In this document: positions 1 through 64,000 of the stretch, one piece after another
How positions within the stretch are numbered: the stretch's first letter is position 1
Layout of the letters: every line of letters starts with the position of its first letter
DNA from: Bordetella parapertussis
GTDB taxonomy: Bacteria; Acidobacteriota; Terriglobia; Bryobacterales; Bryobacteraceae
DNA: 64,000 nucleotides
Assembly: GCA_943328975.2 (NCBI GenBank)
Contig: CALQCC020000014.1
Coordinates: 15,445 to 79,444, forward strand
Direction of reading: 5' to 3'
Made by a program: the position numbers and the translations under genes
The notes under the pieces: model-generated
The model's database searches: none
What the model was told of the DNA's origin: nothing
What the model saw: the letters and a program-made list of their open reading frames with translations, nothing else

Positions 1-131
1 ATCAATCCGTCGACTTTGCGTGTGATCTCGGCCTGCTCCGCGTTGAGCGTTACGCGCTTTGCCAGTGCCCGGCGTTCCTCGGCATCTTGCTGCTGTTGCT
101 CTACGTTCTTACTTTCAAAACCTCTTGCCAC
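1..131 (-). CDS. Partial CDS (5' end only, runs off the left edge): charged/coiled-coil hypothetical protein with a putative GTG start at 131
   Basis: My own minus-strand translation from 131 reads VARGFESKNVEQQQQDAEERRALAKRVTLNAEQAEITRKVDGL and stays open to position 1. It lies 44 nt downstream of co-oriented gene 176..1084. A purine-rich AAGAGGG sits about 12 nt upstream. It is too short in-window to appear in the ORF track. Confidence 0.25.
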   Translation of the reverse strand, partial: MARGFESKNVEQQQQDAEERRALAKRVTLNAEQAEITRKVDGL

Positions 132-175
132 ATCTCTATTATACCCTCTTTGCGGCGGGCCTTGGCGCTCCACTG

Positions 176-1084
176 CTACTTCTTGGGCAGGAAGGCGTTC
201 TGTTGGCCGTACGGCAGGCTAACCATCAATGCGTCGATTTTGCGAATCTGTTCGTCTTTGATGCGGAACAATTCCGCGACGTCCACGGCAAAGGGGCGAG
301 TAGCGGCAGCACCCTGATCGTGGCGCGAGCCGTCGGGGTTCTTGGTCCACAGGATGTCGCCGGGGTGGTTGAACATGAAGAAGCCGAACACTAACTGGCG
401 TTCTTCGTCGACCACCAAGAAGCGGCGCGGGTAGATTTTCTGGATGTAGTCGAAGATCTTGGTGTCCAATTGGTCGGAGCAATTGGTCCCGCTCGTCTTC
501 ATGCCGTTCTCGAAACGCGCACAATCCGGGTGGAACGGAGCCACTTTACCGTTGCCCTGTTCGATGGCTTCGAAGTAGAGATTGGTGCGGGCGACCAGTT
601 CCGTGCGGGAGATGCGTTCCGCCGGGGGCACAGTTTCCAGCAGCACCGGATCGGGCGATTCCATTTCGATGCGTTGGGCCGTGGCGGCTCCGCGCAACAC
701 CAACGATTCGGCTTCGGAGATGCGGCGATTTTCGACTTTTAGGCGCAGCACGAACGTCGCGGGGCGGCCGTTTTCGCGGATGGTGCCGTAGAAGCCGACT
801 TGGCCTTGTTGCGGATCCGCGAAGTAGAGCTTGTAGGTGCCAAGTCCACTGGCGGTTTCCCACAACGCTTCGCCGAGTTTCAGTTCCACGTCGTTCTCGG
901 TGAAGCGTAAATCCTCGGTCACTTGGAGGCGCTGCGGTGCGTGCGCGACCAGCGCTTCCAGGTAGTTGTTTACGAAACCTTCCAGACACGTGCGGTCACA
1001 CGGGCCCGCGGGGCGCCCCGGTTGCGCCCAAGTGGTCGCAGCCGCCAGCATTCCGATTGCGGAGATGGTCAAGATACGTGGCAT
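176..1084 (-). CDS. Exported protein of unknown function (tandem paralog A)
   Basis: 302-aa ORF with signal peptide MPRILTISAIGMLAAATTWA. It shares CDRxCLEGFV..YL.ALVAH.P, YF.A.E.G......F.P.C.R.ENG and YPRR..VVDEERQ.VFGFFM blocks with 1094..2161. AGGGG RBS-like sequence upstream. Confidence 0.7.
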   Translation of the reverse strand: MPRILTISAIGMLAAATTWAQPGRPAGPCDRTCLEGFVNNYLEALVAHAPQRLQVTEDLRFTENDVELKLGEALWETASGLGTYKLYFADPQQGQVGFYGTIRENGRPATFVLRLKVENRRISEAESLVLRGAATAQRIEMESPDPVLLETVPPAERISRTELVARTNLYFEAIEQGNGKVAPFHPDCARFENGMKTSGTNCSDQLDTKIFDYIQKIYPRRFLVVDEERQLVFGFFMFNHPGDILWTKNPDGSRHDQGAAATRPFAVDVAELFRIKDEQIRKIDALMVSLPYGQQNAFLPKK

Positions 1085-1093
1085 GAGAAACCC

Positions 1094-2161
1094 CTATTTT
1101 TTCGCTCGACGCCAGTCGTCATTGAAGAACGGATTCGGGGTACCGTAGGGCACGGGCGCGGTCAGCGATTCCATTCTGCGGATGCGACCACCTATAACCT
1201 TGAAGACTTGCGCGACTTCCACGAAGCCGGGTTGCGAGTTTGCCTCAGAGAACTTGTACAGCCCCCGACCTGGGGAGTCGACCTGCGTCACATCGCCGGG
1301 TTGCTGGTGCATAAAGAAGCCGAACACGGTTTGCCGTTCTTCGTCGACCACCGGAATGCGGCGCGGGTAGACAACTTGGTAGTTGGATAATACTTTCGCG
1401 CTGATTTGGTCGGCGCAGCTCAAGGCGCGCGGGTCAACGGTTTTGGCGGGCAAATTCGGAGTAGGGTTGTTGGTCATCTGCACGCCGTTCTCAATCCGAT
1501 TGCACTGCGGATCAAATTGAGCCAGGCCCGCGTCGCCACGCTCCATCGCATCGAAGTAGGCGTTGGCCGCAGCGATCAATTGCTCGCGTGAACTGCGCTG
1601 CGTTTCCGCTTGTTTGAATACGGCGTCGGGAGCGCCCATCGCATCGAGGGCTGCTGCTCCTGTGAGCGGAGGCGTGGGACCTTTGGGGGCCGCCTTCGCA
1701 CCGCCCGGTCCACCCGGACCGCCCGGAGGATTCGATACCGTCACTAGCGTTTCAATTTCAGAAATCTTGCGATTGTCCAGCTTCAGTCGCAGCGCCAGCG
1801 TCGTCGGACGATCGTTCGCCAGCACTGTCCCCAGGAACGCTACTTGCTGGCTCTGCGGATCGGCCACGATCAATCGATACTTGCCGACTGCTGTAGTGAC
1901 GTTCCACAAGCCGTCGCCCAAATCGAGCAATTGATCGTTCTCGCTGAATTTAACGCGTGCGGCCAACGGCAATCCGCCGAACGGATTGTGCGCCACCAAT
2001 GCGTCCAGATACTGGTCGACGAAGCCTTCTAAACACGCGCGATCGCAAGGTGCGGGACCTTTGTCCTCCTTGCCTTTCGCTGCTCCCGGCCCACCTTGCG
2101 CAAACAATAAACCTACGCAGGCCGCCAGCGCGAAGCCGCAGCCGAAAACAGTCTTTCGCAT
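1094..2161 (-). CDS. Exported protein of unknown function (tandem paralog B, with a Gly/Pro-rich insertion)
   Basis: 355-aa ORF with signal peptide MRKTVFGCGFALAACVGLLFA. Same conserved blocks as 176..1084, plus an extra PPGGPGGPGGAKAAPKGPTPPLTG segment. 9-nt gap to the next gene. Confidence 0.7.
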   Translation of the reverse strand: MRKTVFGCGFALAACVGLLFAQGGPGAAKGKEDKGPAPCDRACLEGFVDQYLDALVAHNPFGGLPLAARVKFSENDQLLDLGDGLWNVTTAVGKYRLIVADPQSQQVAFLGTVLANDRPTTLALRLKLDNRKISEIETLVTVSNPPGGPGGPGGAKAAPKGPTPPLTGAAALDAMGAPDAVFKQAETQRSSREQLIAAANAYFDAMERGDAGLAQFDPQCNRIENGVQMTNNPTPNLPAKTVDPRALSCADQISAKVLSNYQVVYPRRIPVVDEERQTVFGFFMHQQPGDVTQVDSPGRGLYKFSEANSQPGFVEVAQVFKVIGGRIRRMESLTAPVPYGTPNPFFNDDWRRAKK

Positions 2162-2176
2162 ACGGCTCCTACGGTT

Positions 2177-3019
2177 TTATTTGGCGCGGCCCGCAGCCTT
2201 GTTCATGTGCGCCGGGTCGGGATTGTTTTCAATGCACTCGTACTCTTCCACGCGCACATCGATGGGGCGGCGGAAAATCGCTCCGGTATAGTACGGCTTT
2301 TCCAACGCTTCTTTGTCTTCGACCATGGTTTCAAAGCTGAGTGAGCCGTCGGTGTTCAGCGTGTACTTCTCCACCACGTGCATGGCTTCAGAATGAATGG
2401 AGCTTGCTCCCGCGATCCAGCTCTTGTCGTTGAAGCCGATGGTGTCGACGACAAACGTGTCGCCTTCCCAGCGGCCCACCGAATCTCCCATCCAAGTGGG
2501 CACCAGATCGTCCGGGTGTTTCAAGTTCGCGTCGATCGGAATGCGGCGCCATGCGCGGAACGCCTCATGCAGGATCACCACTTGTTTGGGCGTCTGCACG
2601 ATTTCGAGCGGCATCGGCATGGTGGAGATGCGCGGCACGCCGGGCAGCAGACAGAACAGCGTGGGATCGTCGAGCGCTGCGTCGATCGGTTTCCGTTTGG
2701 CTTCCCAGGCAGGCTTGTAGACGAGCGGTTCCCGGCGGATGGGATGCGCATCAATCGGAGGCAACGGCTTCAAAGGAGGCGCGCCGTCTTCGCCGGTGAT
2801 GCTAACTCCGCCGCTTTGCCACGTCCCTGTGAGATCCGGCTTGCCGTCCGCAGTGCGCGGGATGGGAGCGTGGACCACATTCGGATTAGGTCCCTTCTCC
2901 GCAGTCTTCCCCTTGCCTTGTCCTTTTGCCTGCCCTTGTCCCGAGGCCGGTGAAACCAGTAGCAGCGCCGCCATGGCAGCCGTTCCCAATACGAGTGAAG
3001 TCCCGATGCGCGTAGTCAT
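2177..3019 (-). CDS. Exported protein of unknown function, paralog of 13781..14548
   Basis: 280-aa ORF with a signal peptide and a GQGQAKGQGKGK linker. It shares PR..DGK.D..G, CL..GVPRI, W.G.S.G.W..DT.VVDT.GFNDK.W and H..EKYT blocks with 13781..14548. It lies 15 nt downstream of 3035..3424. Confidence 0.75.
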   Translation of the reverse strand: MTTRIGTSLVLGTAAMAALLLVSPASGQGQAKGQGKGKTAEKGPNPNVVHAPIPRTADGKPDLTGTWQSGGVSITGEDGAPPLKPLPPIDAHPIRREPLVYKPAWEAKRKPIDAALDDPTLFCLLPGVPRISTMPMPLEIVQTPKQVVILHEAFRAWRRIPIDANLKHPDDLVPTWMGDSVGRWEGDTFVVDTIGFNDKSWIAGASSIHSEAMHVVEKYTLNTDGSLSFETMVEDKEALEKPYYTGAIFRRPIDVRVEEYECIENNPDPAHMNKAAGRAK

Positions 3020-3034
3020 AATGATCCTCAGTCG

Positions 3035-3424
3035 TTAGCGACCGACAGGTCCGGCGAACTTCTTCGAGCCATCGGGGAAAGTGATTTCGCGCCCCGCGCC
3101 CGTGTTCGTTCCATCTTTTGCTTTGTAAGCAGTGATGGTGATGGTGTCGCCTTCCTTCAAGATGGCGCGCGGGAATCCAGTGCGCTTCAGCGTGTTGGGC
3201 GGGTACCCTTCCAGCGACCAGGCCGTGACTTTTCCGGCCGTGTCCTTAACGTCCACATGGATGTAGATATGTGGATTGGTCCAATCCACTTTGCTGATCT
3301 TGCCGGTCAGCGTCACCATGGTGTTCGAATCGTACTCAGCGGCGAACGAGTGGTGCGCGCTCACCGGAGCGGTGCTGGCAAGCATCCCGACCAAGCTCAA
3401 GAGGCCCAGATATTTCAATCGCAT
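3035..3424 (-). CDS. Small exported protein, DUF6152-like (family name from memory); predicted mature N-terminus HHSF
   Basis: The ATG at 3424 gives MRLKYLGLLSLVGMLASTAPVSA|HHSFAAEYD... The track ORF's longer N-terminus (to 3520) is Arg-rich and overlaps divergent gene 3550... About 45-50% identical by eye to 13328..13771. Confidence 0.75.
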   Translation of the reverse strand: MRLKYLGLLSLVGMLASTAPVSAHHSFAAEYDSNTMVTLTGKISKVDWTNPHIYIHVDVKDTAGKVTAWSLEGYPPNTLKRTGFPRAILKEGDTITITAYKAKDGTNTGAGREITFPDGSKKFAGPVGR

Positions 3425-3549
3425 AGACAGTTCTCCTACGGCGCTGGCTGGCCGATCACGGAGCCGCGCTCGGCAAGTATCGTACCGCGCGGCCGTGGCT
3501 GTGTCAATCCCGGATGCCAACTCTTGTATACTGGCCCAAGGTATCCACT

Positions 3550-4239
3550 ATGAATATTTTCAACCACGTTCGTTCGATCAAGTTTCTCCGCGTTGCGTCG
3601 CCCGTCTTCGCGCTCGCTCTTCTCGCGGCTCTTCCCGCGACCCCGCAGGGTAAAGGCAAAGCTGGAGGCGGCGACAACGATCCCGACCGCGTCATCACCG
3701 GCGGCGGTCTCCCCGCTGGCTGGGCTGCTCGCCCCGACCGCGGCACTGCCGATCAGGAAAAAGTAACCGAAGCCGGTGGCGTAATCCACTTCGTGATGGG
3801 ACCCGCCGCCACCTTCTACAACAGCACTTGGACCAAGACCGGCGACTACAAGTACTCCGCCCGCGTCACCCAGGTGAAGCCTCCCAGCCACCCGACCTCT
3901 TATGGAATCATGGTCGGCGGTAAGGATTTGGCTGCTGCGACTCAGACCTACACCTACTTCCTGGTGCGCGGCGCCGGCGAATATTTCATCTCGAATCGTG
4001 AAGGCGCGACCACTGCGACCCAGGTCAACTGGACCGCTCACCCGGCCGTTGTGAAGCAGGGTGCGGATGGCAAGCAAGCGAACTTGCTCGGAGTTGAAGT
4101 AAAGGGCGCGGACGCGATCTTCACGGTCAACGGTACGGAAGTGAAGCGCTTGCCCAAAGCCAGCCTGCACGTGGATGGCATCGTCGGAATCCGCATCGGA
4201 CACAACTTCGATGTCGACGTGGACCAAATTACGCGGTAA
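3550..4239 (+). CDS. Exported concanavalin/LamG-like (DUF1080-like) protein
   Basis: The ATG at 3550 gives MNIFNHVRSIKFLRVASPVFALALLAALPATPQG, a signal peptide. The body has a beta-sandwich lectin-like pattern (YKYSARV..., GIMVGG, YFLVRG.GEY, VDGIVGIRIGHN). The family call is tentative. Confidence 0.65.
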   Translation: MNIFNHVRSIKFLRVASPVFALALLAALPATPQGKGKAGGGDNDPDRVITGGGLPAGWAARPDRGTADQEKVTEAGGVIHFVMGPAATFYNSTWTKTGDYKYSARVTQVKPPSHPTSYGIMVGGKDLAAATQTYTYFLVRGAGEYFISNREGATTATQVNWTAHPAVVKQGADGKQANLLGVEVKGADAIFTVNGTEVKRLPKASLHVDGIVGIRIGHNFDVDVDQITR

Positions 4240-4256
4240 GTAGTTTTTCGGAAAGC

Positions 4257-4299
4257 ACGGGCGGTCGGGTTCGATGATTGGAACCGGCCGCCCGTTTTG
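4257..4299. terminator. Hairpin between convergent genes (candidate bidirectional intrinsic terminator)
   Basis: ACGGGCGGTCGG ... CCGGCCGCCCGT inverted repeat followed by TTTTGCGTTT, sitting between the 3' ends of 3550..4239 (+) and 4303..4740 (-). Confidence 0.5.
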
Positions 4300-4302
4300 C
4301 GT

Positions 4303-4740
4303 TTACGGGTGGATCACTTTCACCATGTAGTACATGATGGGGGTCTTCACTTCCTTGAACCAATGCGGCAGGCCGGCGGGGATGGTGATGATGTCGCCTT
4401 TGGTCAAGTGGTGGGTCACGCCGCCCTGGATATCGGTGCCGAGCAACTGTCCGGGGCGGCTCTCTTTTCCGCCGATCATGGTGCCGCCGGTGACGAACGT
4501 GGCTTCGCCTTCGGTGATGTAGAAGGTGTCTGTCTCTTTGAGGTGAACCTCGACTTGTCCGGCTGCGGTGCGCTTTAGCACGGAGGCCGTGAAGTCGTCG
4601 CCTTTGGCCAGCGCCCCACCTTTGGCGAAGGTGGCGGCGACCTTGTCGTGATCGACGTAGGTTGCCGCCGCAGGTCCTGCCGCGGTGACTACCAATGCGG
4701 CGCTCGCCAGGACTGCGGCGAAGATTACGAGTTTCTTCAT
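4303..4740 (-). CDS. Exported cupin-fold protein
   Basis: The ATG at 4740 is preceded by AAGGAG at 6-nt spacing. Signal peptide MKKLVIFAAVLASAALVVTAAG. Cupin motif-2-like KGDIITIPAGLPHWF. Motif 1 appears degenerate (a single His). Confidence 0.75.
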   Translation of the reverse strand: MKKLVIFAAVLASAALVVTAAGPAAATYVDHDKVAATFAKGGALAKGDDFTASVLKRTAAGQVEVHLKETDTFYITEGEATFVTGGTMIGGKESRPGQLLGTDIQGGVTHHLTKGDIITIPAGLPHWFKEVKTPIMYYMVKVIHP

Positions 4741-4750
4741 GGAGGGCTCC

Positions 4751-6091
4751 TTATGCAATCGTGAGGGGATCAGGCCGCAGTGGGCCGGTGCTGTCGCCGA
4801 ACTTCTCCATCGGTACGCCCACTTTGTCGAGCATGGTGACCAGGAGGTTGGACATCGGCGTGTTCTCGGGATAGTTCAAGTGGTGGCCAGTCTTGATCTG
4901 GCCGTTCAGCTTGCCGAGCAACAGGCACGGCAGATCGAAGTGGCGATGCAGATTTCCGTTGCCCATGCCGCCGCCGTAGAGGATGAGGCTGTGATCCAGG
5001 AGAGTGCCGTCGCCATCCTGCGTGGCCTGCAACTTCTTTAGGAAGTGTGTGAACAGCAGCACGTTGTAGGTGTCGATCTTGGCTTTCTTGGCAATCAGTT
5101 CCGGATCGTTACGATGATGCGAGACGGCATGGTGGCCGTCGGTGACGCCGATGTTCGGGTAGGTGCGCGAGCTGAGTTCGCGGCACATCACCATGCTGAA
5201 GACGCGCGTGATGTCGGCCTGGAACGCCAGCGCTTGCAGGTCGAACATCAGCTTCACGTGTTCTTCGTAGGATTCGGGAATGTCGATGGGGCGTTCGGGC
5301 AGCTCGATCGCTTGCGCGCTGCTGGATTCGGTGGCGTGAATCCGCTGCTCCATCTCGCGTACGGACTCCATGTATTCGGTGAGCTTGGAGCGGTCGCCGG
5401 GGCCGAGGGTATTCGCGAGGCGTCCGACTTCTTTGGTCACGGAGTCCAGAATGCTGCCGGTGTTTTTGGCCTGCGCGCGACGTTGGGCTGCGTCGCCGCC
5501 GTCGCCGAAGAGACGTTCAAAGATGACCCGCGGCTGCATTTCCGCTGGATTCGGAGTTGTTTCGCTGCGCCAGGAAACCGTGTTGACGTAGAAGCAATCG
5601 CCCGAATCGCAGGCCGCTTGCGTAGGTCCATCGACGGACATTTCGATGGAGGGGATCTGTGTTCCTTTGCCGATGTGCCGTGCGGCGATTTGGTCCGCGG
5701 TGGTGGCCAGTCGCACCTCAACGCCGGGTTTCGTGCGGTCATAGGCGTGAACGCCGCTCAACCAGACAGCCGACGCGCGAGGATGATCGCCCGTGCCGTC
5801 ACCGAAGGTATCGGCTTGCAGGTGTGCGAGTCCGCTCAGAATGTTCAACTGGCTCTTGAACGACTCGAGCGGTTTGAGGATCGGGGGGAGATCGAATTGC
5901 GTGCCGGTAGTCGTGGGATTCCACTGTTCCTGAATGACGCCGTTCGCGATGTAGATGAAGCCCATGCGCGGCGGAGCGGTCGTCTTCGCCGTCAGCGCCG
6001 GGGCCATCGCGTCGAGGAACGGCAATGCGAGCGTCGTGCCCAGACCTCGCAGGAACGTGCGCCGAGGAAGTGATTTTCTGGTGACGAACAT
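4751..6091 (-). CDS. DUF1552 family protein with a Tat-type signal
   Basis: The N-terminus MFVTRKSLPRRTFLRGLGTTLALPFLDAM is the characteristic DUF1552 start. 446 aa, immediately downstream of its usual DUF1592-type partner. Confidence 0.85.
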   Translation of the reverse strand: MFVTRKSLPRRTFLRGLGTTLALPFLDAMAPALTAKTTAPPRMGFIYIANGVIQEQWNPTTTGTQFDLPPILKPLESFKSQLNILSGLAHLQADTFGDGTGDHPRASAVWLSGVHAYDRTKPGVEVRLATTADQIAARHIGKGTQIPSIEMSVDGPTQAACDSGDCFYVNTVSWRSETTPNPAEMQPRVIFERLFGDGGDAAQRRAQAKNTGSILDSVTKEVGRLANTLGPGDRSKLTEYMESVREMEQRIHATESSSAQAIELPERPIDIPESYEEHVKLMFDLQALAFQADITRVFSMVMCRELSSRTYPNIGVTDGHHAVSHHRNDPELIAKKAKIDTYNVLLFTHFLKKLQATQDGDGTLLDHSLILYGGGMGNGNLHRHFDLPCLLLGKLNGQIKTGHHLNYPENTPMSNLLVTMLDKVGVPMEKFGDSTGPLRPDPLTIA

Positions 6092-6100
6092 ACGGACTCC

Positions 6101-8452
6101 TTAATTATTGCCCTTGGCCTGTCGCATCTGGAAGGGTGCGCTCTTCATGATCCCTACTACCAGAGAAGAGAACTTGTAGTTGTCGCGCGCCGAGCCGCGA
6201 ACCACCGCGCGAATCGCCGGAGCATCGAAATACTGCACGTTGCGTCCGGTGGAATACATGAGTAGCTTCTCCACCACGGTCGATACGAATTGTTCCGGCT
6301 GACGAACCAGGGCTTGCTTCAAGCCCGTCACGCCTTCAATCTTGGTTCCGTCCGGCAATACGCCGGAGACGTTGATCGGTTGGTCGCTGTCACGCTCACG
6401 CCAGTGTCCGATGGCGTCGAAGTTCTCCAACGCGAATCCGATAGGATCCATTCGCGAGTGGCAGCCCATGCAAGCCGGGCTGGCGCGATGCAGTACCATT
6501 GCCTCCCGCATGGAGAGTGTCTTGCCAGTCTGTTCCGCTTCGGTCTTGAGCGCTGGAACGTTCGGGGGCGGGGGAGGCGGCGCGGCGTTGAGCAGGTTCT
6601 CCAAGACCCACTTGCCGCGGACCACAGGAGACGTGCGCGCCGCGTAAGAGGTCAGCATCAGAATGCTGCCTTGTCCGAGCAATCCGCCGCGCGGGTTGCC
6701 TTCCGGGAAGGTGACGCGACGATAGTAACTTCCCGCGATGTTGGGGACCCCGTAATGTTTGGCCAGTCGCTCATTCAGGAATGTGTAGTTCGCGGACAGC
6801 AGTTCCAGCACGCTGCGATTCTCGCGCAGGACGCTGTCTAGGAACAGCTCGGTTTCCCGCCGGAACGCCATGCGCAGAGTCTCGTCAAAATCGGGGAAGA
6901 GAAGTTCGTCCGGCTGCTTGGCGTCGACGTCGCGTAGGAACAGCCACTGGGTCGCGAAGTTGTTGACCATCGATTCTGACCGCTTATCGGCCAGCATGCG
7001 GCGCACTTGTTGTTCCAAGACCACCGGGCTCTTCAACTTTCCGGCGATCGCGAGGTCAAGAAGTTCATCGTCCGGAATGCTGCTCCACAATGCGAAGGAA
7101 AGGCGCGAGGCGAGTTCCAGGTCGCTGACGCGGAACGTTGTTCCCGGCTTCGCGTTGGACGGTTCGCGTTCAATGCGAAACAGGAATTGGGGGCTGATCA
7201 AGGTGCGCTCCAACGCGCGTTGAATCCCGAGGTCGAAATTGCTCTCTGCCCGACCCGCTGTGTAGAAGGTGAGTATGTCTTCTAGATCCGCATCCACAAC
7301 GGGATGCCGATAGGCCCGTCGCAACAGCGTGGAGAGGATCTTCTTGGCGCAGGGCAATTCTTCCGCTGCGGTGGCGGGCTTGCAAATGAAGATGCGGCTG
7401 CGGCTGGGCGTTTCGCCGGGACCCTTAGGATCGTACGGACCCGAAATTAAAACGCCGGCGATCGCAGGTTGCGAGCCTCTGGCGCGCATCCTAGGCCGAA
7501 GCGTGGATTCGTCGCGGGCCTGATTGCGTTCGACGAACGTTACGCCGATGAGCCTGGGTCCGGCTTTTACAGGAATGCGGAACTCGGTAGGCTTGGCCGT
7601 TGCACCGCGGCCACCAGCACCACCACCAACCGCTAGGGACTGGGCGTGGTCGCCATCGACAGTGATCTCGAGTTCATGCTGCTCGCGGCCACCACCGGCG
7701 ACATCCACTTTGATCTCATACTCGCCATCCTGCGGAAAATCGCTGTGGATTGCGATGCCGCCGCGCGTGCCGAAGGGCAACTCTTCGACGCGGGCGTCCT
7801 GCCAATGTTCCGCGGACAAGCGATAGGTGCTAGCCAACAGCGGCGCCTTCGGATCCCCGACCGCGAGGCGGCTGATCTTGCGCGCTGCGTCCAGATAACG
7901 CTCCATGATGGTGGGCGACATGAAGAGAAGGTCCGCCAGGTTGTCGAAGCCGCTGCTCACGTTGTCCGCGGGCAGCAGCAGCGAATAGTCGATCTCTCTG
8001 GGCAGTGCGTCGAGCGCGAGCAGGTCGCGGATGGAGTTCTGATATTCGGTTCGCGTCAGCCGATGCAATAACGGCAGTGTTCCAGGACTCGGCTTGGCCG
8101 CCGCCGCCCGATCGAGCGCAGTCTCCAGGAACGAAGCCGTGGCCTCATAGGTCGCGCTGTTCGGACGCGGCGAGCCCGAAGGCGGCATCGCACCGGAGCG
8201 AAGCTTGCGCACCACCTTTTCCCAGACCTCGGCATGCCCGCTGATATCGTTCAAGTTCGCCGGGTCCAATACGAAGTCGCCGATCTTCAGCCGAGCGTTG
8301 TGGCATCCAACGCAGTATTGGTTGAACACTGCGGCCTGTGGTGGCGGTGGTGGCGTCTGAGACTGAACAACCGTCGCCACGCCCAGCACCACTGCCGCAG
8401 CAGTCAGCCCAAACCCCAAACGTTTCCTATAGTTAGTGCTCACGAAATCCAC
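6101..8452 (-). CDS. DUF1592/DUF1588/DUF1585-type multidomain protein with two CxxCH motifs (planctomycete-cytochrome-like PSCyt/PSD family)
   Basis: 783 aa with a signal peptide. N-terminal FNQYCVGCHN and C-terminal ACMGCHSRMDPIGFALENFDAIG. Its size and its pairing with DUF1552 are typical of this family. Confidence 0.85.
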   Translation of the reverse strand: MDFVSTNYRKRLGFGLTAAAVVLGVATVVQSQTPPPPPQAAVFNQYCVGCHNARLKIGDFVLDPANLNDISGHAEVWEKVVRKLRSGAMPPSGSPRPNSATYEATASFLETALDRAAAAKPSPGTLPLLHRLTRTEYQNSIRDLLALDALPREIDYSLLLPADNVSSGFDNLADLLFMSPTIMERYLDAARKISRLAVGDPKAPLLASTYRLSAEHWQDARVEELPFGTRGGIAIHSDFPQDGEYEIKVDVAGGGREQHELEITVDGDHAQSLAVGGGAGGRGATAKPTEFRIPVKAGPRLIGVTFVERNQARDESTLRPRMRARGSQPAIAGVLISGPYDPKGPGETPSRSRIFICKPATAAEELPCAKKILSTLLRRAYRHPVVDADLEDILTFYTAGRAESNFDLGIQRALERTLISPQFLFRIEREPSNAKPGTTFRVSDLELASRLSFALWSSIPDDELLDLAIAGKLKSPVVLEQQVRRMLADKRSESMVNNFATQWLFLRDVDAKQPDELLFPDFDETLRMAFRRETELFLDSVLRENRSVLELLSANYTFLNERLAKHYGVPNIAGSYYRRVTFPEGNPRGGLLGQGSILMLTSYAARTSPVVRGKWVLENLLNAAPPPPPPNVPALKTEAEQTGKTLSMREAMVLHRASPACMGCHSRMDPIGFALENFDAIGHWRERDSDQPINVSGVLPDGTKIEGVTGLKQALVRQPEQFVSTVVEKLLMYSTGRNVQYFDAPAIRAVVRGSARDNYKFSSLVVGIMKSAPFQMRQAKGNN

Positions 8453-8488
8453 GCTTATTATATGCCCCCGTTCCTATGGGGGCAATCG

Positions 8489-11400
8489 TTAGAACGACAA
8501 CCTCGCCGCAAGCTGCGCGGTCCGCGGACCCGCAGTGGTCAGAATCTTGCCAAAGTCAGGCGAGGTGATATTTGTGTTCGGATTGCTGTAGTTCACATGG
8601 TTGAAGCTGTTGAATGCATCCAGCCGGATTTCCAGCTTGACGGATTCGCTGAAGCTTAAGACCTTGCCCAGCGATGTGTTGACCTGCCAGCTGCCGGGAC
8701 CGCGGATCAAGCCAGGATTCGCATTGCCTGGGCGGAGCGTGGCCGTCGTCACCGACGACACAGGAACGCGCAGGAACTGCGTGGGGTCCAGATACCGCAA
8801 CGTTTCTCTGTAATTCCCCAAGATGGGAGCGTTGCCCACCAGATCGGGACGGCTGTTGGTGATCCCGGACGGCTGCGTCACCCGTAGAGGCATGCCCGTG
8901 CGTGTGGAGAGGATGCCGGAAATCTGCCATCCGCCAAGCACGCGGCCCAGCAATCCTCGGGTTGGACCAGGAAGTTGATATAGGATATCCATCGCCACGC
9001 GGCTGCGCGCTTCCTGTGAGAGCGGATTGCGATCATAGAATGGATCGAAGAAATCCTGGGTAACAAAGAAGTCGCTGTTGACGAAGTTTGAAGCCAGAGA
9101 CCCGCCTTGTTCGGCGTAACCCCGGCTGTAAGTGTAATGGAAGCCGAGTCCGAGGCGGCTTACAAATCTTTTACGGATCGAAGTCTGTAGAGCGTTATAA
9201 ACCATGGTCTGTTCGCTGGTCAGATACACACCGCCCGGCGCGCCGAGGGCAGGGTTCGGGCGCGCGCCAGTTTGCCGGTCGAAAGCGTTCGACAGGGGTC
9301 GGCTGAGCGGAAACTTTTGGCCATCCGTCCGGATGTAGCCTGCTTCCGCCATCCAGGAACCTCCCAGTGAGCGCTGAACATTGAGCATCGTCTGGATGGT
9401 GTAGGGTGCACGCAGGTTGGGATCAATCAGGGAGAAGATCGCCTTCTTGCCTGCGCCATTTGCCCGGACCACGGCTTGAACCTGGTCCGCGTAGTTGCCC
9501 CACTTCAGTCCGTTCGATGCAAGGTCGGTTCGGTTGAATTGGGTGGCGGCGCCGATGAGGGGGTCAGCGATATTGTTCTGGATCAGGGCTAGCAAGATCG
9601 GGGTGTACAACACACCTACGCCGCCGCGGATCACGAAGTCGCTCTTCTTGTCCGCAGTCCAAGCGAAGCCGAGGCGAGGTCCAACATTGCCCCAGTCGGA
9701 GTTGTAGGGTTTGTGTGGGTCCAACGGCGCGCCGAAATCCATCTTGTTGATGTTGGTCGGAGACGCCAAGTTCACAATTTCCGCCGGTCGGCTGGTGGTG
9801 GCCTTGAAACTAAACGCCGGGTAGAAGTCGAAGCGCATACCTAGATTGAGGACCAAGTTCTTGGTCACACGCCAGTCGTCCTGAATGAAGGCTCCGTAGT
9901 CGTCGATGTGCGCGTCATGCGCGGGTTGACCCGACTGGAGGTTCATTGCATTGGGCGTGTTCGTCAGCAGGTCATTGATGGTCTGGAAGGTGAAGTTCGG
10001 GTTCTGCGGATTGGTCTTGCTGCCTGCGGCGCGGCCCCAACGGAATCCCGTTTTGATGGTGTGGCCGGAATAGATCTTAGTGAATTTCTGTTCGAAACTC
10101 CAAGAGCGTCCTCGCAATGCCAGGACTTCGGAAGTCGGCGTGGCGAACCCGCCGGTCAAAGTGAACATCGGGACGCGCCGGGCCGGATCGGTCAACTCTG
10201 CGTCGCCTGAGCGCTTGGGATCGAGGACCATCCAGAAGTCGTTCAATCGATCCAACGATGAGCGATTCCAGCCAAAGCGCGTCTCTGCGGTCCAGTCTGG
10301 GCCAGCACGCACGTATTGGATCGCCACGCGATCCTGTGCATTGAGGAAGCGCTGATCGTTTCCTGGGCCTATGAAGATAGATGGATTCACCGTGTCTGGG
10401 CGCATCCGGCTGAACGTCGCCGAAAGATTACCTCCGAATACCGAAGCATCGCCTTTCAACATCAACGTGTCGTCACTGCGTGTGCGCGGCTTGGCGTTCC
10501 GGAAGCGGCCGTAATTGGCATCGATGGCTTCGTTGGGTTGAGGAAGGGTATCCATCACAATCTTGGTTTCAGGATTTGGGAGCGCTAGCAGGATGCGATC
10601 GCGTAATGCCTGGGTGGGCACGACTCCGTTCTGGCTGAGGCCGAACGTTTCGCGGTAGCCTTCGTAGGTCGTAAAGAAGAACACCTTGTTCTTAAGAATG
10701 GGCCCGCCGAACGATCCGCCAAATTGGTTGAAACGGACCGCTGGTTTGGCCTGAGCGATGGGCAGGAAAGGATCCCGCGCCAGTAGCTTATCGTTCTGCC
10801 AATTCTCAAATAGCGAGCCATGATACGCGTTCGTGCCAGAGCGAGTGATCATATTGATCTGCCCGCCTGCGGATCCGCCGTATTCGGATGGCAGGATCCC
10901 CTTGTTCACCTGAACTTCGGCGACCGCCTCAATGCTCATGACGCTGATCTGGTTTTGCGCGCCGTAAGAATTGAGACCGCGCGTCTCATTGTTGGCGGTG
11001 GCGTCGGTGCCGTCTACCGTTACTAGGGTTCCGCCCTCGGCAACGCCGTTGAGCCGGATGTTGCCGCCACCAGCCAAGCCTGTCGATGCTTCCGTCACGC
11101 CTGTGGAAAGGGTGAGCAAGTTCGTGACGTTCCGGCGTGCAAGCGGAAGCGCGCGAATCTCGGTGGTGCCCAGTACTTCTTTTTGCGACGACGTTTCGGT
11201 CTGCACCAGCGGGGCGTTCTCAGAAACCGTGATGCTTTCCGATACCTGCCCCACTTCCATCGTGATGTTCAAGCGTGCAACCTGGCCGGCGCTGAGGTCC
11301 ACGCCTTCGTTGACGTAGGTCTTGAATCCTGACAGTTCGACTTTGATCGTGTAGGGTCCGGCCGTCAATGCCGGGAGCGTGAACTCTCCGCGCGCATCGG

Positions 11401-11575
11401 TGGTGATGTCACGCACGGCGCCCGTTCCTCGGTGCGTCGCGGTGACGGTCGCCCCTGGGGCCACAGCCTCGGTTGAATCATGAACAAGGCCCGTCAAAGT
11501 CGCAGTGGTGACCTGAGCGCTCAAAGAAAGCGCCGCGGCAAACAAGGCACACGTAACCCGTCGAATGTTTTTCAT
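8489..11575 (-). CDS. TonB-dependent outer-membrane receptor with an N-terminal carboxypeptidase-regulatory-like domain
   Basis: The ATG at 11575 gives MKNIRRVTCALFAAALSLSAQV. CarboxypepD_reg-like TGLVHDSTEAVAPGATVTATHRGTG...GEFTLPALTAGPYTIKVELSGF. Long beta-barrel ending in ...AQLAARLSF. Confidence 0.9.
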   Translation of the reverse strand: MKNIRRVTCALFAAALSLSAQVTTATLTGLVHDSTEAVAPGATVTATHRGTGAVRDITTDARGEFTLPALTAGPYTIKVELSGFKTYVNEGVDLSAGQVARLNITMEVGQVSESITVSENAPLVQTETSSQKEVLGTTEIRALPLARRNVTNLLTLSTGVTEASTGLAGGGNIRLNGVAEGGTLVTVDGTDATANNETRGLNSYGAQNQISVMSIEAVAEVQVNKGILPSEYGGSAGGQINMITRSGTNAYHGSLFENWQNDKLLARDPFLPIAQAKPAVRFNQFGGSFGGPILKNKVFFFTTYEGYRETFGLSQNGVVPTQALRDRILLALPNPETKIVMDTLPQPNEAIDANYGRFRNAKPRTRSDDTLMLKGDASVFGGNLSATFSRMRPDTVNPSIFIGPGNDQRFLNAQDRVAIQYVRAGPDWTAETRFGWNRSSLDRLNDFWMVLDPKRSGDAELTDPARRVPMFTLTGGFATPTSEVLALRGRSWSFEQKFTKIYSGHTIKTGFRWGRAAGSKTNPQNPNFTFQTINDLLTNTPNAMNLQSGQPAHDAHIDDYGAFIQDDWRVTKNLVLNLGMRFDFYPAFSFKATTSRPAEIVNLASPTNINKMDFGAPLDPHKPYNSDWGNVGPRLGFAWTADKKSDFVIRGGVGVLYTPILLALIQNNIADPLIGAATQFNRTDLASNGLKWGNYADQVQAVVRANGAGKKAIFSLIDPNLRAPYTIQTMLNVQRSLGGSWMAEAGYIRTDGQKFPLSRPLSNAFDRQTGARPNPALGAPGGVYLTSEQTMVYNALQTSIRKRFVSRLGLGFHYTYSRGYAEQGGSLASNFVNSDFFVTQDFFDPFYDRNPLSQEARSRVAMDILYQLPGPTRGLLGRVLGGWQISGILSTRTGMPLRVTQPSGITNSRPDLVGNAPILGNYRETLRYLDPTQFLRVPVSSVTTATLRPGNANPGLIRGPGSWQVNTSLGKVLSFSESVKLEIRLDAFNSFNHVNYSNPNTNITSPDFGKILTTAGPRTAQLAARLSF

Positions 11576-11694
11576 CTCCAACCCCCCTCTACGATCAAGC
11601 GAAGAACTAGAATAGTGTACTGGCACCCTCAGTGGGAGTCAACCCTTCGCTCTTCTAAAAAGGGTGTTATATACTGTCGCCGTGGAGGCCATGC

Positions 11695-13266
11695 GTGAAA
11701 CGTCTTAGTCAATGGGCTGTGTTGTTGGTTGCGAGCATGATCATGGGTTCGGCAAGTGCTGCTGACCTGCGGCTGATCAATGCGGTAAAGCAACAGGACG
11801 TGAAGACGGTGCGCGCTCTCCTCACGCAACGGGCCGATGTGAATGCCTCGGAGCCGGACGGTTTCACGGCGCTGCATTGGGCCGCGCAACGTGACAACCT
11901 GGAAATCGCGAACCTTCTTATCACGGCCGGGGCGAAGCCTGACGCCGTCAGTCGGTACAAGATCACGCCCCTTGCGCTGGCCTGCACCAACGGAAGCGCT
12001 GCCTTGATCGAACGTTTACTTAAAGCCGGCGTCGATGCCAACAGCACTTCGGAAGAAGGCCAGACCGCACTCATGACCGCGTCCCTCACGGGCAATGCAG
12101 ATGCGGTGAAGATGCTGCTTTCGCACGGCGCGAACGTGAACCTCGTCGAGCCGCGGCAAGGCCAGACGGCGCTGATGTGGGCTGCTTCGGAAGGTCGAAC
12201 GGCCGCCACCGCGATGTTGGTCGAGTTCGGTGCCGAGGTTAAATCGAAATCCAAGGGCGGCTTCACGCCCTTCTTGTTCGCGGTCCGCAACGGCCACATC
12301 GAAACCGCGAAGGTCCTATTGGACCACGGCGCAAACATTAACGACGTAGCCCCGGACGGTACCAGCGCCCTGAACATGGCTGTGGTCAACGCTTACTTTG
12401 AACTGGCCTCCGTCCTGGTGACGCGTGGTGCGGACCCGAACGCTCCCGATCCGCGTGGGTCGGCGCTGCACACGATCGCGTGGCTTCGTAAACCGGGCAC
12501 GGATGGCGCTGCAGGAGTTGGTAACACTCCGCATGGGCCTCCGGTTCCGCAAGGCAACGTGACCAGTTTCGAGCTCGCGAAAACGCTGCTGGAACACGGA
12601 GCCAATCCGAATATCCGCGTAAGTTGGAAGGAATCGACATTCGAAAATCAGGGCGGCACCGCGCGGAACCCTCCGAACATTCAGTTAGGACGGATCTTCC
12701 TGAGCTATGTGGGAGCGACACCCTTCTACGTCGCCGCGCGCAATGGGGATGCCCCTTACATGCGCTTGCTGGTGGAGCACGGAGCCGACCCGAAGATGGG
12801 TACCGTCCAAGGCATCACGCCGCTGATGGCCGCCGCAGGGCTAGGGTATTGGGAAGGCGAAGCGCCCGGTCCGTTCAGTGGCTGCACCGAGGCCGAACGC
12901 CTGGAAGCGATGAAGCTCACGATTGAATTGGGCAACGATGTCAACGCGCAGGCCAATTTCGGCGACTACAAGATGGACGGCACGCCCGAATACACGCTGC
13001 TCTACTATCCATTGAACATGGACGAGTTGCGGAATAAGGTTCTGGGCGACCCGCGTTGGGACGGCAGCACGCCACTCATCGGAGCAATCATTTCCGGGCA
13101 GGCATCGCTAGTGCAGTATTTGGTCGACCACGGTGCGCGTGTCGATACCAAGACGAAGCTCGGCTGGACCCCGCTGATGGTGTCCGAGGGCGTGTTCTTC
13201 GCGAACGCCAAGAAGGAATATCCGGCCGCCGCCGCGATCATTCGCAAAGCGCTCGCACGTCCGTAG
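11695..13266 (+). CDS. Exported ankyrin-repeat protein
   Basis: Signal peptide MKRLSQWAVLLVASMIMGSASA, followed by many G.TALH.AA..G..E....LL..GA..N repeats. Confidence 0.9.
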   Translation: MKRLSQWAVLLVASMIMGSASAADLRLINAVKQQDVKTVRALLTQRADVNASEPDGFTALHWAAQRDNLEIANLLITAGAKPDAVSRYKITPLALACTNGSAALIERLLKAGVDANSTSEEGQTALMTASLTGNADAVKMLLSHGANVNLVEPRQGQTALMWAASEGRTAATAMLVEFGAEVKSKSKGGFTPFLFAVRNGHIETAKVLLDHGANINDVAPDGTSALNMAVVNAYFELASVLVTRGADPNAPDPRGSALHTIAWLRKPGTDGAAGVGNTPHGPPVPQGNVTSFELAKTLLEHGANPNIRVSWKESTFENQGGTARNPPNIQLGRIFLSYVGATPFYVAARNGDAPYMRLLVEHGADPKMGTVQGITPLMAAAGLGYWEGEAPGPFSGCTEAERLEAMKLTIELGNDVNAQANFGDYKMDGTPEYTLLYYPLNMDELRNKVLGDPRWDGSTPLIGAIISGQASLVQYLVDHGARVDTKTKLGWTPLMVSEGVFFANAKKEYPAAAAIIRKALARP

Positions 13267-13327
13267 CGCCGCACAACCTTTGTCATTTGAAGATGACCGG
13301 GATACAATCGCCGGTGGAGTAACACCC

Positions 13328-13771
13328 ATGAAATCCAGACACCTAGCCGTGATCGTGGCCGCTACCGGACTGCTGGCCTCCATTGTGCCGCTGTTCGCGC
13401 ACCATTCCTTCTCTGCTGAGTACGATTCTAACCAACCGCTCACGCTGAAGGGTGTGGTGAAAGAATTGCGCTGGGCCAATCCGCACGCCTACGTTTACGT
13501 GGACGTGAAGAACGAAAGCGGCAAGACGGATACATGGGCTCTGGAAACGCTCAGTCCGAACGCGTTGGCGCGGCAAGGCTGGAATCGGGATTCGCTGAAA
13601 CAGGGCGAGTCGGTGACCGTGGAGGTCTACAAAGCCAGGGACCCGCGGCCGCTCAAGGACGGTTCACTGCATGGCAACGGGCGATCCTTCACGCTGGCCA
13701 ACGGCAAGCGCGTGTTCGTGGGAAATTCCGAAGACGGCGGACCGCAGTCTTCCACGGCGACCGGAAAATAA
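13328..13771 (+). CDS. Small exported protein, DUF6152-like; predicted mature N-terminus HHSF (second copy)
   Basis: The ATG at 13328 gives MKSRHLAVIVAATGLLASIVPLFA|HHSFSAEYDSNQPLTLKGVVKELRWANPHAYVYVDV. Paralog of 3035..3424. Confidence 0.75.
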   Translation: MKSRHLAVIVAATGLLASIVPLFAHHSFSAEYDSNQPLTLKGVVKELRWANPHAYVYVDVKNESGKTDTWALETLSPNALARQGWNRDSLKQGESVTVEVYKARDPRPLKDGSLHGNGRSFTLANGKRVFVGNSEDGGPQSSTATGK

Positions 13772-13780
13772 GGGATCTCT

Positions 13781-14548
13781 ATGAATCGAAATTATGGATG
13801 GCTGGCGGCCGCCGTGGCCGTGGCCGCGCTGCTACCGCTTGCTCCAGTGGACGTCTCCGCGCAGGTGGACCTAGTGAAAGGCGGCAAAGCCGCGCCTGCC
13901 AAGGGTAAAGAAGATTCGGCGCCCAAAGGTCCCACGCCCCGGATGCCCGACGGCAAAGTGGATTTCAACGGCGTCTACGGCCCTGCGAATTTCGCTTTCT
14001 ATGGCGGAGCGATGCCGCTGCAGCCGTGGGCGCAAAAAGTCTATGACGATCGCCGAGCCGGTTTGAGCAAAGACGATCCCGAAGGCAACTGCCTGCCTGC
14101 CGGCGTGCCGCGCATCTCGCCCTTCCCGCAGAAATTCGTTCAGACGAAAGATTTGTTCGTGATCCTCGATGAGGGCAACGTTCACAGCTACCGTCAGATC
14201 TTCCTTGATGGGCGCGGTCATGGCAAAGGGCTGGACCAACTATGGATGGGCCACTCCACAGGCAAATGGGCGGACAATGACACGCTGGTGGTCGATACCG
14301 TGGGGTTCAACGACAAGACGTGGTTGAACGGTCAGGGGTTGCCGCACACCGATAAGTTGCACGTGACCGAAAAGTACACGCGGCCGGATTTGGGCCATGT
14401 GAACGTCGAGATCACGATTGAAGATCCGGGTGCTCTAACGGCTCCGCACACCTTCACGCGTTCATTCGTGTTCCATCCTGAATGGGAACTATTGGAATAC
14501 GTCTGCAACGAATTCAACATCGACTACGACCGGCTCGTCGGCAAGTAA
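13781..14548 (+). CDS. Exported protein of unknown function, paralog of 2177..3019
   Basis: 255 aa with a signal peptide. [60 protein letters not shown]. 9 nt downstream of 13328..13771. Confidence 0.75.
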
Positions 14549-14600
14549 CCTGCGGCGCGTGTACCGCGTAAGGCAAGACTTGCGCGATCATAGAAGGTTC

Positions 14601-15611
14601 ATGGTTGAAACCATCATTTGGACCGATTCCGGCGTCGTCATGATCGACCAACGCCTTCTGCCGCGCCAGGAAGTTTTTGTCACCTGTCGCACCTATCTAG
14701 AAATGGCGGATGCCATTAAGACGATGGTCATTCGCGGAGCTCCCGCGATCGGAGTCGCCGCCGCGATGGGCGTCGCGTTGGGTGTGCAAGAAGGTGCCGA
14801 TTTCGACACCGTCTGCGACACGCTGGCTGCGACACGTCCCACGGCGGTAAATCTTTTCTGGGGTATCGAGCGCATGCGGCGCTTGAACGATACGCTGACT
14901 GGTGCGACCCAAGCCGAGCTGGTGGCGCGCATGATTGAGGAAGCGCAGACTACGCGCACCGAAGACATCGCCATCTGTGAAGCCATCGGCCGCAATGGAG
15001 CCGACCTTGTCCCCGACGGCAAGACCGTACTCACGCACTGCAACGCCGGAGCACTGGCCACGGCGGGTTACGGAACCGCGCTCGGAGTGATTCGCGCTGC
15101 TGTGAGTGCTGGCAAGAAGATCGACGTCTTCGCCGACGAGACCCGCCCCTTCCTACAAGGCGCGCGCCTCACGGCATGGGAGCTGCAGCAAGACGGCATC
15201 CCGACCACAATCATCACCGACAACATGGCCGGGCATTTTCTGAAGAGTGGCCGCATCGGTTGCGTCGTCGTTGGCGCGGATCGCATTGCCGCGAATGGCG
15301 ATGTGGCGAATAAGATCGGCACCTACTCGGTCGCGGTGCTGGCGAAGGAAAACGGCGTGCCGTTCTACGTAGCCGCGCCGGTCTCGACCTTCGACCTCAC
15401 GATTCCCTCCGGCGATCACATTCCGATCGAGCAGCGTTCACGCGACGAAGTGACGCACGTCTTCGGCGTACCAGTTGCGCCCGAGGGCATTGGCGTGGAG
15501 AATCCCGCGTTTGACGTGACGCCTTCGCGCTACGTGACCGCGATCATCTGTGAGAAGGGTGTCGCACGAGCGCCGTACGAGCAATCGCTGAAAGCGCTCG
15601 CGTCTAAGTAG
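14601..15611 (+). CDS. mtnA: S-methyl-5-thioribose-1-phosphate isomerase
   Basis: [57 protein letters not shown]..., HCNAGALAT and [18 protein letters not shown] are classic MtnA/eIF-2B-family blocks. Confidence 0.9.
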
Positions 15612-15787
15612 AGATGTACCCCGCTAGGCCGCTGCAGGAGCGGCCCAGCGAAATAAAAAGAAGTGATGGCCGCAAAGCCCGCACCGGTACCCAAGCAGGA
15701 TCCACAGAATGGCTTGCTCGAAAGCATTCCTGGCCCCCACCGCGCGAAAGTCTACCGACTTGCAGTGCGGGCACTTGGAAGAGATCA

Positions 15788-16018
15788 CTAAGCGTCCGTC
15801 TTTGCGGCGCTGCCTGTGCCCGGAGCTTTACCACCGCCCCGGAAGGACGTGGCGGAGCCACGCGCACTGGCGTCGCCTACGTGGCCGCCTGTAGGACGGC
15901 TCGCGTCGCGCGCGGCCTGGATCTGCTCCGGCGTGCGCACGTCGGGTTCGGAAGTCTTCGCATTTACTTTTGCACGCGCCACTTGGCGTTTGTGCCGTTT
16001 CGCTAATCGCTTGTCCAT
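15788..16018 (-). CDS. Possible small basic, disordered protein (76 aa)
   Basis: Internal ATG at 16018 preceded by AAGGA at 5-nt spacing, giving MDKRLAKRHKRQVARAKVNAKTSEPDVRTPEQIQAARDA... The longer 198-aa track ORF looks like high-GC read-through. No recognisable family. Confidence 0.3.
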   Translation of the reverse strand: MDKRLAKRHKRQVARAKVNAKTSEPDVRTPEQIQAARDASRPTGGHVGDASARGSATSFRGGGKAPGTGSAAKTDA

Positions 16019-16135
16019 AAATATCCTTGAGGGATACCTTAACAGTACACCCTTTACGGCTCGACCAACGCCCGCGTCCTCTCCGGCAATCGAAAATCTG
16101 ATATGCTGCCAAGGTCTCGCAGGAGGATTCCCGCC

Positions 16136-17461
16136 ATGTCGCGATTGATTTGGGCAAGCCTGGCCACCACGCTTACGGTGTTCGCCGCGGGCGAACCGGT
16201 CACCTTCAACAAGGAGGTCCTGCCCATCCTCCAGAAGAACTGTCAGAACTGCCATCGTCCCGGCGAAGTCGCGCCGATGTCGTTCCTCGATTACCAGAGC
16301 GCGCGGCCCTGGGCCAAGGCGATTAAGGCTGCCGTCGTCACAGGTAAGATGCCGCCCTGGTTCGCCGATGCGCGTTACGGCCACTGGGCCAACGAAAAGC
16401 GCCTGGCCGATGCCGACATCAAAACACTCGCGGCGTGGGCCGATGGCGGAGCGCTCGAGGGCAACGCGAAAGATAAATCAGCCCCTGTGCAGTGGACCGA
16501 AGGCTGGAACATCAAGCCCGACCATATCGTCAGCATGCCGGAGCCGTTCCCCATCCCGGCGAAAGGCATCTTAGAACTGACGCACTTCATCGTGCCCAGC
16601 GGCTTCACTAAAGACACGTGGATCACCTCCATCGAGATTCGCCCGTCCGATCCGTCCGTCGTGCATCACGTGGTGGTGCAAGTCATCCCGCACGATCCCA
16701 AGGTCAAATACGGCGAGCCTATCTGGACCGACAAACCTCGCGACGAACTGGGCGACCAAATTACCAAGATCAAGAAGCGTGAACGAACTTCTTTGGCGCC
16801 GCGCGCAGTGGGCGGCAATCTCGAAGCGGTGTACCTGCCGGGCGGCTCTTCCTCTACTGACTACTCGCAATGGGGCGCGGCCAAATTGATCCCCGCTGGT
16901 TCGGACATCTATATCGGCATGCACTACACGCCCAACGGCAAAGCGACGAAGGATCAAACCCGCGTCGGCTTCACGCTGGCGAAAGAAGAGCCCACGCGCC
17001 GCTTCATTACGTTTCTGCCTATCTCCGCCTCGGATGAGGAGAGCTTCCGCATCCCCGCCGGAGCCTCCAATTGGGGCACGGGAGCCGAGGTGGTCTTCAA
17101 CGAAAACGCGGAACTAGTGTGGTTCATGCCGCATATGCATCAACGCGGCAAGGACATGACCTTCAAACTGACCTACCCCACCGGCGAATCTGAAGTGGTG
17201 CTCAGCGTACCCAAATACAACTTCGCGTGGCAGTTCGATTACGTTGCCGCGAAGCCGATCCTCGTCCCCAAGGGCACCAAGATGGAGATCACAGCGCACT
17301 ACGACAACTCCGCCAATAACGCCTTCAATCCCAATCCCAACAAAGATGTTTGGTGGGGCGAGCAAACATGGGAAGAAATGATGGCGGGCTGGTTCGCGGT
17401 GGTGGTGGATCGCAAGCTCGATCCGAAGAAGATCGTGACCTACGACGAAGGCACGCCGTAG
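16136..17461 (+). CDS. Exported fusion protein: N-terminal CxxCH (heme c-type) module plus a PHM/DBH-like dicopper monooxygenase-like domain
   Basis: ATG at 16136 with AGGAGG 9 nt upstream and a signal peptide. FNKEVLPILQKNCQNCHRPGEVAPMSF. Then a His pattern VVHHVVV ... IGMHYTPNG ... PHMHQRGKDM ... EEMMAGW, with spacing similar to the CuH (HH..H) and CuM (HxH..M) ligands. Confidence 0.7.
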   Translation: MSRLIWASLATTLTVFAAGEPVTFNKEVLPILQKNCQNCHRPGEVAPMSFLDYQSARPWAKAIKAAVVTGKMPPWFADARYGHWANEKRLADADIKTLAAWADGGALEGNAKDKSAPVQWTEGWNIKPDHIVSMPEPFPIPAKGILELTHFIVPSGFTKDTWITSIEIRPSDPSVVHHVVVQVIPHDPKVKYGEPIWTDKPRDELGDQITKIKKRERTSLAPRAVGGNLEAVYLPGGSSSTDYSQWGAAKLIPAGSDIYIGMHYTPNGKATKDQTRVGFTLAKEEPTRRFITFLPISASDEESFRIPAGASNWGTGAEVVFNENAELVWFMPHMHQRGKDMTFKLTYPTGESEVVLSVPKYNFAWQFDYVAAKPILVPKGTKMEITAHYDNSANNAFNPNPNKDVWWGEQTWEEMMAGWFAVVVDRKLDPKKIVTYDEGTP

Positions 17462-17501
17462 ACAGATTCTTTTTCGTCCGCGGGTGCTAGACTGGCGATT
17501 T

Positions 17502-18851
17502 ATGAATCGTCGTGACTTCCTCTCTGTCGCCGGTGGTGTGGCTGCGTCGACTACCCTTGCAAGCCGTCTCTCTGCCGCCTCCAAGCCGGACCACACCATC
17601 CGCATCGGTCCAGCCACGGCTGAGATCGCCAAGGGTAAAGTGATCCGCACCACTGGCTACAACGGATCCATCCCCGGCCCGATGCTGCGCATGAAGGAAG
17701 GCAAGCCCGTCACCATCGACATCTTCAATGACACGGACACGCCGGAGCTCGTCCACTGGCATGGAATGTTCGTCTCCACCAAGGCGGATGGAGCCGAAGA
17801 AGAGGGCAGCCCGTTCGTTGCGCCGCACCGCCAGCAGCGCGTTACGTTCACGCCGAAACCGTCAGGCTCGCGCTGGTATCACACACACGCCATGGCGATG
17901 GCCGATGTTACGAAGGGCGCATTCTCGGGCCAATTTGGATTCCTCTACGTCGAGCCGAAGAGCGATCCCGGCCGCTACGATCAGGAAATCTTTCTCTCCA
18001 GCCGCCACTGGGAGCCGACCATCCTGCATCGCGGCGAGCCGAACAACGACTGGACCGTCGACTATGCCAGTGCCACTTTGGGCACGCATTCCCTGGGTCA
18101 CGGCGAACCGATCAAAGTGAAGAAGGGTCAGCGTGTGATGTTCCGTTTGTTGAATGCGGACGCCACTCGCGACATGAACCTCGCGTTCGCGGGGCACAAA
18201 TTCCATGTCGTCGCGCTCGACGGCAACCCTGTGCCGAACCCGGCCGACGTAGATGTTCTGACCATGGTGGTCGCCGAGCGCGTCGACGCGATCGTGGAGA
18301 TGAACAATCCGGGTGTCTGGATCATGGGCTCCACCAGTGAAGCGGAGCGCACGAAAGGGCTCGGCATCGTCATCGAATACGAAGGCGAAAAAGGTGAGCC
18401 TAAGTGGGTCGCACCGCCCAACGTGCCCTTCGACTACACACTGTTCGGCAATCAGATCACAGTTGCGAAGCGCGCTCCGGTCGAGGGAACGTTCGAGCTG
18501 AGCTTCCACATGATGGCCGACGAAGGCCACGCCTTCAACCAGTGGATGATCAACGATAAACTCTGGCCCAACGTCGACCCGCTGAAGGTCAAGGCCGGCA
18601 AGCGCTATCGAATCATTTTCCATAGCGGCCACGAGGACGGCCATCCACTCCACTTGCACCGCCACAACTTCGAGTTGGTGAAGGTCGGGAACAAGGTGAC
18701 ATCAGGGTTGATGAAGGACACCGTGCGTGTGCCTCGCGACGGCACGACCGAAGTGGAATTCGTAGCCAACAATCCCGGCGATTCGCTGCTGCACTGCCAC
18801 ATGCAGCACCACATGGACTATGGCTTCAAAACCATGGTCAAGTACGTGTAG
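17502..18851 (+). CDS. Tat-exported multicopper oxidase (laccase-like)
   Basis: MNRRDFLSVAGGVAASTTLASRL twin-arginine signal. Four copper motifs: HWHGM, WYHTHAM, HPLHLHRHNF, HCHMQHHMDYGF. Confidence 0.9.
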   Translation: MNRRDFLSVAGGVAASTTLASRLSAASKPDHTIRIGPATAEIAKGKVIRTTGYNGSIPGPMLRMKEGKPVTIDIFNDTDTPELVHWHGMFVSTKADGAEEEGSPFVAPHRQQRVTFTPKPSGSRWYHTHAMAMADVTKGAFSGQFGFLYVEPKSDPGRYDQEIFLSSRHWEPTILHRGEPNNDWTVDYASATLGTHSLGHGEPIKVKKGQRVMFRLLNADATRDMNLAFAGHKFHVVALDGNPVPNPADVDVLTMVVAERVDAIVEMNNPGVWIMGSTSEAERTKGLGIVIEYEGEKGEPKWVAPPNVPFDYTLFGNQITVAKRAPVEGTFELSFHMMADEGHAFNQWMINDKLWPNVDPLKVKAGKRYRIIFHSGHEDGHPLHLHRHNFELVKVGNKVTSGLMKDTVRVPRDGTTEVEFVANNPGDSLLHCHMQHHMDYGFKTMVKYV

Positions 18852-18869
18852 GCATAAGCTGCGTCATTC

Positions 18870-18890
18870 CGGGCGCAAGCCCGAGGTTTT
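18870..18890 (+). terminator. Weak candidate intrinsic terminator after the multicopper oxidase
   Basis: CGGGC-GCAA-GCCCG hairpin (GNRA loop) followed by AGGTTTTC. The stem is only 5 bp. Confidence 0.35.
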
Positions 18891-19073
18891 CAGGCGCACG
18901 AGGAACAAGTGGGTGCAGGATGTGATGTACAGCTCTTTGCCATCCGCGTCTCCGAAAGCGATATTCGATGCGCAGATGCTGCTGAAAGCTCATTGCATCG
19001 GGCGGCGCCGGTCCCACCTGTTCGATAATAGAATGAATGGAGGGAGCACCTCCGGAACGAGCCTCACTGAACC

Positions 19074-19475
19074 ATGACTTGGACCAAACACGATTACGAA
19101 GATATCCCGGGGACCTACGTCTTCGATGGCAAACATGCCTACGGCGCATACCCGCTGAACAAGCTCTTGTTCTCCTTTTGCGATGAAGCCAACCGCAGCG
19201 AATTCGATCGCGATCCGGCCGCCTATTGCGACAAATTCGGCGTGACCGGACAGTACAAGGACTACGTGCTGGGCAAGAACTTCCTCAGCATGCTGCGAAG
19301 CGGCGCGAATATTTACTACATGGCGAAGATGGCCATTCCCCGAGGCACCTCCGTGCAGGATGCCGGGGCGGCGTTTCAGGGCATCACTACACCGGAATTC
19401 CAGGCCAAACTCTCCGCACGCGCGGAAGGCCTGATCGACAAGTTGAAAGCGCGGGGAGGATACTGGCTTGGCTAA
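19074..19475 (+). CDS. ligA: Protocatechuate 4,5-dioxygenase-type extradiol dioxygenase, alpha subunit
   Basis: 133 aa. GTYVFDGKHAYGAYPLNKLLFSF..., ...YCDKFGVT and IYYMAKMA resemble LigA. It overlaps the ligB start by 8 nt. Confidence 0.85.
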   Translation: MTWTKHDYEDIPGTYVFDGKHAYGAYPLNKLLFSFCDEANRSEFDRDPAAYCDKFGVTGQYKDYVLGKNFLSMLRSGANIYYMAKMAIPRGTSVQDAGAAFQGITTPEFQAKLSARAEGLIDKLKARGGYWLG

Positions 19476-20313
19476 GATCATTGGCGGCGTCACGAGTTCA
19501 CACATCCCGGCCGTGGGCAATGCCATCGCCGACGGAAAGACTCAGGAACCTTACTGGAAGCGCTTTTTCGACGGCTACAAGCCGGCGCAAGAGTGGCTGC
19601 AAAAGCACAAGCCCGACATTGCCATCGTGGTCTACAACGATCACGGCCTCAATTTCTTCCTCGACAAGGCGCCCACGTTCGCACTCGGATGCGCGGATAC
19701 GTATTACAACGACGACGAAGGCTGGGCCCTCAAGCCGGTGGCCCCGTTTAAGGGCAATGTCCCGTTCTCCTGGCATCTCGCCGAAAAATTGGTGGAACAG
19801 GAATTCGACATCTGCACCTGCCAGGAAATGAAGGTCGACCACGGGTTCGTCAACCCGATTCGGGCGCTATGGGGTACCCATGACGTGTGGCCGATCACGA
19901 CGATCCCGCTCGCCGTCAATACGGTGCAGCACCCCGTCCCCTCGGCTCTTCGCTGCTTCAAGCTCGGCAAAGCCTTGCGGCAGGCGATCGAGAGCTATGA
20001 AGAGGATCTAAAGGTGGTCGTGCTCGGAACCGGCGGCATGTCGCATCAACTCCAGGGCGAGCGCGCCGGACTGATCGATGTCGATTTCGATCTGGAATGC
20101 ATGGATCGCATCGCCAGTGACCCGGAGTGGCTGACACAGTTCACCAACTCTGAGATCATGCGCCGCACCGGCACCGAGGGGATCGAAACCATCATGTGGC
20201 TGGTGATGCGCGGCGCGCTGCAAGAAAACGTAAAGGTGATCCACAAGCACTACCACGCGCCCATTTCCAACACCGGCGCCGGCGTCCTTGTATTGGAAAA
20301 CACCTTCCTGTAG
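19468..20313 (+). CDS. ligB: Protocatechuate 4,5-dioxygenase-type class III extradiol dioxygenase, beta (catalytic) subunit
   Basis: MAKIIGGVTSSHIPAVGNAI..., DIAIVVYNDHGLNFF...PTFALGC, DEGW and MKVDHGF closely parallel Sphingobium LigB as I recall it. Confidence 0.9.
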   Translation: MAKIIGGVTSSHIPAVGNAIADGKTQEPYWKRFFDGYKPAQEWLQKHKPDIAIVVYNDHGLNFFLDKAPTFALGCADTYYNDDEGWALKPVAPFKGNVPFSWHLAEKLVEQEFDICTCQEMKVDHGFVNPIRALWGTHDVWPITTIPLAVNTVQHPVPSALRCFKLGKALRQAIESYEEDLKVVVLGTGGMSHQLQGERAGLIDVDFDLECMDRIASDPEWLTQFTNSEIMRRTGTEGIETIMWLVMRGALQENVKVIHKHYHAPISNTGAGVLVLENTFL

Positions 20314-20767
20314 GGCGATCACCCGGTACGATCGTCTGGATGAAAATTAGCTGTGGCACCCAGATGAATAATACAGGACACGTATGCAGTGCTCTCTCAA
20401 ATCAAGCTGGTGCCCACAAGCAGCACGAGCGAACCTGCCCAGCGGGCAAGGAAACGACCCGTGAAGCCGTTCGGGCCGAGAGGAGCGCCTGCGGCGAGAT
20501 CATTTAAGGCTAAGCGGGCGAACACCGAACTTGCAGATCATTGCAAAGCCAGATGGGCTCTCCCGCAGCCTTAGTCAAGCGTGTGGTGAAGGCCCGCGCC
20601 ACCGAAATATTCAAGTGAGGTTTCGACAACAGGGCGAAGACAAGAGAGCCCTTACTGCTTTCGCGAAATGATGAGCAGAAACATATTGGAACGGAGTGTC
20701 CGGCAAGTGATGGCCCGGAGTACAGCCCGGACGGTTGAGTGTTTTTGGTTAAGCCTTTTGTTTTGTA

Positions 20768-20843
20768 TGGAGCCACCCTCCGGGATCGAACCGGAGGCCT
20801 GCTGATTACGAATCAGCCGCTCTACCAACTGAGCTAGGGTGGC
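20768..20843 (-). tRNA. tRNA-Thr (anticodon CGU), 76 nt with encoded CCA
   Basis: The reverse complement is GCCACCCTAGCTCAGTTGGTAGAGCGGCTGATTCGTAATCAGCAGGCCTCCGGTTCGATCCCGGAGGGTGGCTCCA. Acceptor GCCACCC/GGGTGGC, anticodon stem GCTGA/TCAGC with loop TTCGTAA, T-arm TCCGG-TTCGATC-CCGGA. Confidence 0.9.
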
Positions 20844-20955
20844 CCTGAGGTGGGCGGGCAATCAAAAAGATGCCCTTTCTTGGAGGATATCACAGCTGGC
20901 TCCAAAAACTTTCACGATCTGCCGATAAGATTCGTGAAGGACCTACGACTCCGCG

Positions 20956-21324
20956 ATGCCATCTGAAATGCCCACCCCCGTGCTAGGCGCCACCCAACCG
21001 ATCCTGGATCAGGAGGTCGCGATGTTGCGCGTGGGCGGCGATGCGGAGTTGCTCCGAGAGATCGCACAGTTGTTCCTGGAAGAATATCCCCGCCTGATGG
21101 AGGAGCTTCGCTTGGCGCACCAGCAGGGCGACGCCAAACAGGTGGAGCGCACTGCGCACGGCCTCAAGGGCTCGGTGGCGAATTTCGGCGCGAAGCGCGC
21201 GGTGGACGCCGCGTTTCAGATCGAACAGTTGGGGCGCGGCGGGAAACTGGATCCTGTTGGGGAAGTGCTGCAGTCCCTCGATCTGCTGCTGCTCGCCTTG
21301 CACGGGGAACTTTCGCAACTCTAG
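20956..21324 (+). CDS. Stand-alone histidine phosphotransfer (Hpt) domain protein
   Basis: 122 aa, with AHGLKGSVANFGA (phospho-His motif H.LKG) in a four-helix-like context. Confidence 0.85.
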   Translation: MPSEMPTPVLGATQPILDQEVAMLRVGGDAELLREIAQLFLEEYPRLMEELRLAHQQGDAKQVERTAHGLKGSVANFGAKRAVDAAFQIEQLGRGGKLDPVGEVLQSLDLLLLALHGELSQL

Positions 21325-21439
21325 GGCCAGTTCCCTAGAGATTTCATAGGGCAAACGCTCTACATCGCCTTGGTCCGAAGTTGCCGATGGGTACCTGAGA
21401 GCTAGATCCGTCTCTTGGTCTGGACTCTCTTGGAATCTT

Positions 21440-22006
21440 ATGAAGCCATTTCGACTATTGCTCTGCGGTCTGCTCCTTGCGGGGACTTTGCCTGCGGCGG
21501 ACACCTTGAGTTCTCCCGTATTCAGTTCTCCCGTCCTGGGATACGTGTTTGACGATACGGCGAAAGCGATCCGCGCGATTGCCGGGGTCCCGGGGGCGGC
21601 GAGTCTCGGAGAAACGGTGAGTTCTCCCGAAGCCCTGACGGAGGCGTTTGTGCATTCCGCAGCGCGCGTCGCCGTGGTGAAGACTAAGGACGGCGCCCTC
21701 GCGTTGCTTTCTTGGAGCGGTGGCACCCGGTTGACGCGAATGGAGACTGCCTTGGGTTCCGTTAAACTGGCGACATTCAGTCGTTCCGGGGGCCGTGTTG
21801 CGGTCACTGACGGCGCAAAAGTGGAGCTTTGGTCCACCAATGGCTCGCCCGCGTTGGTGAGCTGGCATGATCGCGCCGGGATTACGGAAATTGCAGTGAA
21901 CGACGAGGGTGTTGTCGTTGCTGCGACTTACCTCGCCCAGCACCAGCTCGTCCCCGGCTTCAATCTTGATGGCCGTTCCGATCGGCAGGGAGGCCGGAAG
22001 GCGTAA
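21440..22006 (+). CDS. Exported hypothetical protein, possibly 3'-truncated (its tail overlaps the antisense PilZ ORF)
   Basis: Signal peptide MKPFRLLLCGLLLAGTLPAA followed by a protein-like sequence to about ...ITEIAVNDEG (about 21905). Beyond that, third-position GC drops and the opposite strand looks coding. Confidence 0.5.
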   Translation: MKPFRLLLCGLLLAGTLPAADTLSSPVFSSPVLGYVFDDTAKAIRAIAGVPGAASLGETVSSPEALTEAFVHSAARVAVVKTKDGALALLSWSGGTRLTRMETALGSVKLATFSRSGGRVAVTDGAKVELWSTNGSPALVSWHDRAGITEIAVNDEGVVVAATYLAQHQLVPGFNLDGRSDRQGGRKA

Positions 22007-22132
22007 CCCTAAGCCGTGCAAAGACACATCCACGATGCGCCCCGCCATGCAAGCATGACCCTCGCCTAGGACAGCAACTTCGATCAGTTCGGATGGTTGA
22101 ATGCGGGCCTGTTTTCGTCGTTCCACGAACAA
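21455..22132 (-). CDS. PilZ domain protein; only the first ~85 codons (about 21880..22132) look genuine
   Basis: RRKQAR ... DVSLHGLGL ... GTAIKIEAGDELVLGEV...LVVHCNF matches the PilZ RxxxR / D.S..G pattern. The remaining ~140 codons are Arg-rich and are antisense to 21440..22006. Confidence 0.45.
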   Translation of the reverse strand: MFVERRKQARIQPSELIEVAVLGEGHACMAGRIVDVSLHGLGLRLPASLPIGTAIKIEAGDELVLGEVSRSNDNTLVVHCNFRNPGAIMPAHQRGRAIGGPKLHFCAVSDRNTAPGTTECRQFNGTQGSLHSRQPGATAPRKQREGAVLSLHHGDARCGMHKRLRQGFGRTHRFSETRRPRDPGNRADRFRRIVKHVSQDGRTEYGRTQGVRRRQSPRKEQTAEQ

Positions 22133-22164
22133 CGTATCGACCCGGTTGATTCCGGTTTTAGGAT

Positions 22165-22545
22165 TTATCGGGAACTAAATACAGCCCAGACCGCGAGCGC
22201 GACACCCAGAGGAACGGCGACCTTGCGCCAGTGCGCTTGGGCGAATTCCCAACGGGACGGCACCTCGGCGATTGCTGGAGGCTGAGGCTCCGGAGTCGGC
22301 ACCGGCACTTCCAACGACGGAGCGAACCGTGTGCGTAGCGCCGAGGGCATCCCCTTCAACGCGCGCCGGACTTCCTCGCGTCCACGCCGGTCGGCAATCA
22401 GAATCGTCGCCGAGTTGAAGCCATTCGTCGACGCCTCGAGCTCTTTACGCAGACCCTGCGGTATTTCTCCCATCGAGTGATAGACTCGCGTCCGGTCGCC
22501 CTTGGCGATGAAGATGGTGGAGGTCTTGATGGTGACTTTCTGCAT
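22165..22545 (-). CDS. Hypothetical protein with a C-terminal transmembrane helix
   Basis: 126-aa ORF, MQKVTIKTSTIFIAKGDRTRVYHSMGEIPQGLRKELE..., C-terminal VAVPLGVALAVWAVF. Co-oriented with PilZ, 32 nt upstream of it. Confidence 0.5.
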   Translation of the reverse strand: MQKVTIKTSTIFIAKGDRTRVYHSMGEIPQGLRKELEASTNGFNSATILIADRRGREEVRRALKGMPSALRTRFAPSLEVPVPTPEPQPPAIAEVPSRWEFAQAHWRKVAVPLGVALAVWAVFSSR

Positions 22546-22582
22546 GGGTCAAGTCTCGACTGCGTCTATTTCTCTACCTTGT

Positions 22583-23530
22583 CTATTTCTCGACTTTTTC
22601 AGCCGAAATGGCCTTCGCCACTTTCTTTGCGCCCGGCCCGTAGCCATCGATAGCGGAGTTCTTCAGCGTAACCTCAATGAACCCCAAAGCAGCTTTCGAC
22701 AGAGCCTTGTCTTTTCGATAGATGAGAGCCAACTGGCGGATCATGGGCTCGGGACCCAAGGAGATCGCGACCAACTTTCCGGCCGCCACTTCGTCATAGC
22801 AATGGGTGCCCGCAAGGAAGCTGACTCCCAATCCCGCCGCTACAAAACGCTTGATCATTTCCGTGGAATCGAGCTCCATCGACACGTTCAAATCGTCTTC
22901 CACCGCGGCGAACCAAGTTGCTAAACGTCTCCGCGTGGTGCCAGTCTTCGGCAACAGCAGCTGATGCGGAACCAGATCTTCGGGCAGGACCTGCTTATTC
23001 TCCGCCAGAGGATGTCCGGCCGGAACCAGCGCCTTAATCTCGTCGGAGTGAATCTTCACCACCTGCAGGCGCTTTTCTTCCACGGGCAACTGCGTGATGC
23101 CGAAGTCGGCCTGATTATCCAGCACGGCTTCGACGACGCGTGCTCCGTAGGAGCGATCCACCAGGATCTGAACATTCGGGAACTGTTTCTTGTATTCGGA
23201 GAAGACCAGCGGCAGCACGTAGATGCACGTAGCTTCGTTGGCCGCGATCATGAGTTCTCCGCGGGGCACGCGCTCCAGTTCGCTGATCATGTCCTGCGCT
23301 ACGCGTCGCAGGCCCAGAATTTGTTCCGCGTATTGCGCGAAGATATGGCCCGCGGCAGTGAGAGCGATCTTGGTGCCTAGCCGTTCAAACAGAGGAGCGT
23401 TTAGTTCCGTCTCCAGTTGACGGACCTGTGCGCTTACCGCCGGCTGCGTGCGGTAACACGTCTGCGCCGCCTTCGAGAAGCTCTTCAGGCGGACGATCTC
23501 AAGGAATGTGTGGAGCTGATCCAGGTCCAT
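22583..23530 (-). CDS. LysR-family transcriptional regulator
   Basis: The ATG at 23530 gives MDLDQLHTFLEIVRLKSFSKAAQTCYRTQPAVSAQVRQLETELNAPLFERLG (wHTH) plus a LysR substrate-binding domain. Divergent from 23598..24716. Confidence 0.9.
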   Translation of the reverse strand: MDLDQLHTFLEIVRLKSFSKAAQTCYRTQPAVSAQVRQLETELNAPLFERLGTKIALTAAGHIFAQYAEQILGLRRVAQDMISELERVPRGELMIAANEATCIYVLPLVFSEYKKQFPNVQILVDRSYGARVVEAVLDNQADFGITQLPVEEKRLQVVKIHSDEIKALVPAGHPLAENKQVLPEDLVPHQLLLPKTGTTRRRLATWFAAVEDDLNVSMELDSTEMIKRFVAAGLGVSFLAGTHCYDEVAAGKLVAISLGPEPMIRQLALIYRKDKALSKAALGFIEVTLKNSAIDGYGPGAKKVAKAISAEKVEK

Positions 23531-23597
23531 GACGTTCTTCCGGCGCGCACACAACCGGGATACTGAGTATACAGTAGTAGTTTAGCAGCCACTCACC

Positions 23598-24716
23598 ATG
23601 CCTAGCCGTGCCAGCCTTCTTCTGCTGCTCTATTTGACGTGCGGCTGCGCCCTGTCGCATGCACAGGGGCCTACCAACGTCCTGGTGGTGGTGAACGACA
23701 AGTCGGCGCTTTCCCGCAACATCTCCGAATACTATGTGGGTAAGCGAGCCATCCCGTTGAAGAACGTCTGTCACCTGCAGACGTCCGAGGCTGAGGATAT
23801 CGCTCGACCGGACTATGACCGTCAGATCGCGACACCCATTGCGGGATGCCTGCGCCGGGAGCTATTGACCGAACAGATCCTGTACATGGTGACCACGCAG
23901 GGCGTCCCTCTGCGGATTCAAGGTTCGGATGGCGTCAACGGAGACGTCGCCGCGGTGGATAGTGAGCTTGCACTGCTCTACGCCGACCTTCGGAGCGGCA
24001 AACCGCACTCTGTGGCTGGTCCACTGCGGAATCCTTTCTTCGGGAAAGCGGATGACAAATTCACGCATGCCGAGTTCCCCATGTACCTGGTGACGCGCCT
24101 AGCCGCCTACGATTTCACCGGCGTCAAGGCGATCATTGACCGTTCGCTGCTGGCCAAGAACGTTGGCAAGTTCGTGATTGACCTTAAATCGGATGACGAC
24201 GAGCAAGGGAACGACTGGCTGCGAAATACCGTGATACGGCTGCCGACGAATCGCTTGGTGTTCGATGAATCCACCACCGTGGTGTACAAACAAACCGACG
24301 TTATAGGGTTCGCCTCCTGGGGCTCCAACGATCGCAACCGGCATGAGCGCTACGTCGGATTCCGCTGGCTGCCGGGAGCCATTGCCACCGAATTTGTGTC
24401 CACCAACGCACGGACGTTCGCCCGTCCGCCCAAAACGTGGAACATCAGCACCTGGGACGCAATCTCGCGGCCCAAGTGGTTCGCGGGCAGCCCCCAGACG
24501 ATGACGGCGGATTACTTGGAAGAAGGTGCCAGCGCAGCCACGGGGCACGTGTATGAGCCCTACTTGAACCTGACGCCGCGCCCTGACTTTCTATTGCCCG
24601 CCTACTTTAAAGGGCGGAACTTGGCGGAAAGCTACTATCTTTCCGTTCCCGCGTTGAGCTGGCAAAACATTGTGATCGGCGACCCGCTCATGTCGCTGGG
24701 TGCTCCGGGAAAGTGA
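23598..24716 (+). CDS. Exported conserved hypothetical protein (TIGR03790-like, from memory)
   Basis: Signal peptide, then NVLVVVNDKSALSRNISEYYVGKRAIPLKNVCHL..., 372 aa. The family assignment is tentative. Confidence 0.65.
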   Translation: MPSRASLLLLLYLTCGCALSHAQGPTNVLVVVNDKSALSRNISEYYVGKRAIPLKNVCHLQTSEAEDIARPDYDRQIATPIAGCLRRELLTEQILYMVTTQGVPLRIQGSDGVNGDVAAVDSELALLYADLRSGKPHSVAGPLRNPFFGKADDKFTHAEFPMYLVTRLAAYDFTGVKAIIDRSLLAKNVGKFVIDLKSDDDEQGNDWLRNTVIRLPTNRLVFDESTTVVYKQTDVIGFASWGSNDRNRHERYVGFRWLPGAIATEFVSTNARTFARPPKTWNISTWDAISRPKWFAGSPQTMTADYLEEGASAATGHVYEPYLNLTPRPDFLLPAYFKGRNLAESYYLSVPALSWQNIVIGDPLMSLGAPGK

Positions 24717-25684
24717 TCTTGCGACCGTTCGATCCGTTTTTCAAGAATCCCCACCTGGCTACGATTGCCGGCAATTTCTGGCAGCGTCCGGAGAGTGAAT
24801 CGCGCTGGCCAGTCGAGAAGTTGCTGTATCAGACGGAACCCGCGGTTCAGGTTCTGGTGCTTGCCCAAAAGCCCGGTGAAGCCGCTCGCGGAGAAGTGAT
24901 CCTGGTACACGGACTGGAAGGCTCCAGCGATTCGGGTTATGCGCGCAGCATGGCCTTCGCCGCACTGGACCGCGGTTTCGCCACTCACCGCTTCAACATG
25001 CGCGGTTGCGGCGGGACCGAGGCGCTCTCCCTCTTGAGTTACCATGCCGGCCAGACCAGCGACTTGCTCCATGTGGTCCGGGAGCGTCGCCGGTTGAGCG
25101 GAGCCCCTGTTTTCGTCGTTGGGTACTCGCTGGGCGGAAACGTCGCCCTGAAACTAGCAGGGGAACTGGGGGACGCGGCTCACGGGCTGCTTGCGGGCGT
25201 GGCATCCGTCTCGGCACCCATCGATCTGGCGATTTCCGCCGCGTCGCTGGGCCGGCGGGCCAATTTCATCTACCAAAATCGCTTCCTGGACCGCCTGAAA
25301 GTCCGAATTCGGCGTAAGAATTTGCTCTCTCCGGACGTCTATACCTTGGAGCACCTTCCCAGGGTCAGCAGCATCGTGGATTTTGACGACTACTACACTG
25401 CCCGCTTGTTTGGCTTCGGCTCGGCGGCGAATTATTTCCGGACGCAGTCTTCGAACCAGTTTCTGGAGAGGATCCGGGTACCCGCGTTGTTGATCACGGC
25501 CAAGGACGACCCCATGGTCCCATTCCAGAGCTACGATCACCCGGCGTTCGGTCGGAATCCAGCGCTGCGGTTGGTTGCGGTCGAGCACGGAGGCCACTTG
25601 GGCTTTATCTCGCGGACGAACCCACGCTTCTGGTTGGATGGCACTATTTTGGACTGGATGGAGCAGCGCCTGTCCGCTCCCTGA
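24713..25684 (+). CDS. Alpha/beta-fold hydrolase (YheT/ABHD-like)
   Basis: The GTG start overlaps the upstream stop (GTGA). HGLEGSS, nucleophile elbow GYSLGGN, C-terminal DDP...HGGHLGF. Confidence 0.85.
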   Translation: MILRPFDPFFKNPHLATIAGNFWQRPESESRWPVEKLLYQTEPAVQVLVLAQKPGEAARGEVILVHGLEGSSDSGYARSMAFAALDRGFATHRFNMRGCGGTEALSLLSYHAGQTSDLLHVVRERRRLSGAPVFVVGYSLGGNVALKLAGELGDAAHGLLAGVASVSAPIDLAISAASLGRRANFIYQNRFLDRLKVRIRRKNLLSPDVYTLEHLPRVSSIVDFDDYYTARLFGFGSAANYFRTQSSNQFLERIRVPALLITAKDDPMVPFQSYDHPAFGRNPALRLVAVEHGGHLGFISRTNPRFWLDGTILDWMEQRLSAP

Positions 25685-25702
25685 CCGTCGCGGTTCTGTG
25701 TC

Positions 25703-25762
25703 GGGATGGGTGGCCTGGCGGGTGGCGGGCCGGGGCAGGGGCAGGGCCGAACGGGTGGCGGG
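25703..25762 (+). other. Dense G-tract run (G-quadruplex-prone) in an intergenic region
   Basis: GGGATGGGTGGCCTGGCGGGTGGCGGGCCGGGGCAGGGGCAGGGCCGAACGGGTGGCGGG: at least 8 runs of 3 or more G within 60 nt on the + strand, upstream of 25860..27101. Confidence 0.5.
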
Positions 25763-25859
25763 TTGAGAGGCCTGACACCCAACCCCGCGCGTCAGCAAGC
25801 GGATAGACGGAACAGCGGTCGAGCAAGCAACGTATTCTAAAAGAGTCAGGAAAACCACA

Positions 25860-27101
25860 TTGCGATCAAACGCCTCATTCTGGGAAGCTGCGCGGGTTGC
25901 GCTGGATTCATTGCGCGGCAGCAAACTGCGAAGTTTCCTCACGCTGCTGGGGATCATTCTTTCCACCACCACACTGATCTCCGTGATGAGCGCCATCAAC
26001 GGACTGGAAGATTACATCGCCAATAGCGCCACCACGATGGGCAACGAAGGCTTTCAAGTGCTGCGGTTCGCTTTCGTGGGCAACTTCGACCCCAAGAAGT
26101 TCCTCGAATACCAGCGCAAGAACCCACAGCTGAAGCCTGAAGAGTTTGAGTACCTCAAGAACAATCTCACCCTGGTGCGGGAAGCCGCGATGGCCATCCA
26201 ACGGGGCGTTCCGGTCACCTACGAAGGCGATCAGGTGCAGGGCGTGGTGTTGTTCGGAAATGCCGACAACGGCGCGATCATGACCAACACCGAAATCGCC
26301 ATGGGCCGCTACTTCACAGACACCGAGGTGCGCCGCAAGGTTCCTGTGGTCTTCATCGGAGCGGACATCAAGGAGCGCTTCTTCCCCTCGGTAGACCCGA
26401 TCGGCAAGCGCCTGGTGGTGGATGGGCGGCCGTTTGACGTGATCGGCGTCGGCAAGCCCAAGGGCAGCTTGTTCGGCAGCTCGCAAGACAACTACATTTC
26501 CATCCCCATTGAGATTTACTTCAAGATGTACGGCTCGCGCACCGGCATCAACTACGCGTTTTTCGCCAAGGATCGCGAGCATATGGCGCAGGCCCAGGAA
26601 GAAGTCGAAGTCCTGTTGCGCGCCTATCGCCATCAGTTGCCGGGCGAGGAGAATACGTTCTCCATCGTTTCCTCAGACACCCTGGTCAGCGCGTTCAATT
26701 CGATTACCGGAGCCATCCAGGGCGCGGCCATTGGCATTGTCAGCGTGTTTATGGTGGTGGGCGGCGTGGTCATCATGAACATCATGCTGGCCGTAGTTTC
26801 GGAACGCACGCGCGAGATTGGCGTTCGCAAGAGCGTGGGCGCACGCAGTCAGGACATCTTGAATCAGTTTCTAGTGGAATCCTCGACGCTTGCCCTCATG
26901 GGCGGATTGATCGGCGTCGGGATTTCGTGGATAGCCTCGGTGATCGTCACGAATGTAGTCGGGTTCCCCATGAAGTTACCGCTGTCCGGCGTTTTGATCG
27001 GCGTGTTTCTTTCCACCGCTGTCGGGCTATTTTTTGGAATCTATCCGGCCCGGCAGGCCGCCAAGTTGGATCCGATTGTTGCATTGCGGGCAGAGAGCTA
27101 A
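25860..27101 (+). CDS. MacB/FtsX-type ABC transporter permease (4 TM with a large periplasmic domain)
   Basis: TTG start. EAARVALDSLRGSKLRSFLTLLGIILSTTTLISV N-terminal helix, MacB_PCD-like middle, C-terminal FtsX motif ERTREIGVRKSVGA...GIYPARQAAKLDPIVALR. Confidence 0.85.
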   Translation: MRSNASFWEAARVALDSLRGSKLRSFLTLLGIILSTTTLISVMSAINGLEDYIANSATTMGNEGFQVLRFAFVGNFDPKKFLEYQRKNPQLKPEEFEYLKNNLTLVREAAMAIQRGVPVTYEGDQVQGVVLFGNADNGAIMTNTEIAMGRYFTDTEVRRKVPVVFIGADIKERFFPSVDPIGKRLVVDGRPFDVIGVGKPKGSLFGSSQDNYISIPIEIYFKMYGSRTGINYAFFAKDREHMAQAQEEVEVLLRAYRHQLPGEENTFSIVSSDTLVSAFNSITGAIQGAAIGIVSVFMVVGGVVIMNIMLAVVSERTREIGVRKSVGARSQDILNQFLVESSTLALMGGLIGVGISWIASVIVTNVVGFPMKLPLSGVLIGVFLSTAVGLFFGIYPARQAAKLDPIVALRAES

Positions 27102-27104
27102 ACG

Positions 27105-28334
27105 ATGAAACTACTTCTTTCCATCATTGGCCTGGCCCTGGCGACCGTGCGTGAGAATAAAGCCCGCTCGTTACTGACCGTGCTCGGCGTTGTCATCGGC
27201 ACCAGCACGATCATCGCCGTCGGCTCCATCATGGCGGGCATCGACGGAACCGTCACTGGAGTCATTCGCAGCTTCGGGACCAACACAGTGTTGGTCACGC
27301 GGCAAGGTGCATTCGGCGGCAATCGGAATGCGGATGAGCGCCAGCGCAAGCCCATCACCTTTGAAGAGGCCAGGGCCATCGAAGAGCGCAGTCCGTCAGT
27401 GGAATATGTAAGTCCGATCCTGAGCCCCCAGGGCGCCGGAATTTTGCGAGCACGCTACAAGGGCAATGAGATGCTGCAGTTGCAGTTCCGCGGCACCGAC
27501 GAACATTACGGCGACACCGGCAGCGTCGATCTGCGCGAGGGCCGATTCTTTACCGAAACGGAAAATCGCCGCCGGGTGATGGTGGCGATCCTGGGCGCGG
27601 ACGCCTACAAGTCGTTGTTCGGTAGCGAGGCCGCGTTGGGCAAGATTATCACTGTGGCTGGCCAGCAGTTCGAGGTTATCGGTCTGATGAACAAGCCGGC
27701 CACCGCGCTCCCCGGCCAAAGCGACAACCAAATTATCATTCCGTATTTCGTGATGCGCAAGATGTTCCCGAACTCGCGCGACCACACTCTGATGGTGAAA
27801 GCCCGCGAAGGGAGACTGGCTGCGGCCACCGACGAAGCTCGCATCGTTTTACGGCAAGAACGCCGCGACGGCTACTCCGCGCCGGACAGCTTCTCCATGT
27901 CGACCTCGGACCAATTGGTGGAACAGTTCCGCTCTATCACCGCGGCGGTCGCCGTGGGACTCGTCGTCATGAGTTCCATCGGACTTCTGGTGGGCGGCAT
28001 CGGCGTGATGAACATCATGCTGGTGTCCGTGACCGAGCGCACGCGCGAGATAGGCATCCGCAAAGCGATCGGAGCCCGGCGTAGCGACATCGTGATGCAG
28101 TTCCTCACCGAAGCCGTCGTACTGACGGGCATGGGAGGAATGCTCGGGATGCTGCTGGGCTGGGGCGTGAGCCTGATCGTGCATGCCGCGATGCCTACTC
28201 TGCCCACCGCAGTGCCCACTTGGGCCGTAATCGCCGGCATCGGCGTCAGCGTTGGGATCGGCCTCTTCTTCGGCATCTGGCCCGCGAGCAAAGCAGCTCG
28301 ACTGGATCCCGTGGACGCTCTGCGCTACGAGTAA
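27105..28334 (+). CDS. MacB/FtsX-type ABC transporter permease (second copy)
   Basis: MKLLLSIIGLALATVRENKARSLLTVLGVVIGTSTIIAV..., ERTREIGIRKAIGA...GIWPASKAARLDPVDALRYE. 3-nt gap from the first copy. Confidence 0.9.
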   Translation: MKLLLSIIGLALATVRENKARSLLTVLGVVIGTSTIIAVGSIMAGIDGTVTGVIRSFGTNTVLVTRQGAFGGNRNADERQRKPITFEEARAIEERSPSVEYVSPILSPQGAGILRARYKGNEMLQLQFRGTDEHYGDTGSVDLREGRFFTETENRRRVMVAILGADAYKSLFGSEAALGKIITVAGQQFEVIGLMNKPATALPGQSDNQIIIPYFVMRKMFPNSRDHTLMVKAREGRLAAATDEARIVLRQERRDGYSAPDSFSMSTSDQLVEQFRSITAAVAVGLVVMSSIGLLVGGIGVMNIMLVSVTERTREIGIRKAIGARRSDIVMQFLTEAVVLTGMGGMLGMLLGWGVSLIVHAAMPTLPTAVPTWAVIAGIGVSVGIGLFFGIWPASKAARLDPVDALRYE

Positions 28335-28756
28335 CTAGGGAGCAACAGGACGTCCGGATGCACTGTTGCGAGGGCTTCGTCCATGGTCGCGAGTACTCCG
28401 TGATGCCGCTTGGCCAGTGCTACCAAATATGCGTCCGTCACTTGGCGGTAACCGTTGACGCCTTTTTCCGGGATCGCGATGAAACTCACATCGTCCGCCC
28501 AAAACTCATGCGACGGCATCGCGATGAAACCCGCCAGCATGTCTTTGGCTGCGGTGATCGTCGGCGTCCCGGCTAGTCGCAAATAGTAGCGTAACAATGC
28601 GCCCTGCGTAATTGGACAAGTTGCAAACCGCGTGTCCCGCCGGAACCAGCTGTCGGCCCGATCGTGCGATGTGTGGTTCAAATCCGCTAGAGCGATCAAA
28701 ACATTCGCGTCTAACAGGTAGACGCTATTCGTCATCATCCCGCGCTGCCATGACAT
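28325..28756 (-). CDS. vapC: PIN-domain toxin (VapC-like)
   Basis: VYLLDANVLIAL...TCPITQGALLRY...VTDAYLVALAKRHHGVLATMD shows the PIN acidic-residue pattern. The true start is probably Met at 28738 or 28735 rather than 28756. It overlaps the vapB 3' end. Confidence 0.8.
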   Translation of the reverse strand: MSWQRGMMTNSVYLLDANVLIALADLNHTSHDRADSWFRRDTRFATCPITQGALLRYYLRLAGTPTITAAKDMLAGFIAMPSHEFWADDVSFIAIPEKGVNGYRQVTDAYLVALAKRHHGVLATMDEALATVHPDVLLLPSYS

Positions 28757-28955
28757 CCTCGGATGTCGTTCGCCTTACCGAACGAAAGGTGGGATAGAAT
28801 GCGTTTGGGTCCGCAGGTCCCGGCGATGGCGGTTGGCCACCTAAGTGCCCTGTAATAAAGTCACTAACTACGCTTCCCAGACTACGATGCTGCTCTCGAG
28901 CCACCGTCTTCGCGATTTGGTACGCGTCGTCCGAAATGTCTAGCGTGGTACGCAT
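28725..28955 (-). CDS. vapB: Type II antitoxin (VapB-like, 76 aa)
   Basis: The internal ATG at 28955 gives MRTTLDISDDAYQIAKTVAREQHRSLGSVVSDFI..., the typical antitoxin N-terminus, directly upstream of and overlapping the PIN gene. The longer track ORF runs into the upstream gene. Confidence 0.65.
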   Translation of the reverse strand: MRTTLDISDDAYQIAKTVAREQHRSLGSVVSDFITGHLGGQPPSPGPADPNAFYPTFRSVRRTTSEDVMAARDDDE

Positions 28956-28978
28956 AATCGCATCATAGCACCAACACA

Positions 28979-31174
28979 TCAAGATGCTTGCGCTAACTCC
29001 AACGCCCGAGCTTTTACGCCCCGCAGATCCAACTTGCCCGTCCCGAGCACCGGAAGCGACTCCACGAAGTGGATATCGGCCTGCTTCGGAATCCACAGCT
29101 TCGGCAGATCCGTCTCCCCCAGCCGCCGCCACACTTCCTCCGGCGTAACGTCCTGCGCGGTGTACAGCAGCGCCAGGCGCTCGCCCTTACGTTCATCGGG
29201 CAGACCCGTCACCGCGCACGGAGCGTCACCCATGAGCGCGCTGGCGACCTCCTCGATCTTCAAGTGGGGCACCATCTCGCCGCCGATCTTCGAGAACCGA
29301 GCGAGCCGGTCGGTGATGCGGATGAAGCCGTCTTCGTCCACGGTCGCGATGTCTCCGGTGATGTACCAGCCGTCATGCATGGCCTCGGCGGTCTTCTCCG
29401 GCTGATTCAGATACCCGAGCATCACGTTCGGACCGCGGATCTCCAGCAAGCCCTCATGGCCGATGGGGAGCGGCTCCTGTGTATCGATATCCACCGTGCG
29501 CGCCGAGACGCCGGGCAGCGGCAGACCAACGGTACCGATCTTGTTGCCCACCTGTGTCTCGTGCGAAAACGAAAAGTCGGGCGTGTTGATCGCGACCACA
29601 GGCGATAGCTCCGTGCAGCCGTAACCTTCGAGCAGCTCTTTGCCGAAGACCTCGAAAAACTCCTTGCGTAGCGCGTCGCGCAATTTCTCCGCCCCCACCA
29701 CGCAGTAGCGTAGAGAGGCGAACTGCTCCGCCGTGCACTTGCGCGTGAACGTGCCGCAGAACGTGGGAGTCGCCAGCAGGAACGTGCCCTTGTATTTGTG
29801 GACCAACTCGCCGATGGCTTTGGCATCGGTTGGCACTGGATGATAGACCACGCCGCAGCCGGCCAGGATCGGCAACCACACAGTGGCCATGAAGCCGAAA
29901 GAGTGGAAGAACGGCAGGATGCCGATGATGCGATCCTTGTCATCCAGATTGAATACTTCCAGCACCGCGTCGCAATTCGAAACGATATTGAAGTGCGACA
30001 GCATCACTCCCTTGGGGACGCCGGTGCTGCCGCTGGAGAATATAACGGTGGCGAGCGAATCCGGCTTGACCGACGGCCGCAACCACGATTGCGGTAGGAG
30101 ACGCGCCTTCAGCAGCGCAACCAACTTCGCGGCACTACCGAATTCCTTCAACAAGTCTTCGATATAGACGGCTCCGGCCGGTTCGTCGAGTTTAGCCTTG
30201 GCGAGGAAGGTCTTCGACGTGATGACAGTGCGGATCTTGCACTGCGCCACGGCGGCATCCATCGCATCTTTACCCGCGGTGAAATTCAGATTCACGGGAG
30301 TCTTGCCTGCCAGCGATACACCCAAATTCGCCAGTGCGCCGCCGACGGTAGCCGGCATCAGGACCCCGACCATCGCGTCCTGTCCCGTGCGCTGGCGAAC
30401 CACGCCAGCCAACAGCAACGATGCGATGAGTGCCTTCCCGTATGTCAGCTCGCGGCCGGTTGAATCCGCCATCGCGAACTTACCCCAATTCGCGCGCGCC
30501 GTTCGGATGAAGCGGGCGGGCAGAGTGTCGCCGGCTTCCGCACGCAGAGGGAAGGAATCGCTCGCGAGCTCCGCCGACGCGTGCCGGACCACAGGCGCGG
30601 GTGTTGAGGCTGGCAGAGGCTTCCCGAATCGCACGGTAACAGGCCAGCGCCACCGCGAAGGCCAGCCGCCGAAGCCGCCGCCCTCGAAACTGAACAACCC
30701 GCCCCACACGCGATCCAAATTGGCTGGGATCACGGGAACGTCCAGACCCGCCAGCACCTTTTCCATCCCACGCTTGAACGGTAGTAAATGACCCGTGCGA
30801 CTCACCGAGCCTTCCGCGAAGATACACACCACGTGCCCCGCTTCCAGCTCCGCGCGTGCTGCCTTCAAAGCGCCCACCAGATCTCGCGGACCCGACGTCC
30901 CAATCGGGATCGCCTTCAAGGACCGCAGGAACGCTCCGGATACCGGATGTTCATAGTAGGGCCGGAAAATCATAAACCGCACGCGCCGGTGCCGCGCGGC
31001 CCACCCGACGAGAAAACCATCCATCAAGGAGAGGTGATTGGAGATGATCAGCGCAGGGCCGGTCTTCGGAACGTACTCTTTTCCAATGATTCGGAAGCGA
31101 TAAAGCGACAGCACCAGGGCACGGATCCCCAAGCGGACCAACGGAAGAGGGATCTCAAACGGCATAAAAGGCAT
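28979..31174 (-). CDS. Bifunctional lysophospholipid acyltransferase / acyl-(ACP or CoA) synthetase, Aas-like
   Basis: 731 aa. The N-terminal PlsC-type HX4D motif (NHLSLMDG), AMP-binding motif FSSGSTGVPKGV and C-terminal GDIA..DEDGF..I.DR give the same architecture and size as E. coli Aas. Confidence 0.8.
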   Translation of the reverse strand: MPFMPFEIPLPLVRLGIRALVLSLYRFRIIGKEYVPKTGPALIISNHLSLMDGFLVGWAARHRRVRFMIFRPYYEHPVSGAFLRSLKAIPIGTSGPRDLVGALKAARAELEAGHVVCIFAEGSVSRTGHLLPFKRGMEKVLAGLDVPVIPANLDRVWGGLFSFEGGGFGGWPSRWRWPVTVRFGKPLPASTPAPVVRHASAELASDSFPLRAEAGDTLPARFIRTARANWGKFAMADSTGRELTYGKALIASLLLAGVVRQRTGQDAMVGVLMPATVGGALANLGVSLAGKTPVNLNFTAGKDAMDAAVAQCKIRTVITSKTFLAKAKLDEPAGAVYIEDLLKEFGSAAKLVALLKARLLPQSWLRPSVKPDSLATVIFSSGSTGVPKGVMLSHFNIVSNCDAVLEVFNLDDKDRIIGILPFFHSFGFMATVWLPILAGCGVVYHPVPTDAKAIGELVHKYKGTFLLATPTFCGTFTRKCTAEQFASLRYCVVGAEKLRDALRKEFFEVFGKELLEGYGCTELSPVVAINTPDFSFSHETQVGNKIGTVGLPLPGVSARTVDIDTQEPLPIGHEGLLEIRGPNVMLGYLNQPEKTAEAMHDGWYITGDIATVDEDGFIRITDRLARFSKIGGEMVPHLKIEEVASALMGDAPCAVTGLPDERKGERLALLYTAQDVTPEEVWRRLGETDLPKLWIPKQADIHFVESLPVLGTGKLDLRGVKARALELAQAS

Positions 31175-31304
31175 GATCCGTGGCGGCGGGTGGGATTGTC
31201 AAGGAGACCTGAGGAAGTAGTACGTAGATCGGTATTGAATAGTAGGTGCGAATTCTTCACGGCGCTTGTGCTTCGATTGCTAAGCTTGCAGTGGAAGGTC
31301 ATTT

Positions 31305-32798
31305 ATGCGCGCACTATTTTCACTCATCGTTTTATCGGCGGCACTCAGCCAAGCCCAGAACGCAGTACAGGTCTCGAACTATCTCTTTCAGGGCACCTTG
31401 AATCCGCAACGCACGGGGAGCGCGCCCCTGACGGCGTCCAATCCCAGCGGGAATAATCGGTTCGTGACGGACACGGTGTTCGGGCAGACCCGCACGGTCT
31501 ATGACATTACCGGCTCGCGCAGCCCTCTTTCTGCCCAAGGCGGACTCACCTACCAGGCGAAGAACAAAGTCCCACGCGACAGCTACTCCATGGAATTGAT
31601 CTTCAAAATGGATGCCGCAAGCACCGGCTGGCGCCGTATCTATGGTTGCGTCAATCTCACGCGCAGCGAGGGCCTGTATCTGGACCCGTCCGGATACTTG
31701 GCCTACTACTCAGGCGTCAGCAGCACGGCCAACGACAAACTCGCCGCAGGGACCTACTACCACGTGATCATGGTGAAGAAGCCGGGTGAAGTGCTCCTTT
31801 ATGTCAACGGTGTCCTGGTAGCCTCCCGCACGGACGGAACTTCGCTGGGAGTCATGGACGCGGCGCTCAATCCCGAGCAGTTGGTCCAGCTGTTTCTCGA
31901 TGACGACACCTTCGAATGGGCCCCGGCCCGTATCGCTCTGTTCCGCGCCTATGCGGGACCGCTCTCCGCAGCCGAAGTGCGTGACATCTACGCCGCGCCC
32001 TTCACCTCGACGGTCGGCTTGCCGAGCCCCGGCTTCCAGAGCTCCGGAATCGTGAATAGCGCATCGTACTCTCCCGCCAATGCGATCACGCCCGGCGGCT
32101 TCTTCACGATCTTCGGCACGGACCTGGGCGACGATTACAGTGACTGGAGCCAGTCGTTCGTCAACAACTTCGCGCCGCGCCGCTTGAACAACGTCCGCGT
32201 GCTTGTGAATGGTCAGGAAGCGTTCATCTCCTTCGTAAGCTCGGCTCAGATCAACGCCATCGCGCCGGACAATATCCTAGACGGTCCAGCGACCGTGGTG
32301 GTCGAATACAGCAACTTGCGCAGCACCACGGTATCCACTCAGTCGCGGCAGATCAACCCCGCGGTGTTCCGCTTCACTCCGCAGAACAGCCGCTATCTAG
32401 CCTCCACCGCCAATGACGGGAGCGCCTATATTGGACCGGCAAACCTCTTTGACACCAATGGCGTCTTGAACGGCCTGGCCCTGCGCCCGGCGCGTCCTGG
32501 CGAATACATTGTCGTGTACGGCACCGGCCTAGGTCCAACGAATCCTCCGGTACCTGCCGGACAAATTCCACCGGCCCTCAACGGAGGTCATCCGCTTACC
32601 AGCCCTTCGGAAATCCGGCTCACCCTGAACGGTCAGACCACCTCGGTGGTTCCGGCTTACTCTGGATTGTCTGGTTTCCCGGGGCTCCATCAGTTGGTGT
32701 TCCTGGTTCCGAACATCCCAAATGGCGATTACGAAACGGTCCTAGTGGTCAACGGGCTGGCTTCTCCCGGCGGCACGTTCTTGCCCATCAGCCGGTAG
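31305..32798 (+). CDS. Exported LamG-like domain protein with a Solibacter-type C-terminal domain (TIGR03437-like, from memory)
   Basis: Signal peptide. LamG-like YYHVIMVKKPGEVLLYVNGVLV. The C-terminal half has IVNSASYSPANAITPGGFFTIFGTDLG ... AQINAIAP ... YIVVYGTGLGPTNPPV ... GLHQLVFLVPN. Confidence 0.75.
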   Translation: MRALFSLIVLSAALSQAQNAVQVSNYLFQGTLNPQRTGSAPLTASNPSGNNRFVTDTVFGQTRTVYDITGSRSPLSAQGGLTYQAKNKVPRDSYSMELIFKMDAASTGWRRIYGCVNLTRSEGLYLDPSGYLAYYSGVSSTANDKLAAGTYYHVIMVKKPGEVLLYVNGVLVASRTDGTSLGVMDAALNPEQLVQLFLDDDTFEWAPARIALFRAYAGPLSAAEVRDIYAAPFTSTVGLPSPGFQSSGIVNSASYSPANAITPGGFFTIFGTDLGDDYSDWSQSFVNNFAPRRLNNVRVLVNGQEAFISFVSSAQINAIAPDNILDGPATVVVEYSNLRSTTVSTQSRQINPAVFRFTPQNSRYLASTANDGSAYIGPANLFDTNGVLNGLALRPARPGEYIVVYGTGLGPTNPPVPAGQIPPALNGGHPLTSPSEIRLTLNGQTTSVVPAYSGLSGFPGLHQLVFLVPNIPNGDYETVLVVNGLASPGGTFLPISR

Positions 32799-32873
32799 CT
32801 GGCCGGGGTCGGCGTTTGTCAATCCACCCAGTAGCAGCTTATCCTCGTAAGAGCAGCAGAGGGAAAGAGGTTA

Positions 32874-33746
32874 TTGTTGAAATCCACGTTTTGGATTGGT
32901 TCGCTATTATTGTGTTCGCTCGCAGCAGGCCAACAGCCGGCCCAGCAGGCTCCGCCGCCGACCCCGGCTCCTGCCCCGGCCACCACGAAGCCCGCGCCTG
33001 TTCCGCAAGCTGCGCCACCTCGTGAAGGTATTGAGGACATGTTTTCCATCAGCGCGTTTTACTGGCGGCCGAACGTCGGCCAACCCGGTTTCCGCGCTGG
33101 AAAATTCGTCGCTGACCCCACATCGGGATTTCTGGACTTCCCCAGTAATCCCAATCGCGCCAACGGAGCCATGATCACCTTCCCCACCGGTGGCTTCAAT
33201 CGTCTGGAGATCGGCTACTGGCGCGTCAATGATTCCGGCGACGTCCGCGCTCCAGCGAAGTTGGCGATGTTCGGAGCGAATATTCCGGCCAACGGCCTAC
33301 TCAACACCCAATACAAGATCAGCAACATCCGCGCGTCCTGGAACTATCTATCTTTCCCCGTGCCTGTGTATGATGCCAAGCTGCGCCTGAAGTCATTTTG
33401 GGAAGTGCAGTACACCAAGTTTCTGCCCACTATCGGCTTCCCCGAGATCAAGAACAATCCAGCTCCGATTCAGCCCAAGCAGTCGGTCATCTACCCTGGC
33501 GTCGGCCTCGGACTGGAATACGTGGCTTCGCGCCATTTCCGTCTGGAAGCGCGCGGTTCCGGCATGACCCTGCCCGGGAAATCGGGCTATTACGATGTCG
33601 AAGCCTCCGCCGTGGGGCGCGTCAGCAAGGTGGAGATTTTTGGCGGCATCAAGGGCTTCCACTTCCACACGACGTCAAAGGCTGAGACTTACCTCACCAG
33701 CACAATGTGGGGACCCATGGTGGGTCTGCGCTGGGTATTCCGCTAG
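32874..33746 (+). CDS. Probable outer-membrane beta-barrel protein (hypothetical)
   Basis: TTG start, signal peptide, Pro/Ala-rich linker, then alternating hydrophobic beta-strand pattern ending ...GLRWVFR. Confidence 0.6.
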   Translation: MLKSTFWIGSLLLCSLAAGQQPAQQAPPPTPAPAPATTKPAPVPQAAPPREGIEDMFSISAFYWRPNVGQPGFRAGKFVADPTSGFLDFPSNPNRANGAMITFPTGGFNRLEIGYWRVNDSGDVRAPAKLAMFGANIPANGLLNTQYKISNIRASWNYLSFPVPVYDAKLRLKSFWEVQYTKFLPTIGFPEIKNNPAPIQPKQSVIYPGVGLGLEYVASRHFRLEARGSGMTLPGKSGYYDVEASAVGRVSKVEIFGGIKGFHFHTTSKAETYLTSTMWGPMVGLRWVFR

Positions 33747-34624
33747 ACCAGGCGCGAACGTAGCAGTATCCACATTTTTTCCCAGGTGGGAACGCGGACC
33801 CGTTGCGACAACACGTCGTAATCCGCTGCGATGATTTTGTCGAGCAGGCGCGAGTAAATCCCGATCATCGCGCGCAGCGACGCTCGGCTGCCTGCGTGGA
33901 CCATTCCGACCAGCGGTGCGGATTCCTGATAGTAGGCCCGCGCGCGTTGGGCTTGGAACGCCAACATGTTTCTGAGCGCGGGCGTCAGTGTTTTGCTGCG
34001 AAGCTCCGCAGGAGTAACCCCGAAGCGTGCCAGGTCTTCGGCCGGCCAATAGATGCGGTCGTTTTCAGCATCTTCCCGAACATCCCGCAGGATGTTGGTC
34101 AACTGGAACGCAATACCGCATTTCTCGGCCAGCTTCAATGCCGCGGGTGAGTCGAAACCGAATACGTGGATGATCGTAAGCCCGACCACGCTGGCCACGT
34201 GATAGCAGTAGTCGTACAACTGGTCGAAGGTGTCGATCTTGCGCGGCTCCAGATCCGAACTGACGCCGGTGATCATGTCGTGGAAATATTGGTGCGGGAT
34301 CTTGTAGCGCGCGACGGCATCGGCGAACGCGGGCCATAACGCCGCGGCAGCGGAAGATGACTTTACCGGCGGCTTCCCCGCAAGCGTTGCGGTTAGATCC
34401 GCACTCCAGCCTGCGATGGCTGCGGCCCTATCCGCGATGCCCGCGTCGTCACTCAGATCGTCGCAGTAGCGCATGAACGCGTAGATGGCGCACATGGCTC
34501 GGCGTTGGTCGCGCGACAGCAGCAGGAACGTGACGTAGAAATTCTTGGCCTGGGACCGCGCTACGCCTTCGCAAAAGGCATAGGATTCGTCCACACTGAT
34601 CACAGCACTGATCACGGCGTTCAT
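33743..34624 (-). CDS. hpnD: Presqualene diphosphate synthase (squalene/phytoene synthase family)
   Basis: AKNFYVTFLLLSRDQRRAMCAIYAFMRYCDDLSDD and LTNILRDVREDAENDRIYWP are the two Asp-rich SQS_PSY motifs. Its ATGA start overlaps the hpnC stop. Confidence 0.85.
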   Translation of the reverse strand: MNAVISAVISVDESYAFCEGVARSQAKNFYVTFLLLSRDQRRAMCAIYAFMRYCDDLSDDAGIADRAAAIAGWSADLTATLAGKPPVKSSSAAAALWPAFADAVARYKIPHQYFHDMITGVSSDLEPRKIDTFDQLYDYCYHVASVVGLTIIHVFGFDSPAALKLAEKCGIAFQLTNILRDVREDAENDRIYWPAEDLARFGVTPAELRSKTLTPALRNMLAFQAQRARAYYQESAPLVGMVHAGSRASLRAMIGIYSRLLDKIIAADYDVLSQRVRVPTWEKMWILLRSRLV

Positions 34625-35538
34625 GCTGCCCGTGTAAACGCCCTGCGGCGCAGAGCCCCTATCAGCAATCCGACGCGCTCCAGTTTCGATACCGAGGGGC
34701 GCGAGGTCAGGACGTCGAAGCCTTGCTGCTCAATCTTGTCGAGTACTCGCATTCCACCGCGGCTGAATAGTTCCAGGTCAATCGAGAGGCGACGGTCCAC
34801 GCGATCGGCTAACGGCAGTCCCTTGATGAACAGCGCTCGCGCAACCTCAACAGCTTCACGCATCGCCGCCCGGAAGCGATCGTCGAAGCGCCGCTCAAAA
34901 AGAGCCTCCACCGGATATCTGTGGGCTTCGAGTAAGCCGACAGGGATGTACACGCGATCTTTCAGTAAATCCACGGTCACATCCTGCCAGAAATTTGCGA
35001 GTTGTAGCGCCGTGCATGTCGCATCCGACAACGCGTAACGTTCTTCATCCCGATATCCGCACAAACCCAACACCAAACGTCCCACTGGATTCGCCGAATA
35101 CTTGCAGTAATCGAACAGGTGCTCAAAATCCCGATAGCGCGTCACCGTCTGATCCTGCTCAAACGCGTGAACTAGATCCGCGAACGGAGTGACCGGTAAC
35201 TGGCAACGCTGTGCCGTGCCCTGCAGCGCGACGAACACAGGATGCTTCGGTGGCGCCCCGGCGAACATCGCATGCAGTTCTTCACGCCACCATGCGAGCA
35301 GCCGTAGGCTCTCTGCCGTATCGCCGATCTCGTCGCCTAAATCGTCCGCCCAACGGCAGAACGAATAGACGTTGTAGAAATCCTGATGCAAACGCTTGGG
35401 CAGCAAGAAGCTGACCACCTGAAAATTTTCGTAGTGATGGGTCGCCAGCCAGCGCGTGTATTGGAGCGACTCTTCCAGGGTCCAGACGCGACTCATCGCC
35501 TCGGGCGATGCAAGGAATGCGGTTGGTTGCAGGAACAC
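34621..35538 (-). CDS. hpnC: Hydroxysqualene synthase (squalene synthase HpnC type)
   Basis: THHYENFQVVSFLLPKRLHQDFYNVYSFCRWADDLGDE and LANFWQDVTVDLLKDRVYIP, positioned immediately upstream of hpnD. Confidence 0.85.
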   Translation of the reverse strand: MFLQPTAFLASPEAMSRVWTLEESLQYTRWLATHHYENFQVVSFLLPKRLHQDFYNVYSFCRWADDLGDEIGDTAESLRLLAWWREELHAMFAGAPPKHPVFVALQGTAQRCQLPVTPFADLVHAFEQDQTVTRYRDFEHLFDYCKYSANPVGRLVLGLCGYRDEERYALSDATCTALQLANFWQDVTVDLLKDRVYIPVGLLEAHRYPVEALFERRFDDRFRAAMREAVEVARALFIKGLPLADRVDRRLSIDLELFSRGGMRVLDKIEQQGFDVLTSRPSVSKLERVGLLIGALRRRAFTRAA

Positions 35539-35551
35539 GGGAGTTCCGGGG

Positions 35552-36604
35552 TTACGGAATAATGGCCGTCTTCATGTGGCCGTTATGACTCATCAAGTGC
35601 TGCATGACATCCAGCAAGTTGGTGAGGGGCTCCACACGGTTCACAAAATCCTTGGCCGTGACATAGCCTTGGCTGACTGCAGTCAGGGCTTTCAGGATGA
35701 GCTCCGGAGTGTGATGGAAACTGGCTCGCAGCGTCAGCTCGGAATAGTGCAGCTTGCTGGTATCGACTGGAACCTCGGTGCCCTCGGGGCATCCACCGAA
35801 GAAGTTGACCACGCCACCGCGCCGCAGAAGCTGGATCGCGAGCTGCCATACTTCCGGCAAACCCACGGCTTCAATCACGACATCGGCTCCACGGCCTCCG
35901 GTCAGATTGCGGACGGGCGTGATGACGTCCGCGCCTTCGTTGTTCAAGATCAATTCGTCGGCGCCCATGCCCGCCGCGCGATCCAACTGCGATTGGCGCC
36001 GGCCAATGGCAATCACGCGAGCCTTGTAAACGGCCTTCGCCATCCGGACAAACATCATTCCGATGGGACCCAGCCCGATGATCGCGATCGTATCCCCTGG
36101 CCGAATGCCGGTCTCTTCTAAACCACGCATTACGCAAGCGAGCGGTTCCACCAACGCGGCATCCTGATAGCTGACGTGCGTCGGAATTACGTGGGTGTTC
36201 TTTTCTACAATGCGCGCCGGGATACGAATGTACTCCGCGTACGCACCGTTATTGAAAAGTAGATCCTCGCAGAGATTTTCCTGGCCGCGCAGGCAGTAGA
36301 AACATTTGCTGCACGGAGCGGAGTTCGCCGCTACAACGCGCTGCCCAACTTGAAACTTCGTAACGCCCTCGCCCATCTGAACGATGTCGCCGGCCAATTC
36401 GTGTCCGAACAAAGCCGGCGGACGGATCATGCGAGCGTGGTAGCCGCGGCGAAATACCTTGACGTCCGTCCCACAAGTTAAGGCCGCGCGTACGCGTACT
36501 AACAGGTCGCCGGTGCCAATCTTTGGTACTGCAACGGATTCGATGCGGAGTTCTTCCTTACCGTAAAGAACGGCGGCCGCCATCTGATGGATCGCAAGGT
36601 TCAT
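35552..36604 (-). CDS. Zn-dependent medium-chain dehydrogenase/reductase (polyol/threonine-dehydrogenase-like), copy 2
   Basis: TCGTDVK...FGHELAG (catalytic Zn), CSKCFYCLRGQENLC (structural Zn), IIGLGPIG (Rossmann). Its ATGA start overlaps the stop of copy 1. Confidence 0.85.
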   Translation of the reverse strand: MNLAIHQMAAAVLYGKEELRIESVAVPKIGTGDLLVRVRAALTCGTDVKVFRRGYHARMIRPPALFGHELAGDIVQMGEGVTKFQVGQRVVAANSAPCSKCFYCLRGQENLCEDLLFNNGAYAEYIRIPARIVEKNTHVIPTHVSYQDAALVEPLACVMRGLEETGIRPGDTIAIIGLGPIGMMFVRMAKAVYKARVIAIGRRQSQLDRAAGMGADELILNNEGADVITPVRNLTGGRGADVVIEAVGLPEVWQLAIQLLRRGGVVNFFGGCPEGTEVPVDTSKLHYSELTLRASFHHTPELILKALTAVSQGYVTAKDFVNRVEPLTNLLDVMQHLMSHNGHMKTAIIP

Positions 36605-37707
36605 TGTTGGGGCAATACTACTATCTTTAACGATACCGCATCTGGATGCGAAGCGCGCTCTATCCCGTCACGAATCTGCCCCAGGGGGCAGCGGTGGGTG
36701 ATCAGCTCCTTGACCGGCAAGGCGCCGCTAAACACAAGATTCACTGACTCTTGTTGCAAATCGACCGATGCACTGTAGGATCCCAGCAGCGTCCTTTCGC
36801 CCACGCAAATGTCGGCTCCGGAGATCTCGATCCGCTCCTGCTGCGAAGTTTGGGCGAAGAGCAGGATACGCGCGCCGGGCCGGGAACAGGCTACGGCTTG
36901 CTCCACAATCCCTTTGGCAGAGGCGGCCACCAACACGATATCCGCGCCGCGGCCGTCAGTTATAGATCGAATATGTTGCACAAATGTTTCGTCCCGAGGG
37001 TCGAAAGAAGATTCCGCTCCGAAGTGTAACGCTAGCTCGCGTCGCGTCGCCATGGTGTCTGTAGCAACCACGCGTAGCTTTTCCAACTTGCCCATCATGG
37101 TAAAAATCATGCCGATGGGGCCCTGGCCTAAAACCGCGCACACCTCGCCGGGCTGCGGAGCCACGGCCCTCATCCCCTTGAGGCAGGTATTCACCGGCTC
37201 CACAAAGCTGGCTTGATCAAAAGAGACGCCGTCTGGAATCTTCTCCACGCCGCCTTCGACGATCCAATCCATGACGCGAACATATTGCGCGAACCCGCCA
37301 CCGGCGGGCTCAAATCCAGCGGTGACACCGACCTTCTTATAGACGGCGCACTGCGCGTACAGCTTATGCTCGCAGTAGAAACAAGTGCCACACGGAATGT
37401 GATGGAAGACGATGACGCGGTCGCCCGGCTGAAATTTCGTTACGCTTGCGCCGACGGCAGCTACGACGCCCGCCGTTTCGTGTCCGTAGATACGGGGCGG
37501 CGGCAATAAGTCGTATTCGATCTTTTTCAGGTCAGTGGGGCAAATGCCGCACGCCTCCACGCGGATCAAAATTTCTCCCGCGCCGATCTGCGGAACAGGA
37601 ACCTGCTCAACCCCGATGGCACCCTCGCCGCGATAGACCGCTGCGGCCATTGTTCCCGTGGCGGAAAACACCTCCGCCGTCTCCAAACTAGAATTCGCTG
37701 TCGGCAA
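36601..37707 (-). CDS. Zn-dependent medium-chain dehydrogenase/reductase (polyol/threonine-dehydrogenase-like), copy 1
   Basis: CGICPTDLK...YGHETAG, CGTCFYCEHKLYAQC, VLGQGPIG. An alternative start at 37650 (MAAAVYRG...) would remove the 20-nt overlap with hpnG. Confidence 0.85.
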   Translation of the reverse strand: MPTANSSLETAEVFSATGTMAAAVYRGEGAIGVEQVPVPQIGAGEILIRVEACGICPTDLKKIEYDLLPPPRIYGHETAGVVAAVGASVTKFQPGDRVIVFHHIPCGTCFYCEHKLYAQCAVYKKVGVTAGFEPAGGGFAQYVRVMDWIVEGGVEKIPDGVSFDQASFVEPVNTCLKGMRAVAPQPGEVCAVLGQGPIGMIFTMMGKLEKLRVVATDTMATRRELALHFGAESSFDPRDETFVQHIRSITDGRGADIVLVAASAKGIVEQAVACSRPGARILLFAQTSQQERIEISGADICVGERTLLGSYSASVDLQQESVNLVFSGALPVKELITHRCPLGQIRDGIERASHPDAVSLKIVVLPQQ

Positions 37708-38335
37708 AAAACGCTCCTAACTTTTCCGTGGCCAGTCGGCTATTGCGATCCAGTTGCATCAACTTCGGCAAAACCGTGAACGGCCGCACCAATCCCGCTA
37801 GAGCAATGCGGGTCAATTGAAAGCGCCCTTCCGCATCGCGATACCGATTAAAGTCCAATGGTAAATCTTCCCCGGCGGAATCCGAAACCACGCGCACGGC
37901 GCGGCACGGGACTCCCCATTCGTGAGCCTTAGCCTGCACGGCCGCGAACTCCATCTCTACAACCCGGGCGCCGGTCCGCTGCCACAGTTGCCGCTTCTCG
38001 TCTGCACGAACGGCAACCCGGTCTTCAGACCAAATCTCGCCCTCACCCGCTATGACAATATCACCAATCCGTAGTGCCGGATCAAGTGCGCCGCAAAAAC
38101 CAGTACTGATCACTTCCGTCACGTTCCAGTTGGGAATCACATTGGATGCGAGTGCTTTGTTCACCAACTTCGGTCCCGGCCCATTCGCAATCAGGATCGC
38201 CCGACGGCCGTGCAGCAAGACATCCCTTGCGTAGGCGATATCGGGACAATGCAGAGGGGTGCCTGGACCCACGCGTTTTATCAAACCCGCAAACTCGCGC
38301 TCTTCCGCCGCGACGATCAAGACGCTAGCAGGCAT
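37688..38335 (-). CDS. hpnG: Hopanoid-associated nucleosidase/phosphorylase (PNP_UDP family)
   Basis: The ATG at 38335 (AAGGG RBS) gives MPASVLIVAAEEREFAGL...STGFCGAL...VVEMEFAAV, the MTA/SAH-nucleosidase-like fold. Its context between hpnA and hpnH fits. The Arg-rich N-terminal extension in the track ORF is rejected. Confidence 0.8.
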   Translation of the reverse strand: MPASVLIVAAEEREFAGLIKRVGPGTPLHCPDIAYARDVLLHGRRAILIANGPGPKLVNKALASNVIPNWNVTEVISTGFCGALDPALRIGDIVIAGEGEIWSEDRVAVRADEKRQLWQRTGARVVEMEFAAVQAKAHEWGVPCRAVRVVSDSAGEDLPLDFNRYRDAEGRFQLTRIALAGLVRPFTVLPKLMQLDRNSRLATEKLGAFFADSEF

Positions 38336-38466
38336 TCTTACCCTTTGTGGCGCACGCACTCGTGCGTGCCGTGTCGCCACTCTTGGCGACACCTTGCCAC
38401 GATCGTCCACAGGCCTCGAGAGGAGTCTCGACGCGGCACGCGTAGGCGCGTGCGCCAAGTCCACGC

Positions 38467-39444
38467 TTAGCAGTAGCCATTCGCCTTAAACCATTCCACG
38501 GCACGAGCCAACGCCGCTGCAGCCGGACCTGGAGTGTATCCCAACTCCCGAGCCGCCTTGTCGTGCCGCACCCACATCTTCTTGCGCGCCATCTTCACGC
38601 CGTCCAGCGGAGCGCGCGGTTCCTGCCCTGACACATTCGCCCACGCCGTGGATACAACGCCCGCCGCATACGCTACCGCATATGGAATCTGCACCGAAGG
38701 CGGCTTGCGCCCAGCCACGGGACCCAGCGCCTCAAAGATCTGCCGCAGCGTGAGGTTTTCCGCGCCCAGTATATAGCGCTCCCCGACGCGTCCGCGCTCG
38801 CACGCAGCCAAGTGCCCCTGCGCGACGTCGCGAACATCCACGACGTTGAGCCCCGTATCGAGATACGCCGGCATCGCACCGCGCACGAAGTCGACGATAA
38901 TCTTTCCGGTCGGCGTCGGCTTAAAATCGTGATCGCCCACGGGAGCCGTCGGGTTCACGATCACGACTGGAAATCCTTCGCGCGCGAATTCCAACGCGAC
39001 ATGTTCGGCCAGCAGCTTCGATTCTTTGTACGGCCCCTGCATGTCGGCCCGTTGCGCCACCATGGTTTCATCGCCGATGCCGCCCTGCGGAACCGCAATG
39101 CATCCCACCGTGGACGTGTAGACGAATCGTTCCACCCCGGCCCGCCGAGCCGCGTCGAGCATCGCCCGCGTGCCGTCCACGTTTGAACGGTGCATTTCCT
39201 GCGGATCGCGCGTCCACAACCGATAGTCGGCCGCCACGTGATAGACGGTCGAGCAGCCTGCTACAGCGCGCTGTAAAGATGCGGGATCGCGCAAGTCTCC
39301 CTGGATAGGCTCGACGCCTTCTAGTTCGCGTAGAGCCGCGGGATTGCGTGCCAAGGCACGCACGGATTGTCCGCGATCCAGCAAGGCACGCGCGACATGC
39401 CAGCCGACAAATCCGGTCGCGCCGGTCACTAATGCCGGTTTCAC
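38467..39444 (-). CDS. hpnA: Hopanoid-associated NAD-dependent sugar epimerase/dehydratase-family protein
   Basis: MKPALVTGATGFVGWHVARALLDRGQSVRAL (GxxGxxG) plus the SDR-extended Y..SK motif (PYKESK). Context fits. Confidence 0.85.
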   Translation of the reverse strand: MKPALVTGATGFVGWHVARALLDRGQSVRALARNPAALRELEGVEPIQGDLRDPASLQRAVAGCSTVYHVAADYRLWTRDPQEMHRSNVDGTRAMLDAARRAGVERFVYTSTVGCIAVPQGGIGDETMVAQRADMQGPYKESKLLAEHVALEFAREGFPVVIVNPTAPVGDHDFKPTPTGKIIVDFVRGAMPAYLDTGLNVVDVRDVAQGHLAACERGRVGERYILGAENLTLRQIFEALGPVAGRKPPSVQIPYAVAYAAGVVSTAWANVSGQEPRAPLDGVKMARKKMWVRHDKAARELGYTPGPAAAALARAVEWFKANGYC

Positions 39445-39453
39445 GTTTGGATG

Positions 39454-40569
39454 TTAGCTGATGAGCCAGCTCAGCGTCTTGAACGAATCACTGAACTTCG
39501 CGTTGACGCCGTATGCAGCCGACGGTTCATAGCCGCAGTGCACCATGCATTGTTCGCAACGAGGATCATTGCCGTGACCGTAGTTTTCCCACGGGGTCTT
39601 GGTCATCAAGTCCTCGAAGGTATTGTAGTGGCCGTCCGTGATCAAGTAGCACGGGCCTTTCCAGCCTTTGACGTTATAGGTCGGATTGCCCCATGCGGTG
39701 CAAGGCAGCTCGCGCTCGCCCTTCAAGAAATCCTGATACACAGGAGAAGAGACCAACGGGAAGCGCTTGGAGAATTTCTCAATGTCCTTGAACTTCTCAT
39801 GGATGTCTTCGCGCGTCATGAACAGTTCCTGATCGTTCACTGACGAATATCCGTAGGCGGGAGAGACCGTGTGTCCGTCGACGCCCAACGTTTCCAGCAG
39901 TTCAAACATCGCCCAGATTTCCTTCATGTCCGTCTCGCGATAGACAGTGGTGTTGGTGAACACGCGGAAACCTTTCGACTTGGCATACTTGATGCCTTCG
40001 ATCGCAGTCTTGAAGACGCCTTCGCGTTCCACTGCCAGATCGTGACTCTTTTCCAGACCATCCAGATGAACGTTGAAGACCAAGCCCGGATCTGGCTTGT
40101 ACGCGTCCAGCTTCTTGGTCAGGAACATACCGTTGGTGCACAGCTGAATGTAGCGGCCGCGCTTCAGGATCTCCGATACCAGTTGCGGAAGTTCGGGGTA
40201 GAGGAACGGCTCGCCGCCGCAAATCGAAATCATCGGCGCGCCGCATTCGTCCACTGCGACCAAGCATTGGTCCAGCGTCAAACGGCTACTGATCGACGTT
40301 TCGTATTCGCGAATGCGGCCGCATCCCGTGCAGGTCAAATTGCAGGCGTGGAGCGGCTCCAGCATCATGACCAGCGGGAAGCGCTTGTTGATCATCGGGT
40401 GCGGCTTGCGCTGAGCACCCGCGGACGGAATCTGCGTGTGCACGATGCGAAACGGATTCTTCGCGTCTTCCACTGCGGCCAGGTTCTGCTGCCATTCCGG
40501 TTTCGGTCGCAGCTTGTTCTTGGCGATGTAGGTGGCCATGCTGGCCGCCTGTGTGAGCGGAAATCTCAT
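39454..40569 (-). CDS. hpnH: Adenosylhopane synthase (radical SAM)
   Basis: RFPLVMMLEPLHACNLTCTGCGRI (CxxxCxxC) and the HpnH-typical N-terminus ...YIAKNKLRP. The ATGA overlaps the shc stop. Confidence 0.9.
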   Translation of the reverse strand: MRFPLTQAASMATYIAKNKLRPKPEWQQNLAAVEDAKNPFRIVHTQIPSAGAQRKPHPMINKRFPLVMMLEPLHACNLTCTGCGRIREYETSISSRLTLDQCLVAVDECGAPMISICGGEPFLYPELPQLVSEILKRGRYIQLCTNGMFLTKKLDAYKPDPGLVFNVHLDGLEKSHDLAVEREGVFKTAIEGIKYAKSKGFRVFTNTTVYRETDMKEIWAMFELLETLGVDGHTVSPAYGYSSVNDQELFMTREDIHEKFKDIEKFSKRFPLVSSPVYQDFLKGERELPCTAWGNPTYNVKGWKGPCYLITDGHYNTFEDLMTKTPWENYGHGNDPRCEQCMVHCGYEPSAAYGVNAKFSDSFKTLSWLIS

Positions 40570-42512
40570 TGCGTTGCTCCCTTTGCCTTCCGGTAAGTGG
40601 CTAACGCCAACACCGGGAACGAATTTCGATAGAGGTGATACTGCAAGTAGAACACTTGGGGGAATCCGGTGCCGGTGGACAAGTCTTCGTCCCAGCCTCC
40701 GTCCGCCCTTTGTGTTTTCACCAAATACTCAATGCCTTTGTGCAGACTGCTCGACGTCGTGTCCCCACCCGCGATCAAACCCAACACGGCCCACGCGGTT
40801 TGCGATGGCGTGGAGTGATCCGGCGTGTAAGTATTGTTTGCGTAGCTGGCGCAACTTTCGCCCCAGCCGCCGTCGGCATTCTGGATGGCGCGCAGCCACT
40901 CGCCGGCGCGCAGGATATGCGCCTCGCGATCATCCTCGCCCGACGCGCGCAATCCACGCAACGCCAGATACGTCCCGTAAATGTAGTCGACGCCCCAGCG
41001 TCCATACCAACTGCCGTCGGCTTCCACGGTCTTGCGTAGGAACTCCACGCCGCGCTGCACAGCCGGATGCGAGTTCGGGATGCCGCAGGCCGCCAAGGCC
41101 TCCAGAACGCGTCCCGTGATGTCCGGGCAGGTGGGATCGAGCATCGCGTTGTGGTCGGCGAACGGAACGGAGCTCAAAAAATCCCAGTTGTTGTCGACGT
41201 CGAAAGCGGCCCAACCGCCATCGGAGCCCTGCATCGCGAGCAGCCACTTCACGGCGCGATCCATGCACGCCTTCTGCGCCGCGGCATTCGTAGCCTTGGC
41301 GTGCGCTAAACCCAGCAACACTTGCGCGGTGTCGTCGATGTCGGGATAAAACTCGTTCGCGAATTCAAAATACCAGCCCGAGGGTTCCACGTCAGGACGC
41401 TTGATGCTCCAGTCGCCCTTACTGCGCACTTCCTTTGTCAGCAACCAGTCCGCAGTTTGCTGCAGCGCCGCGGTATTGCTCCCGGCTTCGCCCAACGCAT
41501 GCGCCGCGATCGCGGTATCCCATACCGGCGAGAAACACGGCATGAAGAAAAACTTCTTGTGCCCAGGTTCGTGATCCAAGCCGACGCGATCCACCATCAG
41601 CCGCATAAATTGGTTGGTGGCTTCCACAACATCCGGATGATCCTTCGGGTATCCCAACACATCCAGCGCCATGATGACGTACATCATGGAGGGATAGATC
41701 GCGGCCAGACCCTCGGAGTGCTTGGTGCGTTCCAACATCCACTGCTCGGCGCGCCGGATCGCCTGCGTGCGCAGGCTGCGCGACCCATAGCGTTCCCAGA
41801 ACTTACCCAGCTTGTCGGCCTTGAGAAAGAAGTTGCGCCAGCTCCAGAAGCCCTCGTTGTTCGGGAAGTCCATCGGGACTCCGGGGATGAACAACTCCTG
41901 AATGCTGAAGCCCGCAGGCACAGGCCGCTGGGGATTTGCCGCGTGCAGGATCGACAGAGGAATCACGATGGCGCGCGACCACGATGAGATTTCGTAAATA
42001 AGTTTGCCGAGCAACATCGCTTCGGGCGGCACCGTGGGCGTGAACTCCCGCGGATACATACCGAACAAACTCAAGTTGACCTTGACGTAGCTGTTGGCCG
42101 CCTGAATGCCGCCCAGCGCGATAATCCGCTCCCGCAGCCGAACCAAGTTCGGATCTTCAACGGGGATACCAGCCAGCTTCAGAGCCACGTACGCTTTCGT
42201 GCTCGCGCTGATTTCGCTGGGACCTTTTTCGTAAATGCTGAACCCGCCGTCGGGCAACTGCCGCGCGAGAATCGACTGAGCGGCCTTTTCAATGAGCCCG
42301 CGCGAGGGGGGATTCCAGGGGCCGGTCTTGGGTGGCGTGTGCCGCCACAATTCCAGCAGGATAAAGTCCGATTCCAGCGTGGTGTCCGCCGTAAGATCGC
42401 CCCACCAGAAACCTTCCGTCGAACGGAGACTCAACAAATAGTCAGACGCGCGCCCCATCGCCTGGGTGGAGGCAGTCAAAAGCGCGTCGGCTACTTGGAG
42501 TCGAGGACTCAT
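40566..42512 (-). CDS. shc: Squalene-hopene cyclase
   Basis: 648 aa. Catalytic DIDDTAQ (DxDDTA) motif and multiple QW repeats (DGGW..., ADGGWGE). Confidence 0.95.
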   Translation of the reverse strand: MSPRLQVADALLTASTQAMGRASDYLLSLRSTEGFWWGDLTADTTLESDFILLELWRHTPPKTGPWNPPSRGLIEKAAQSILARQLPDGGFSIYEKGPSEISASTKAYVALKLAGIPVEDPNLVRLRERIIALGGIQAANSYVKVNLSLFGMYPREFTPTVPPEAMLLGKLIYEISSWSRAIVIPLSILHAANPQRPVPAGFSIQELFIPGVPMDFPNNEGFWSWRNFFLKADKLGKFWERYGSRSLRTQAIRRAEQWMLERTKHSEGLAAIYPSMMYVIMALDVLGYPKDHPDVVEATNQFMRLMVDRVGLDHEPGHKKFFFMPCFSPVWDTAIAAHALGEAGSNTAALQQTADWLLTKEVRSKGDWSIKRPDVEPSGWYFEFANEFYPDIDDTAQVLLGLAHAKATNAAAQKACMDRAVKWLLAMQGSDGGWAAFDVDNNWDFLSSVPFADHNAMLDPTCPDITGRVLEALAACGIPNSHPAVQRGVEFLRKTVEADGSWYGRWGVDYIYGTYLALRGLRASGEDDREAHILRAGEWLRAIQNADGGWGESCASYANNTYTPDHSTPSQTAWAVLGLIAGGDTTSSSLHKGIEYLVKTQRADGGWDEDLSTGTGFPQVFYLQYHLYRNSFPVLALATYRKAKGATQ

Positions 42513-43489
42513 ACGCGAGCGGCTTGCGGCGATGCTGTAACGCGCACCAACTCCGCCGGCAAGTTGAAGCGTACGTCCTCTTCCTTTACTTCCATTTCTT
42601 CAAGGGTAGTGTAGCCGCGTTCCTGCAGGGATGCGACTAGCGCCTCTACAAGATTCTCTGGAGCCGACGCGCCAGCAGTCACCGCGACTGTGTTGACGTT
42701 CTCCAGCCATTCGGACTTCACTTCGCTCAGGTCGTCGATCAGATACGAAGGCACGCCCAATTGCTCGCACACTTCCACCAGTCGCCGCGAATTCGAACTG
42801 TTCTGCGAACCCACCACCAACAGGGTCTCGCATAGCGGGGCCACAGCCTTCACCGCCACCTGACGATTTTCCGTGGCGTAACAAATATCCTGCGCCGCTG
42901 GACCTTCAATCTTCGGGAATTTTTCTTTGAGGCGCGCTACGATGTCGCGCGTTTCATCCAGGCTGAGGGTAGTCTGCGTAATGTATCCGACGCGCGACGG
43001 ATCGCTTACTTCCAGGTGCTCCACGTCGTCCACGGTGGAGACGAGTGCCGTGGCTTCCGGTGCTTCGCCCAAGGTGCCGATGACTTCTTCGTGATCTTTG
43101 TGTCCGATCAGGACGATGGTGTAGCCCTGCCTGGCAAACTTCTTGGCTTCCAAGTGGACCTTGGTCACCAGCGGACAAGTTGCGTCGATCACCCGCAGCT
43201 TGCGTTCTTTGGCTTCTTCGCGAACCGAGGGAGCCACTCCATGGGCGCTAAAAATTGCGCGCTCACCGATCGGAACCTCGCTCAATTCCTCGACGAAGAT
43301 GGCTCCAGCCGCGCGAAGTTCTTCCACTACGTGACGGTTATGGACGATCTCCCGGCGGACATAAATTGGCGCCCCGTAAGCACTTAGCGCGATCTTAACA
43401 ACGTCGATCGCCCTTACTACGCCGGCGCAAAAGCCTCGCGGCCTCAGCAGAATGATCTTTTTGGATGCGGAGGCGGCTACGGTGGGCAT
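42509..43489 (-). CDS. ispH: 4-hydroxy-3-methylbut-2-enyl diphosphate reductase
   Basis: RPRGFCAGVVRAIDVV, ...SAHGV..., ATCPLVTKVH and SSNSNRL are classic IspH/LytB blocks. The stop overlaps the shc start. Confidence 0.9.
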   Translation of the reverse strand: MPTVAASASKKIILLRPRGFCAGVVRAIDVVKIALSAYGAPIYVRREIVHNRHVVEELRAAGAIFVEELSEVPIGERAIFSAHGVAPSVREEAKERKLRVIDATCPLVTKVHLEAKKFARQGYTIVLIGHKDHEEVIGTLGEAPEATALVSTVDDVEHLEVSDPSRVGYITQTTLSLDETRDIVARLKEKFPKIEGPAAQDICYATENRQVAVKAVAPLCETLLVVGSQNSSNSRRLVEVCEQLGVPSYLIDDLSEVKSEWLENVNTVAVTAGASAPENLVEALVASLQERGYTTLEEMEVKEEDVRFNLPAELVRVTASPQAARV

Positions 43490-43500
43490 AATGCCCTCCC

Positions 43501-43506
43501 ATTATA
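43501..43506 (-). promoter_or_regulatory. Possible -10 box (TATAAT) just upstream of ispH
   Basis: The minus strand reads ...GGGCTGTTATAATGGGAGGGCATTATG, a perfect TATAAT 11 nt before the ATG with GGGAGGG between. The -35 is poor (TTCCAG at 14-nt spacing), so this is weak. Confidence 0.25.
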
Positions 43507-43558
43507 ACAGCCCAGCCAGTCTGGAAGGACCCTCCGCAGTAGATGGTGCGCCCGTGGC

Positions 43559-44221
43559 CTAGTGCGAAGTTAAGTCCCTCTGAATCGCGTATTTGACTAA
43601 GCCTGCCACGTCGTGAATATCGAGCTTCCGCATCAGACTCGCGCGGTACGTATCGACCGTCTTCGGGCTCAGTTCCAGCCGGGCGGCGATCTCCTTCGCT
43701 CGAACGCCTTCCACCAGGAACGAGAAGACTTGGTATTCGCGCGCGCTCAGTGCGTCGATCGGGTCTTCGGGCGAGGTCTTCGGATTGGACGCGAAAATCT
43801 TGCTCAGTTCCAGTTGCGGCGAGACGTAAACGCTCCCGTCCAGCACCTGCTCGAACGCCTCCAACATCTGCGAGGCAGGCGCGGATTTCAGCAGAAACCC
43901 GCTTACGCCGCAGCGTAGCGCCTCCACCACTGTTTTCCGGTCGCGGCGCGTGGAAAGCACCAGGATCTTGGTCTTGAGCCCGGCGGCTCGCACACGCTTG
44001 ACGATTTCCAGCGTGAACAAATCGACCAGATTCAAGTCCAATACCGCCAGATCTGGCTGATGGCTCTCTATCATCCGCAACGCGGCTACGCCTTCGGAAA
44101 ATTGACCGACGACTTTGTAGTTCAACGTCGCGTTACACAGCGCGGCCAAACCTTCCCTGACCAGCGTCAGATCGTCGGCGAGTAAGACTGAATAAGTTTT
44201 AGGCTCTCGGATAGGGACCAT
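43559..44221 (-). CDS. NarL/FixJ (LuxR-type HTH) response regulator
   Basis: REC domain (VLLADDLTLVREGL...DLAVLDLNL...KILVLS) plus the C-terminal LuxR HTH (LSAREYQVFSFLVEGVRAKEIAARLELSPKTVDTYR). Confidence 0.9.
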   Translation of the reverse strand: MVPIREPKTYSVLLADDLTLVREGLAALCNATLNYKVVGQFSEGVAALRMIESHQPDLAVLDLNLVDLFTLEIVKRVRAAGLKTKILVLSTRRDRKTVVEALRCGVSGFLLKSAPASQMLEAFEQVLDGSVYVSPQLELSKIFASNPKTSPEDPIDALSAREYQVFSFLVEGVRAKEIAARLELSPKTVDTYRASLMRKLDIHDVAGLVKYAIQRDLTSH

Positions 44222-44328
44222 AGTGGGGCACCGGATGAGGCCGGGTTCCAGTTTTCGCCTAGGGCAAAAACCTTAACTCGGTAACTCGTCCCACTGTAGA
44301 GTGAGCCTAAGGGGCGGGAATTCTCTGT

Positions 44329-44361
44329 AAATTATAAAGGCGGGCCGATCCGCGGCCCGCC
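44329..44361 (-). terminator. Intrinsic terminator after the STAS gene
   Basis: The minus strand reads GGCGGGCC-GCGGATC-GGCCCGCC followed by TTTATAATTT, about 20 nt after the stop at 44382. Confidence 0.6.
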
Positions 44362-44381
44362 CCAGTACCTTACGACCGAAC

Positions 44382-44726
44382 TTAGTTAAAGCTACGAACG
44401 CCGTGGGCTTCGTCGTCGAACACTTCAAAGACCGTATAGAGCTTTGTGATCTGTAACAGATCTTTCACCCGTTTGGTCAGGTTCAACAACTTCACTTGGC
44501 CGCCCTGATTGGTAACCGTCGTGAAACCGGAAACCATTTCGCCGATGCCGGAGCTATCGATGTAGCTCACTTCGGCCAAATTGAGGAGCAATTTCTTGTT
44601 GCCTCCATTGGCCAGATCTCGAATGGTGTCGCGGAACGTAGTCGCCCCGTCGCCCAATGTGATCCGTCCCACAGCATCGACAACCGTTACATCACCCACC
44701 TGGCGGGTGGTCAGTTTTACACTCAC
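44382..44726 (-). CDS. STAS-domain anti-sigma-factor antagonist (SpoIIAA/RsbV-like)
   Basis: 114 aa. LLLNLAEVSYIDSSGIGEMV carries the conserved phosphorylatable Ser context. Confidence 0.9.
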   Translation of the reverse strand: MSVKLTTRQVGDVTVVDAVGRITLGDGATTFRDTIRDLANGGNKKLLLNLAEVSYIDSSGIGEMVSGFTTVTNQGGQVKLLNLTKRVKDLLQITKLYTVFEVFDDEAHGVRSFN

Positions 44727-44738
44727 AGTACGCCTCCT

Positions 44739-45212
44739 TCAGTCAGCAGCTTTTGCTTTGTACTTCACCATTCTAACTTCAGTGCCCGACGGATTCCGCC
44801 GGCCCACCTGAAACTCGTCCATGAACGCCTGCATCATCAGAACGCCGCGTCCGGACTGACGTAGCAGGTTTTCGTCGGCCAAAGGGTCCGGCAACTTGGC
44901 CGTATCGAATCCTTCGCCTTCATCTCCAATCGTAATTTCCAGCCGTTCTGGAGTATGCGATACGGAAAAATGAACTTTTTTGCGTGCGTTGTAGCGGTTT
45001 CCATGGACCACCGCATTCACCATACACTCCCGCAAGGAGATACCGATCTCGTGCTGTTCATCTTCGTCAAAGCCCATTTCCCGGGCTGTGCGCATGACGA
45101 TTTCTTCAGCATGATCCACACTCTCTAGAGTGGATTCGAGTTGCTCCTTTACCTCCGCTGGGGTATGTTTATCCGCCACAACGTGCTCCACGCGACGGCG
45201 CCAGCCAAACAC
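44739..45212 (-). CDS. Anti-sigma regulatory factor Ser/Thr kinase (RsbW/SpoIIAB-like, HATPase_c)
   Basis: N-box LRECMVNAVVHGN and G1 box IGDEGEGFD. 157 aa, directly upstream of the STAS gene. Confidence 0.85.
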   Translation of the reverse strand: MFGWRRRVEHVVADKHTPAEVKEQLESTLESVDHAEEIVMRTAREMGFDEDEQHEIGISLRECMVNAVVHGNRYNARKKVHFSVSHTPERLEITIGDEGEGFDTAKLPDPLADENLLRQSGRGVLMMQAFMDEFQVGRRNPSGTEVRMVKYKAKAAD

Positions 45213-45306
45213 AACAGGGCGCGTAAGCCGCGAGTTCAGTCGAATCGTTACGGTAAACTAGCGAAGGTTTGCTTGTCAAGCGCGAGAGATCCACGGTCCT
45301 CTTTTT

Positions 45307-45954
45307 TTACGCGGGCAGATAGTCAAGCAACGTCGAATAGAAAGACTTCACAAAATCAGTGGCCTGCTGCTCGGCAGCAGTCTCGTTGCGATCGATGATC
45401 GGGATGATCACGCGCACAAGTGCGGTGTCCGTGCGGTTGTAGCGAAGCGCATCCGCCATCACCCAAAACTTGGCCTTGAATTCACCGGCCACCGCCCGAT
45501 CGCGGGATTGGTACCAGTAGAGCACCAAGCTGCGACTGTCACCGTGGGCAATGATGTATCGGTTTACGGTGATAGGCTGGCCACGATTCACATCCACGGA
45601 AATTTCCCGGTCGTCCAGCGGCGTCCACCCCGACCCCGGCAAGCAATTCTTAGGGGAGTGAGGCGCCTTGCCCGTGCGCTGGGAACGAAACCCAGCCACA
45701 AACAGATTGGCTTGGGCATTATTCTTGACGTAGGTTCGGATCATGGTGTCGTCAGCCTTGAGGACATCCATGGTCTCTTTATCAACAAAACCTTCCGCGG
45801 CGAAACTCCATTGGCCCAGCGCCCGAGGCACTTCTGCCAGTGGCCGGCTGTCCGGAATGTTTTCTTCCCGGATGGAGCTATACAGGAGTCCACCCTGGAT
45901 AAGGAGCACCAAACTGGCCACGCGCACGGGCAAGGAATTCATGAACTTAAACAT
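45307..45954 (-). CDS. EpsI-family exosortase-associated protein
   Basis: N-terminal TM, ...LGQW.F..., YWYQSRDRAVAGEFKAKFWVMADAL..NRTDTALVRV is the typical EpsI pattern. 7 nt downstream of the exosortase. Confidence 0.85.
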   Translation of the reverse strand: MFKFMNSLPVRVASLVLLIQGGLLYSSIREENIPDSRPLAEVPRALGQWSFAAEGFVDKETMDVLKADDTMIRTYVKNNAQANLFVAGFRSQRTGKAPHSPKNCLPGSGWTPLDDREISVDVNRGQPITVNRYIIAHGDSRSLVLYWYQSRDRAVAGEFKAKFWVMADALRYNRTDTALVRVIIPIIDRNETAAEQQATDFVKSFYSTLLDYLPA

Positions 45955-45961
45955 AGAACCT

Positions 45962-46870
45962 CTACTCCGCTTCCGTCAGACTGGGTTGCTTCCGGATCCC
46001 ACAAACCCAATTGATGCCCCAATGGGTTAAGGCAAGGAACGCAAAGGCGATTCCAAAAATGACGAATCCTTCGGTTTCATGGAAGATGCCGGTCGCAAGA
46101 TCTGTATCAATCTCACTGAGGATGCCGGTAATCGTCACGCGGCCCGCGTTCGCGATGATCGCGATTGGAATGGTGCAAAAGAACAACGCCCACCGCATCC
46201 AGACCTTGCTATCGAAAAAGTAGGCATAGACCAAGGAAAGGAACGTCAGCATCAACAGACTGCGAATTCCGCTGCACGCCTCAGCCACAGACAACTTCTG
46301 GCTGGCCAACTCCAGAATGTTGCCGTCCCGCAACACCGGAATATTCATCAGCATAAGACAGAATTCGGCCACCTGACTGGCGAACAGCTGCAACGGAAAG
46401 GTGATTTGGTTGTAGATCACCGTTGGAATCGGGATCATGAACGGCAGCAGCAGCAGGGGGAATAGCAACGCTCGGATCACAGCGGTTCCGCCCATAATGA
46501 GCAGCAAACCGAGCAAAGCCTCCAGAAATGCAGTGCGCTGGAGGAACAATTCGGCGCCAAGCATTCCCAAGAAAGCCTGGATGCCGCTCCAAACCAGCAA
46601 GCCCAAACCCCACCAAGCCGGCTTCCAGTCCATGGCCATCAGGGCTTCGCGTCGCTGCCAAATGATGTAGCCGGAAACCAAGGGGACGAAAAAGCCGTGG
46701 CTCACGTCGTCATCGGTCATCCACTGGTCCACCAGCTTTCGCAGGATAGGGAAGTAAGCGGCAATGAGTAGCACTGCAAACCAACTTATGGCTACCCACG
46801 GAAGCGGACGAGCTTCCGCTGTAGATGCGGTTTGCTCGTGCAGTGGCTGTTGCTCAGTCAGCGCATCCAT
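45962..46870 (-). CDS. Exosortase (EpsH/Xrt family) polytopic membrane transpeptidase
   Basis: Multi-TM. Catalytic-type motifs AEACSGIRSL (Cys), IIANAGRV (Arg), IFHETEGF (His). Confidence 0.9.
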   Translation of the reverse strand: MDALTEQQPLHEQTASTAEARPLPWVAISWFAVLLIAAYFPILRKLVDQWMTDDDVSHGFFVPLVSGYIIWQRREALMAMDWKPAWWGLGLLVWSGIQAFLGMLGAELFLQRTAFLEALLGLLLIMGGTAVIRALLFPLLLLPFMIPIPTVIYNQITFPLQLFASQVAEFCLMLMNIPVLRDGNILELASQKLSVAEACSGIRSLLMLTFLSLVYAYFFDSKVWMRWALFFCTIPIAIIANAGRVTITGILSEIDTDLATGIFHETEGFVIFGIAFAFLALTHWGINWVCGIRKQPSLTEAE

Positions 46871-46931
46871 CGCTTAAGAAATCCTAGTCCTGGTTACAGC
46901 ATAGCGCGAGCTATCGGTCTGCGGGTTTAAG

Positions 46932-47309
46932 CTAGCTTGCTGCCCGGGTCTCATCATCGGCCCCGATTCGGTGGATGGTTTGCGCCATCAACCGACGCGG
47001 ATCCAAAAGATGCTGGGGGCGATAGCTGTTTTGAGACCAGCGCACACCCTCCTCAAATTCAATTCCGAGGAAATACCCAATGTCACGGAACACGCTGTAC
47101 TTAACGACGCCCTTCAGTTCCCCGCTGGGGTAGCTGATGTGTACCACCGTACCCAGCGGCACCGGGCGATCTACCTGTAGGCAGGCCCCCGAAAGGGAAA
47201 TATCCTCTAGGTTCGCGACTCCTCGCTTCTTGCGGCCATTCGAGTCCTTCCAGTGAAAATCCACTAGGTCGGCACAGAGCATGCGGGTTTCAATTCGGCG
47301 GTCTAACAT
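46932..47309 (-). CDS. PilZ domain protein (c-di-GMP receptor type)
   Basis: RRIETR ... NLEDISLSGACLQV ... GVVKYSV...GYFLGIEF. 125 aa, 61 nt upstream of the exosortase. Confidence 0.85.
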   Translation of the reverse strand: MLDRRIETRMLCADLVDFHWKDSNGRKKRGVANLEDISLSGACLQVDRPVPLGTVVHISYPSGELKGVVKYSVFRDIGYFLGIEFEEGVRWSQNSYRPQHLLDPRRLMAQTIHRIGADDETRAAS

Positions 47310-47473
47310 ATGCGTTCTATAGTTGTTATCGGTCTTGCGTTTCGCTTTGAGTAGTCCGCTTCCCTTAGGGGATTTTGCCCTACTTTAACGTAGGGGTCAG
47401 CCCAGCTTTTCCACAGGCCCTTCCCATAGGCCTTCCCCACGATTGGTACCATGTTTGAACACCCACGGCAACT

Positions 47474-47995
47474 ATGCACACGTTAGGAACAAATCTCCCT
47501 CAAGTTGTTTTGTTCTGTGTATTTGCACTGTGGCTACCGTGGCAAAAAGGGATTTCCTTTCTGGACCCGGTCGTCCTCGGCGCTTACGCTTCGCTTGGTG
47601 TGGTCTTCGCCGCGCCGGCGGTCGCTTCGGGAATTTCTGTATTCAAGGCCGTCCGCGATGGCTTGGGCCTTAGTTGGGCCATGCTGGCGATCGGCATCGC
47701 GACCGTCTATTTCACCCGACCAGTAGTCGTTGGCCCAAATCTGGAAAGCCTCGCGGAATGCGGATTATTCGGATTGGCCCTGTCCGCAGCGGTGAGTTCC
47801 ATCGTGGCGTTCGCCGCAGCGCTCACCTCGGGCTCTATCGCCAAGATTGTGGCCCGCTTGCTGTTACTAGCGCTGTTGGCCCTGTTCTTCTTCCGGTCCG
47901 GCTGGCTACCCGATGTAGCATTAGTGGGTGCAGGGGTCTGCCTGGGAATCGCCGGGATCTTCCTGCTTCTGCTCCGCCGCCAAGCCACGCCGTGA
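47474..47995 (+). CDS. Polytopic membrane protein of unknown function
   Basis: 173 aa with about 5 hydrophobic helices. The stop overlaps the GTG of the next gene (GTGA). Confidence 0.65.
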   Translation: MHTLGTNLPQVVLFCVFALWLPWQKGISFLDPVVLGAYASLGVVFAAPAVASGISVFKAVRDGLGLSWAMLAIGIATVYFTRPVVVGPNLESLAECGLFGLALSAAVSSIVAFAAALTSGSIAKIVARLLLLALLALFFFRSGWLPDVALVGAGVCLGIAGIFLLLLRRQATP

Positions 47996-48798
47996 ACGAT
48001 AAACGACAAAACGAACCCAAGCCGACCGGCCTCGACATCCTTCTCCGTCTGGGGGGATTTGCGGTGGTGGCCTTCTTCGTTTTGATCGCTGCATCGGGAT
48101 CGATGCCGCAACTGGACACGGTGACGCGATCCACCCTCTCCGTCTTCGCCGCAGGAGTTGTGGCGAACCTGCTGCTTACTCTTAAGTTCGAGCACGGACG
48201 ATTGTCGGACGTTGGCTTGAGCTGGGAGCCCAGCGTGTTACGGAACTTGGCCAGTGGCCTGGCGCTGGGAGCGGGCTCGGTACTCCTCTTGGTGCTGGGC
48301 GCCGTACTCTCTGGCCTGGCGCAGTTTGAATCCGCTGGTATCGAAAAGTCCGCCCTGTGGATTGCCGTGCTGTTACTGGTGGGCGTATTCGGCGAAGAAC
48401 TGGTCTTCCGCGGCTACCCATTTCAATACATGGTCCGTAAATGGAATCAGCCGGTGACCGTAGTCGGGTCGAGCCTTCTATTCGGGCTCGCTCACCTCTC
48501 CAACCACAACGTCCAATTCCTGGGCGCGGCCAATACCGCGCTCTGGGGAGGCCTCCTGGGCTACGCCTACGCTCGCACGCGGAGCCTCTGGCTTCCCGCC
48601 GGACTGCACTTCGGCTGGAACATCGCGCTGGCCCTCTGCACCTCCAACATGAGCGGCATTACAATAAGGGCAACGGCGTGGAGCCTGCACTGGTCGGCCG
48701 GTGAGTTGTGGAGCGGCGGCGCATATGGACTCGAAGGCGGCCTACTAGCGACCTTCGCGGCCCTGCCCGTGTTTTTGTTCGTGCGGCGAATGAGGTGA
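47992..48798 (+). CDS. CPBP-family intramembrane glutamic endopeptidase (CAAX protease/Abi type)
   Basis: EELVFRG, FGLAHL and HFGWN motifs. The putative GTG start at 47992 is in frame. The 106-codon upstream part of the track ORF overlaps 47474..47995 off-frame and is rejected. Confidence 0.8.
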   Translation: MNDKRQNEPKPTGLDILLRLGGFAVVAFFVLIAASGSMPQLDTVTRSTLSVFAAGVVANLLLTLKFEHGRLSDVGLSWEPSVLRNLASGLALGAGSVLLLVLGAVLSGLAQFESAGIEKSALWIAVLLLVGVFGEELVFRGYPFQYMVRKWNQPVTVVGSSLLFGLAHLSNHNVQFLGAANTALWGGLLGYAYARTRSLWLPAGLHFGWNIALALCTSNMSGITIRATAWSLHWSAGELWSGGAYGLEGGLLATFAALPVFLFVRRMR

Positions 48799-48802
48799 CG
48801 GT

Positions 48803-49594
48803 ATGTTGCGGTTCTCATTTTCGATTCTCGCGATTTGCCTGATGGCGGCTAGCCTCCAGGCCGATACGAAGAAGCTCACGCTGGAACAACGCCGCGAACT
48901 CGTGCGCGGGCTGACCGCCGAATGGGCCACCGCAAAGATCGTGCTCCCCATGTCGAAGAAAGCTCTGCCCTTCGATTCCCTCGGCGGGTGGGACGAAGAA
49001 GCCTGGCGCAATGAGAACTACAGAAACGGTCCCGCGGCGCGTCCCGGCGACATGGTGCAGATCACCAAAGTGGATGTCGGCGACGACAAGATCAAGATCG
49101 AAATCAACGACGGCTCGAAAAAAGGCTCCTTCTGGGACCGCGTGCAAATCGGCACGGGGAATCAGACCGCGCCCGTAACGCGTCCCAAGACCAATGCCAT
49201 GGCGGGAGCCAGCATTGAGATCAGTTTCCCCGACACAATTGGCGACATTGATTCCGCAGGCGTGAAGAAGATCCTGGCCAAAGTGTTGGACTTCGATAAA
49301 CACACCGCGATTGAAAGCTACATCGATTCGCTGCCGGAACCGATTCGCGAAGCCATCAAGGCCCAGAAGGTCATCGTCGGCATGGACAAGGAGCAAGTCC
49401 TCATGGCTGCCGGGACTCCCGTACGCAAAGTGCGCGAGACCAAAGAGGACGTGGACTACGAAGATTGGATTTACGGGAAGCAGCCCGGCATCATCCGCTT
49501 CGTGAAATTCGCGGGTGCAAAGGTAGCTAGCGTAGATGAATTCTATGCTGGGATCAACGGCAGCACGGCGGATAACTCCGGCCCCATCAAGTAG
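48803..49594 (+). CDS. Exported hypothetical protein with a BamE/SmpA_OmlA-like C-terminal segment
   Basis: Signal peptide [20 protein letters not shown] and a K/E/D-rich body. C-terminal [20 protein letters not shown]...EDWIYG. The antisense 288-aa ORF is rejected. Confidence 0.7.
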
Positions 49595-49646
49595 CGGCCC
49601 GATACCGCTTTTATTTGCGGGGGCGCTCTCTGGTAAACTCGACAAC

Positions 49647-50669
49647 ATGAGTGTCCCGACGGCTGTAGCTGGTTCCATCAATATCGAAAAGGATCTTTTA
49701 GGCGATTTCGTTCACGTTGTGGAACGGGCTGCCATCGCATCGGCGCGCACTATGGGCCAAGGCGATGCCGAGGCAGCGGACCAAGCTGCCGTCCAGGCGA
49801 TGCGCAAGGCGTTTGAAGGCGTTCGCATGGCCGGCACCATCGTCATCGGCGAAGGCGAACGCGACGAGGCTCCGATGCTGTACATCGGCGAGCCGGTAGG
49901 CGCACCTGCTCCCGACGGCGTGCAGTATCCGCGCGTGGATATCGCAGTGGATCCGCTGGAAGGCACCAACCTCTGCGCAACAGGTGCACCGAATTCTATC
50001 TGCGTGATGGCCGCTGCTGAACCCGGCGGCTTGCTGCACGCACCCGACTGCTACATGGACAAGATCGTGGCTGGCCCTGCCTGCCGTGACGCGCTGGATA
50101 TCGAAGCTCCGGTGAAATACAACTTGAAGGCCATTGCGCGTTGCCTCGATCGCCGCGTGACGGACCTCGTGATCATGGTTCTGGACCGTCCGCGCCATCA
50201 GGATCTGATTTCTGAGATCCGAGCCGCGGGCGCGCGCATCCGCCTGATCTCGGATGGCGATCTCTCGGCTGGCATTGCGGCCTCGGTTCGTGGAGCGGCT
50301 GTGCATGCCGTGTTCGGAACCGGCGGCGCTCCGGAAGGCGTGCTCACCGCCGCTGCGTTGCGTTGCTTGTCCGGCGAGATGGTCGCGCGGTTGGTGGTCA
50401 ACACCAAGCAGCTCGAAGAACGCGTGGAACGCATGGGCATTAAGGACCCGAAGCGCATCTACTCCGCGAAGGATCTTGCTCCCGGCAATCAAATCGTGTT
50501 CGCCGCGACCGGCGTCACCACCGGCGCGCTGCTCACCGGCGTCCGCTTCTTCGGACAAGGCTGCCGCACGCACACCCTCGCGATGACGTATGGTTCGAAG
50601 CAAGTGCGGTTCGTGGATACCGTCCACATGACCGACGAACCGGGTCCGCGCGGCGTTCGGTTGTATTGA
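49647..50669 (+). CDS. glpX: Class II fructose-1,6-bisphosphatase
   Basis: ATG at 49647. ...[16 protein letters not shown]...AAVQAMR..., [24 protein letters not shown] and [10 protein letters not shown] are GlpX blocks. Confidence 0.9.
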
Positions 50670-50695
50670 GAATTATTCCGCTATCCTGAGACTAG

Positions 50696-50968
50696 TTGGG
50701 CATGAGCGACACACAGATACTTACGATCGTGCTGGCCACCGTGCCCAACATCATCGCCGTGCTGGCTGGGATATTGATCAATAACTCCCGTATGACGGAC
50801 ATGAAGGGCGACATGAACACCCGCTTCTTGGAGTTGCGGACGCACATGGATGCCCGTTTCAACGCCGTCGACCACAGGTTTGACGACATGAAGGATACTT
50901 GGCGAGCGGAGTTACACCGCGTCGAGGAAGTCCTGGATGCTCGACTAAAGCACCTCGAAGAGCGCTAG
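50696..50968 (+). CDS. Small membrane-anchored coiled-coil protein (hypothetical)
   Basis: 90 aa. N-terminal TM ILTIVLATVPNIIAVLAGILI, then heptad-like MNTRFLELRTHMDARFNAVDHRFDDMKDTWRAEL. Confidence 0.5.
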   Translation: MGMSDTQILTIVLATVPNIIAVLAGILINNSRMTDMKGDMNTRFLELRTHMDARFNAVDHRFDDMKDTWRAELHRVEEVLDARLKHLEER

Positions 50969-52299
50969 CGCTCCAGCACTGGCAGCAATAGACGAGCTTC
51001 GCAGCCTTTGCCTTCGGGGCGATTGCGCAGTTCCAGCGATCCGCCGTGGGCTTCCACTATTTGGCGGCTTAGCACCAGACCGATTCCCGACCCTCCTGGC
51101 TTCGTTGTGAAGAACGGCACGAATAAGTTCGCCGTGTTCGCAATGCCGGGGCCTTCATCTGCAACGACGATTTCCACGTGACTACCCGACTTGCGCCAAC
51201 CGACGGTCACCTTGCCCAAGGTTTCGAGCGACGCATCGGCGGCGTTCCGCAAGAGGTTGATGAGGACCTGCTCCAGCTGTACGCGGTCGCCTTGGATCAT
51301 GACCTCGGGACCGGGCTCGACAATGGACTGGATACGGCTTTCCAACACGATCGTCTGTCGAATCCAATCGCCTACGTTCATCGGCGCCAAGTGCGGGGGC
51401 GGCAGCTTCGCGAGCAACGTGTAGGCTTCCAGAAAACGGCTGAGCCCACTACTACGCGAAGCGATGATAGAGAGACCACGGCGAGTGTCGTCGCGCCAGT
51501 CTTCGGGCAACGGATCTTTCGCCACCAATGTTTCCAGACTCCCGGCAATGGACTTGATCGGTGCAAGCGAGTTATTGAACTCGTGTCCGAGCACTCGAAC
51601 CAAACCTTGCCACGCTTTCAATTCTTCTTCTCGCAGCGCACGAGTGAGGTCGCTGACGACTATGAGTTGGTGCGGCAATCCGCCTTCGCGGAACGGCGTT
51701 CGCGTGATGGACCAGCGGCCCGCGCCGATCGCGAAGGTGCGCTGCACTGTCCGGGTCGTCTCTCCTTCAAGATACTCTCCGAGTCCAAGCGACGAGGCAT
51801 CTGCCGCCATCATGCGCTCCACTGGTTGACCGAGCAGCCGTTCGCCGGCGCGATTCACCAAGCGGAGACGATGCGTTTCATCGAAGGCGAAGATGGCGAC
51901 GTCAATCTCTTCCATCACCTTCCGCAAGAGCGTGGTCGCTTCCATCGCTCCCAGGCGTTGCTCGCGCAAGGTTGTGCCCATTGCGTTCACCTGCTGCATC
52001 ACGTCACCGAGCGCATCTTCGCCATCTTCGTGCGCGCCGCGAATCGAATAGTCGCCTTCGCGCATGGCTTCCAGCAGGTTCGCTAACGTTCGCAGCGGCG
52101 AGGCGACACGTTGCTGGATGACTGCGGCACAGAACCACCACACGCCCACGATGACCAAGGTGAGCGTCCAACGCAGGCTCTCGCCCACGCTTGCTGCAGT
52201 CCACAGGAAATAGATCGCCACCACGACTCCGGGGAAACCAGCGGCTAGCGCCCATAGGAGCATGCGCTGCTCATGCGCGGGCTTACCGAAAAGACTCAC
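50965..52299 (-). CDS. Sensor histidine kinase (2 TM, HAMP, PAS, HisKA, HATPase_c; NtrY-like)
   Basis: H-box VLGHEFNNSLAPI, N-box LINLLRNAADA, G-boxes DEGPGI / GGSGIGL. The ATGA overlaps the regulator gene. Confidence 0.9.
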   Translation of the reverse strand: MSLFGKPAHEQRMLLWALAAGFPGVVVAIYFLWTAASVGESLRWTLTLVIVGVWWFCAAVIQQRVASPLRTLANLLEAMREGDYSIRGAHEDGEDALGDVMQQVNAMGTTLREQRLGAMEATTLLRKVMEEIDVAIFAFDETHRLRLVNRAGERLLGQPVERMMAADASSLGLGEYLEGETTRTVQRTFAIGAGRWSITRTPFREGGLPHQLIVVSDLTRALREEELKAWQGLVRVLGHEFNNSLAPIKSIAGSLETLVAKDPLPEDWRDDTRRGLSIIASRSSGLSRFLEAYTLLAKLPPPHLAPMNVGDWIRQTIVLESRIQSIVEPGPEVMIQGDRVQLEQVLINLLRNAADASLETLGKVTVGWRKSGSHVEIVVADEGPGIANTANLFVPFFTTKPGGSGIGLVLSRQIVEAHGGSLELRNRPEGKGCEARLLLPVLER

Positions 52300-53654
52300 A
52301 GCCCGTAGCGCTGCAAGCGCCGGTAGAGCGCACTGCGGCTCAAGCCGAGCGCACTGGCCGCGTGGCTGACGTTGCCGTTATGTTTGGACAACGCCTTCTT
52401 GATAAGGAAGACTTCAACGTCTTCGAGGCTCATGTCGTCGAGTCGGGCGGTGCCGGACCCGGAAGCTCGCAACGCCAGATCTTGGGGACGGATCAGCGAC
52501 TCCTGCGCCATCAACACGGCGCGTTCGACAACGTGATTCAGTTCGCGCACGTTGCCTTGCCAGGGATGATCCAGCAGGGCTTGCATGGCCGCTTGATCGA
52601 AACCCTGCAGCTGTTTTCGATAGCGCCGCGCGTGCGTTTTTAGAAAGTATGCGGCCAAGGCGCCGATGTCCGCACGGCGTTCGCGTAAAGGCGGCAGATG
52701 AATCTCGATAGTGTTCAGCCGAAACAGCAGGTCGTCGCGAAACCGACCGGCCGCGACCTCTTCAGGAAGATTCGCATTGCTAGCGGAAATCACGCGCGCG
52801 TCGACCTTCTTGGTCTTTGAGGATCCAACGCGCTCCATCTCGCCGATTTCCAGGACGCGCAGCAGCTTCGCCTGCAGATTCAGCGGGACGTTCGCGATCT
52901 CATCTAGGAACAGCGTGCCGCCATCCGCAAGTTCGAAGCGTCCGACGCGATCCGCCTTCGCATCGGTGAAGGCGCCACGCACGTGCCCGAACAACTCGCT
53001 CTCAAACACACCTTCCGCGAGCCCGCCCGCGTTCACTGTGACCATCGGGCGACCCGAACGGCGCGACACCGCGTGCAATGTGCGCGCGACCACTTCTTTG
53101 CCCGAGCCCGGCTCGCCGGTGATCAAAACGTTTGCATCCGACGGACCCACGCGAGAGATCAACTCCAGCACCGGCTGCATCGCGGCCGATTCCGCAATCA
53201 AGGTCGGTCCACCGTCGGACCGCAGCAGCCGGTTCTCTGCTTCCAGTCGCTGACTGCGTTTCAGTGCCGTGCTCAGCTCCACCTGCGTTCGCAGGATGCT
53301 CAGCAGCCGAGCATTCTCCCACGGCTTCTGCACGAAGTCGCGAGCCCCGCGCCGCATGGCTTCGACCGCGAGTTCCACCGTGCTCCACGCCGTCATCACG
53401 ACGACGGCAAGGGTAGGATCGATGGCCTGAATCCGCGCGAGCAAGTCGAGTCCCTCTTGACCGCTGGTGGTGTCGCGCGTGTAGTTGAGGTCCATCAGGA
53501 CCACGTCGAAGTCGCCGGCTTCCAGCGCCGCGACCGCGCCCGCCGGAGAATTCGCGGACTCAATGCGAAAGCCCTCGCCTTTGAGTAACAGGCGCAACGC
53601 TTCCAGAACATCGCTCTGATCGTCGGTGATGAGAATGCGCCCTGCGGTATTCAA
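52296..53654 (-). CDS. Sigma54-dependent response regulator (NtrC/PilR-like: REC, AAA+, Fis HTH)
   Basis: ILITDDQSDVLEAL...VVLMDLNY, GEPGSGKEVVAR, GAFTDA, ESELFGH, C-terminal GNVSHAASALGLSRSALYRRLQRYG. Confidence 0.9.
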   Translation of the reverse strand: MNTAGRILITDDQSDVLEALRLLLKGEGFRIESANSPAGAVAALEAGDFDVVLMDLNYTRDTTSGQEGLDLLARIQAIDPTLAVVVMTAWSTVELAVEAMRRGARDFVQKPWENARLLSILRTQVELSTALKRSQRLEAENRLLRSDGGPTLIAESAAMQPVLELISRVGPSDANVLITGEPGSGKEVVARTLHAVSRRSGRPMVTVNAGGLAEGVFESELFGHVRGAFTDAKADRVGRFELADGGTLFLDEIANVPLNLQAKLLRVLEIGEMERVGSSKTKKVDARVISASNANLPEEVAAGRFRDDLLFRLNTIEIHLPPLRERRADIGALAAYFLKTHARRYRKQLQGFDQAAMQALLDHPWQGNVRELNHVVERAVLMAQESLIRPQDLALRASGSGTARLDDMSLEDVEVFLIKKALSKHNGNVSHAASALGLSRSALYRRLQRYGL

Positions 53655-53678
53655 GACGGGTTGTCGCTCTGTCTTAGT

Positions 53679-55061
53679 CTAACGTCCTCGACCCGCTCCG
53701 CCTGGACCAACAGGGACTGCGATGGCTCCCGCGCCTCCGCCCGGACGTCCACCACCGGGAGCGCCGGTGGCGCCGCCGCCGAAGCCTCCACCCGTGCCGA
53801 AGCCGGTTCCGAAGCCGGTGGTGCCGCCAGGGCCGGTTGCACCGCCTTGGCCACCGGGACCAGTCGCGCCACCGCCACGTCCGCCGTTGGCACCGGGCAC
53901 TCCACCGGCTCCGCCCGCGCCGCCAACTCCACCGCCGGCACCTGCGGCAGGAGTGAAGACAAACTCCCACTCCTCATACTTGGAGCGTTCCTTATACACC
54001 TTGATGCTGGGACCCGTGTGGGTGCTGGCGACACCGGCAATACCTCCGCCGCCGACCGCGTTGTTCTGCGGCACGCCGACACCCGCAGGCGCCGCACGCG
54101 GCGTGGTCAGCAAGCGATTGATTACGTCGATGCCAGCGTTCGCAGCGCCGCCGGGAAGTCCGGGGGTAGTGTTAGGGTTGGCACCGGGCAGGCCGCCCGG
54201 TAAGGGAGCCGCACCTCCGATGGGCAACGGAACAAGTTGTCCGTTGGGACCGATCTGAAATCCAGGCGGCGCGTTTGCCTGGGCGCCTGCGTTCGCCTGT
54301 TGACCCGGCAATTGTTGACCGGGAAATTGTTGCCCAGGAAATTGCGGCTGGAATCCGCCTTGCGTCGGTTGTGTGCCTGGAGTCGGTTGTTGTCCCGGAA
54401 ACTGTTGACCGGGAAATTGCTGTCCAGGGAATTGCGGTTGACCGTTGGTCTGTAGGTTGCCTGGAAGTTGCACGCCAGCAGGGAGCGCGCCGGGAATGCC
54501 GAAGCCTTGCTGGCCTTGTCCTACAACACCCGGAAGATTCGGAAACTGAGGATTGTTCTGCGGCGCTGGACCGGAAAAACTCTGCGCTCCGGGTAACGTC
54601 ACGTCGCTAGGCCGGGCGAGCACCGCGGCGTTTACTTGTTGCTCTTGCGACTGCTGCGAGTTCGAGGTGCTGCTCGGTGTCGAACCTACGGTGGGAGGCT
54701 TCGTTACCAAAGAATCGGTCAACTGCGCCCCGTTCGTGTGGATCAGCCGCCATTCGGTCTTGCCAGTGTACGGATCGGCATAACGTCGGCGCAAATAGCG
54801 CTTGTTGTTGTGCTTTTCGAGGTCGTCCAGGCTCTGCGGCCACTGCCCCGCGTTGTCGAGTTGGTAGAGCTGGATGGCCCGAATGAACTGCTCGCCGCGA
54901 TCGATGAGGACTTGCTCTTTTTCGCGTTCGCTCTCAAACGCGACGCGCGGAAGCTGCGCGTACATCATCAGCGCGATCGCACCCGCCATCATGAAGATGA
55001 TTAGCAGGATGAACCCGCCTTGGGTTTGCTTGCGCCGGGCTGAGGCTGGGCGGCACTTCAT
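53679..55061 (-). CDS. Pseudopilin-like (GspG-fold-like) protein with a long Gln/Pro/Gly-rich repeat region and a Gly-rich tail
   Basis: The N-terminus RRKQTQGG-FILLIIFMMAGAIALMMY is a prepilin-like helix without Glu at +5. GspG-like DRGEQFIRAIQLYQLDNAGQWPQSLDDL...YADPYTGKTEW. Then QQFPG repeats and a GGAGGAGG...GFGTGFGTGGGFGGG tail. Confidence 0.65.
   Translation of the reverse strand: MKCRPASARRKQTQGGFILLIIFMMAGAIALMMYAQLPRVAFESEREKEQVLIDRGEQFIRAIQLYQLDNAGQWPQSLDDLEKHNNKRYLRRRYADPYTGKTEWRLIHTNGAQLTDSLVTKPPTVGSTPSSTSNSQQSQEQQVNAAVLARPSDVTLPGAQSFSGPAPQNNPQFPNLPGVVGQGQQGFGIPGALPAGVQLPGNLQTNGQPQFPGQQFPGQQFPGQQPTPGTQPTQGGFQPQFPGQQFPGQQLPGQQANAGAQANAPPGFQIGPNGQLVPLPIGGAAPLPGGLPGANPNTTPGLPGGAANAGIDVINRLLTTPRAAPAGVGVPQNNAVGGGGIAGVASTHTGPSIKVYKERSKYEEWEFVFTPAAGAGGGVGGAGGAGGVPGANGGRGGGATGPGGQGGATGPGGTTGFGTGFGTGGGFGGGATGAPGGGRPGGGAGAIAVPVGPGGAGRGR
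54297..54440 (-). repeat. Two clusters of 15-nt in-frame tandem repeats (encoding QQFPG-type pentapeptides)
   Basis: The + strand reads ctgttgacccggcaa / ttgttgaccgggaaa / ttgttgcccaggaaa / ttgcggctggaat, and again ttgttgtcccggaaa / ctgttgaccgggaaa / ttgctgtccagggaa / ttgcggttgacc. Confidence 0.8.
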
Positions 55062-55063
55062 GG

Positions 55064-55780
55064 TTAAGGGTCCTGACGATCAATGATGCGCAGGGTTTGC
55101 GTATTCTTGGAAACGGTGTCTTCCACTTCGGCCGAGGTTGTACCGATGCGCACGATGCGGTATCGATTGCGGATGGTGTCGTTTTCACCCACGACGAAGT
55201 TGTCCTCGCCGTCGACAAAGAGGGCTCGTAACCGTCCGCCGCCGCGCGTTGTGCCTTCGTAGCCGAAATACTTGAGCGGAATCGGCGGGGGCGGAGGCTT
55301 CACCGGCGCTGCGAGCGGTGCTTGCTTGGCCGCATCGGCAAACGGGTCGACCTTCGGAGCAGTCGGCTTGATGGGGTCCACTTTCGGCGGAGGCGGCGGA
55401 GGTGGAGTGAAGAACTCAAACAAACTGCGCGAGCCGCCAACGTCGCCGACCTCGCGAACGCGCGCGAGCAAGTCGGTGCGTAACGTGGGGTCTACTTTGC
55501 TGAGATCGAAATCGTCGGGCAGCTTGAGCGAAGGGCGGAAATCATCGGTGCCTCCACGCGCCGCTCGTGTGGCACGCGAAGCAGGACGAGCAACCGGCGC
55601 AGGCTGCACGATTGGCAGACTCACACGCGGGGTGGTCGTGTTCGAACTAGAAGGCGGCGTGACTGGCGTGTCGGAACTATTGCCGTACCAATACGCGGGG
55701 ATGGCCGCCAGCAGGAGCCCGATCAACAGCATCATCTTCTTCGGCTCTGCACCCAGGCCGGTCGGCATCCACTTACTCAT
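55064..55780 (-). CDS. PilP-like pilus/secretion assembly protein (N-terminal TM, Pro-rich linker, C-terminal beta domain)
   Basis: MMLLIGLLLAAIPAYWY anchor, PPPPPPPK linker, C-terminal LKYFGYEG...ALFVDGEDNFVVGENDTIRNRYRIVRIGTTSAEVED, which is PilP/GspC-like. It sits after pilO. Confidence 0.55.
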   Translation of the reverse strand: MSKWMPTGLGAEPKKMMLLIGLLLAAIPAYWYGNSSDTPVTPPSSSNTTTPRVSLPIVQPAPVARPASRATRAARGGTDDFRPSLKLPDDFDLSKVDPTLRTDLLARVREVGDVGGSRSLFEFFTPPPPPPPKVDPIKPTAPKVDPFADAAKQAPLAAPVKPPPPPIPLKYFGYEGTTRGGGRLRALFVDGEDNFVVGENDTIRNRYRIVRIGTTSAEVEDTVSKNTQTLRIIDRQDP

Positions 55781-56397
55781 TGCTTGGCCTCCTGTGAGGC
55801 GACTTGCAGGGGCGCGTCTTCGCGGATGAACGCTTCCATTTTGATCGCGACGGTCAAAATGCTGGTGCCCTGCTGCGGAGTGGCATTCAACGATTCGATG
55901 ATGAGCAAGCTGGAGGAACGATCAATCTCACGCACGAAGCTGAGCAGGTTGCGATAGGTGCCTTCGAAGTTCGCGGTGATGGTCACCATGCCCAACGTTT
56001 CAGAGCCGTCGATCAAGTCGATGGAAAACGCGTTGCCGCGATCTTTGATGCCGGCGCGCTGCGCGATTTGGTTCAGCTCCGTGAGCATCGTCGAGGGAAC
56101 GGTGCGGCGCGTGACGAAATACTTACTCAGAAATTCATCCGCGGCCCCGCGGCCCTTTTCAACGGCGGTGGCGTGCTGCTTCGTTTCGTCCAGCCGAGTC
56201 TTCGCTTGGCGAACCTGCGATTGCAGGCGGACCAAGTCCTCTTCCAGCGCTTCCGCCGAACCGCCGGGAGGATACAGCACCAACGCCGCCGCAGCCAAAT
56301 TCAAGACTACAAGTACTCCCAGCACGATGCGCGCGATCTGCGCCTTGCCTGGACCCTTCGCTGCCGCGCTGGCCTTGAGTTTAGAATTTTTGGCCAT
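55777..56397 (-). CDS. pilO: Type IV pilus biogenesis protein PilO-like
   Basis: Single TM (IARIVLGVLVVLNLAAAALVL), a coiled coil, then ...MVTITANFEGTYRNLLSFVREIDRSSSLLIIESLN, a PilO-like ferredoxin-fold segment. Confidence 0.75.
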   Translation of the reverse strand: MAKNSKLKASAAAKGPGKAQIARIVLGVLVVLNLAAAALVLYPPGGSAEALEEDLVRLQSQVRQAKTRLDETKQHATAVEKGRGAADEFLSKYFVTRRTVPSTMLTELNQIAQRAGIKDRGNAFSIDLIDGSETLGMVTITANFEGTYRNLLSFVREIDRSSSLLIIESLNATPQQGTSILTVAIKMEAFIREDAPLQVASQEAKQ

Positions 56398-56950
56398 AGC
56401 TCACAGTCAACCGGTAGCGATACAGGGGTTCGTTTTGCGAAGGTGGATCGGCGCGCAGCAGCGTCGCCGGTCCGAACAGCGGCGAGTTCTGCAAACGCGT
56501 GGTGAATTCGATGGCTTGCGCGGGCTGTTGTGCGCCCACTTCCATGTCGAGCGTAACTTCGTTGCGGGAGTTGACCTGCGGCAAGCGGACTTGAATCAAA
56601 CGCACGTTGCCGGGCAGGACGCCTTCGATGTCCGCGAACAACCGAGCCCAACTAATGGACTTACGTTCGACCAACGCGTTGAGCAGCACGCTCTGTTGCA
56701 GCACTTCGGCATTCACGGGCTGACGCAGCGTGGTGTCGACTTTAGCTTGCTCCACGGCCGTGGCGCTCACTTGCGTTTGCAGTGCGCTGACCGCGTCGCG
56801 ATTTTCCGCGGCCCGCGCGCGTTCCCCCAGGATCAAGTACGCCTGCACGCCGAGCAACCCCACCAACAAAATGGAGCAGACGGTCGAAACAACCACCGCC
56901 GCACGATCATGACGAAACGGCTCAGTGGATAGATTGATAGGGACGCGCAT
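56381..56950 (-). CDS. pilN: Type IV pilus biogenesis protein PilN-like
   Basis: MRVPINLSTEPFRHDR... is the PilN INL motif that binds PilM. Single TM and a coiled coil. Confidence 0.8.
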   Translation of the reverse strand: MRVPINLSTEPFRHDRAAVVVSTVCSILLVGLLGVQAYLILGERARAAENRDAVSALQTQVSATAVEQAKVDTTLRQPVNAEVLQQSVLLNALVERKSISWARLFADIEGVLPGNVRLIQVRLPQVNSRNEVTLDMEVGAQQPAQAIEFTTRLQNSPLFGPATLLRADPPSQNEPLYRYRLTVSYGQKF

Positions 56951-57822
56951 TATCGCACCGCCTCCAGGTATCCGAGTAGTCCCGCGTTATATCCATTCAC
57001 CGGACCCAAGCGGCTGCGCAATGTTTCCGTGGGCACCGAGATACCTTCCGGCGCGCGCCCGAAGCCGCACAGGATCAACTTACTGACGGGTTGCGACAAC
57101 TCGTCTTCGACATAGGCGAAGGTCGGATGCAACACGCCGAGCAGTTCCTCGTCGTTCACTTCTTCGAGAGGCAGGCAGCGGAACAGTTTCAATTTTCCGT
57201 CGGCCAGCGCCATCACGGTAACGACGTTGCCCGCTAATTTTGCGATGACCACCACTCCGGGCTCGCGATACAGTTCCAGCGCGGCCAGAGACGAAGGCGT
57301 TACGTCGCCAGGATGAAACCCGACACTGCGGAACAAAGCTTCGTAGCGAGCCAGAACTTCAAACGCCACGGTGACGGCGACCACGTCGGCTTTCTTCTTG
57401 CCGCCGGTGCCAGGCTGAATCCAGTAACTGACAGCCGCGGATTCGATGTCAAACGGAACGGTTTTCTTCACGCGGAATCGGACCAGCGCGAGTTGTTCTT
57501 CAGGCGAACTGGGGAAAGAATCGAAGTCGAGCAGGCTGACGCGCACGCAGTGGTCGGGCAGAATCACCGCTGCAGGACGACGCTTCTTGCCACCGCCACC
57601 CGGCGCGATGCGTTGAATGGTTTGCGACGCCACGTCCGCCGAAAGCAGATTGTCTTCGATCGGCGAAGGCACCAGCGTTCCCGCCGGAAACTCCGCGAAC
57701 CCTGCCTGCCCGTTGGCCGAATAGGCCACGCCCGCCTCCGACAGCTCGAAGATGTGGCTGGGCGCTGGGTCTTGCGCGAACCGCGTGATTTGTTTCCACA
57801 GGGACATATTAGGAGGCCTCAA
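56950..57822 (-). CDS. pilM: PilM/GspL-like cytoplasmic actin-fold assembly protein (short form)
   Basis: 290 aa, placed between the ATPase and pilN. AAVILPDHCVRVSLLDFDSFPSS.EEQLALVRFRVKKTVPF is PilM-like. The start may be the Met at 57807. Confidence 0.6.
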   Translation of the reverse strand: MRPPNMSLWKQITRFAQDPAPSHIFELSEAGVAYSANGQAGFAEFPAGTLVPSPIEDNLLSADVASQTIQRIAPGGGGKKRRPAAVILPDHCVRVSLLDFDSFPSSPEEQLALVRFRVKKTVPFDIESAAVSYWIQPGTGGKKKADVVAVTVAFEVLARYEALFRSVGFHPGDVTPSSLAALELYREPGVVVIAKLAGNVVTVMALADGKLKLFRCLPLEEVNDEELLGVLHPTFAYVEDELSQPVSKLILCGFGRAPEGISVPTETLRSRLGPVNGYNAGLLGYLEAVR

Positions 57823-59446
57823 TAAAGGTGACCTTATTGATCTCCTTCAATGTCGTTTCACCCTCGCGGGCTTTTTCGAGCGCCGATTCGCGCAACGACG
57901 TCATGCCTTCCTCGCGCGCTTTGCGTCGGATTTCAGAGGCCGGGCGTTTGTCCAAGATGAGTTCGCGGATGGGCTCGCTCAAGTCGAGCAGTTCGGTGAT
58001 CGCGGTTCGGCCACGGAAGCCGGTACCACCGCATTCAAAACATCCCGGGCCCTCGTAAAACACCACGTCGCGCCACTTCGCTGGATCCAGACCGCTATCC
58101 TTCAACTCCATATCGGAGACCGCGATGGGCGCTTTGCAGTGCGGACAAATCTGCCGGACCAGCCGCTGCGCCAGGATGCAGTTCAGCGCGCTGACGAAAT
58201 TATAGGGCTCGACGCCCATGTTCAGGAAGCGGCCCAACACGTCGAACACGTTGTTGGCGTGGACGGTGGTGAACACCAAGTGGCCGGTGAGCGCCGCGTT
58301 GATCGCGATCTGCGCGGTTTCCTGGTCGCGGATTTCTCCCACCATGATTTTGTCCGGATCGTGACGCAGAATCGAACGCAGTCCGCGCGCAAAAGTCAGT
58401 CCCTTTTTCTCGTTCACAGGGATCTGTGTGATGCCCTTGATCTGATACTCGACTGGATCTTCGATGGTAATGATTTTGTCTTCGTCGCTCTTGATCTCAT
58501 TCAAGCCGGCGTAGAGTGTTGTCGTTTTACCCGACCCAGTGGGGCCGGTCACCAGCACCATGCCGTACGGTTCCTTGATGTAGCGGCGGAACTTTACCAG
58601 ATCGCTGCCGGAGAAGCCCACTACGTCCAGCGACAACGTGGAAAACTTCTCGCTCATTGATTCTTTATCCAGAACACGGAGCACCGCGTCTTCGCCGAAG
58701 ACGGTGGGCATGATGGAGACGCGGAAATCGATCAGGCGGTTCTTGTAGCGGACGCGGAAACGGCCGTCTTGCGGCGTGCGGCGCTCGGCGATATCGAGCT
58801 CGCTCATGACCTTGATACGGGAGATGATCGTCGAATGCCAGTCTTTCGCGATGGGCGGCATCGCATAGTGCAGCACGCCGTCGATGCGGTACTTGATAGC
58901 GACTTCCTGATCGCGCGTTTCGATGTGGATATCGCTGGCTCGCCGTTCCAGCGCGTTGAAGATCGTGGTGTCGACCAGCTTGATCACCGGCGCGATGTCG
59001 GAATCGCTGGCGGCCAGGCGGTCGATGGAGAGCGTCTCGTCCGGATTCTCTTCGTCTCCAACTACGTCCAGCGTGAAGCCTTCAGTGACTTCTTCCAGAA
59101 CGCGCTGCGACTGCTCGGTCTTCTTGAGCAGGTCCGAAATTTGGGATAGCGTCGCGACCTTGATACGCAGTTTGCGGTTCAGCAGCCCGCTCAATTCGTC
59201 GATCAAGCTGAGGTTGCGCGGATCGGCCAGCGCGATTTCCAGGGTGCCGTTCACGCCCTGAATCGGGACGAAGTTGTAGCGGAACATCAGGTCGACCGGA
59301 ATCGACGTGAACAGATCGTGGTCGATGCGGGTTTCGCGCAGGTCGACAAACTCGTGATAGTAGCGCTTGGCCAAGGCGCGCGCCTGCTCGGTTTGTTGAG
59401 CGGCGTCGGTGAGGATGATACGGTCGCTGGCAGCCATTAGAATCAA
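57809..59446 (-). CDS. pilB: Type II secretion / type IV pilus assembly ATPase (GspE/PilB family)
   Basis: T2SSE_N-like N-terminus, Walker A GPTGSGKTTTLYA, Asp/His boxes, tetracysteine CPHCK...CFECGGTG. Confidence 0.9.
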   Translation of the reverse strand: MILMAASDRIILTDAAQQTEQARALAKRYYHEFVDLRETRIDHDLFTSIPVDLMFRYNFVPIQGVNGTLEIALADPRNLSLIDELSGLLNRKLRIKVATLSQISDLLKKTEQSQRVLEEVTEGFTLDVVGDEENPDETLSIDRLAASDSDIAPVIKLVDTTIFNALERRASDIHIETRDQEVAIKYRIDGVLHYAMPPIAKDWHSTIISRIKVMSELDIAERRTPQDGRFRVRYKNRLIDFRVSIMPTVFGEDAVLRVLDKESMSEKFSTLSLDVVGFSGSDLVKFRRYIKEPYGMVLVTGPTGSGKTTTLYAGLNEIKSDEDKIITIEDPVEYQIKGITQIPVNEKKGLTFARGLRSILRHDPDKIMVGEIRDQETAQIAINAALTGHLVFTTVHANNVFDVLGRFLNMGVEPYNFVSALNCILAQRLVRQICPHCKAPIAVSDMELKDSGLDPAKWRDVVFYEGPGCFECGGTGFRGRTAITELLDLSEPIRELILDKRPASEIRRKAREEGMTSLRESALEKAREGETTLKEINKVTFIEAS

Positions 59447-59536
59447 TCACTTAAAGAACGTGGTCGCCTGGAGACAACTCGCTCTGTAAGTACTAGACGC
59501 GACCGGGGGCCGAAACGTGCAGACTTTGGCGACTGC

Positions 59537-60745
59537 CTAGGTCCGGATCGAATCCGCGAGCGAGAAGATTGGCAAGTAGAGCGAGATCAGTACGAAGCCG
59601 ACAAAAATGGCCATGATCAGCATGATGATGGGTTCGATCAGGCTCAACAGAGCGGTGACGCGGGTGGAAACGTCGTCTTCATAAAATTCGGCGACGCTGG
59701 TGAGCATGGCGGGCAGCGCGCCGGTGGATTCCCCGACCTCGATCATATCGAGCGATAGCGATGGAAAGATCCCGGTGGTCCGCATGGAACTCGAGAGTGA
59801 CTGGCCCTCACGCACTAGTTTCACGGCCTGCTGCAGGACGTTCTTAAGCACCGGCGTCCCCAAGGATTCAGCGGAGGTGTTCAGAGCCTGCATCAGCGGA
59901 ATGCCGCCAACCAGCAGCGTCCCCAGCATGCGCGAGAACTGCGCCACCTGATATTTCAGCCACACTTCGCCGACCATGGGCAGCTTCAGCAGGAAGCGAT
60001 CGACGGTTTCGCTCCCGGCGGGGGTGCGCGCCCAGTAGCGGAATCCGACAATGCCCGCGATCAGAGCGACAAACCCTCCCAGGACGTAGCTCCGCGCCGT
60101 GGTGCCGATGGCGATCAAGAATAGCGTGGCGGCCGGCAGCTGGGCATCCAGGTTCTTGTACAGTTCCGCGAAGTTCGGGACCACGTAGGTGACCAGGAAC
60201 ACGATCAAGCCGATCACCAGGAAGATGAGCAGCGCTGGATAGATCAGGGAGACGATCAGCTTCTTGCGGACCGATAGGGCCAGTTTTTGATAGGTGATGA
60301 AGCGCTCCAACACGTCCGCGAGCGAGCCGCTGCGCTCCCCGGCCAGGACGCTGGTGACGTAGATCGCCGGGAAGACATTCTGCCGGGCAAACGCATCTGA
60401 CAGCAACGCGCCGTTCTTGACCTCTTCGCGGACGCCTTGAATGTACTTGGATAGCTTGGGGTCGGTCAGCCGGTCGGCAAGCAGGTCGAGACTCTTCATG
60501 ATCGGCAACCCGGCGCGGATCAGCGTCACGAACTGCTGGTTAAAGATGAGGAACTTCTCGAGATTGACCTTGTTGCGCTTGGGACCCAGTCCGGCCGCCA
60601 TGGCTTCGGAGCGGGGCTTGATGGAATAGACCAGGAAACCTTGGTCGGTGAGCCGGTCGCGCAGTTCGCGTTCCGAATCCGCCTCGGCCACCTGTTGGTG
60701 GACTTCCCCTCGGGCGTCGGCGTATTTAAGTGTCCATTCGGCCAT
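59537..60745 (-). CDS. pilC: Type II secretion / type IV pilus platform protein (GspF/PilC family)
   Basis: 402 aa with two T2SSF repeats (...FNQQFVTLIRAGLPI..., ...FSRMLGTLLVGGIPL...) and 3 TM segments. Confidence 0.9.
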   Translation of the reverse strand: MAEWTLKYADARGEVHQQVAEADSERELRDRLTDQGFLVYSIKPRSEAMAAGLGPKRNKVNLEKFLIFNQQFVTLIRAGLPIMKSLDLLADRLTDPKLSKYIQGVREEVKNGALLSDAFARQNVFPAIYVTSVLAGERSGSLADVLERFITYQKLALSVRKKLIVSLIYPALLIFLVIGLIVFLVTYVVPNFAELYKNLDAQLPAATLFLIAIGTTARSYVLGGFVALIAGIVGFRYWARTPAGSETVDRFLLKLPMVGEVWLKYQVAQFSRMLGTLLVGGIPLMQALNTSAESLGTPVLKNVLQQAVKLVREGQSLSSSMRTTGIFPSLSLDMIEVGESTGALPAMLTSVAEFYEDDVSTRVTALLSLIEPIIMLIMAIFVGFVLISLYLPIFSLADSIRT

Positions 60746-60831
60746 GCGTTACCTAAGATATGACGACGGGACCCGGTCGGGCGTGCAGAGCCCGTTTGAC
60801 CGGGGACCCGCTCCGCGCTTACCCTAACATA

Positions 60832-62106
60832 ATGAACCGGAACACCCGCGTGATTTTCGGGTTCCTCGTTGTGGGAGCCATGGTCGCAGTCCCGTACCTT
60901 ACGGGTGCGCTCTACATCGCTCCTCCGCCGCCTCCGCCTGCTGCCCCTACCGTTGAAGCTCCCAAACAAATCGTCCAACATCTCCCCATCGAGCAAGGCG
61001 ACACCATGGACGAAATCCTGGTCGCGGCCGGGCTCGACCCCAGCACGCGGCTGGAGATCGTGCACGCCTTCAACGAGGCCTACGATATCCGTAAAGTCCG
61101 GGCCGGCCGCGAGTTATTGCTTACGCGCTGGGAGAAGACCGGCGAGATCGCTTCGTTGGAATACACCGTCGACGCCGATCATCAAGTTCTGTTGTTCCGC
61201 ACCGATGGCGTCAGTTCGGCTGAACTCCTGGAGATTCCCGGCGTGGTCAAGGAAGTTCCGGTGTGCGCCACGCTGCAGGGTTCGCTCGCCTCAACTATGG
61301 ACCGGGCGGGAGAAGGCTTCACGCTCGCCATGATGATGGCCGACGTGTTGGCCTTCGATATCGACTTCTATCGCGACCCCCAGCCGGGTGACGACTTCTG
61401 CCTGTTGGTGGAGAAGAAATTTTACGAGAACGGTCAGCAGCCGACGTACCGGCGGATTCTGGGCGCTCGCTACAACAACGCGGGTCATGTCTCGGACGCG
61501 TTTTACTTCACCGATCCGGCCTCGACCGATGGCAAGGGCAGCTACTACGGCGGCAAGGGCGAATCGCTCAAGTCGACGTTCTTGCGGTCGCCGCTGGAGT
61601 TTGATGCTCGGGTGAGTTCTCATTTCTCGATGAGCCGCTTGCACCCGGTGCTGCACACCACCCGGGCGCACTACGGGACCGACTACGCTGCGCCCACCGG
61701 AACTCCGGTGCGATCGGTCGCGTCGGGCAAGGTTGTGGGCGCGGGGATGTCGGGTGGTTCAGGCAACATGGTTACGATCCGCCACGCCGACGGGTATCAG
61801 ACGCAGTATCTGCACCTATCGCAGATTCTGGTGCACGTGGGCCAGCAGGTAGATCAGGCTACGCGCATCGGACTGGTGGGAGCCACGGGCTTGGCCACGG
61901 GGCCGCACTTGGATATTCGCATCAGCCGCAACGGCGGCTACATGAATTGGGAAAAGATGCGCTCGCCGCGGACCGTGTCACTCACAGGGCAGTTGAAGGA
62001 ACAATTCTCTTTCGAGCGCGATCGCATGGTCGAAATGATGGATGCGGCTCTTAAGGCGATACAGGTTGCGTCGCATTCGGCGGCACCTGCGCCAGTTGGG
62101 AATTAG
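60832..62106 (+). CDS. M23-family (LytM-type) metallopeptidase
   Basis: ATG at 60832, N-terminal TM. HYGTDYAAPTGTPV, GNMVTIRHADGYQTQYLHLS, GATGLATGPHLDIR (HxxxD / HxH motifs). Confidence 0.9.
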   Translation: MNRNTRVIFGFLVVGAMVAVPYLTGALYIAPPPPPPAAPTVEAPKQIVQHLPIEQGDTMDEILVAAGLDPSTRLEIVHAFNEAYDIRKVRAGRELLLTRWEKTGEIASLEYTVDADHQVLLFRTDGVSSAELLEIPGVVKEVPVCATLQGSLASTMDRAGEGFTLAMMMADVLAFDIDFYRDPQPGDDFCLLVEKKFYENGQQPTYRRILGARYNNAGHVSDAFYFTDPASTDGKGSYYGGKGESLKSTFLRSPLEFDARVSSHFSMSRLHPVLHTTRAHYGTDYAAPTGTPVRSVASGKVVGAGMSGGSGNMVTIRHADGYQTQYLHLSQILVHVGQQVDQATRIGLVGATGLATGPHLDIRISRNGGYMNWEKMRSPRTVSLTGQLKEQFSFERDRMVEMMDAALKAIQVASHSAAPAPVGN

Positions 62107-63275
62107 GACACCGCCACAACGGGATCTTTCACGTAGCGTGAGACCGTGGACCACAGCTCGTGCGCGTCCACGGGCTTCGACAAAAACGCCTGCATCCCGT
62201 GGGCTAGACATTCCTCGCGAGTCTGATCGGAGTAGTTGGCCGTGAGCGCCAGAATCGGGATCTTGTCGTAGCCCGGCAGCTTGCGGATTTCGGCCGAAGC
62301 CTCCAGTCCGTTCATGTCCGGCATCTGCAGGTCCATCAAAATGAGATCCACGCGTTGCGCGCGCGCAGCGTCGATCGCTTCCCGCCCTGAGGTTGCGCAG
62401 ACCACCTGGAAGTTGCGGCGCTGCAATACGTGCCGTAGCACGCGCAGGCCGACGGGGTTGTCTTCGACGGCGAGAATCACAGGGCCGTTCACAGGACCCG
62501 TCGCCGTTGCCTCCGTGGGCACCACAGATTCGCCCGCATGACGGAACGGAAGTTCCACGGTGAATATCGAACCTCGGCCCACTTCGCTCTGGACCGAAAT
62601 CTTCCCGCCCATTACGCCGACCAGGCGGTGAGCCAATGCGAGCCCTAGTCCAAGTCCTGGATACGCGCGCGACAGACCGCCGTCGCCTTGGCGGAAGGAA
62701 TCGAAAATGCCGTCGAGTTTCTCCGGCGGAATCCCGACCCCGGTATCGCAGACCGACGCGCTCAGCGTGTGTCCTTCCAGCGTGACGCGCAGTTCCACCG
62801 ACCCGGCATTGGTGAACTTCACCGCGTTGCTGACTAAGTGGCTGAGCAACTCGCGGACGCGCGGTCCGTCGCCGATCATGGTTTCCGGCATGCCCGAATC
62901 CATGGTCAGCGAAAGCCGCACGCGCTTCATCACTGCCTTCGGTTGATGCTGCGATAGCGCTGCTTCCAGCGTTTCGCGCAGGCTGAATTCGCTTTCATCC
63001 AACGTAATCTGCCCGGCTTCCAGCGCTGCGTATTCCAGGCTAGTGTTGAGCAGCTCGGTGAGGGATTCGGTACACAGCCGCGCCGCGCTCAAATAGTCTT
63101 TCTGGTCCTCGTCGAGCGTGGTTTCCGCGAGCAGATCCAACATGCCGACGATCCCGCTGAGCGGCGTGCGGACCTCATGATTGAGGCTCGCTAGAAACGC
63201 CCCCTTCGCCCTATCGAACGATCGATCGGGATTCTCGGCTTGCTGCGGGGCAGACGGAGCAGTATGGACAACCAT
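62103..63275 (-). CDS. Soluble hybrid histidine kinase (HisKA, HATPase_c, REC) without a recognisable sensor domain
   Basis: H-box FLASLNHEVRTPLSGI about 35 aa from the N-terminus, G-boxes DTGVGI / GLGLGLA, C-terminal REC ILAVEDN...LILMDLQMPDMNG...LTA. Confidence 0.9.
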   Translation of the reverse strand: MVVHTAPSAPQQAENPDRSFDRAKGAFLASLNHEVRTPLSGIVGMLDLLAETTLDEDQKDYLSAARLCTESLTELLNTSLEYAALEAGQITLDESEFSLRETLEAALSQHQPKAVMKRVRLSLTMDSGMPETMIGDGPRVRELLSHLVSNAVKFTNAGSVELRVTLEGHTLSASVCDTGVGIPPEKLDGIFDSFRQGDGGLSRAYPGLGLGLALAHRLVGVMGGKISVQSEVGRGSIFTVELPFRHAGESVVPTEATATGPVNGPVILAVEDNPVGLRVLRHVLQRRNFQVVCATSGREAIDAARAQRVDLILMDLQMPDMNGLEASAEIRKLPGYDKIPILALTANYSDQTREECLAHGMQAFLSKPVDAHELWSTVSRYVKDPVVAVS

Positions 63276-63341
63276 ACCTTAGAGATCGGCCGATCCAGGG
63301 CGGGAATATAGGGTGTTTCCCTCGGTTGACGCCGGGGTCAG

Positions 63342-64000
63342 TTATTTCTTGGCCGGCGCCGGCGCGGGAGGTTTTGCCGGCGCAACCGGCTTGGCCGCAT
63401 CTGGCGAAGGAACTTCCTCTACGTCGCCGATGATCCGGGATTCCGCCGCGAAGTATTTATAGTCTTCATAACGCACCACTTGCCGGATGCGCTGGCTGGA
63501 GTCCGCGAAAAACAGCGTATCCTCGGCAATGGTGTATGTGGGGAACCAATACTTACCGTCGATCTGCTGCCGGAAGGTTTCGAATTTCGGAAACGCCTGA
63601 TTCTTCGCGATACCGACGCCTCTACCGTAGGTTTTTACCACCTGCAGGTCGCGGTCATCCACCCAGACAATGCCGGAGAAGTAGCGCTCGCCCTTGATCA
63701 TTTCTTTCGGCTTGACGGCGAAGGCATAGCAATCGATATCGTCCAGTTTTTCTTTCCCCAGGTAGCGAATAAAGTAGTCGGGGATATTTCCCGTGGTCAA
63801 AACGAACGGCTGGACGTTCTTCAGATCCTGCAGATCCTCGGGTGTAAGTTGGATGTTTTTGAGCGTGGGAATCGGGGCGCGCACCACCTTCTCGGTGCGT
63901 TTGCCGCTGCTGGCGAAGACGATGTCCGAGACCGTTTCCCAACGGCCGGAGACGTTGCCCGCCCGGTCGAGTTCCTGGATACGCGCGGTCTGGCGATACG
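63342..64000 (-). CDS. Hypothetical protein, 5'-partial (continues beyond the right edge), with a Pro/Ala/Lys-rich C-terminal tail
   Basis: The track ORF begins at a GTG (63887), but the frame stays open to 64000 (YRQTARIQELDRAGNVSGRWETVSDIVFASSGKRTEKVV...). The tail is ...PDAAKPVAPAKPPAPAPAKK. Confidence 0.65.
   Translation of the reverse strand, partial: YRQTARIQELDRAGNVSGRWETVSDIVFASSGKRTEKVVRAPIPTLKNIQLTPEDLQDLKNVQPFVLTTGNIPDYFIRYLGKEKLDDIDCYAFAVKPKEMIKGERYFSGIVWVDDRDLQVVKTYGRGVGIAKNQAFPKFETFRQQIDGKYWFPTYTIAEDTLFFADSSQRIRQVVRYEDYKYFAAESRIIGDVEEVPSPDAAKPVAPAKPPAPAPAKK

Follow-up and report, generated by a model that had tools for sequence, protein, structure and literature searches.

Paired NAD- and NADP-type zinc dehydrogenases in the acidobacterial hopanoid operon, candidate enzymes for a side-chain step

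Two adjacent genes of the hopanoid cluster of a Bryobacteraceae genome, here called mdrA and mdrB, are credible candidates for a hopanoid side-chain step. The probability that the pair has a redox role on the side chain, with MdrB as an NADPH-dependent reductase, is put at about 35%. Hopanoids are among the main membrane lipids of bacteria, and some of the most abundant molecular fossils derive from them. The enzyme converting ribosylhopane to bacteriohopanetetrol (BHT) has been missing since about 2010–2015, and an intact, co-inherited dehydrogenase pair directly after hpnG in abundant soil bacteria offers a concrete candidate for cloning. If the side-chain reading is true, the pair would fill a stretch of the pathway that had no assigned enzyme, and it would be a novel kind of MDR module in which two paralogues are coupled through NAD and NADP. 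If the pair tailors or epimerises the side chain, this would bear on the reading of BHT stereoisomers as biomarkers in sediment. Should it have nothing to do with hopanoids, two strictly conserved paralogues, one of NAD and one of NADP type, that occur together in at least four phyla would still form a redox module worth characterising.

The window, which is the whole stretch of DNA analysed, is 64,000 nucleotides long and carries the cluster on its minus strand. In the direction of transcription, the genes are ispH (42509..43489; NF002189, 453 bits against a cut-off of 444), shc for squalene-hopene cyclase (40566..42512; TIGR01507, 629 against 431), hpnH for the radical SAM adenosylhopane synthase (39454..40569; TIGR03470, 426 against 225) and hpnA for an SDR "hopanoid-associated sugar epimerase" (38467..39444; TIGR03466, 465 against 368). 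They are followed by a gene for an HpnG-like nucleosidase/phosphorylase of the PNP_UDP_1 family (37688..38464), mdrA (36601..37650), mdrB (35552..36583), hpnC for hydroxysqualene synthase (34621..35538; TIGR03464, 340 against 250) and hpnD for presqualene diphosphate synthase (33743..34624). In the profile search, the HpnG-like protein (TIGR03468, 110 bits against 187) and, slightly, HpnD (TIGR03465, 257 against 279) scored below the NCBIfam cut-offs, and the remaining flanking genes scored above theirs. The minus-strand ORFs and the Pfam matches confirm that two MDR genes lie on one strand between hpnG and hpnC, as the original prediction had it. The hpnC start is 13 nt past the mdrB stop, and hpnD and hpnC overlap by 4 nt. 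Because the genes share a strand, the gaps do not exceed 37 nt and terminator-like sites are not in excess (9 observed against 12 expected, none of them intergenic inside the cluster), we infer that mdrA and mdrB are members of the hopanoid operon, in keeping with the transcription unit initially proposed.

The ORFs as first listed span 35552–36604 (350 aa) and 36601–37707 (368 aa) and share an ATGA at 36601–36604, from which an overlap of the two genes had been deduced. The ORFs do share these nucleotides, but the conserved ATG of mdrB is at 36583, and the overlap occurs in the closest relatives only. The most likely start of mdrB is this ATG, at the position of Met8, giving a protein of 343 aa, against 350 aa with the ATG at 36604. 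An ATG is found at the Met8 position in 137/137 related loci, where the median distance from the mdrA stop is 8–11 nt. The mdrA ORF extends upstream to a TTG at 37707, and its most likely start is the ATG at 37650 (MAAAVYRG), giving 349 aa. This N-terminus is kept in orthologues, and the 349-aa product is a called gene in public data. With this start, mdrA does not overlap hpnG, and the gap between them is 37 nt.

Both proteins belong to the Zn-containing MDR superfamily, with matches to ADH_N and ADH_zinc_N above the Pfam gathering cut-offs (93 and 64 bits for MdrA, 92.5 and 86 bits for MdrB). The catalytic zinc ligands, the structural Cys4 loop and the GxGxxG motif that had been claimed are all present in both, the quoted motifs being CGTCFYCEHKLYAQC, CSKCFYCLRGQENLC, GHE and GQGPIG/GLGPIG. 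Residues C37/H57/E58/E151 and Cys87/90/93/101 of MdrA are invariant in 129 orthologues, and C44/H68/E69/E153 and Cys98/101/104/112 of MdrB in 161. A model in which one partner is a pseudo-enzyme or regulatory subunit was discarded, as every catalytic residue is kept in both. The AF2 model of MdrB has a pLDDT of 94.5 and superimposes onto many MDR structures with TM scores of 0.85–0.91. MdrA and MdrB, 30% identical, are anciently diverged, catalytically intact Zn-MDR oxidoreductases.

The cofactor sites of the two proteins differ. MdrA has an NAD-type site with Asp198, conserved in 99% of the orthologues. MdrB has an NADP-type site, G201-R202-R203, in which position 201 is G/V/A, 202 is R/K and 203 is R in 97% of the orthologues; it aligns with the NADP-determining A199-R200 of the NADP-dependent ketose reductase 1e3j. 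The split, Asp in MdrA and G/V-K/R-R in MdrB, was found in every lineage examined. From these site types, MdrA is predicted to use NAD(H) and MdrB NADP(H). The positions equivalent to the substrate-binding sites of sorbitol dehydrogenase (SDH) are occupied by a polar, invariant FHHTP in MdrB and a largely conserved GSYSAS in MdrA, and a hydroxylated rather than a hydrocarbon substrate would therefore suit both enzymes.

Searches of NCBIfam, the PDB by sequence and Foldseek returned no characterised orthologue, but flat lists of MDRs at 24–30% identity, far under every equivalog cut-off; the structure search likewise gave no pointer to the substrate. The family stands closest to polyol, threonine and cyclitol dehydrogenases. 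NCBIfam showed neither threonine dehydrogenase nor another characterised enzyme to be an orthologue, a result that would have spoken against the original prediction. L-threonine 3-dehydrogenase was rejected on its scores (TIGR00692, 165 and 142 bits against 458; NF003808, 158 and 145 against 380), and no kbl partner gene was found near mdrA/mdrB, where only hpn genes adjoin. The best NCBIfam match, scyllo-inosose 3-dehydrogenase IolM, was rejected likewise (169 and 164 bits against 450). Sorbitol/L-iditol 2-dehydrogenase, the automatic JGI name of homologues, does not apply to MdrB, which is of NADP type and lacks the SDH loop and residues. TIGR03366, "HpnZ_proposed", matched at ~100 bits against 328; despite its hopanoid-like name, the family belongs to phosphonate catabolism. 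None of the curated Hpn models of NCBIfam matches either protein, which agrees with the initial remark that no MDR dehydrogenase is part of the canonical hpn set.

The same genes were flagged in 2017 as ug1 and ug2, of unknown function (Sinninghe Damste et al. 2017, PMC5462960). In that study, ug1 follows hpnA-hpnG and ug2 precedes hpnC; they were put in the separate acidobacterial hopanoid clusters C and A, without a function, ug2 being loosely tied to the squalene genes hpnCDE. The ug2 product was described as a Zn-binding alcohol dehydrogenase, some 350 aa long and present in all genomes of subdivisions 1 and 3 (SD1 and SD3), and HpnA was proposed for the ribosylhopane step (PMC5462960). 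New with respect to this paper is that the two enzymes co-evolve as an NAD/NADP pair and also occur outside hopanoid clusters. The ribosylhopane to BHT step is still unassigned in papers of 2025–2026, as the original prediction supposed, or is even called non-enzymatic there.

Conservation of the arrangement was examined in 80 Bryobacterales genomes and in 80 loci of more distant lineage (shc 45–55% identical), counting evaluable loci. In Bryobacterales, mdrA adjoins mdrB in 74/74 loci, hpnA and hpnG are upstream of mdrA in 68/68, and hpnC/D are downstream of mdrB in 79/79. The corresponding figures for the second lineage are 57/60, 34/38 and 64/68. Pairwise distances of mdrA (r = 0.94) and mdrB (r = 0.95) correlate with those of shc as closely as the accepted hpn genes do among themselves, and mdrB is more conserved than shc. 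The pair keeps its place even where hpnH (22 loci) or hpnE has been moved by rearrangement. The gene-neighbourhood and co-inheritance check put forward with the original prediction came out strongly in its favour within Acidobacteriota. In SD1 and SD3 Acidobacteriota, the Bryobacteraceae of this window among them, the module is a fixed, probably co-transcribed part of the operon. The mdrA and mdrB NJ trees mirror each other, which together with the NAD/NADP split argues for a co-evolving two-enzyme redox module. Two metagenome loci are without mdrA and read hpnA-[~800-bp slot]-mdrB-hpnC-hpnD, with a weak hpnG match in the slot of only one of them (L154, not L137); mdrB is the retained partner where mdrA was lost. 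Replacement of HpnE by the MDRs was rejected, as SD1-type loci carry hpnE in addition to the pair. A response regulator upstream of ispH was dropped as a conserved regulator, being present in the two closest relatives only.

The pair is also found by itself. A mdrA-mdrB bicistron that has no hpn gene closer than 10 kb occurs in Vicinamibacteria (L173, L153 and L158), in Omnitrophota (L166/L167) and in four further loci (L105, L171, L172 and P0380). In an Armatimonadota (Chthonomonadales) MAG locus (L170) and in L155, it accompanies hpnC-D(-E) and not hpnA-G. Pfam scans found no shared neighbour theme around L105, L152, L153, L158 and L170, where the neighbours are methyltransferases, Pro_dh, OmpA and unknowns. 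Recurring neighbours are lineage-specific: in Omnitrophota a Peripla_BP_2 gene always follows the pair, and in Vicinamibacteria L173 has QueF-Pro_dh and L153 likewise a Pro_dh upstream. Representatives at 45–50% identity are mostly on contigs of 2–4 kb, which give little gene context. A GFO_IDH_MocA gene is close to the pair in L172. An outgroup member of the family shares an operon with an FGGY sugar kinase; the same protein recurs on a second contig, followed there by the gene of an apparent sugar-binding protein. The mdrA-mdrB pair is an autonomous module, not confined to hopanoid clusters. The expected location in the hopanoid cluster and co-inheritance with shc thus hold for SD1/SD3-type loci of Acidobacteriota but not for the stand-alone pairs of Vicinamibacteria, Omnitrophota and others.

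In the scheme that we infer around the observed anatomy, conservation, cofactor-site types and synteny, including its substrate, reaction directions and their order, the pair would act on the ribose-derived C5 side chain built by HpnH and HpnG. MdrB would be an NADPH-dependent carbonyl reductase converting the open-chain ribosylhopane aldehyde to BHT, and MdrA an NAD+-dependent dehydrogenase oxidising a side-chain carbinol. The two reactions together would resemble a "polyol pathway", in which an aldose is turned into a polyol and this into a ketose, or an epimerisation by oxidation and reduction. Chemically, the side chain of BHT is a 5-substituted ribitol, and the cell-free reduction of Bodlenner in 2015 reportedly used NADPH. 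The fully specified version, in which MdrB is the ribosylhopane reductase of Acidobacteriota and MdrA re-oxidises the carbinol to a keto or epimerised bacteriohopanepolyol (BHP), for instance a BHT stereoisomer, is unlikely to hold in every part. Candidacy for the missing step has partly stood: the NADP-type site of MdrB fits a biosynthetic reductase, but most BHT producers lack the pair. C. thermophilum makes BHT without ug2 (PMC5462960), and Alphaproteobacteria make it with hpn clusters that have no such gene (PMC12583986). Also against the side-chain reading stand the bicistrons away from hpn genes, the pairs that accompany hpnC-D(-E) only, the loop deletion of MdrB described below, and the findings that the one cultured Vicinamibacteria genome of the 2017 study has hpnCDE but lacks shc and that the SD6 strains tested made no hopanoids (PMC5462960).

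The reading that best survives beside the side-chain role is that of a generic module for isomerisation or epimerisation of a sugar, polyol or cyclitol, by NAD+-dependent oxidation and then NADPH-dependent reduction of a small hydroxylated metabolite. The hopanoid skeleton would then not be the substrate; in SD1/SD3 the metabolite might serve as a head group of hopanoids, or the module might simply share its regulation with membrane remodelling. Such a module is possible, if somewhat unlikely. It would accommodate the pairs standing alone in unrelated contexts of several phyla, the universal NAD/NADP split, the scyllo-inosose 3-dehydrogenase model as top NCBIfam match (though far under its cut-off), and the sugar kinase, putative sugar-binding and GFO_IDH_MocA neighbours. 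The largely non-extractable acidobacterial BHPs also hint at unusual bound head groups (PMC5462960). However, sugar transporters, kinases and glycosyltransferases are not regular neighbours of the pair, which in some 150 loci has its fixed place between hpnG and hpnC and diverges in step with shc.

A link to the squalene synthesis of HpnC/D/E, for both genes or for mdrB at the least, is less likely still; the substrate might then be hydroxysqualene, a farnesol-type by-product or some other lipid made from squalene, oxidised or reduced as an isoprenoid alcohol or aldehyde. The gene mdrB is directly upstream of hpnC wherever the cluster exists, the pairs of L170 and L155 have stayed with hpnC-D(-E) apart from hpnA-G, and ug2 was grouped with hpnCDE (PMC5462960). 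Vicinamibacteria carry the pair, and the one genome of this class studied has hpnCDE without shc (PMC5462960). Yet the pair is not beside hpnCDE in Vicinamibacteria and Omnitrophota either, its polar substrate-position residues suit a hydroxylated substrate, and Proteobacteria and C. thermophilum make squalene without it. We know of no step in the three-enzyme squalene route that needs a Zn-MDR.

That both proteins, as a heteromer or redundantly, perform only the reduction of ribosylhopane to BHT is improbable. Adjacency to hpnG, tight gene coupling and the mirrored trees would suit it, but mdrA was lost from the cluster in two metagenome loci, and the opposite, strictly conserved cofactor types in two complete catalytic sites argue for two different reactions. 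A single reduction needs no two such enzymes, and the narrow form of the original prediction, with one reduction for both, is weakened. A chance insertion kept by inertia, with no functional link to hopanoids, would explain the pairs that exist without hpn genes but is scarcely credible, given a position that has outlasted the hpnH and hpnE moves and is shared by two lineages with an shc identity of only about 50%, under purifying selection stronger than on shc.

MdrA and MdrB can finally be set against known systems. SDH (1pl6, 3qe3) and ketose reductase (1e3j) have the same fold (TM ~0.9) and bind zinc via Cys/His/Glu and a second Glu, and the non-acidic, Arg-containing NADP site of 1e3j is common to MdrB. 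Identity to them is only 24–27%, however, and no curated family matches. In the alignment to 1e3j, the five residues of the CATPP substrate loop are missing from MdrB, and its residues at the Arg-Tyr positions of SDH are His-His; unlike mammalian SDH, both MdrA and MdrB keep the structural Cys4 zinc. Threonine dehydrogenase (TIGR00692; 2d8a, 2dfv) is among the best sequence and structure matches and has the structural zinc lobe in common, but is of NAD type, unlike MdrB. The top PDB sequence match for both proteins is a putative Zn-binding dehydrogenase of Sinorhizobium meliloti (4ej6/4ejm; E values 1.7e-39 and 1.6e-36, about 30% identity), whose S-T-R cofactor site resembles that of MdrB; being itself uncharacterised, it adds no functional information. 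The closest parallel in logic may be the two-enzyme NAD+/NADPH isomerisations, namely the polyol pathway of aldose reductase and sorbitol/xylitol dehydrogenase and the conversion of myo- to scyllo-inositol via inosose. There, an NAD-type and an NADP-type enzyme act in sequence on a polyhydroxylated substrate, as MdrA and MdrB might do; the enzymes of these routes usually come from different families and do not form a co-evolving paralogous pair.

The minus strand of the window carries, at positions 33743-43489, a tightly packed string of genes in the order ispH, shc, hpnH, hpnA, an hpnG-like phosphorylase gene, mdrA, mdrB, hpnC and hpnD, where mdrA and mdrB are two zinc-dependent MDR-family genes. 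HpnA, HpnH, Shc, IspH and HpnC pass their NCBIfam cut-offs. HpnG (110 bits against 187) and HpnD (257 against 279) score below theirs, so that both names rest on best match and position. The products of mdrA (36601-37650, minus strand) and mdrB (35552-36583 or 36604, minus strand, depending on the start) each consist of ADH_N and ADH_zinc_N domains with the catalytic Cys/His-Glu/Glu zinc ligands, the structural Cys4 loop and GxGxxG; the motifs and the ATGA overlap quoted in the original prediction were all found. Being only 30% identical, the two are old paralogues. The start of mdrA is probably ATG 37650, as the MAAAVYRG N-terminus is conserved and the 349-residue product is that of a gene called elsewhere. 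That of mdrB is probably Met8 (ATG 36583), since an ATG is found there in 137 of 137 related loci, at a median of 8-11 nt past the mdrA stop. Gaps between genes of the string do not exceed 37 nt. Shuffled sequence has terminator-like sites at least as often, and these genes have none between them; together with the short gaps, this makes co-transcription likely.

A gene for a LuxR-type response regulator (43559-44221), preceded by a strong terminator-like hairpin (44337-44363), is located directly upstream of ispH. This gene might head the operon, but only L001 and L002, the two closest relatives, share it. The region upstream (44739-46870) encodes an anti-sigma-type kinase (HATPase_c_2), then the exosortase EpsH and a DUF3485 (EpsI-like) partner. 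Convergent with hpnD is a 290-residue ORF (32874-33746, plus strand) without Pfam match, kept at 31-78% identity in the same position in seven closer Bryobacterales loci (L001-L006, L012). A 731-residue fusion of an acyltransferase and an AMP-binding (acyl-ACP synthetase-like) domain (28979-31174), which resembles Aas lysophospholipid recycling enzymes, adjoins two MacB/FtsX-type permease genes.

Conservation of the gene neighbourhood, proposed as a check in the original prediction, was confirmed in two scans. The first covered one genome per GTDB species and gave 80 loci with mdrB 65-94% identical, nearly all of which bear the label Bryobacterales, Bryobacteraceae or Solibacteraceae. Among evaluable loci, mdrA was adjacent to mdrB in 74 of 74, hpnA and hpnG were upstream in 68 of 68, and hpnC/D were downstream in 79 of 79. 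The second scan, of metagenomes and seeded with more distant relatives, yielded 80 further loci where mdrB was 50-61% and shc only 45-55% identical; evaluable loci had mdrA adjacent in 57/60, hpnA upstream in 34/38 and hpnC downstream in 64/68. In this set, hpnE follows hpnD, a gene order that matches the organisation in the literature for Acidobacteriota subdivision 1 (SD1). The slot between hpnA and mdrA is occupied by a diverged PNP_UDP_1 gene.

The arrangement survives rearrangements. The whole 64-kb window and 78 of the 80 Bryobacterales loci lack hpnE, the gene of the FAD-dependent hydroxysqualene reductase. In the second set, 45 loci have it after hpnD, as do L168 (9115-10470) and L170 (12563-13984), and it lies at 13900-15294 in L089. 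The gene hpnH is gone from the slot between shc and hpnA in 22 Bryobacterales loci (L010, L011, L014, L016-L018, L026, L030, L032, L035, L037, L039, L041, L043, L055, L071, L074, L075, L077-L080), presumably having moved elsewhere in these genomes; nothing else in the cluster differs there, and the MDR pair stays in place. In one Bryobacterales MAG (L064, 11057-12571), hpnC is in two fragments and hpnD is truncated, which could be due to a frameshift or an assembly error. Over the 57 loci where the genes are complete, mdrA and mdrB diverge in parallel with shc (correlation of pairwise distances, r = 0.94 and 0.95), as closely as accepted hopanoid genes do with one another, and mdrB is more conserved than shc (mean distance 0.31 versus 0.39). 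The two genes are ug1 and ug2 of Sinninghe Damste et al. 2017 (PMC5462960), who described ug1 as a 'gene of unknown function' after hpnA-hpnG, and placed ug2, for which Zn-binding alcohol dehydrogenase (about 350 residues) is a frequent annotation, before hpnC-D-E; all SD1 and SD3 genomes had ug2, and Chloracidobacterium thermophilum did not. In SD1 and SD3 the pair belongs integrally to the hopanoid operon and is inherited vertically along with it. The association with hopanoid clusters was already noted in 2017; the conserved pairing of NAD and NADP paralogues is unreported.

This pairing is apparent at the end of Rossmann strand β2, where MdrA has the Asp of NAD-type enzymes in 128 of 129 orthologues. 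In MdrB the residues are G/V/A, R/K and R (97%) in turn, and an acidic one is essentially never found. All lineages examined show this split, and so do the pairs found away from hopanoid genes. In a neighbour-joining tree without bootstrap, the subtree of mdrA branches in the same order as that of mdrB; partnered sequences form one clade, with partnerless relatives outside. Both products remain enzymes, the zinc ligands being all invariant in the orthologues of both genes. MdrA and MdrB are Zn-MDR oxidoreductases that co-evolve as an uncharacterised NAD/NADP pair. The simplest chemistry for them would couple an oxidation with NAD+ to a reduction with NADPH on a hydroxyl/carbonyl substrate.

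In SD1 and SD3, the pair is likely to be linked in function to the hopanoid or squalene pathway in some way. Action on the ribose-derived side chain is favoured, with a probability of roughly 0.35. In this reading MdrB would reduce the ribosylhopane aldehyde with NADPH, which fits its cofactor type, its place downstream of hpnG and the loci that keep it without mdrA; MdrA would oxidise a carbinol with NAD+, and both together may perform a polyol-pathway-like or epimerising sequence. The question raised by the original prediction, which enzyme converts ribosylhopane to bacteriohopanetetrol (BHT), is a real one. Sinninghe Damste et al. gave no function for the pair and suggested HpnA for this step, which a paper of 2025 (PMC12583986) still treats as unestablished and one of 2026 (PMC13459092) as 'predicted to be nonenzymatic'. 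The original prediction gains partial support from synteny, its specific assignment being a putative one, and the two enzymes cannot be the answer everywhere. Near the hpn cluster of 48 BHPD-producing Alphaproteobacteria, hpnA/B/L/M were the only candidate genes seen. The case for a possible role of the pair in this step is one of guilt by association, with clear counter-examples.

The MDR pair clearly occurs beyond hopanoid clusters as well. In Omnitrophota (L166, 8883-11957; L167, 27-3044; L081), it has no hpn gene within 10 kb and is always followed by a 304-residue Peripla_BP_2 gene (siderophore/cobalamin-type binding protein), with no ABC transporter genes beside the three-gene unit. In Vicinamibacteria, where at least 120 clusters share 82% identity or more and two carry the name of the class, one locus reads QueF-Pro_dh-mdrA-mdrB on the same strand (L173, 7656-11044), again without hpn gene within 10 kb; a Pro_dh-family ORF also lies upstream of the pair in L153 (55-5111). 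Stand-alone bicistrons occur in unrelated contexts (L105, L171, L172, P0380). In L105 (11064-12607), genes for a SAM methyltransferase and a PEMT/ICMT-like membrane methyltransferase come after the pair, a possible hint of a lipid substrate. A 46% identical protein (P0132), which branches just beyond the paired clade, follows an FGGY sugar kinase, and on a second contig precedes an ORF judged by eye to read as a sugar-binding protein; the setting resembles that of a catabolic polyol dehydrogenase. A generic module that isomerises sugars, polyols or cyclitols, and that may feed a head group, is an alternative only slightly less probable than the favoured reading.

Linkage to hpnCDE alone also weakens exclusivity for hopanoids. 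In a Chthonomonadales MAG (Armatimonadota, L170), mdrA-mdrB-hpnC-hpnD-hpnE has an ECF sigma factor gene upstream instead of hpnA/G, and in L155 hpnC-D accompany the pair, with hpnA, shc and ispH inverted 4 kb away; L168 reads hpnA-hpnG-mdrA-mdrB-hpnCDE. The 2017 study loosely associated ug2 with squalene genes, and reported hpnCDE without shc in the one SD6 genome studied, SD6 strains making no hopanoids. A role tied to HpnCDE and squalene is improbable. A single-step heteromeric reductase is more doubtful still: the partners are co-evolving, but two metagenomic loci (L154, 9278-11029; L137, 1154-2997) read hpnA-mdrB-hpnC-hpnD with a slot of about 800 bp before mdrB, matching hpnG weakly (28%) only in L154, and lack mdrA. 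The cluster can thus do without the NAD-type partner, and MdrB is the retained one. That the pair has no functional link at all is very hard to believe beside its conserved place in the operon. With the pair as a two-gene candidate that can be cloned, a long-standing gap in the pathway becomes directly testable.

Known enzymes provide only distant models. The best NCBIfam match is IolM (169 and 164 bits for a cut-off of 450), and Tdh gives 165 and 142 bits for a cut-off of 458. The best PDB match of both proteins is the uncharacterised 4ej6, followed with similar scores by threonine, alcohol and sorbitol dehydrogenases. The AF2 model of MdrB, of high confidence (pLDDT 94.5), superimposes onto dozens of MDRs at TM ~0.9 and 24-30% identity, among which no single function stands out. 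MdrA and MdrB are therefore placed in the Zn-MDR superfamily, outside any characterised subfamily. The cofactor site of MdrB aligns with the NADP-determining Ala-Arg of ketose reductase 1e3j and with S-T-R of 4ej6, the closest solved homologue. Compared with sorbitol dehydrogenase, MdrB is without the CATPP loop and has an invariant FHHTP in place of F-R-Y, and MdrA has its own conserved YK..G.T.GFEP.GGGF loop.

Follow-up and report, generated by a model that had tools for sequence, protein, structure and literature searches.

The window analysed here is a stretch of 64,000 nucleotides of DNA. On its minus strand, at positions 53679..55061, lies an open reading frame that starts with ATG and encodes 460 amino acids, exactly as the first-pass annotation had described it; it is referred to below as the target. 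It is the last gene of an operon on the (-) strand with the order gspF-gspE-pilM-pilN-pilO-X-target. A gap of 2 nt separates the TAA of the upstream 238-aa gene X (55064..55780) from the target ATG, and an AGGA sequence is located approximately 11-14 nt 5' of this ATG. The target appears to encode a pseudopilin-derived protein with a disordered extension, in which the head is followed by a P/Q/G linker, a conserved module of approximately 70 aa, and a variable Gly/Pro-rich tail. The added part comprises about 340 residues, mostly disordered. The full-length AF2 model had a mean pLDDT of 50 and gave no match against the PDB in Foldseek.

The genes upstream of the target, all on the (-) strand, were assigned by profile matches. 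The GspF/PilC platform protein (59537..60745) matched PF00482 (1.2e-57) and TIGR02120 (1.8e-100), and the GspE/PilB-type ATPase with an MshEN N-terminal domain (57809..59446) matched PF00437 (1.5e-130) and PF05157 (5e-18), with both TIGR02538 and TIGR02533 below cut-off. The PilM-like gene (56950..57822) was recognized by a profile of 23 homologues against M. xanthus PilM (3jc8; E 1e-3). For the PilN-like gene (56381..56950), the PF05137 match (E 0.003) was below cut-off, and the gene was syntenic in 78/84 loci. The PilO/GspM-like gene (55777..56397) matched NF040576 (GspM) with E 2.5e-9 and PF10741 weakly; PF04350 (PilO) matched weakly in its homologues.

X (55064..55780, (-) strand), in the PilP/GspC position, is a bitopic protein with a TM helix, a Pro-rich linker, and a β-rich C-domain. 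A PDB profile search with X was empty, and Pfam searches on 26 members returned chance matches only. X contains no Cys and is therefore not a lipoprotein, and it looks more like bitopic GspC than PilP. Of the pilM-N-O-P-like series proposed earlier, the PilM, PilN, and PilO parts were borne out by these matches, and the pilP-like label rests on position and architecture.

Conservation of the operon was evaluated in 84-89 related loci with flanks of about 10 kb. The arrangement GspF-GspE-PilM-PilN-PilO-X-target was kept in 75-82/84 loci (GspF itself in 55/84), and the order PilM-PilN-PilO in 77-79/84. In 82/84 loci, X was the gene immediately preceding the target. The slot after pilM-N-O-X proved to be conserved across the family. 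The set pilM-N-O-X-target was kept wherever the contig was long enough, and divergent members retained it even with GspE/F elsewhere. Coupling between the target and X was tight: the two genes are 2 nt apart here and overlap by their coordinates in L088 and L089. Downstream of the target, Pfam identified a sigma-54 activator response regulator (52296-53654) and a HAMP/PAS histidine kinase (50965-52299), together spanning 50965..53654 on the (-) strand. These were present in 29/84 and 27/84 loci, respectively, and are accessory rather than core. A scan for sigma-54 promoters yielded fewer matches than expected by chance, none of them upstream of the operon.

Low-complexity DNA gives rise to spurious open reading frames on the opposite strand, and caution over the target frame was therefore warranted. 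The frame might be untranslated, or the target might be an ordinary short GspG with a strain-specific, neutral repeat expansion. Both variants are contradicted by the homologue layout and the substitution data, and we regard them as extremely improbable. The same layout recurs in at least 334 homologues, 400-540 aa long, and in all of them the module after the low-complexity stretch is in frame; the linker, in-frame C-module, and tail were found in all full-length homologues (400-600 aa), the shorter matches being fragments or split gene calls. Between the target and its nearest homologues dS was >1 (saturated), and the frame and motifs were kept nonetheless, with dN/dS of 0.03-0.10 in the two conserved domains.

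The extension is under constraint, because the length and composition of the linker are kept, the C-module has a low dN/dS, and the frame is preserved over saturated dS. That the target is a real gene, and more than a product of chance, is thus confirmed. The family comprises at least 919 clusters at 50% identity (representatives at E<=1e-30). It was found in no fewer than 171 species, and almost all of these carry the label Bryobacterales, Terriglobia, or Acidobacteriota. The whole target had no match at cut-off in Pfam or NCBIfam, a Pfam search with 53 full-length family members (E<=1) gave noise only, and literature searches turned up nothing on the family. The earlier remark that no described equivalent is known agrees with these searches and with the PDB profile searches, none of which revealed one. 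The N-domain and the C-module are two domains deserving family models.

The N-terminus begins with a basic leader (residues 1-16; 55014..55061, (-) strand) ending in the Gly(-1) of a putative prepilin-peptidase site. In the target it reads RRKQTQGG↓FILLIIFMMAGAIALMMY, where the arrow marks the putative site, and position +5 is Ile. Among 220 family members, Gly(-1) and Pro+22 were each present in 220/220, and the +1 residue was Phe in 144 and Tyr in 76. The leader was 7-42 aa long (median 14) with a median net charge of +3. Position +5 was occupied by L, M, V, I, F, or A, the six commonest residues, in 217/220 members, and Glu was not among these. PulG from the PDB shows an identical Phe1-Pro22 register. 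The prepilin-like N-terminus lacking Glu5 that had been noticed in the single sequence is therefore a family trait: of the marks of a prepilin domain, Gly(-1) after a short basic leader is present and Glu+5 is absent. The prepilin N-terminal models PF07963 and TIGR02532 gave no match in the target or in family members, and neither the scanned ORFs of the window nor the annotations of the related loci included a prepilin peptidase gene.

Residues 17-125 (54687..55013, (-) strand) comprise a pilin-type α-1 helix with Phe+1, Ile+5, and Pro+22 and a small GspG-like head, as indicated by hhalign and AF2. When the N-domain was aligned with the GspG profile, hhalign yielded a probability of 92.8% (E 4e-7, 87 columns), pairing QGG↓F with QRG↓F and YLRRRYADPYTG with YIRRLPQDPWGS. 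For the globular part alone, the values were P 6e-4 and a probability of 29%. The GspG model TIGR01710 matched with E 0.014 and 15.4 bits against a cut-off of 88.85, with matches in 8/22 members, all sub-threshold; the match ended at profile position 87/134. The GspK model NF037980 was sub-threshold in 10/22 members (best E 6.3e-4). Apart from a short-motif match to HVO_2922 in 11/22 members, GspG and GspK were the only recurrent NCBIfam matches. Several family members have been named 'PulG' by JGI.

PF08334 did not match, nor did any Pfam model match the N-domain at E<=10. PDB sequence searches with the single N-domain and with its profile A3 returned chance matches only (across the N-domain and C-module searches, these were Forkhead, mini-Gq, and S8). 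The AF2 model of the N-domain (pLDDT 65.5) contained helices at 8-69 and 78-83 and strands at 92-95, 102-109, and 114-118, and Foldseek found nothing with E<1 for it in the PDB. The GspG-like head recognized in the first-pass annotation is upheld by the hhalign probability together with the sub-threshold TIGR01710 and NF037980 matches, as a remote homology of α-1 and head to GspG that stays below the curated GspG cut-off.

The head is followed by a Ser/Thr-rich spacer with the conserved motif VNAAVLxRPSD (residues 126-153; 54603..54686, (-) strand). N144 and D153 were invariant, and A146, V147, R150, P151, and S152 were at least 90% conserved. Residues 154-303 (54153..54602, (-) strand) form an uncharged, P/Q/G-rich low-complexity linker with QQFPG repeats. 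Across the family, the linker was 161-274 aa long and consisted of 22% P, 20% G, and 17% Q, with 1.1% D+E and 0.7% K+R, so that both its length and its composition are conserved.

Tandem Repeats Finder detected two arrays of 15-nt repeats encoding the QQFPG units (54298..54416, (-) strand), one at 54298-54344 (3.1 copies) and one at 54388-54416 (1.9 copies), as had been noted from the sequence. The target contains 7 Q[FLIV]PG motifs. The linker had a dN of 0.26-0.39 against saturated dS; since dS was saturated and the alignment gap-rich, a proper dN/dS could not be computed. Its pLDDT in the AF2 model was <50 except at residues 264-279, where the conserved motif PPGFQIGPNGQLVP (residues ~264-279; 54225..54272, (-) strand) is predicted to form a β-hairpin with strands at 268-270 and 276-278 (pLDDT 75-81). 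This motif recurs family-wide.

A conserved C-module follows at residues ~304-372 (53946..54152, (-) strand), made up of INxLLTTPR, a fixed spacer, and GGIAGVAS...SIKVYK...YEEWEFVF. The island IKVYKERSKYEEWEFVF, noted earlier after the low-complexity stretch, is present in the target and turned out to be conserved across the family. Invariant residues in alignment A6 were I, L, G, A, S, I, W, E, and F, and the distance from INQLL to WEF was 48-53 aa throughout the family. In the C-module, dN/dS was 0.03-0.07 when the two closest homologues were compared with the target and reached 0.29 with more remote ones. A search of the PDB with the C-module profile A6 gave chance matches only, and the island had no Pfam match at E<=10. 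The possibility that the island is the displaced C-terminal part of the GspG fold was rejected, as far as can be judged from sequence, since hhalign showed no relation between the C-module and GspG. The C-module was confined to the target family; apparent standalone copies were short matches representing contig-end fragments or split gene calls, e.g., L087.

The protein ends in a variable Gly-rich tail (residues 373-460; 53682..53945, (-) strand) terminating in GR. As previously described, it is dominated by glycine: residues ~373-460 contained 53% G, 15% A, 8% P, and 8% T. Family tails were 26-108 aa long with 37% G and 16% P, the C-terminus often being PGR, RGR, or KGR, and dN/dS in the tail was 0.26-0.69. 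In a 46-member subset, the median number of FG/GF motifs per tail was 1. FG-nucleoporin-like repeats as a family feature were rejected because the motif count in this subset was low and variable.

It had been pointed out that a secretin is expected after pilMNOP, and none was found nearby: scans for secretins and for Glu5 pilins, performed with hallmark regular expressions over the window and the 84-89 related loci (~1.5 Mb), detected neither within about 10 kb. The regex motifs are crude, so that this absence is suggestive only. The target itself did not match secretin (PF00263), N0, or AMIN models, and the secretin hallmark motif was absent from it. No GspI/J or PilV/W partner genes were found nearby.

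The position of the target in the pilQ slot after pilM-N-O-(P-like), with no secretin within ~10 kb in any locus, could be taken to mean that it substitutes for a secretin or acts as a gel-like plug, the Q/P/G/aromatic chains of many copies forming an FG-nucleoporin-like mesh that gates or replaces the outer-membrane channel. The nearly charge-free linker with its aromatic residues would suit such a mesh. However, the protein shows no outer-membrane-spanning features, β-barrel, or secretin signature, the FG-type motifs of the tail are not conserved, and X resembles the GspC/PilP type, whose usual partner, judging from architecture, would be the N0 domain of a secretin. We consider this explanation very unlikely. 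Hardly more than a long shot is the specific proposal that, in a Bryobacterales type IV filament machine, a processed, Glu5-less pseudopilin has taken over the secretin slot, and that its uncharged P/Q/G/aromatic chain spans the periplasm and outer membrane as a selectively permeable cohesive mesh or a flexible conduit. If true, it would represent envelope crossing or gating by a disordered protein, a solution with no known precedent among bacterial secretion and pilus systems.

The reading that we favour, with a probability of roughly 40%, makes the target a pseudopilin that is processed, serves as a cap or priming subunit by the logic of GspK/PilX, and bears a tethered binding module; this figure holds jointly for the proposal that the parent machine is a type IV filament machine standing between T2SS and T4P. 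GspK lacks Glu5, and the established rationale is that this leaves it only the first position in a filament. The target would be inserted in the inner membrane, and its basic leader would be cut after the invariant Gly by a peptidase encoded elsewhere. Its α-1 helix would keep the pilin register (Phe/Tyr+1, Pro+22) but lack Glu5, and its head would be small and GspG-like. Lacking this residue, it could not dock under a preceding subunit and, by the same logic as in GspK/PilX, could only be the first, that is a cap or priming subunit on the PilM-N-O-X platform. From the head, an uncharged P/Q/G tether of 160-270 aa would bear the ~70-aa module (INQLLTTPR...GIAGVAS...SIKVY...EWEF) and the Gly/Pro-rich tail. 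The tether may project beyond the tip of the filament or, before extension, bridge the periplasm, and the module may bind a partner or surface. What the analysis shows are the features of the sequence, how well they are conserved, and the gene order; processing, tip location, and binding are inferences.

The cap reading is consistent with the prepilin-type N-terminus of the 220 members, with pseudopilin homology (the hhalign result, the sub-threshold GspG/GspK matches, and the one long helix and three strands in AF2), with the GspF-GspE-PilM-PilN-PilO-X machine context, and with an extension that is under constraint and carries a family-specific C-module. On the other side, no peptidase, Glu5 pilin, or secretin gene was found within ~10 kb in the window and the 84-89 loci, so that the filament to be capped is only putative. 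Known tip pseudopilins act together with partners of the GspI/J type, and there are none here. The protein also went unrecognized by curated models (Pfam and NCBIfam at cut-off) and PDB sequence profiles, Foldseek returned nothing significant for either AF2 model, and the hhalign probability for the globular part alone was low (29%).

The invariant linkage with pilM-N-O-X rather than with pilin genes suits a static platform component at least equally well. In such an arrangement, the helix, with its leader cleaved or not, would anchor in the inner membrane beside PilN, PilO, and X, the long P/Q/G linker would pass through the periplasm and the peptidoglycan, and the C-module would dock on an outer-membrane component (e.g., a secretin encoded elsewhere), the protein thus serving as a periplasm-spanning connector. 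The logic of such a connector would be that of GspC, GspB/ExeB, or TonB. It would account for the linkage and translational coupling being invariant even with GspE/F elsewhere and for the lack of pilin genes nearby; the linker, always at least 161 aa, would by its contour length be able to span the periplasm, and the conserved, strand-forming C-module would suit binding by β-augmentation. A plain anchor, however, needs neither the invariant Gly(-1), Phe/Tyr+1, and Pro+22 nor a GspG-like head, no peptidoglycan- or secretin-binding domain was detectable, and the partner is only putative. Such a static role is the main rival to the cap reading, and we regard it as only somewhat less probable.

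Type IV filament machines (T2SS, T4P, and competence pili) are among the best-studied envelope nanomachines, and their subunit set is thought to be largely catalogued. The target family is large, unannotated, and the obligatory final gene of a pilM-N-O operon in abundant soil and peat Acidobacteria, and in it a pilin-type N-terminus that lacks Glu5 is joined to a conserved disordered tether of ~200 residues and to a small module of a new kind. As a cap subunit, the target would provide the first pilus tip known to be organized around a long disordered tether; as a static connector, it would couple the inner-membrane platform to the outer envelope in a new way. In either case, the family is a starting point for studying how a soil phylum that is dominant but poorly understood attaches to surfaces or secretes.

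When compared with known systems, the target shares with the secretins PilQ/GspD (PF00263) only the gene slot after pilM-N-O and a PilP/GspC-position gene; unlike them, it is predicted to be largely disordered and has no secretin domain. With GspG/PulG (TIGR01710, PF08334) it has in common the basic leader ending in Gly, Phe+1, and Pro+22, the α-1 helix followed by a loop of the ...LDMYKLDN.xYP... type and a Y(I/L)RR..DP(W/Y)G strand region, and the association with GspE, GspF, and a GspM-like gene. It differs in having a hydrophobic residue instead of Glu5 (one of the six commonest residues in 217/220 members), in the lack of a match to the C-terminal part of GspG, and in its length of 460 aa as opposed to ~140 aa, i.e., ~340 extra residues.

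The cap minor pilins GspK (T2SS) and PilX/PilK (T4aP) resemble the target in the Glu5-less pattern (E/Q)(R/G)G↓(F/Y)ALL. In contrast to GspK, the target has no GspK α-domain, and there was no Pfam match at E<=10 (N-domain) or E<=1 (53 members); this includes PF03934/PF21687 (GspK) and PF14341 (PilX_N), which we take to be the relevant Pfam families. Its head, unlike that of GspK/PilX, is small and GspG-like, and no GspI/J or PilV/W is encoded nearby.

The periplasm-spanning bitopic connectors GspC, GspB/ExeB, and TonB are anchored in the membrane by their N-terminus, from which a long Pro-rich spacer leads to a small interaction domain at the C-terminus, and the target has the same layout; its anchor, however, is of the prepilin type with a pseudopilin head, and no HR, PDZ, or TonB_C match was found. 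In CofB/TcpB of type IVb pili and in PilB/PilC of Streptococcus sanguinis, which are modular minor pilins, a pilin module is joined by a linker to a C-terminal functional module that the filament displays. The target follows the same plan, a pilin module extended by a linker and an added C-terminal module. Its appendage differs in being mostly disordered and low in complexity, with a novel ~70-aa module in place of a folded lectin/vWA-type domain.

An ORF scan of the window recovered a coding sequence of 460 aa at 53679–55061 on the minus strand, in agreement with the first-pass annotation. Its ATG lies 2 bases past the TAA stop codon of the 238-aa gene that comes before it, here called X, and is preceded by AGGA approximately 11–14 nt upstream. 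The 15-nt tandem repeats that had been reported within the gene were found by Tandem Repeats Finder as two arrays (54298–54344, 3.1 copies; 54388–54416, 1.9 copies), and glycine accounted for 53% of the tail beyond residue ~372, likewise described earlier as Gly-rich. A Pro-rich 178-aa ORF antisense to this tail (53722–54258, plus strand) was rejected as a gene, since it is an artefact that mirrors the GGN codons of the opposite strand.

Comparison with the nearest homologues gave saturated dS values, above one. The dN/dS ratio was 0.05–0.10 for the N-domain (pilin-type alpha-1 helix and small head), while for the C-module (a conserved segment of ~70 aa, residues ~304–372) it was 0.03–0.07 against the two nearest homologues and reached 0.29 at most against those further away. 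Even in the linker, where dN reached 0.26–0.39, the frame was kept in every case. Because dS is saturated, dN/dS low and the frame always preserved, and with an architecture that is family-wide, neither an untranslated frame nor a strain-specific, neutral repeat was found, two of the outcomes named beforehand as refuting. The readings as an ordinary GspG protein carrying junk repeats or as a frame that is not translated are thus contradicted and can be considered extremely improbable. The protein represents a real, conserved and unannotated family.

Among 5.8 billion proteins searched, at least 334 homologues of 400–540 aa were found, all from Bryobacteraceae, Bryobacterales or Acidobacteriota MAGs and all unnamed except for a few JGI "PulG" labels. 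Among 1.84 billion cluster representatives, 919 matched the family profile at E ≤ 1e-30 and 3011 at E ≤ 1e-10, and when one genome was scanned for each species, relatives turned up in at least 171 species. All but two of the 80 species listed were labeled Bryobacterales, Terriglobia or Acidobacteriota, and the two exceptions look like mis-binned contigs. Two loci with the typical operon, L012 and L043, carry the MAG labels Actinomycetota and Bordetella and are most likely mis-binned acidobacterial contigs.

A single fixed architecture was observed throughout the family alignments. The conserved N-domain (residues 16–125) is followed by a spacer rich in Ser and Thr that ends in VNAAVLxRPSD, a P/Q/G-rich linker of 161–274 aa (P 22%, G 20%, Q 17%, D+E 1.1%, K+R 0.7%), the conserved C-module (INQLLTTPR, a fixed-length spacer, and GGIAGVAS...SIKVYK...YxEWEF) and a variable Gly/Pro-rich tail of 26–108 aa. 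The linker repeat unit depends on the clade (QFPGQ here, LPPITLQP in others), with composition and minimum length maintained.

The N-terminus was evaluated in 220 family members, with the invariant PRxAFE motif as the anchor. In all of them a glycine was located 22 positions upstream of the invariant proline, followed by Phe (144) or Tyr (76) and then A-L-L, after a leader of 7–42 aa whose net charge has a median of +3. Position +5 was occupied by L, M, V, I, F or A and never by Glu, which bears out the prepilin-type N-terminus without Glu5 proposed earlier. Since Gly(-1) lies 22 positions upstream, the invariant proline falls at +22, the register of PulG (FTLLE...VVP22; sequence checked against PDB 5wda and 1t92).

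The head had been described as GspG-like. When the N-domain profile was aligned by hhalign with a GspG profile made from PDB-verified sequences, a probability of 92.8% (E 4e-7) was obtained, pairing QGG|F with QRG|F, AIQLYQLDNxxxWPQS with ALDMYKLDNSRYPTT, and YLRRRYADPYTG with YIRRLPQDPWGS. Removal of the hydrophobic helix gave the identical alignment, more weakly (P 6e-4, probability 29%). All NCBIfam matches to the N-domain alone were sub-threshold in 22 members. The recurrent ones were GspG TIGR01710 in 8 (the protein itself E 0.014, residues 16–99), GspK NF037980 in 10 (best E 6e-4), and a short-motif match to HVO_2922 in 11. The AF2 model of the N-domain (pLDDT 65.5) comprises a ~60-residue helix, a short helix and three strands; a Foldseek search with it against PDB gave no significant match. 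From its sequence, we conclude that the protein is a pseudopilin derivative combining a GspK/PilX-type, Glu5-less N-terminus with a reduced GspG-like head. It did not satisfy the definitions curated for GspG, for GspK or for the GFxxxE prepilin motif, and was therefore not classed in any of these groups.

In the full-length AF2 model, disorder was predicted from residue 117 on, except for a few ordered elements: a hairpin at 268–278, a helix at 309–319, and strands at 341–346 and 366–368. The hairpin (pLDDT 75–81) corresponds to the mid-linker motif PPGFQIGPNGQLVP (residues 264–279; 54225–54272, minus strand), and in the model it may pack on the head, as pLDDT blocks of the head strands were 67–71 at full length versus 55–63 in the N-domain-only model. 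No relative of the C-module was found in Pfam, PDB or GspG, and its profile recovered only this family. Short matches to it were fragments or split gene calls. In L087, a 6.3-Mb long-read contig, the homologue (9133–10366) is called as 267 aa plus 121 aa, split inside the repeat-rich linker, probably through an assembly frameshift error; splits of this type account for many short matches. FG-like motifs were ruled out as a family feature by a motif check of the tails in a subset of 46 members.

Upstream on the same strand, family matches identified a GspF/PilC platform protein and a GspE/PilB ATPase that carries an MshEN domain, followed by genes resembling PilM (23-homologue profile versus Myxococcus PilM, PDB 3jc8, E 1e-3), PilN (PF05137, E 0.003, below cut-off) and PilO/GspM (NF040576, E 2.5e-9). 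When the operon proteins were compared by tblastn with 84 related loci, the order GspF-GspE-PilM-PilN-PilO-X-target was maintained wherever the contig permits (X and the target in 82 each, PilO 79, PilN 78, PilM 77, GspE 75, GspF 55). Divergent members also maintained pilM-N-O-X-target, with GspF/E present in L088. Since L089 (7276–11365) keeps this unit without adjacent GspE/GspF, these five genes form the invariant core; X and target coordinates overlap in both loci. The genes past the target were unrelated (TonB-dependent receptor, cytidylate kinase, phosphoesterase, MFS transporter), making it the terminal operon gene. Downstream in the window, family matches identified a response regulator of the sigma-54 activator type and a histidine kinase with HAMP and PAS domains; this pair occurred in only 27–29 of the 84 loci.

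X (55064–55780, minus strand) combines a TM helix at its N-terminus with poly-Pro stretches in a Pro-rich linker and a conserved beta-rich C-domain. The earlier label "pilP-like" gained no support from family searches: no family was detected in Pfam or PDB, and X contains no cysteine and is therefore not a PilP-type lipoprotein. It resembles GspC/PilP in layout only by our own reading, and is an unannotated family in its own right, the target's constant companion.

The pilM-N-O order upstream, noted previously, was confirmed, as was the lack of a secretin gene in the position after it where one would be expected. The Secretin family was absent from the Pfam tables of six loci and from the window's large ORFs, and a secretin hallmark regex matched nothing in the window and 89 loci. 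That the protein itself replaces the secretin, or forms a gel plug, appears very unlikely. A Glu5 prepilin regex likewise matched nothing in the window and 84 loci. The lack of pilins nearby and the linkage to platform genes favour the main rival reading, in which the protein is a static inner-membrane-anchored connector crossing the periplasm, as GspC, GspB and TonB do; the pilin-specific invariants speak against it, and we consider it somewhat less probable than the cap reading given below.

Elsewhere in the window, a gene divergent to the operon (60760–62106, plus strand) encodes an M23 peptidase that contains a Csd3_N2 domain; of the 84 loci only L004 carries it, as an identical protein, so it was placed outside the system. 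Exosortase EpsH (302 aa), EpsI (215 aa) and an Rce1/CPBP-like protease, assigned from the Pfam table of L004, an identical locus, lie 7–8 kb off the operon (45307–46870, minus; 47992–48798, plus). Their presence suggests PEP-CTERM protein sorting in the source organism; a PEP-CTERM signal is absent from the target. At 4751–8452 (minus strand), a DUF1552 protein adjoins a 783-aa protein with DUF1592, DUF1588, DUF1587, DUF1585, DUF1595 and cytochrome c domains; together they are the PSD/PSCyt pair originally reported from Planctomycetes. Beside them lies a CarboxypepD_reg TonB-dependent-type outer-membrane barrel (8489–11626).

The analysis demonstrated a Glu5-less pilin-type N-terminus, a GspG-like head, a flexible uncharged tether and a novel C-module, both of them conserved, and obligatory coupling to PilM-N-O-X. 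By analogy, the protein may be a processed cap or priming pseudopilin with a tether-presented C-module, a tentative reading to which we assign a probability of roughly 0.4. Prepilin peptidase would cleave the leader, as the invariant Gly(-1) and Phe/Tyr(+1) imply. For GspK and PilX, absence of Glu5 is the established rationale for a cap, as such a subunit does not dock under another; by the same rationale the protein would be unable to dock beneath another subunit and would take a cap or priming position, with the tether presenting the C-module for binding.

Literature searches found no description of this family, consistent with the earlier statement that no equivalent had been described. By N-domain homology the closest kind is GspG, and by the Glu5-less N-terminus and expected role it is GspK/PilX. 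The modular minor pilins CofB/TcpB and S. sanguinis PilB/PilC are similar in architecture, and periplasm-spanning connectors would be comparable if the protein were static. What distinguishes it from all four kinds is a long disordered tether that is conserved, together with the new C-module and the fixed pilQ position in a pilMNO operon.
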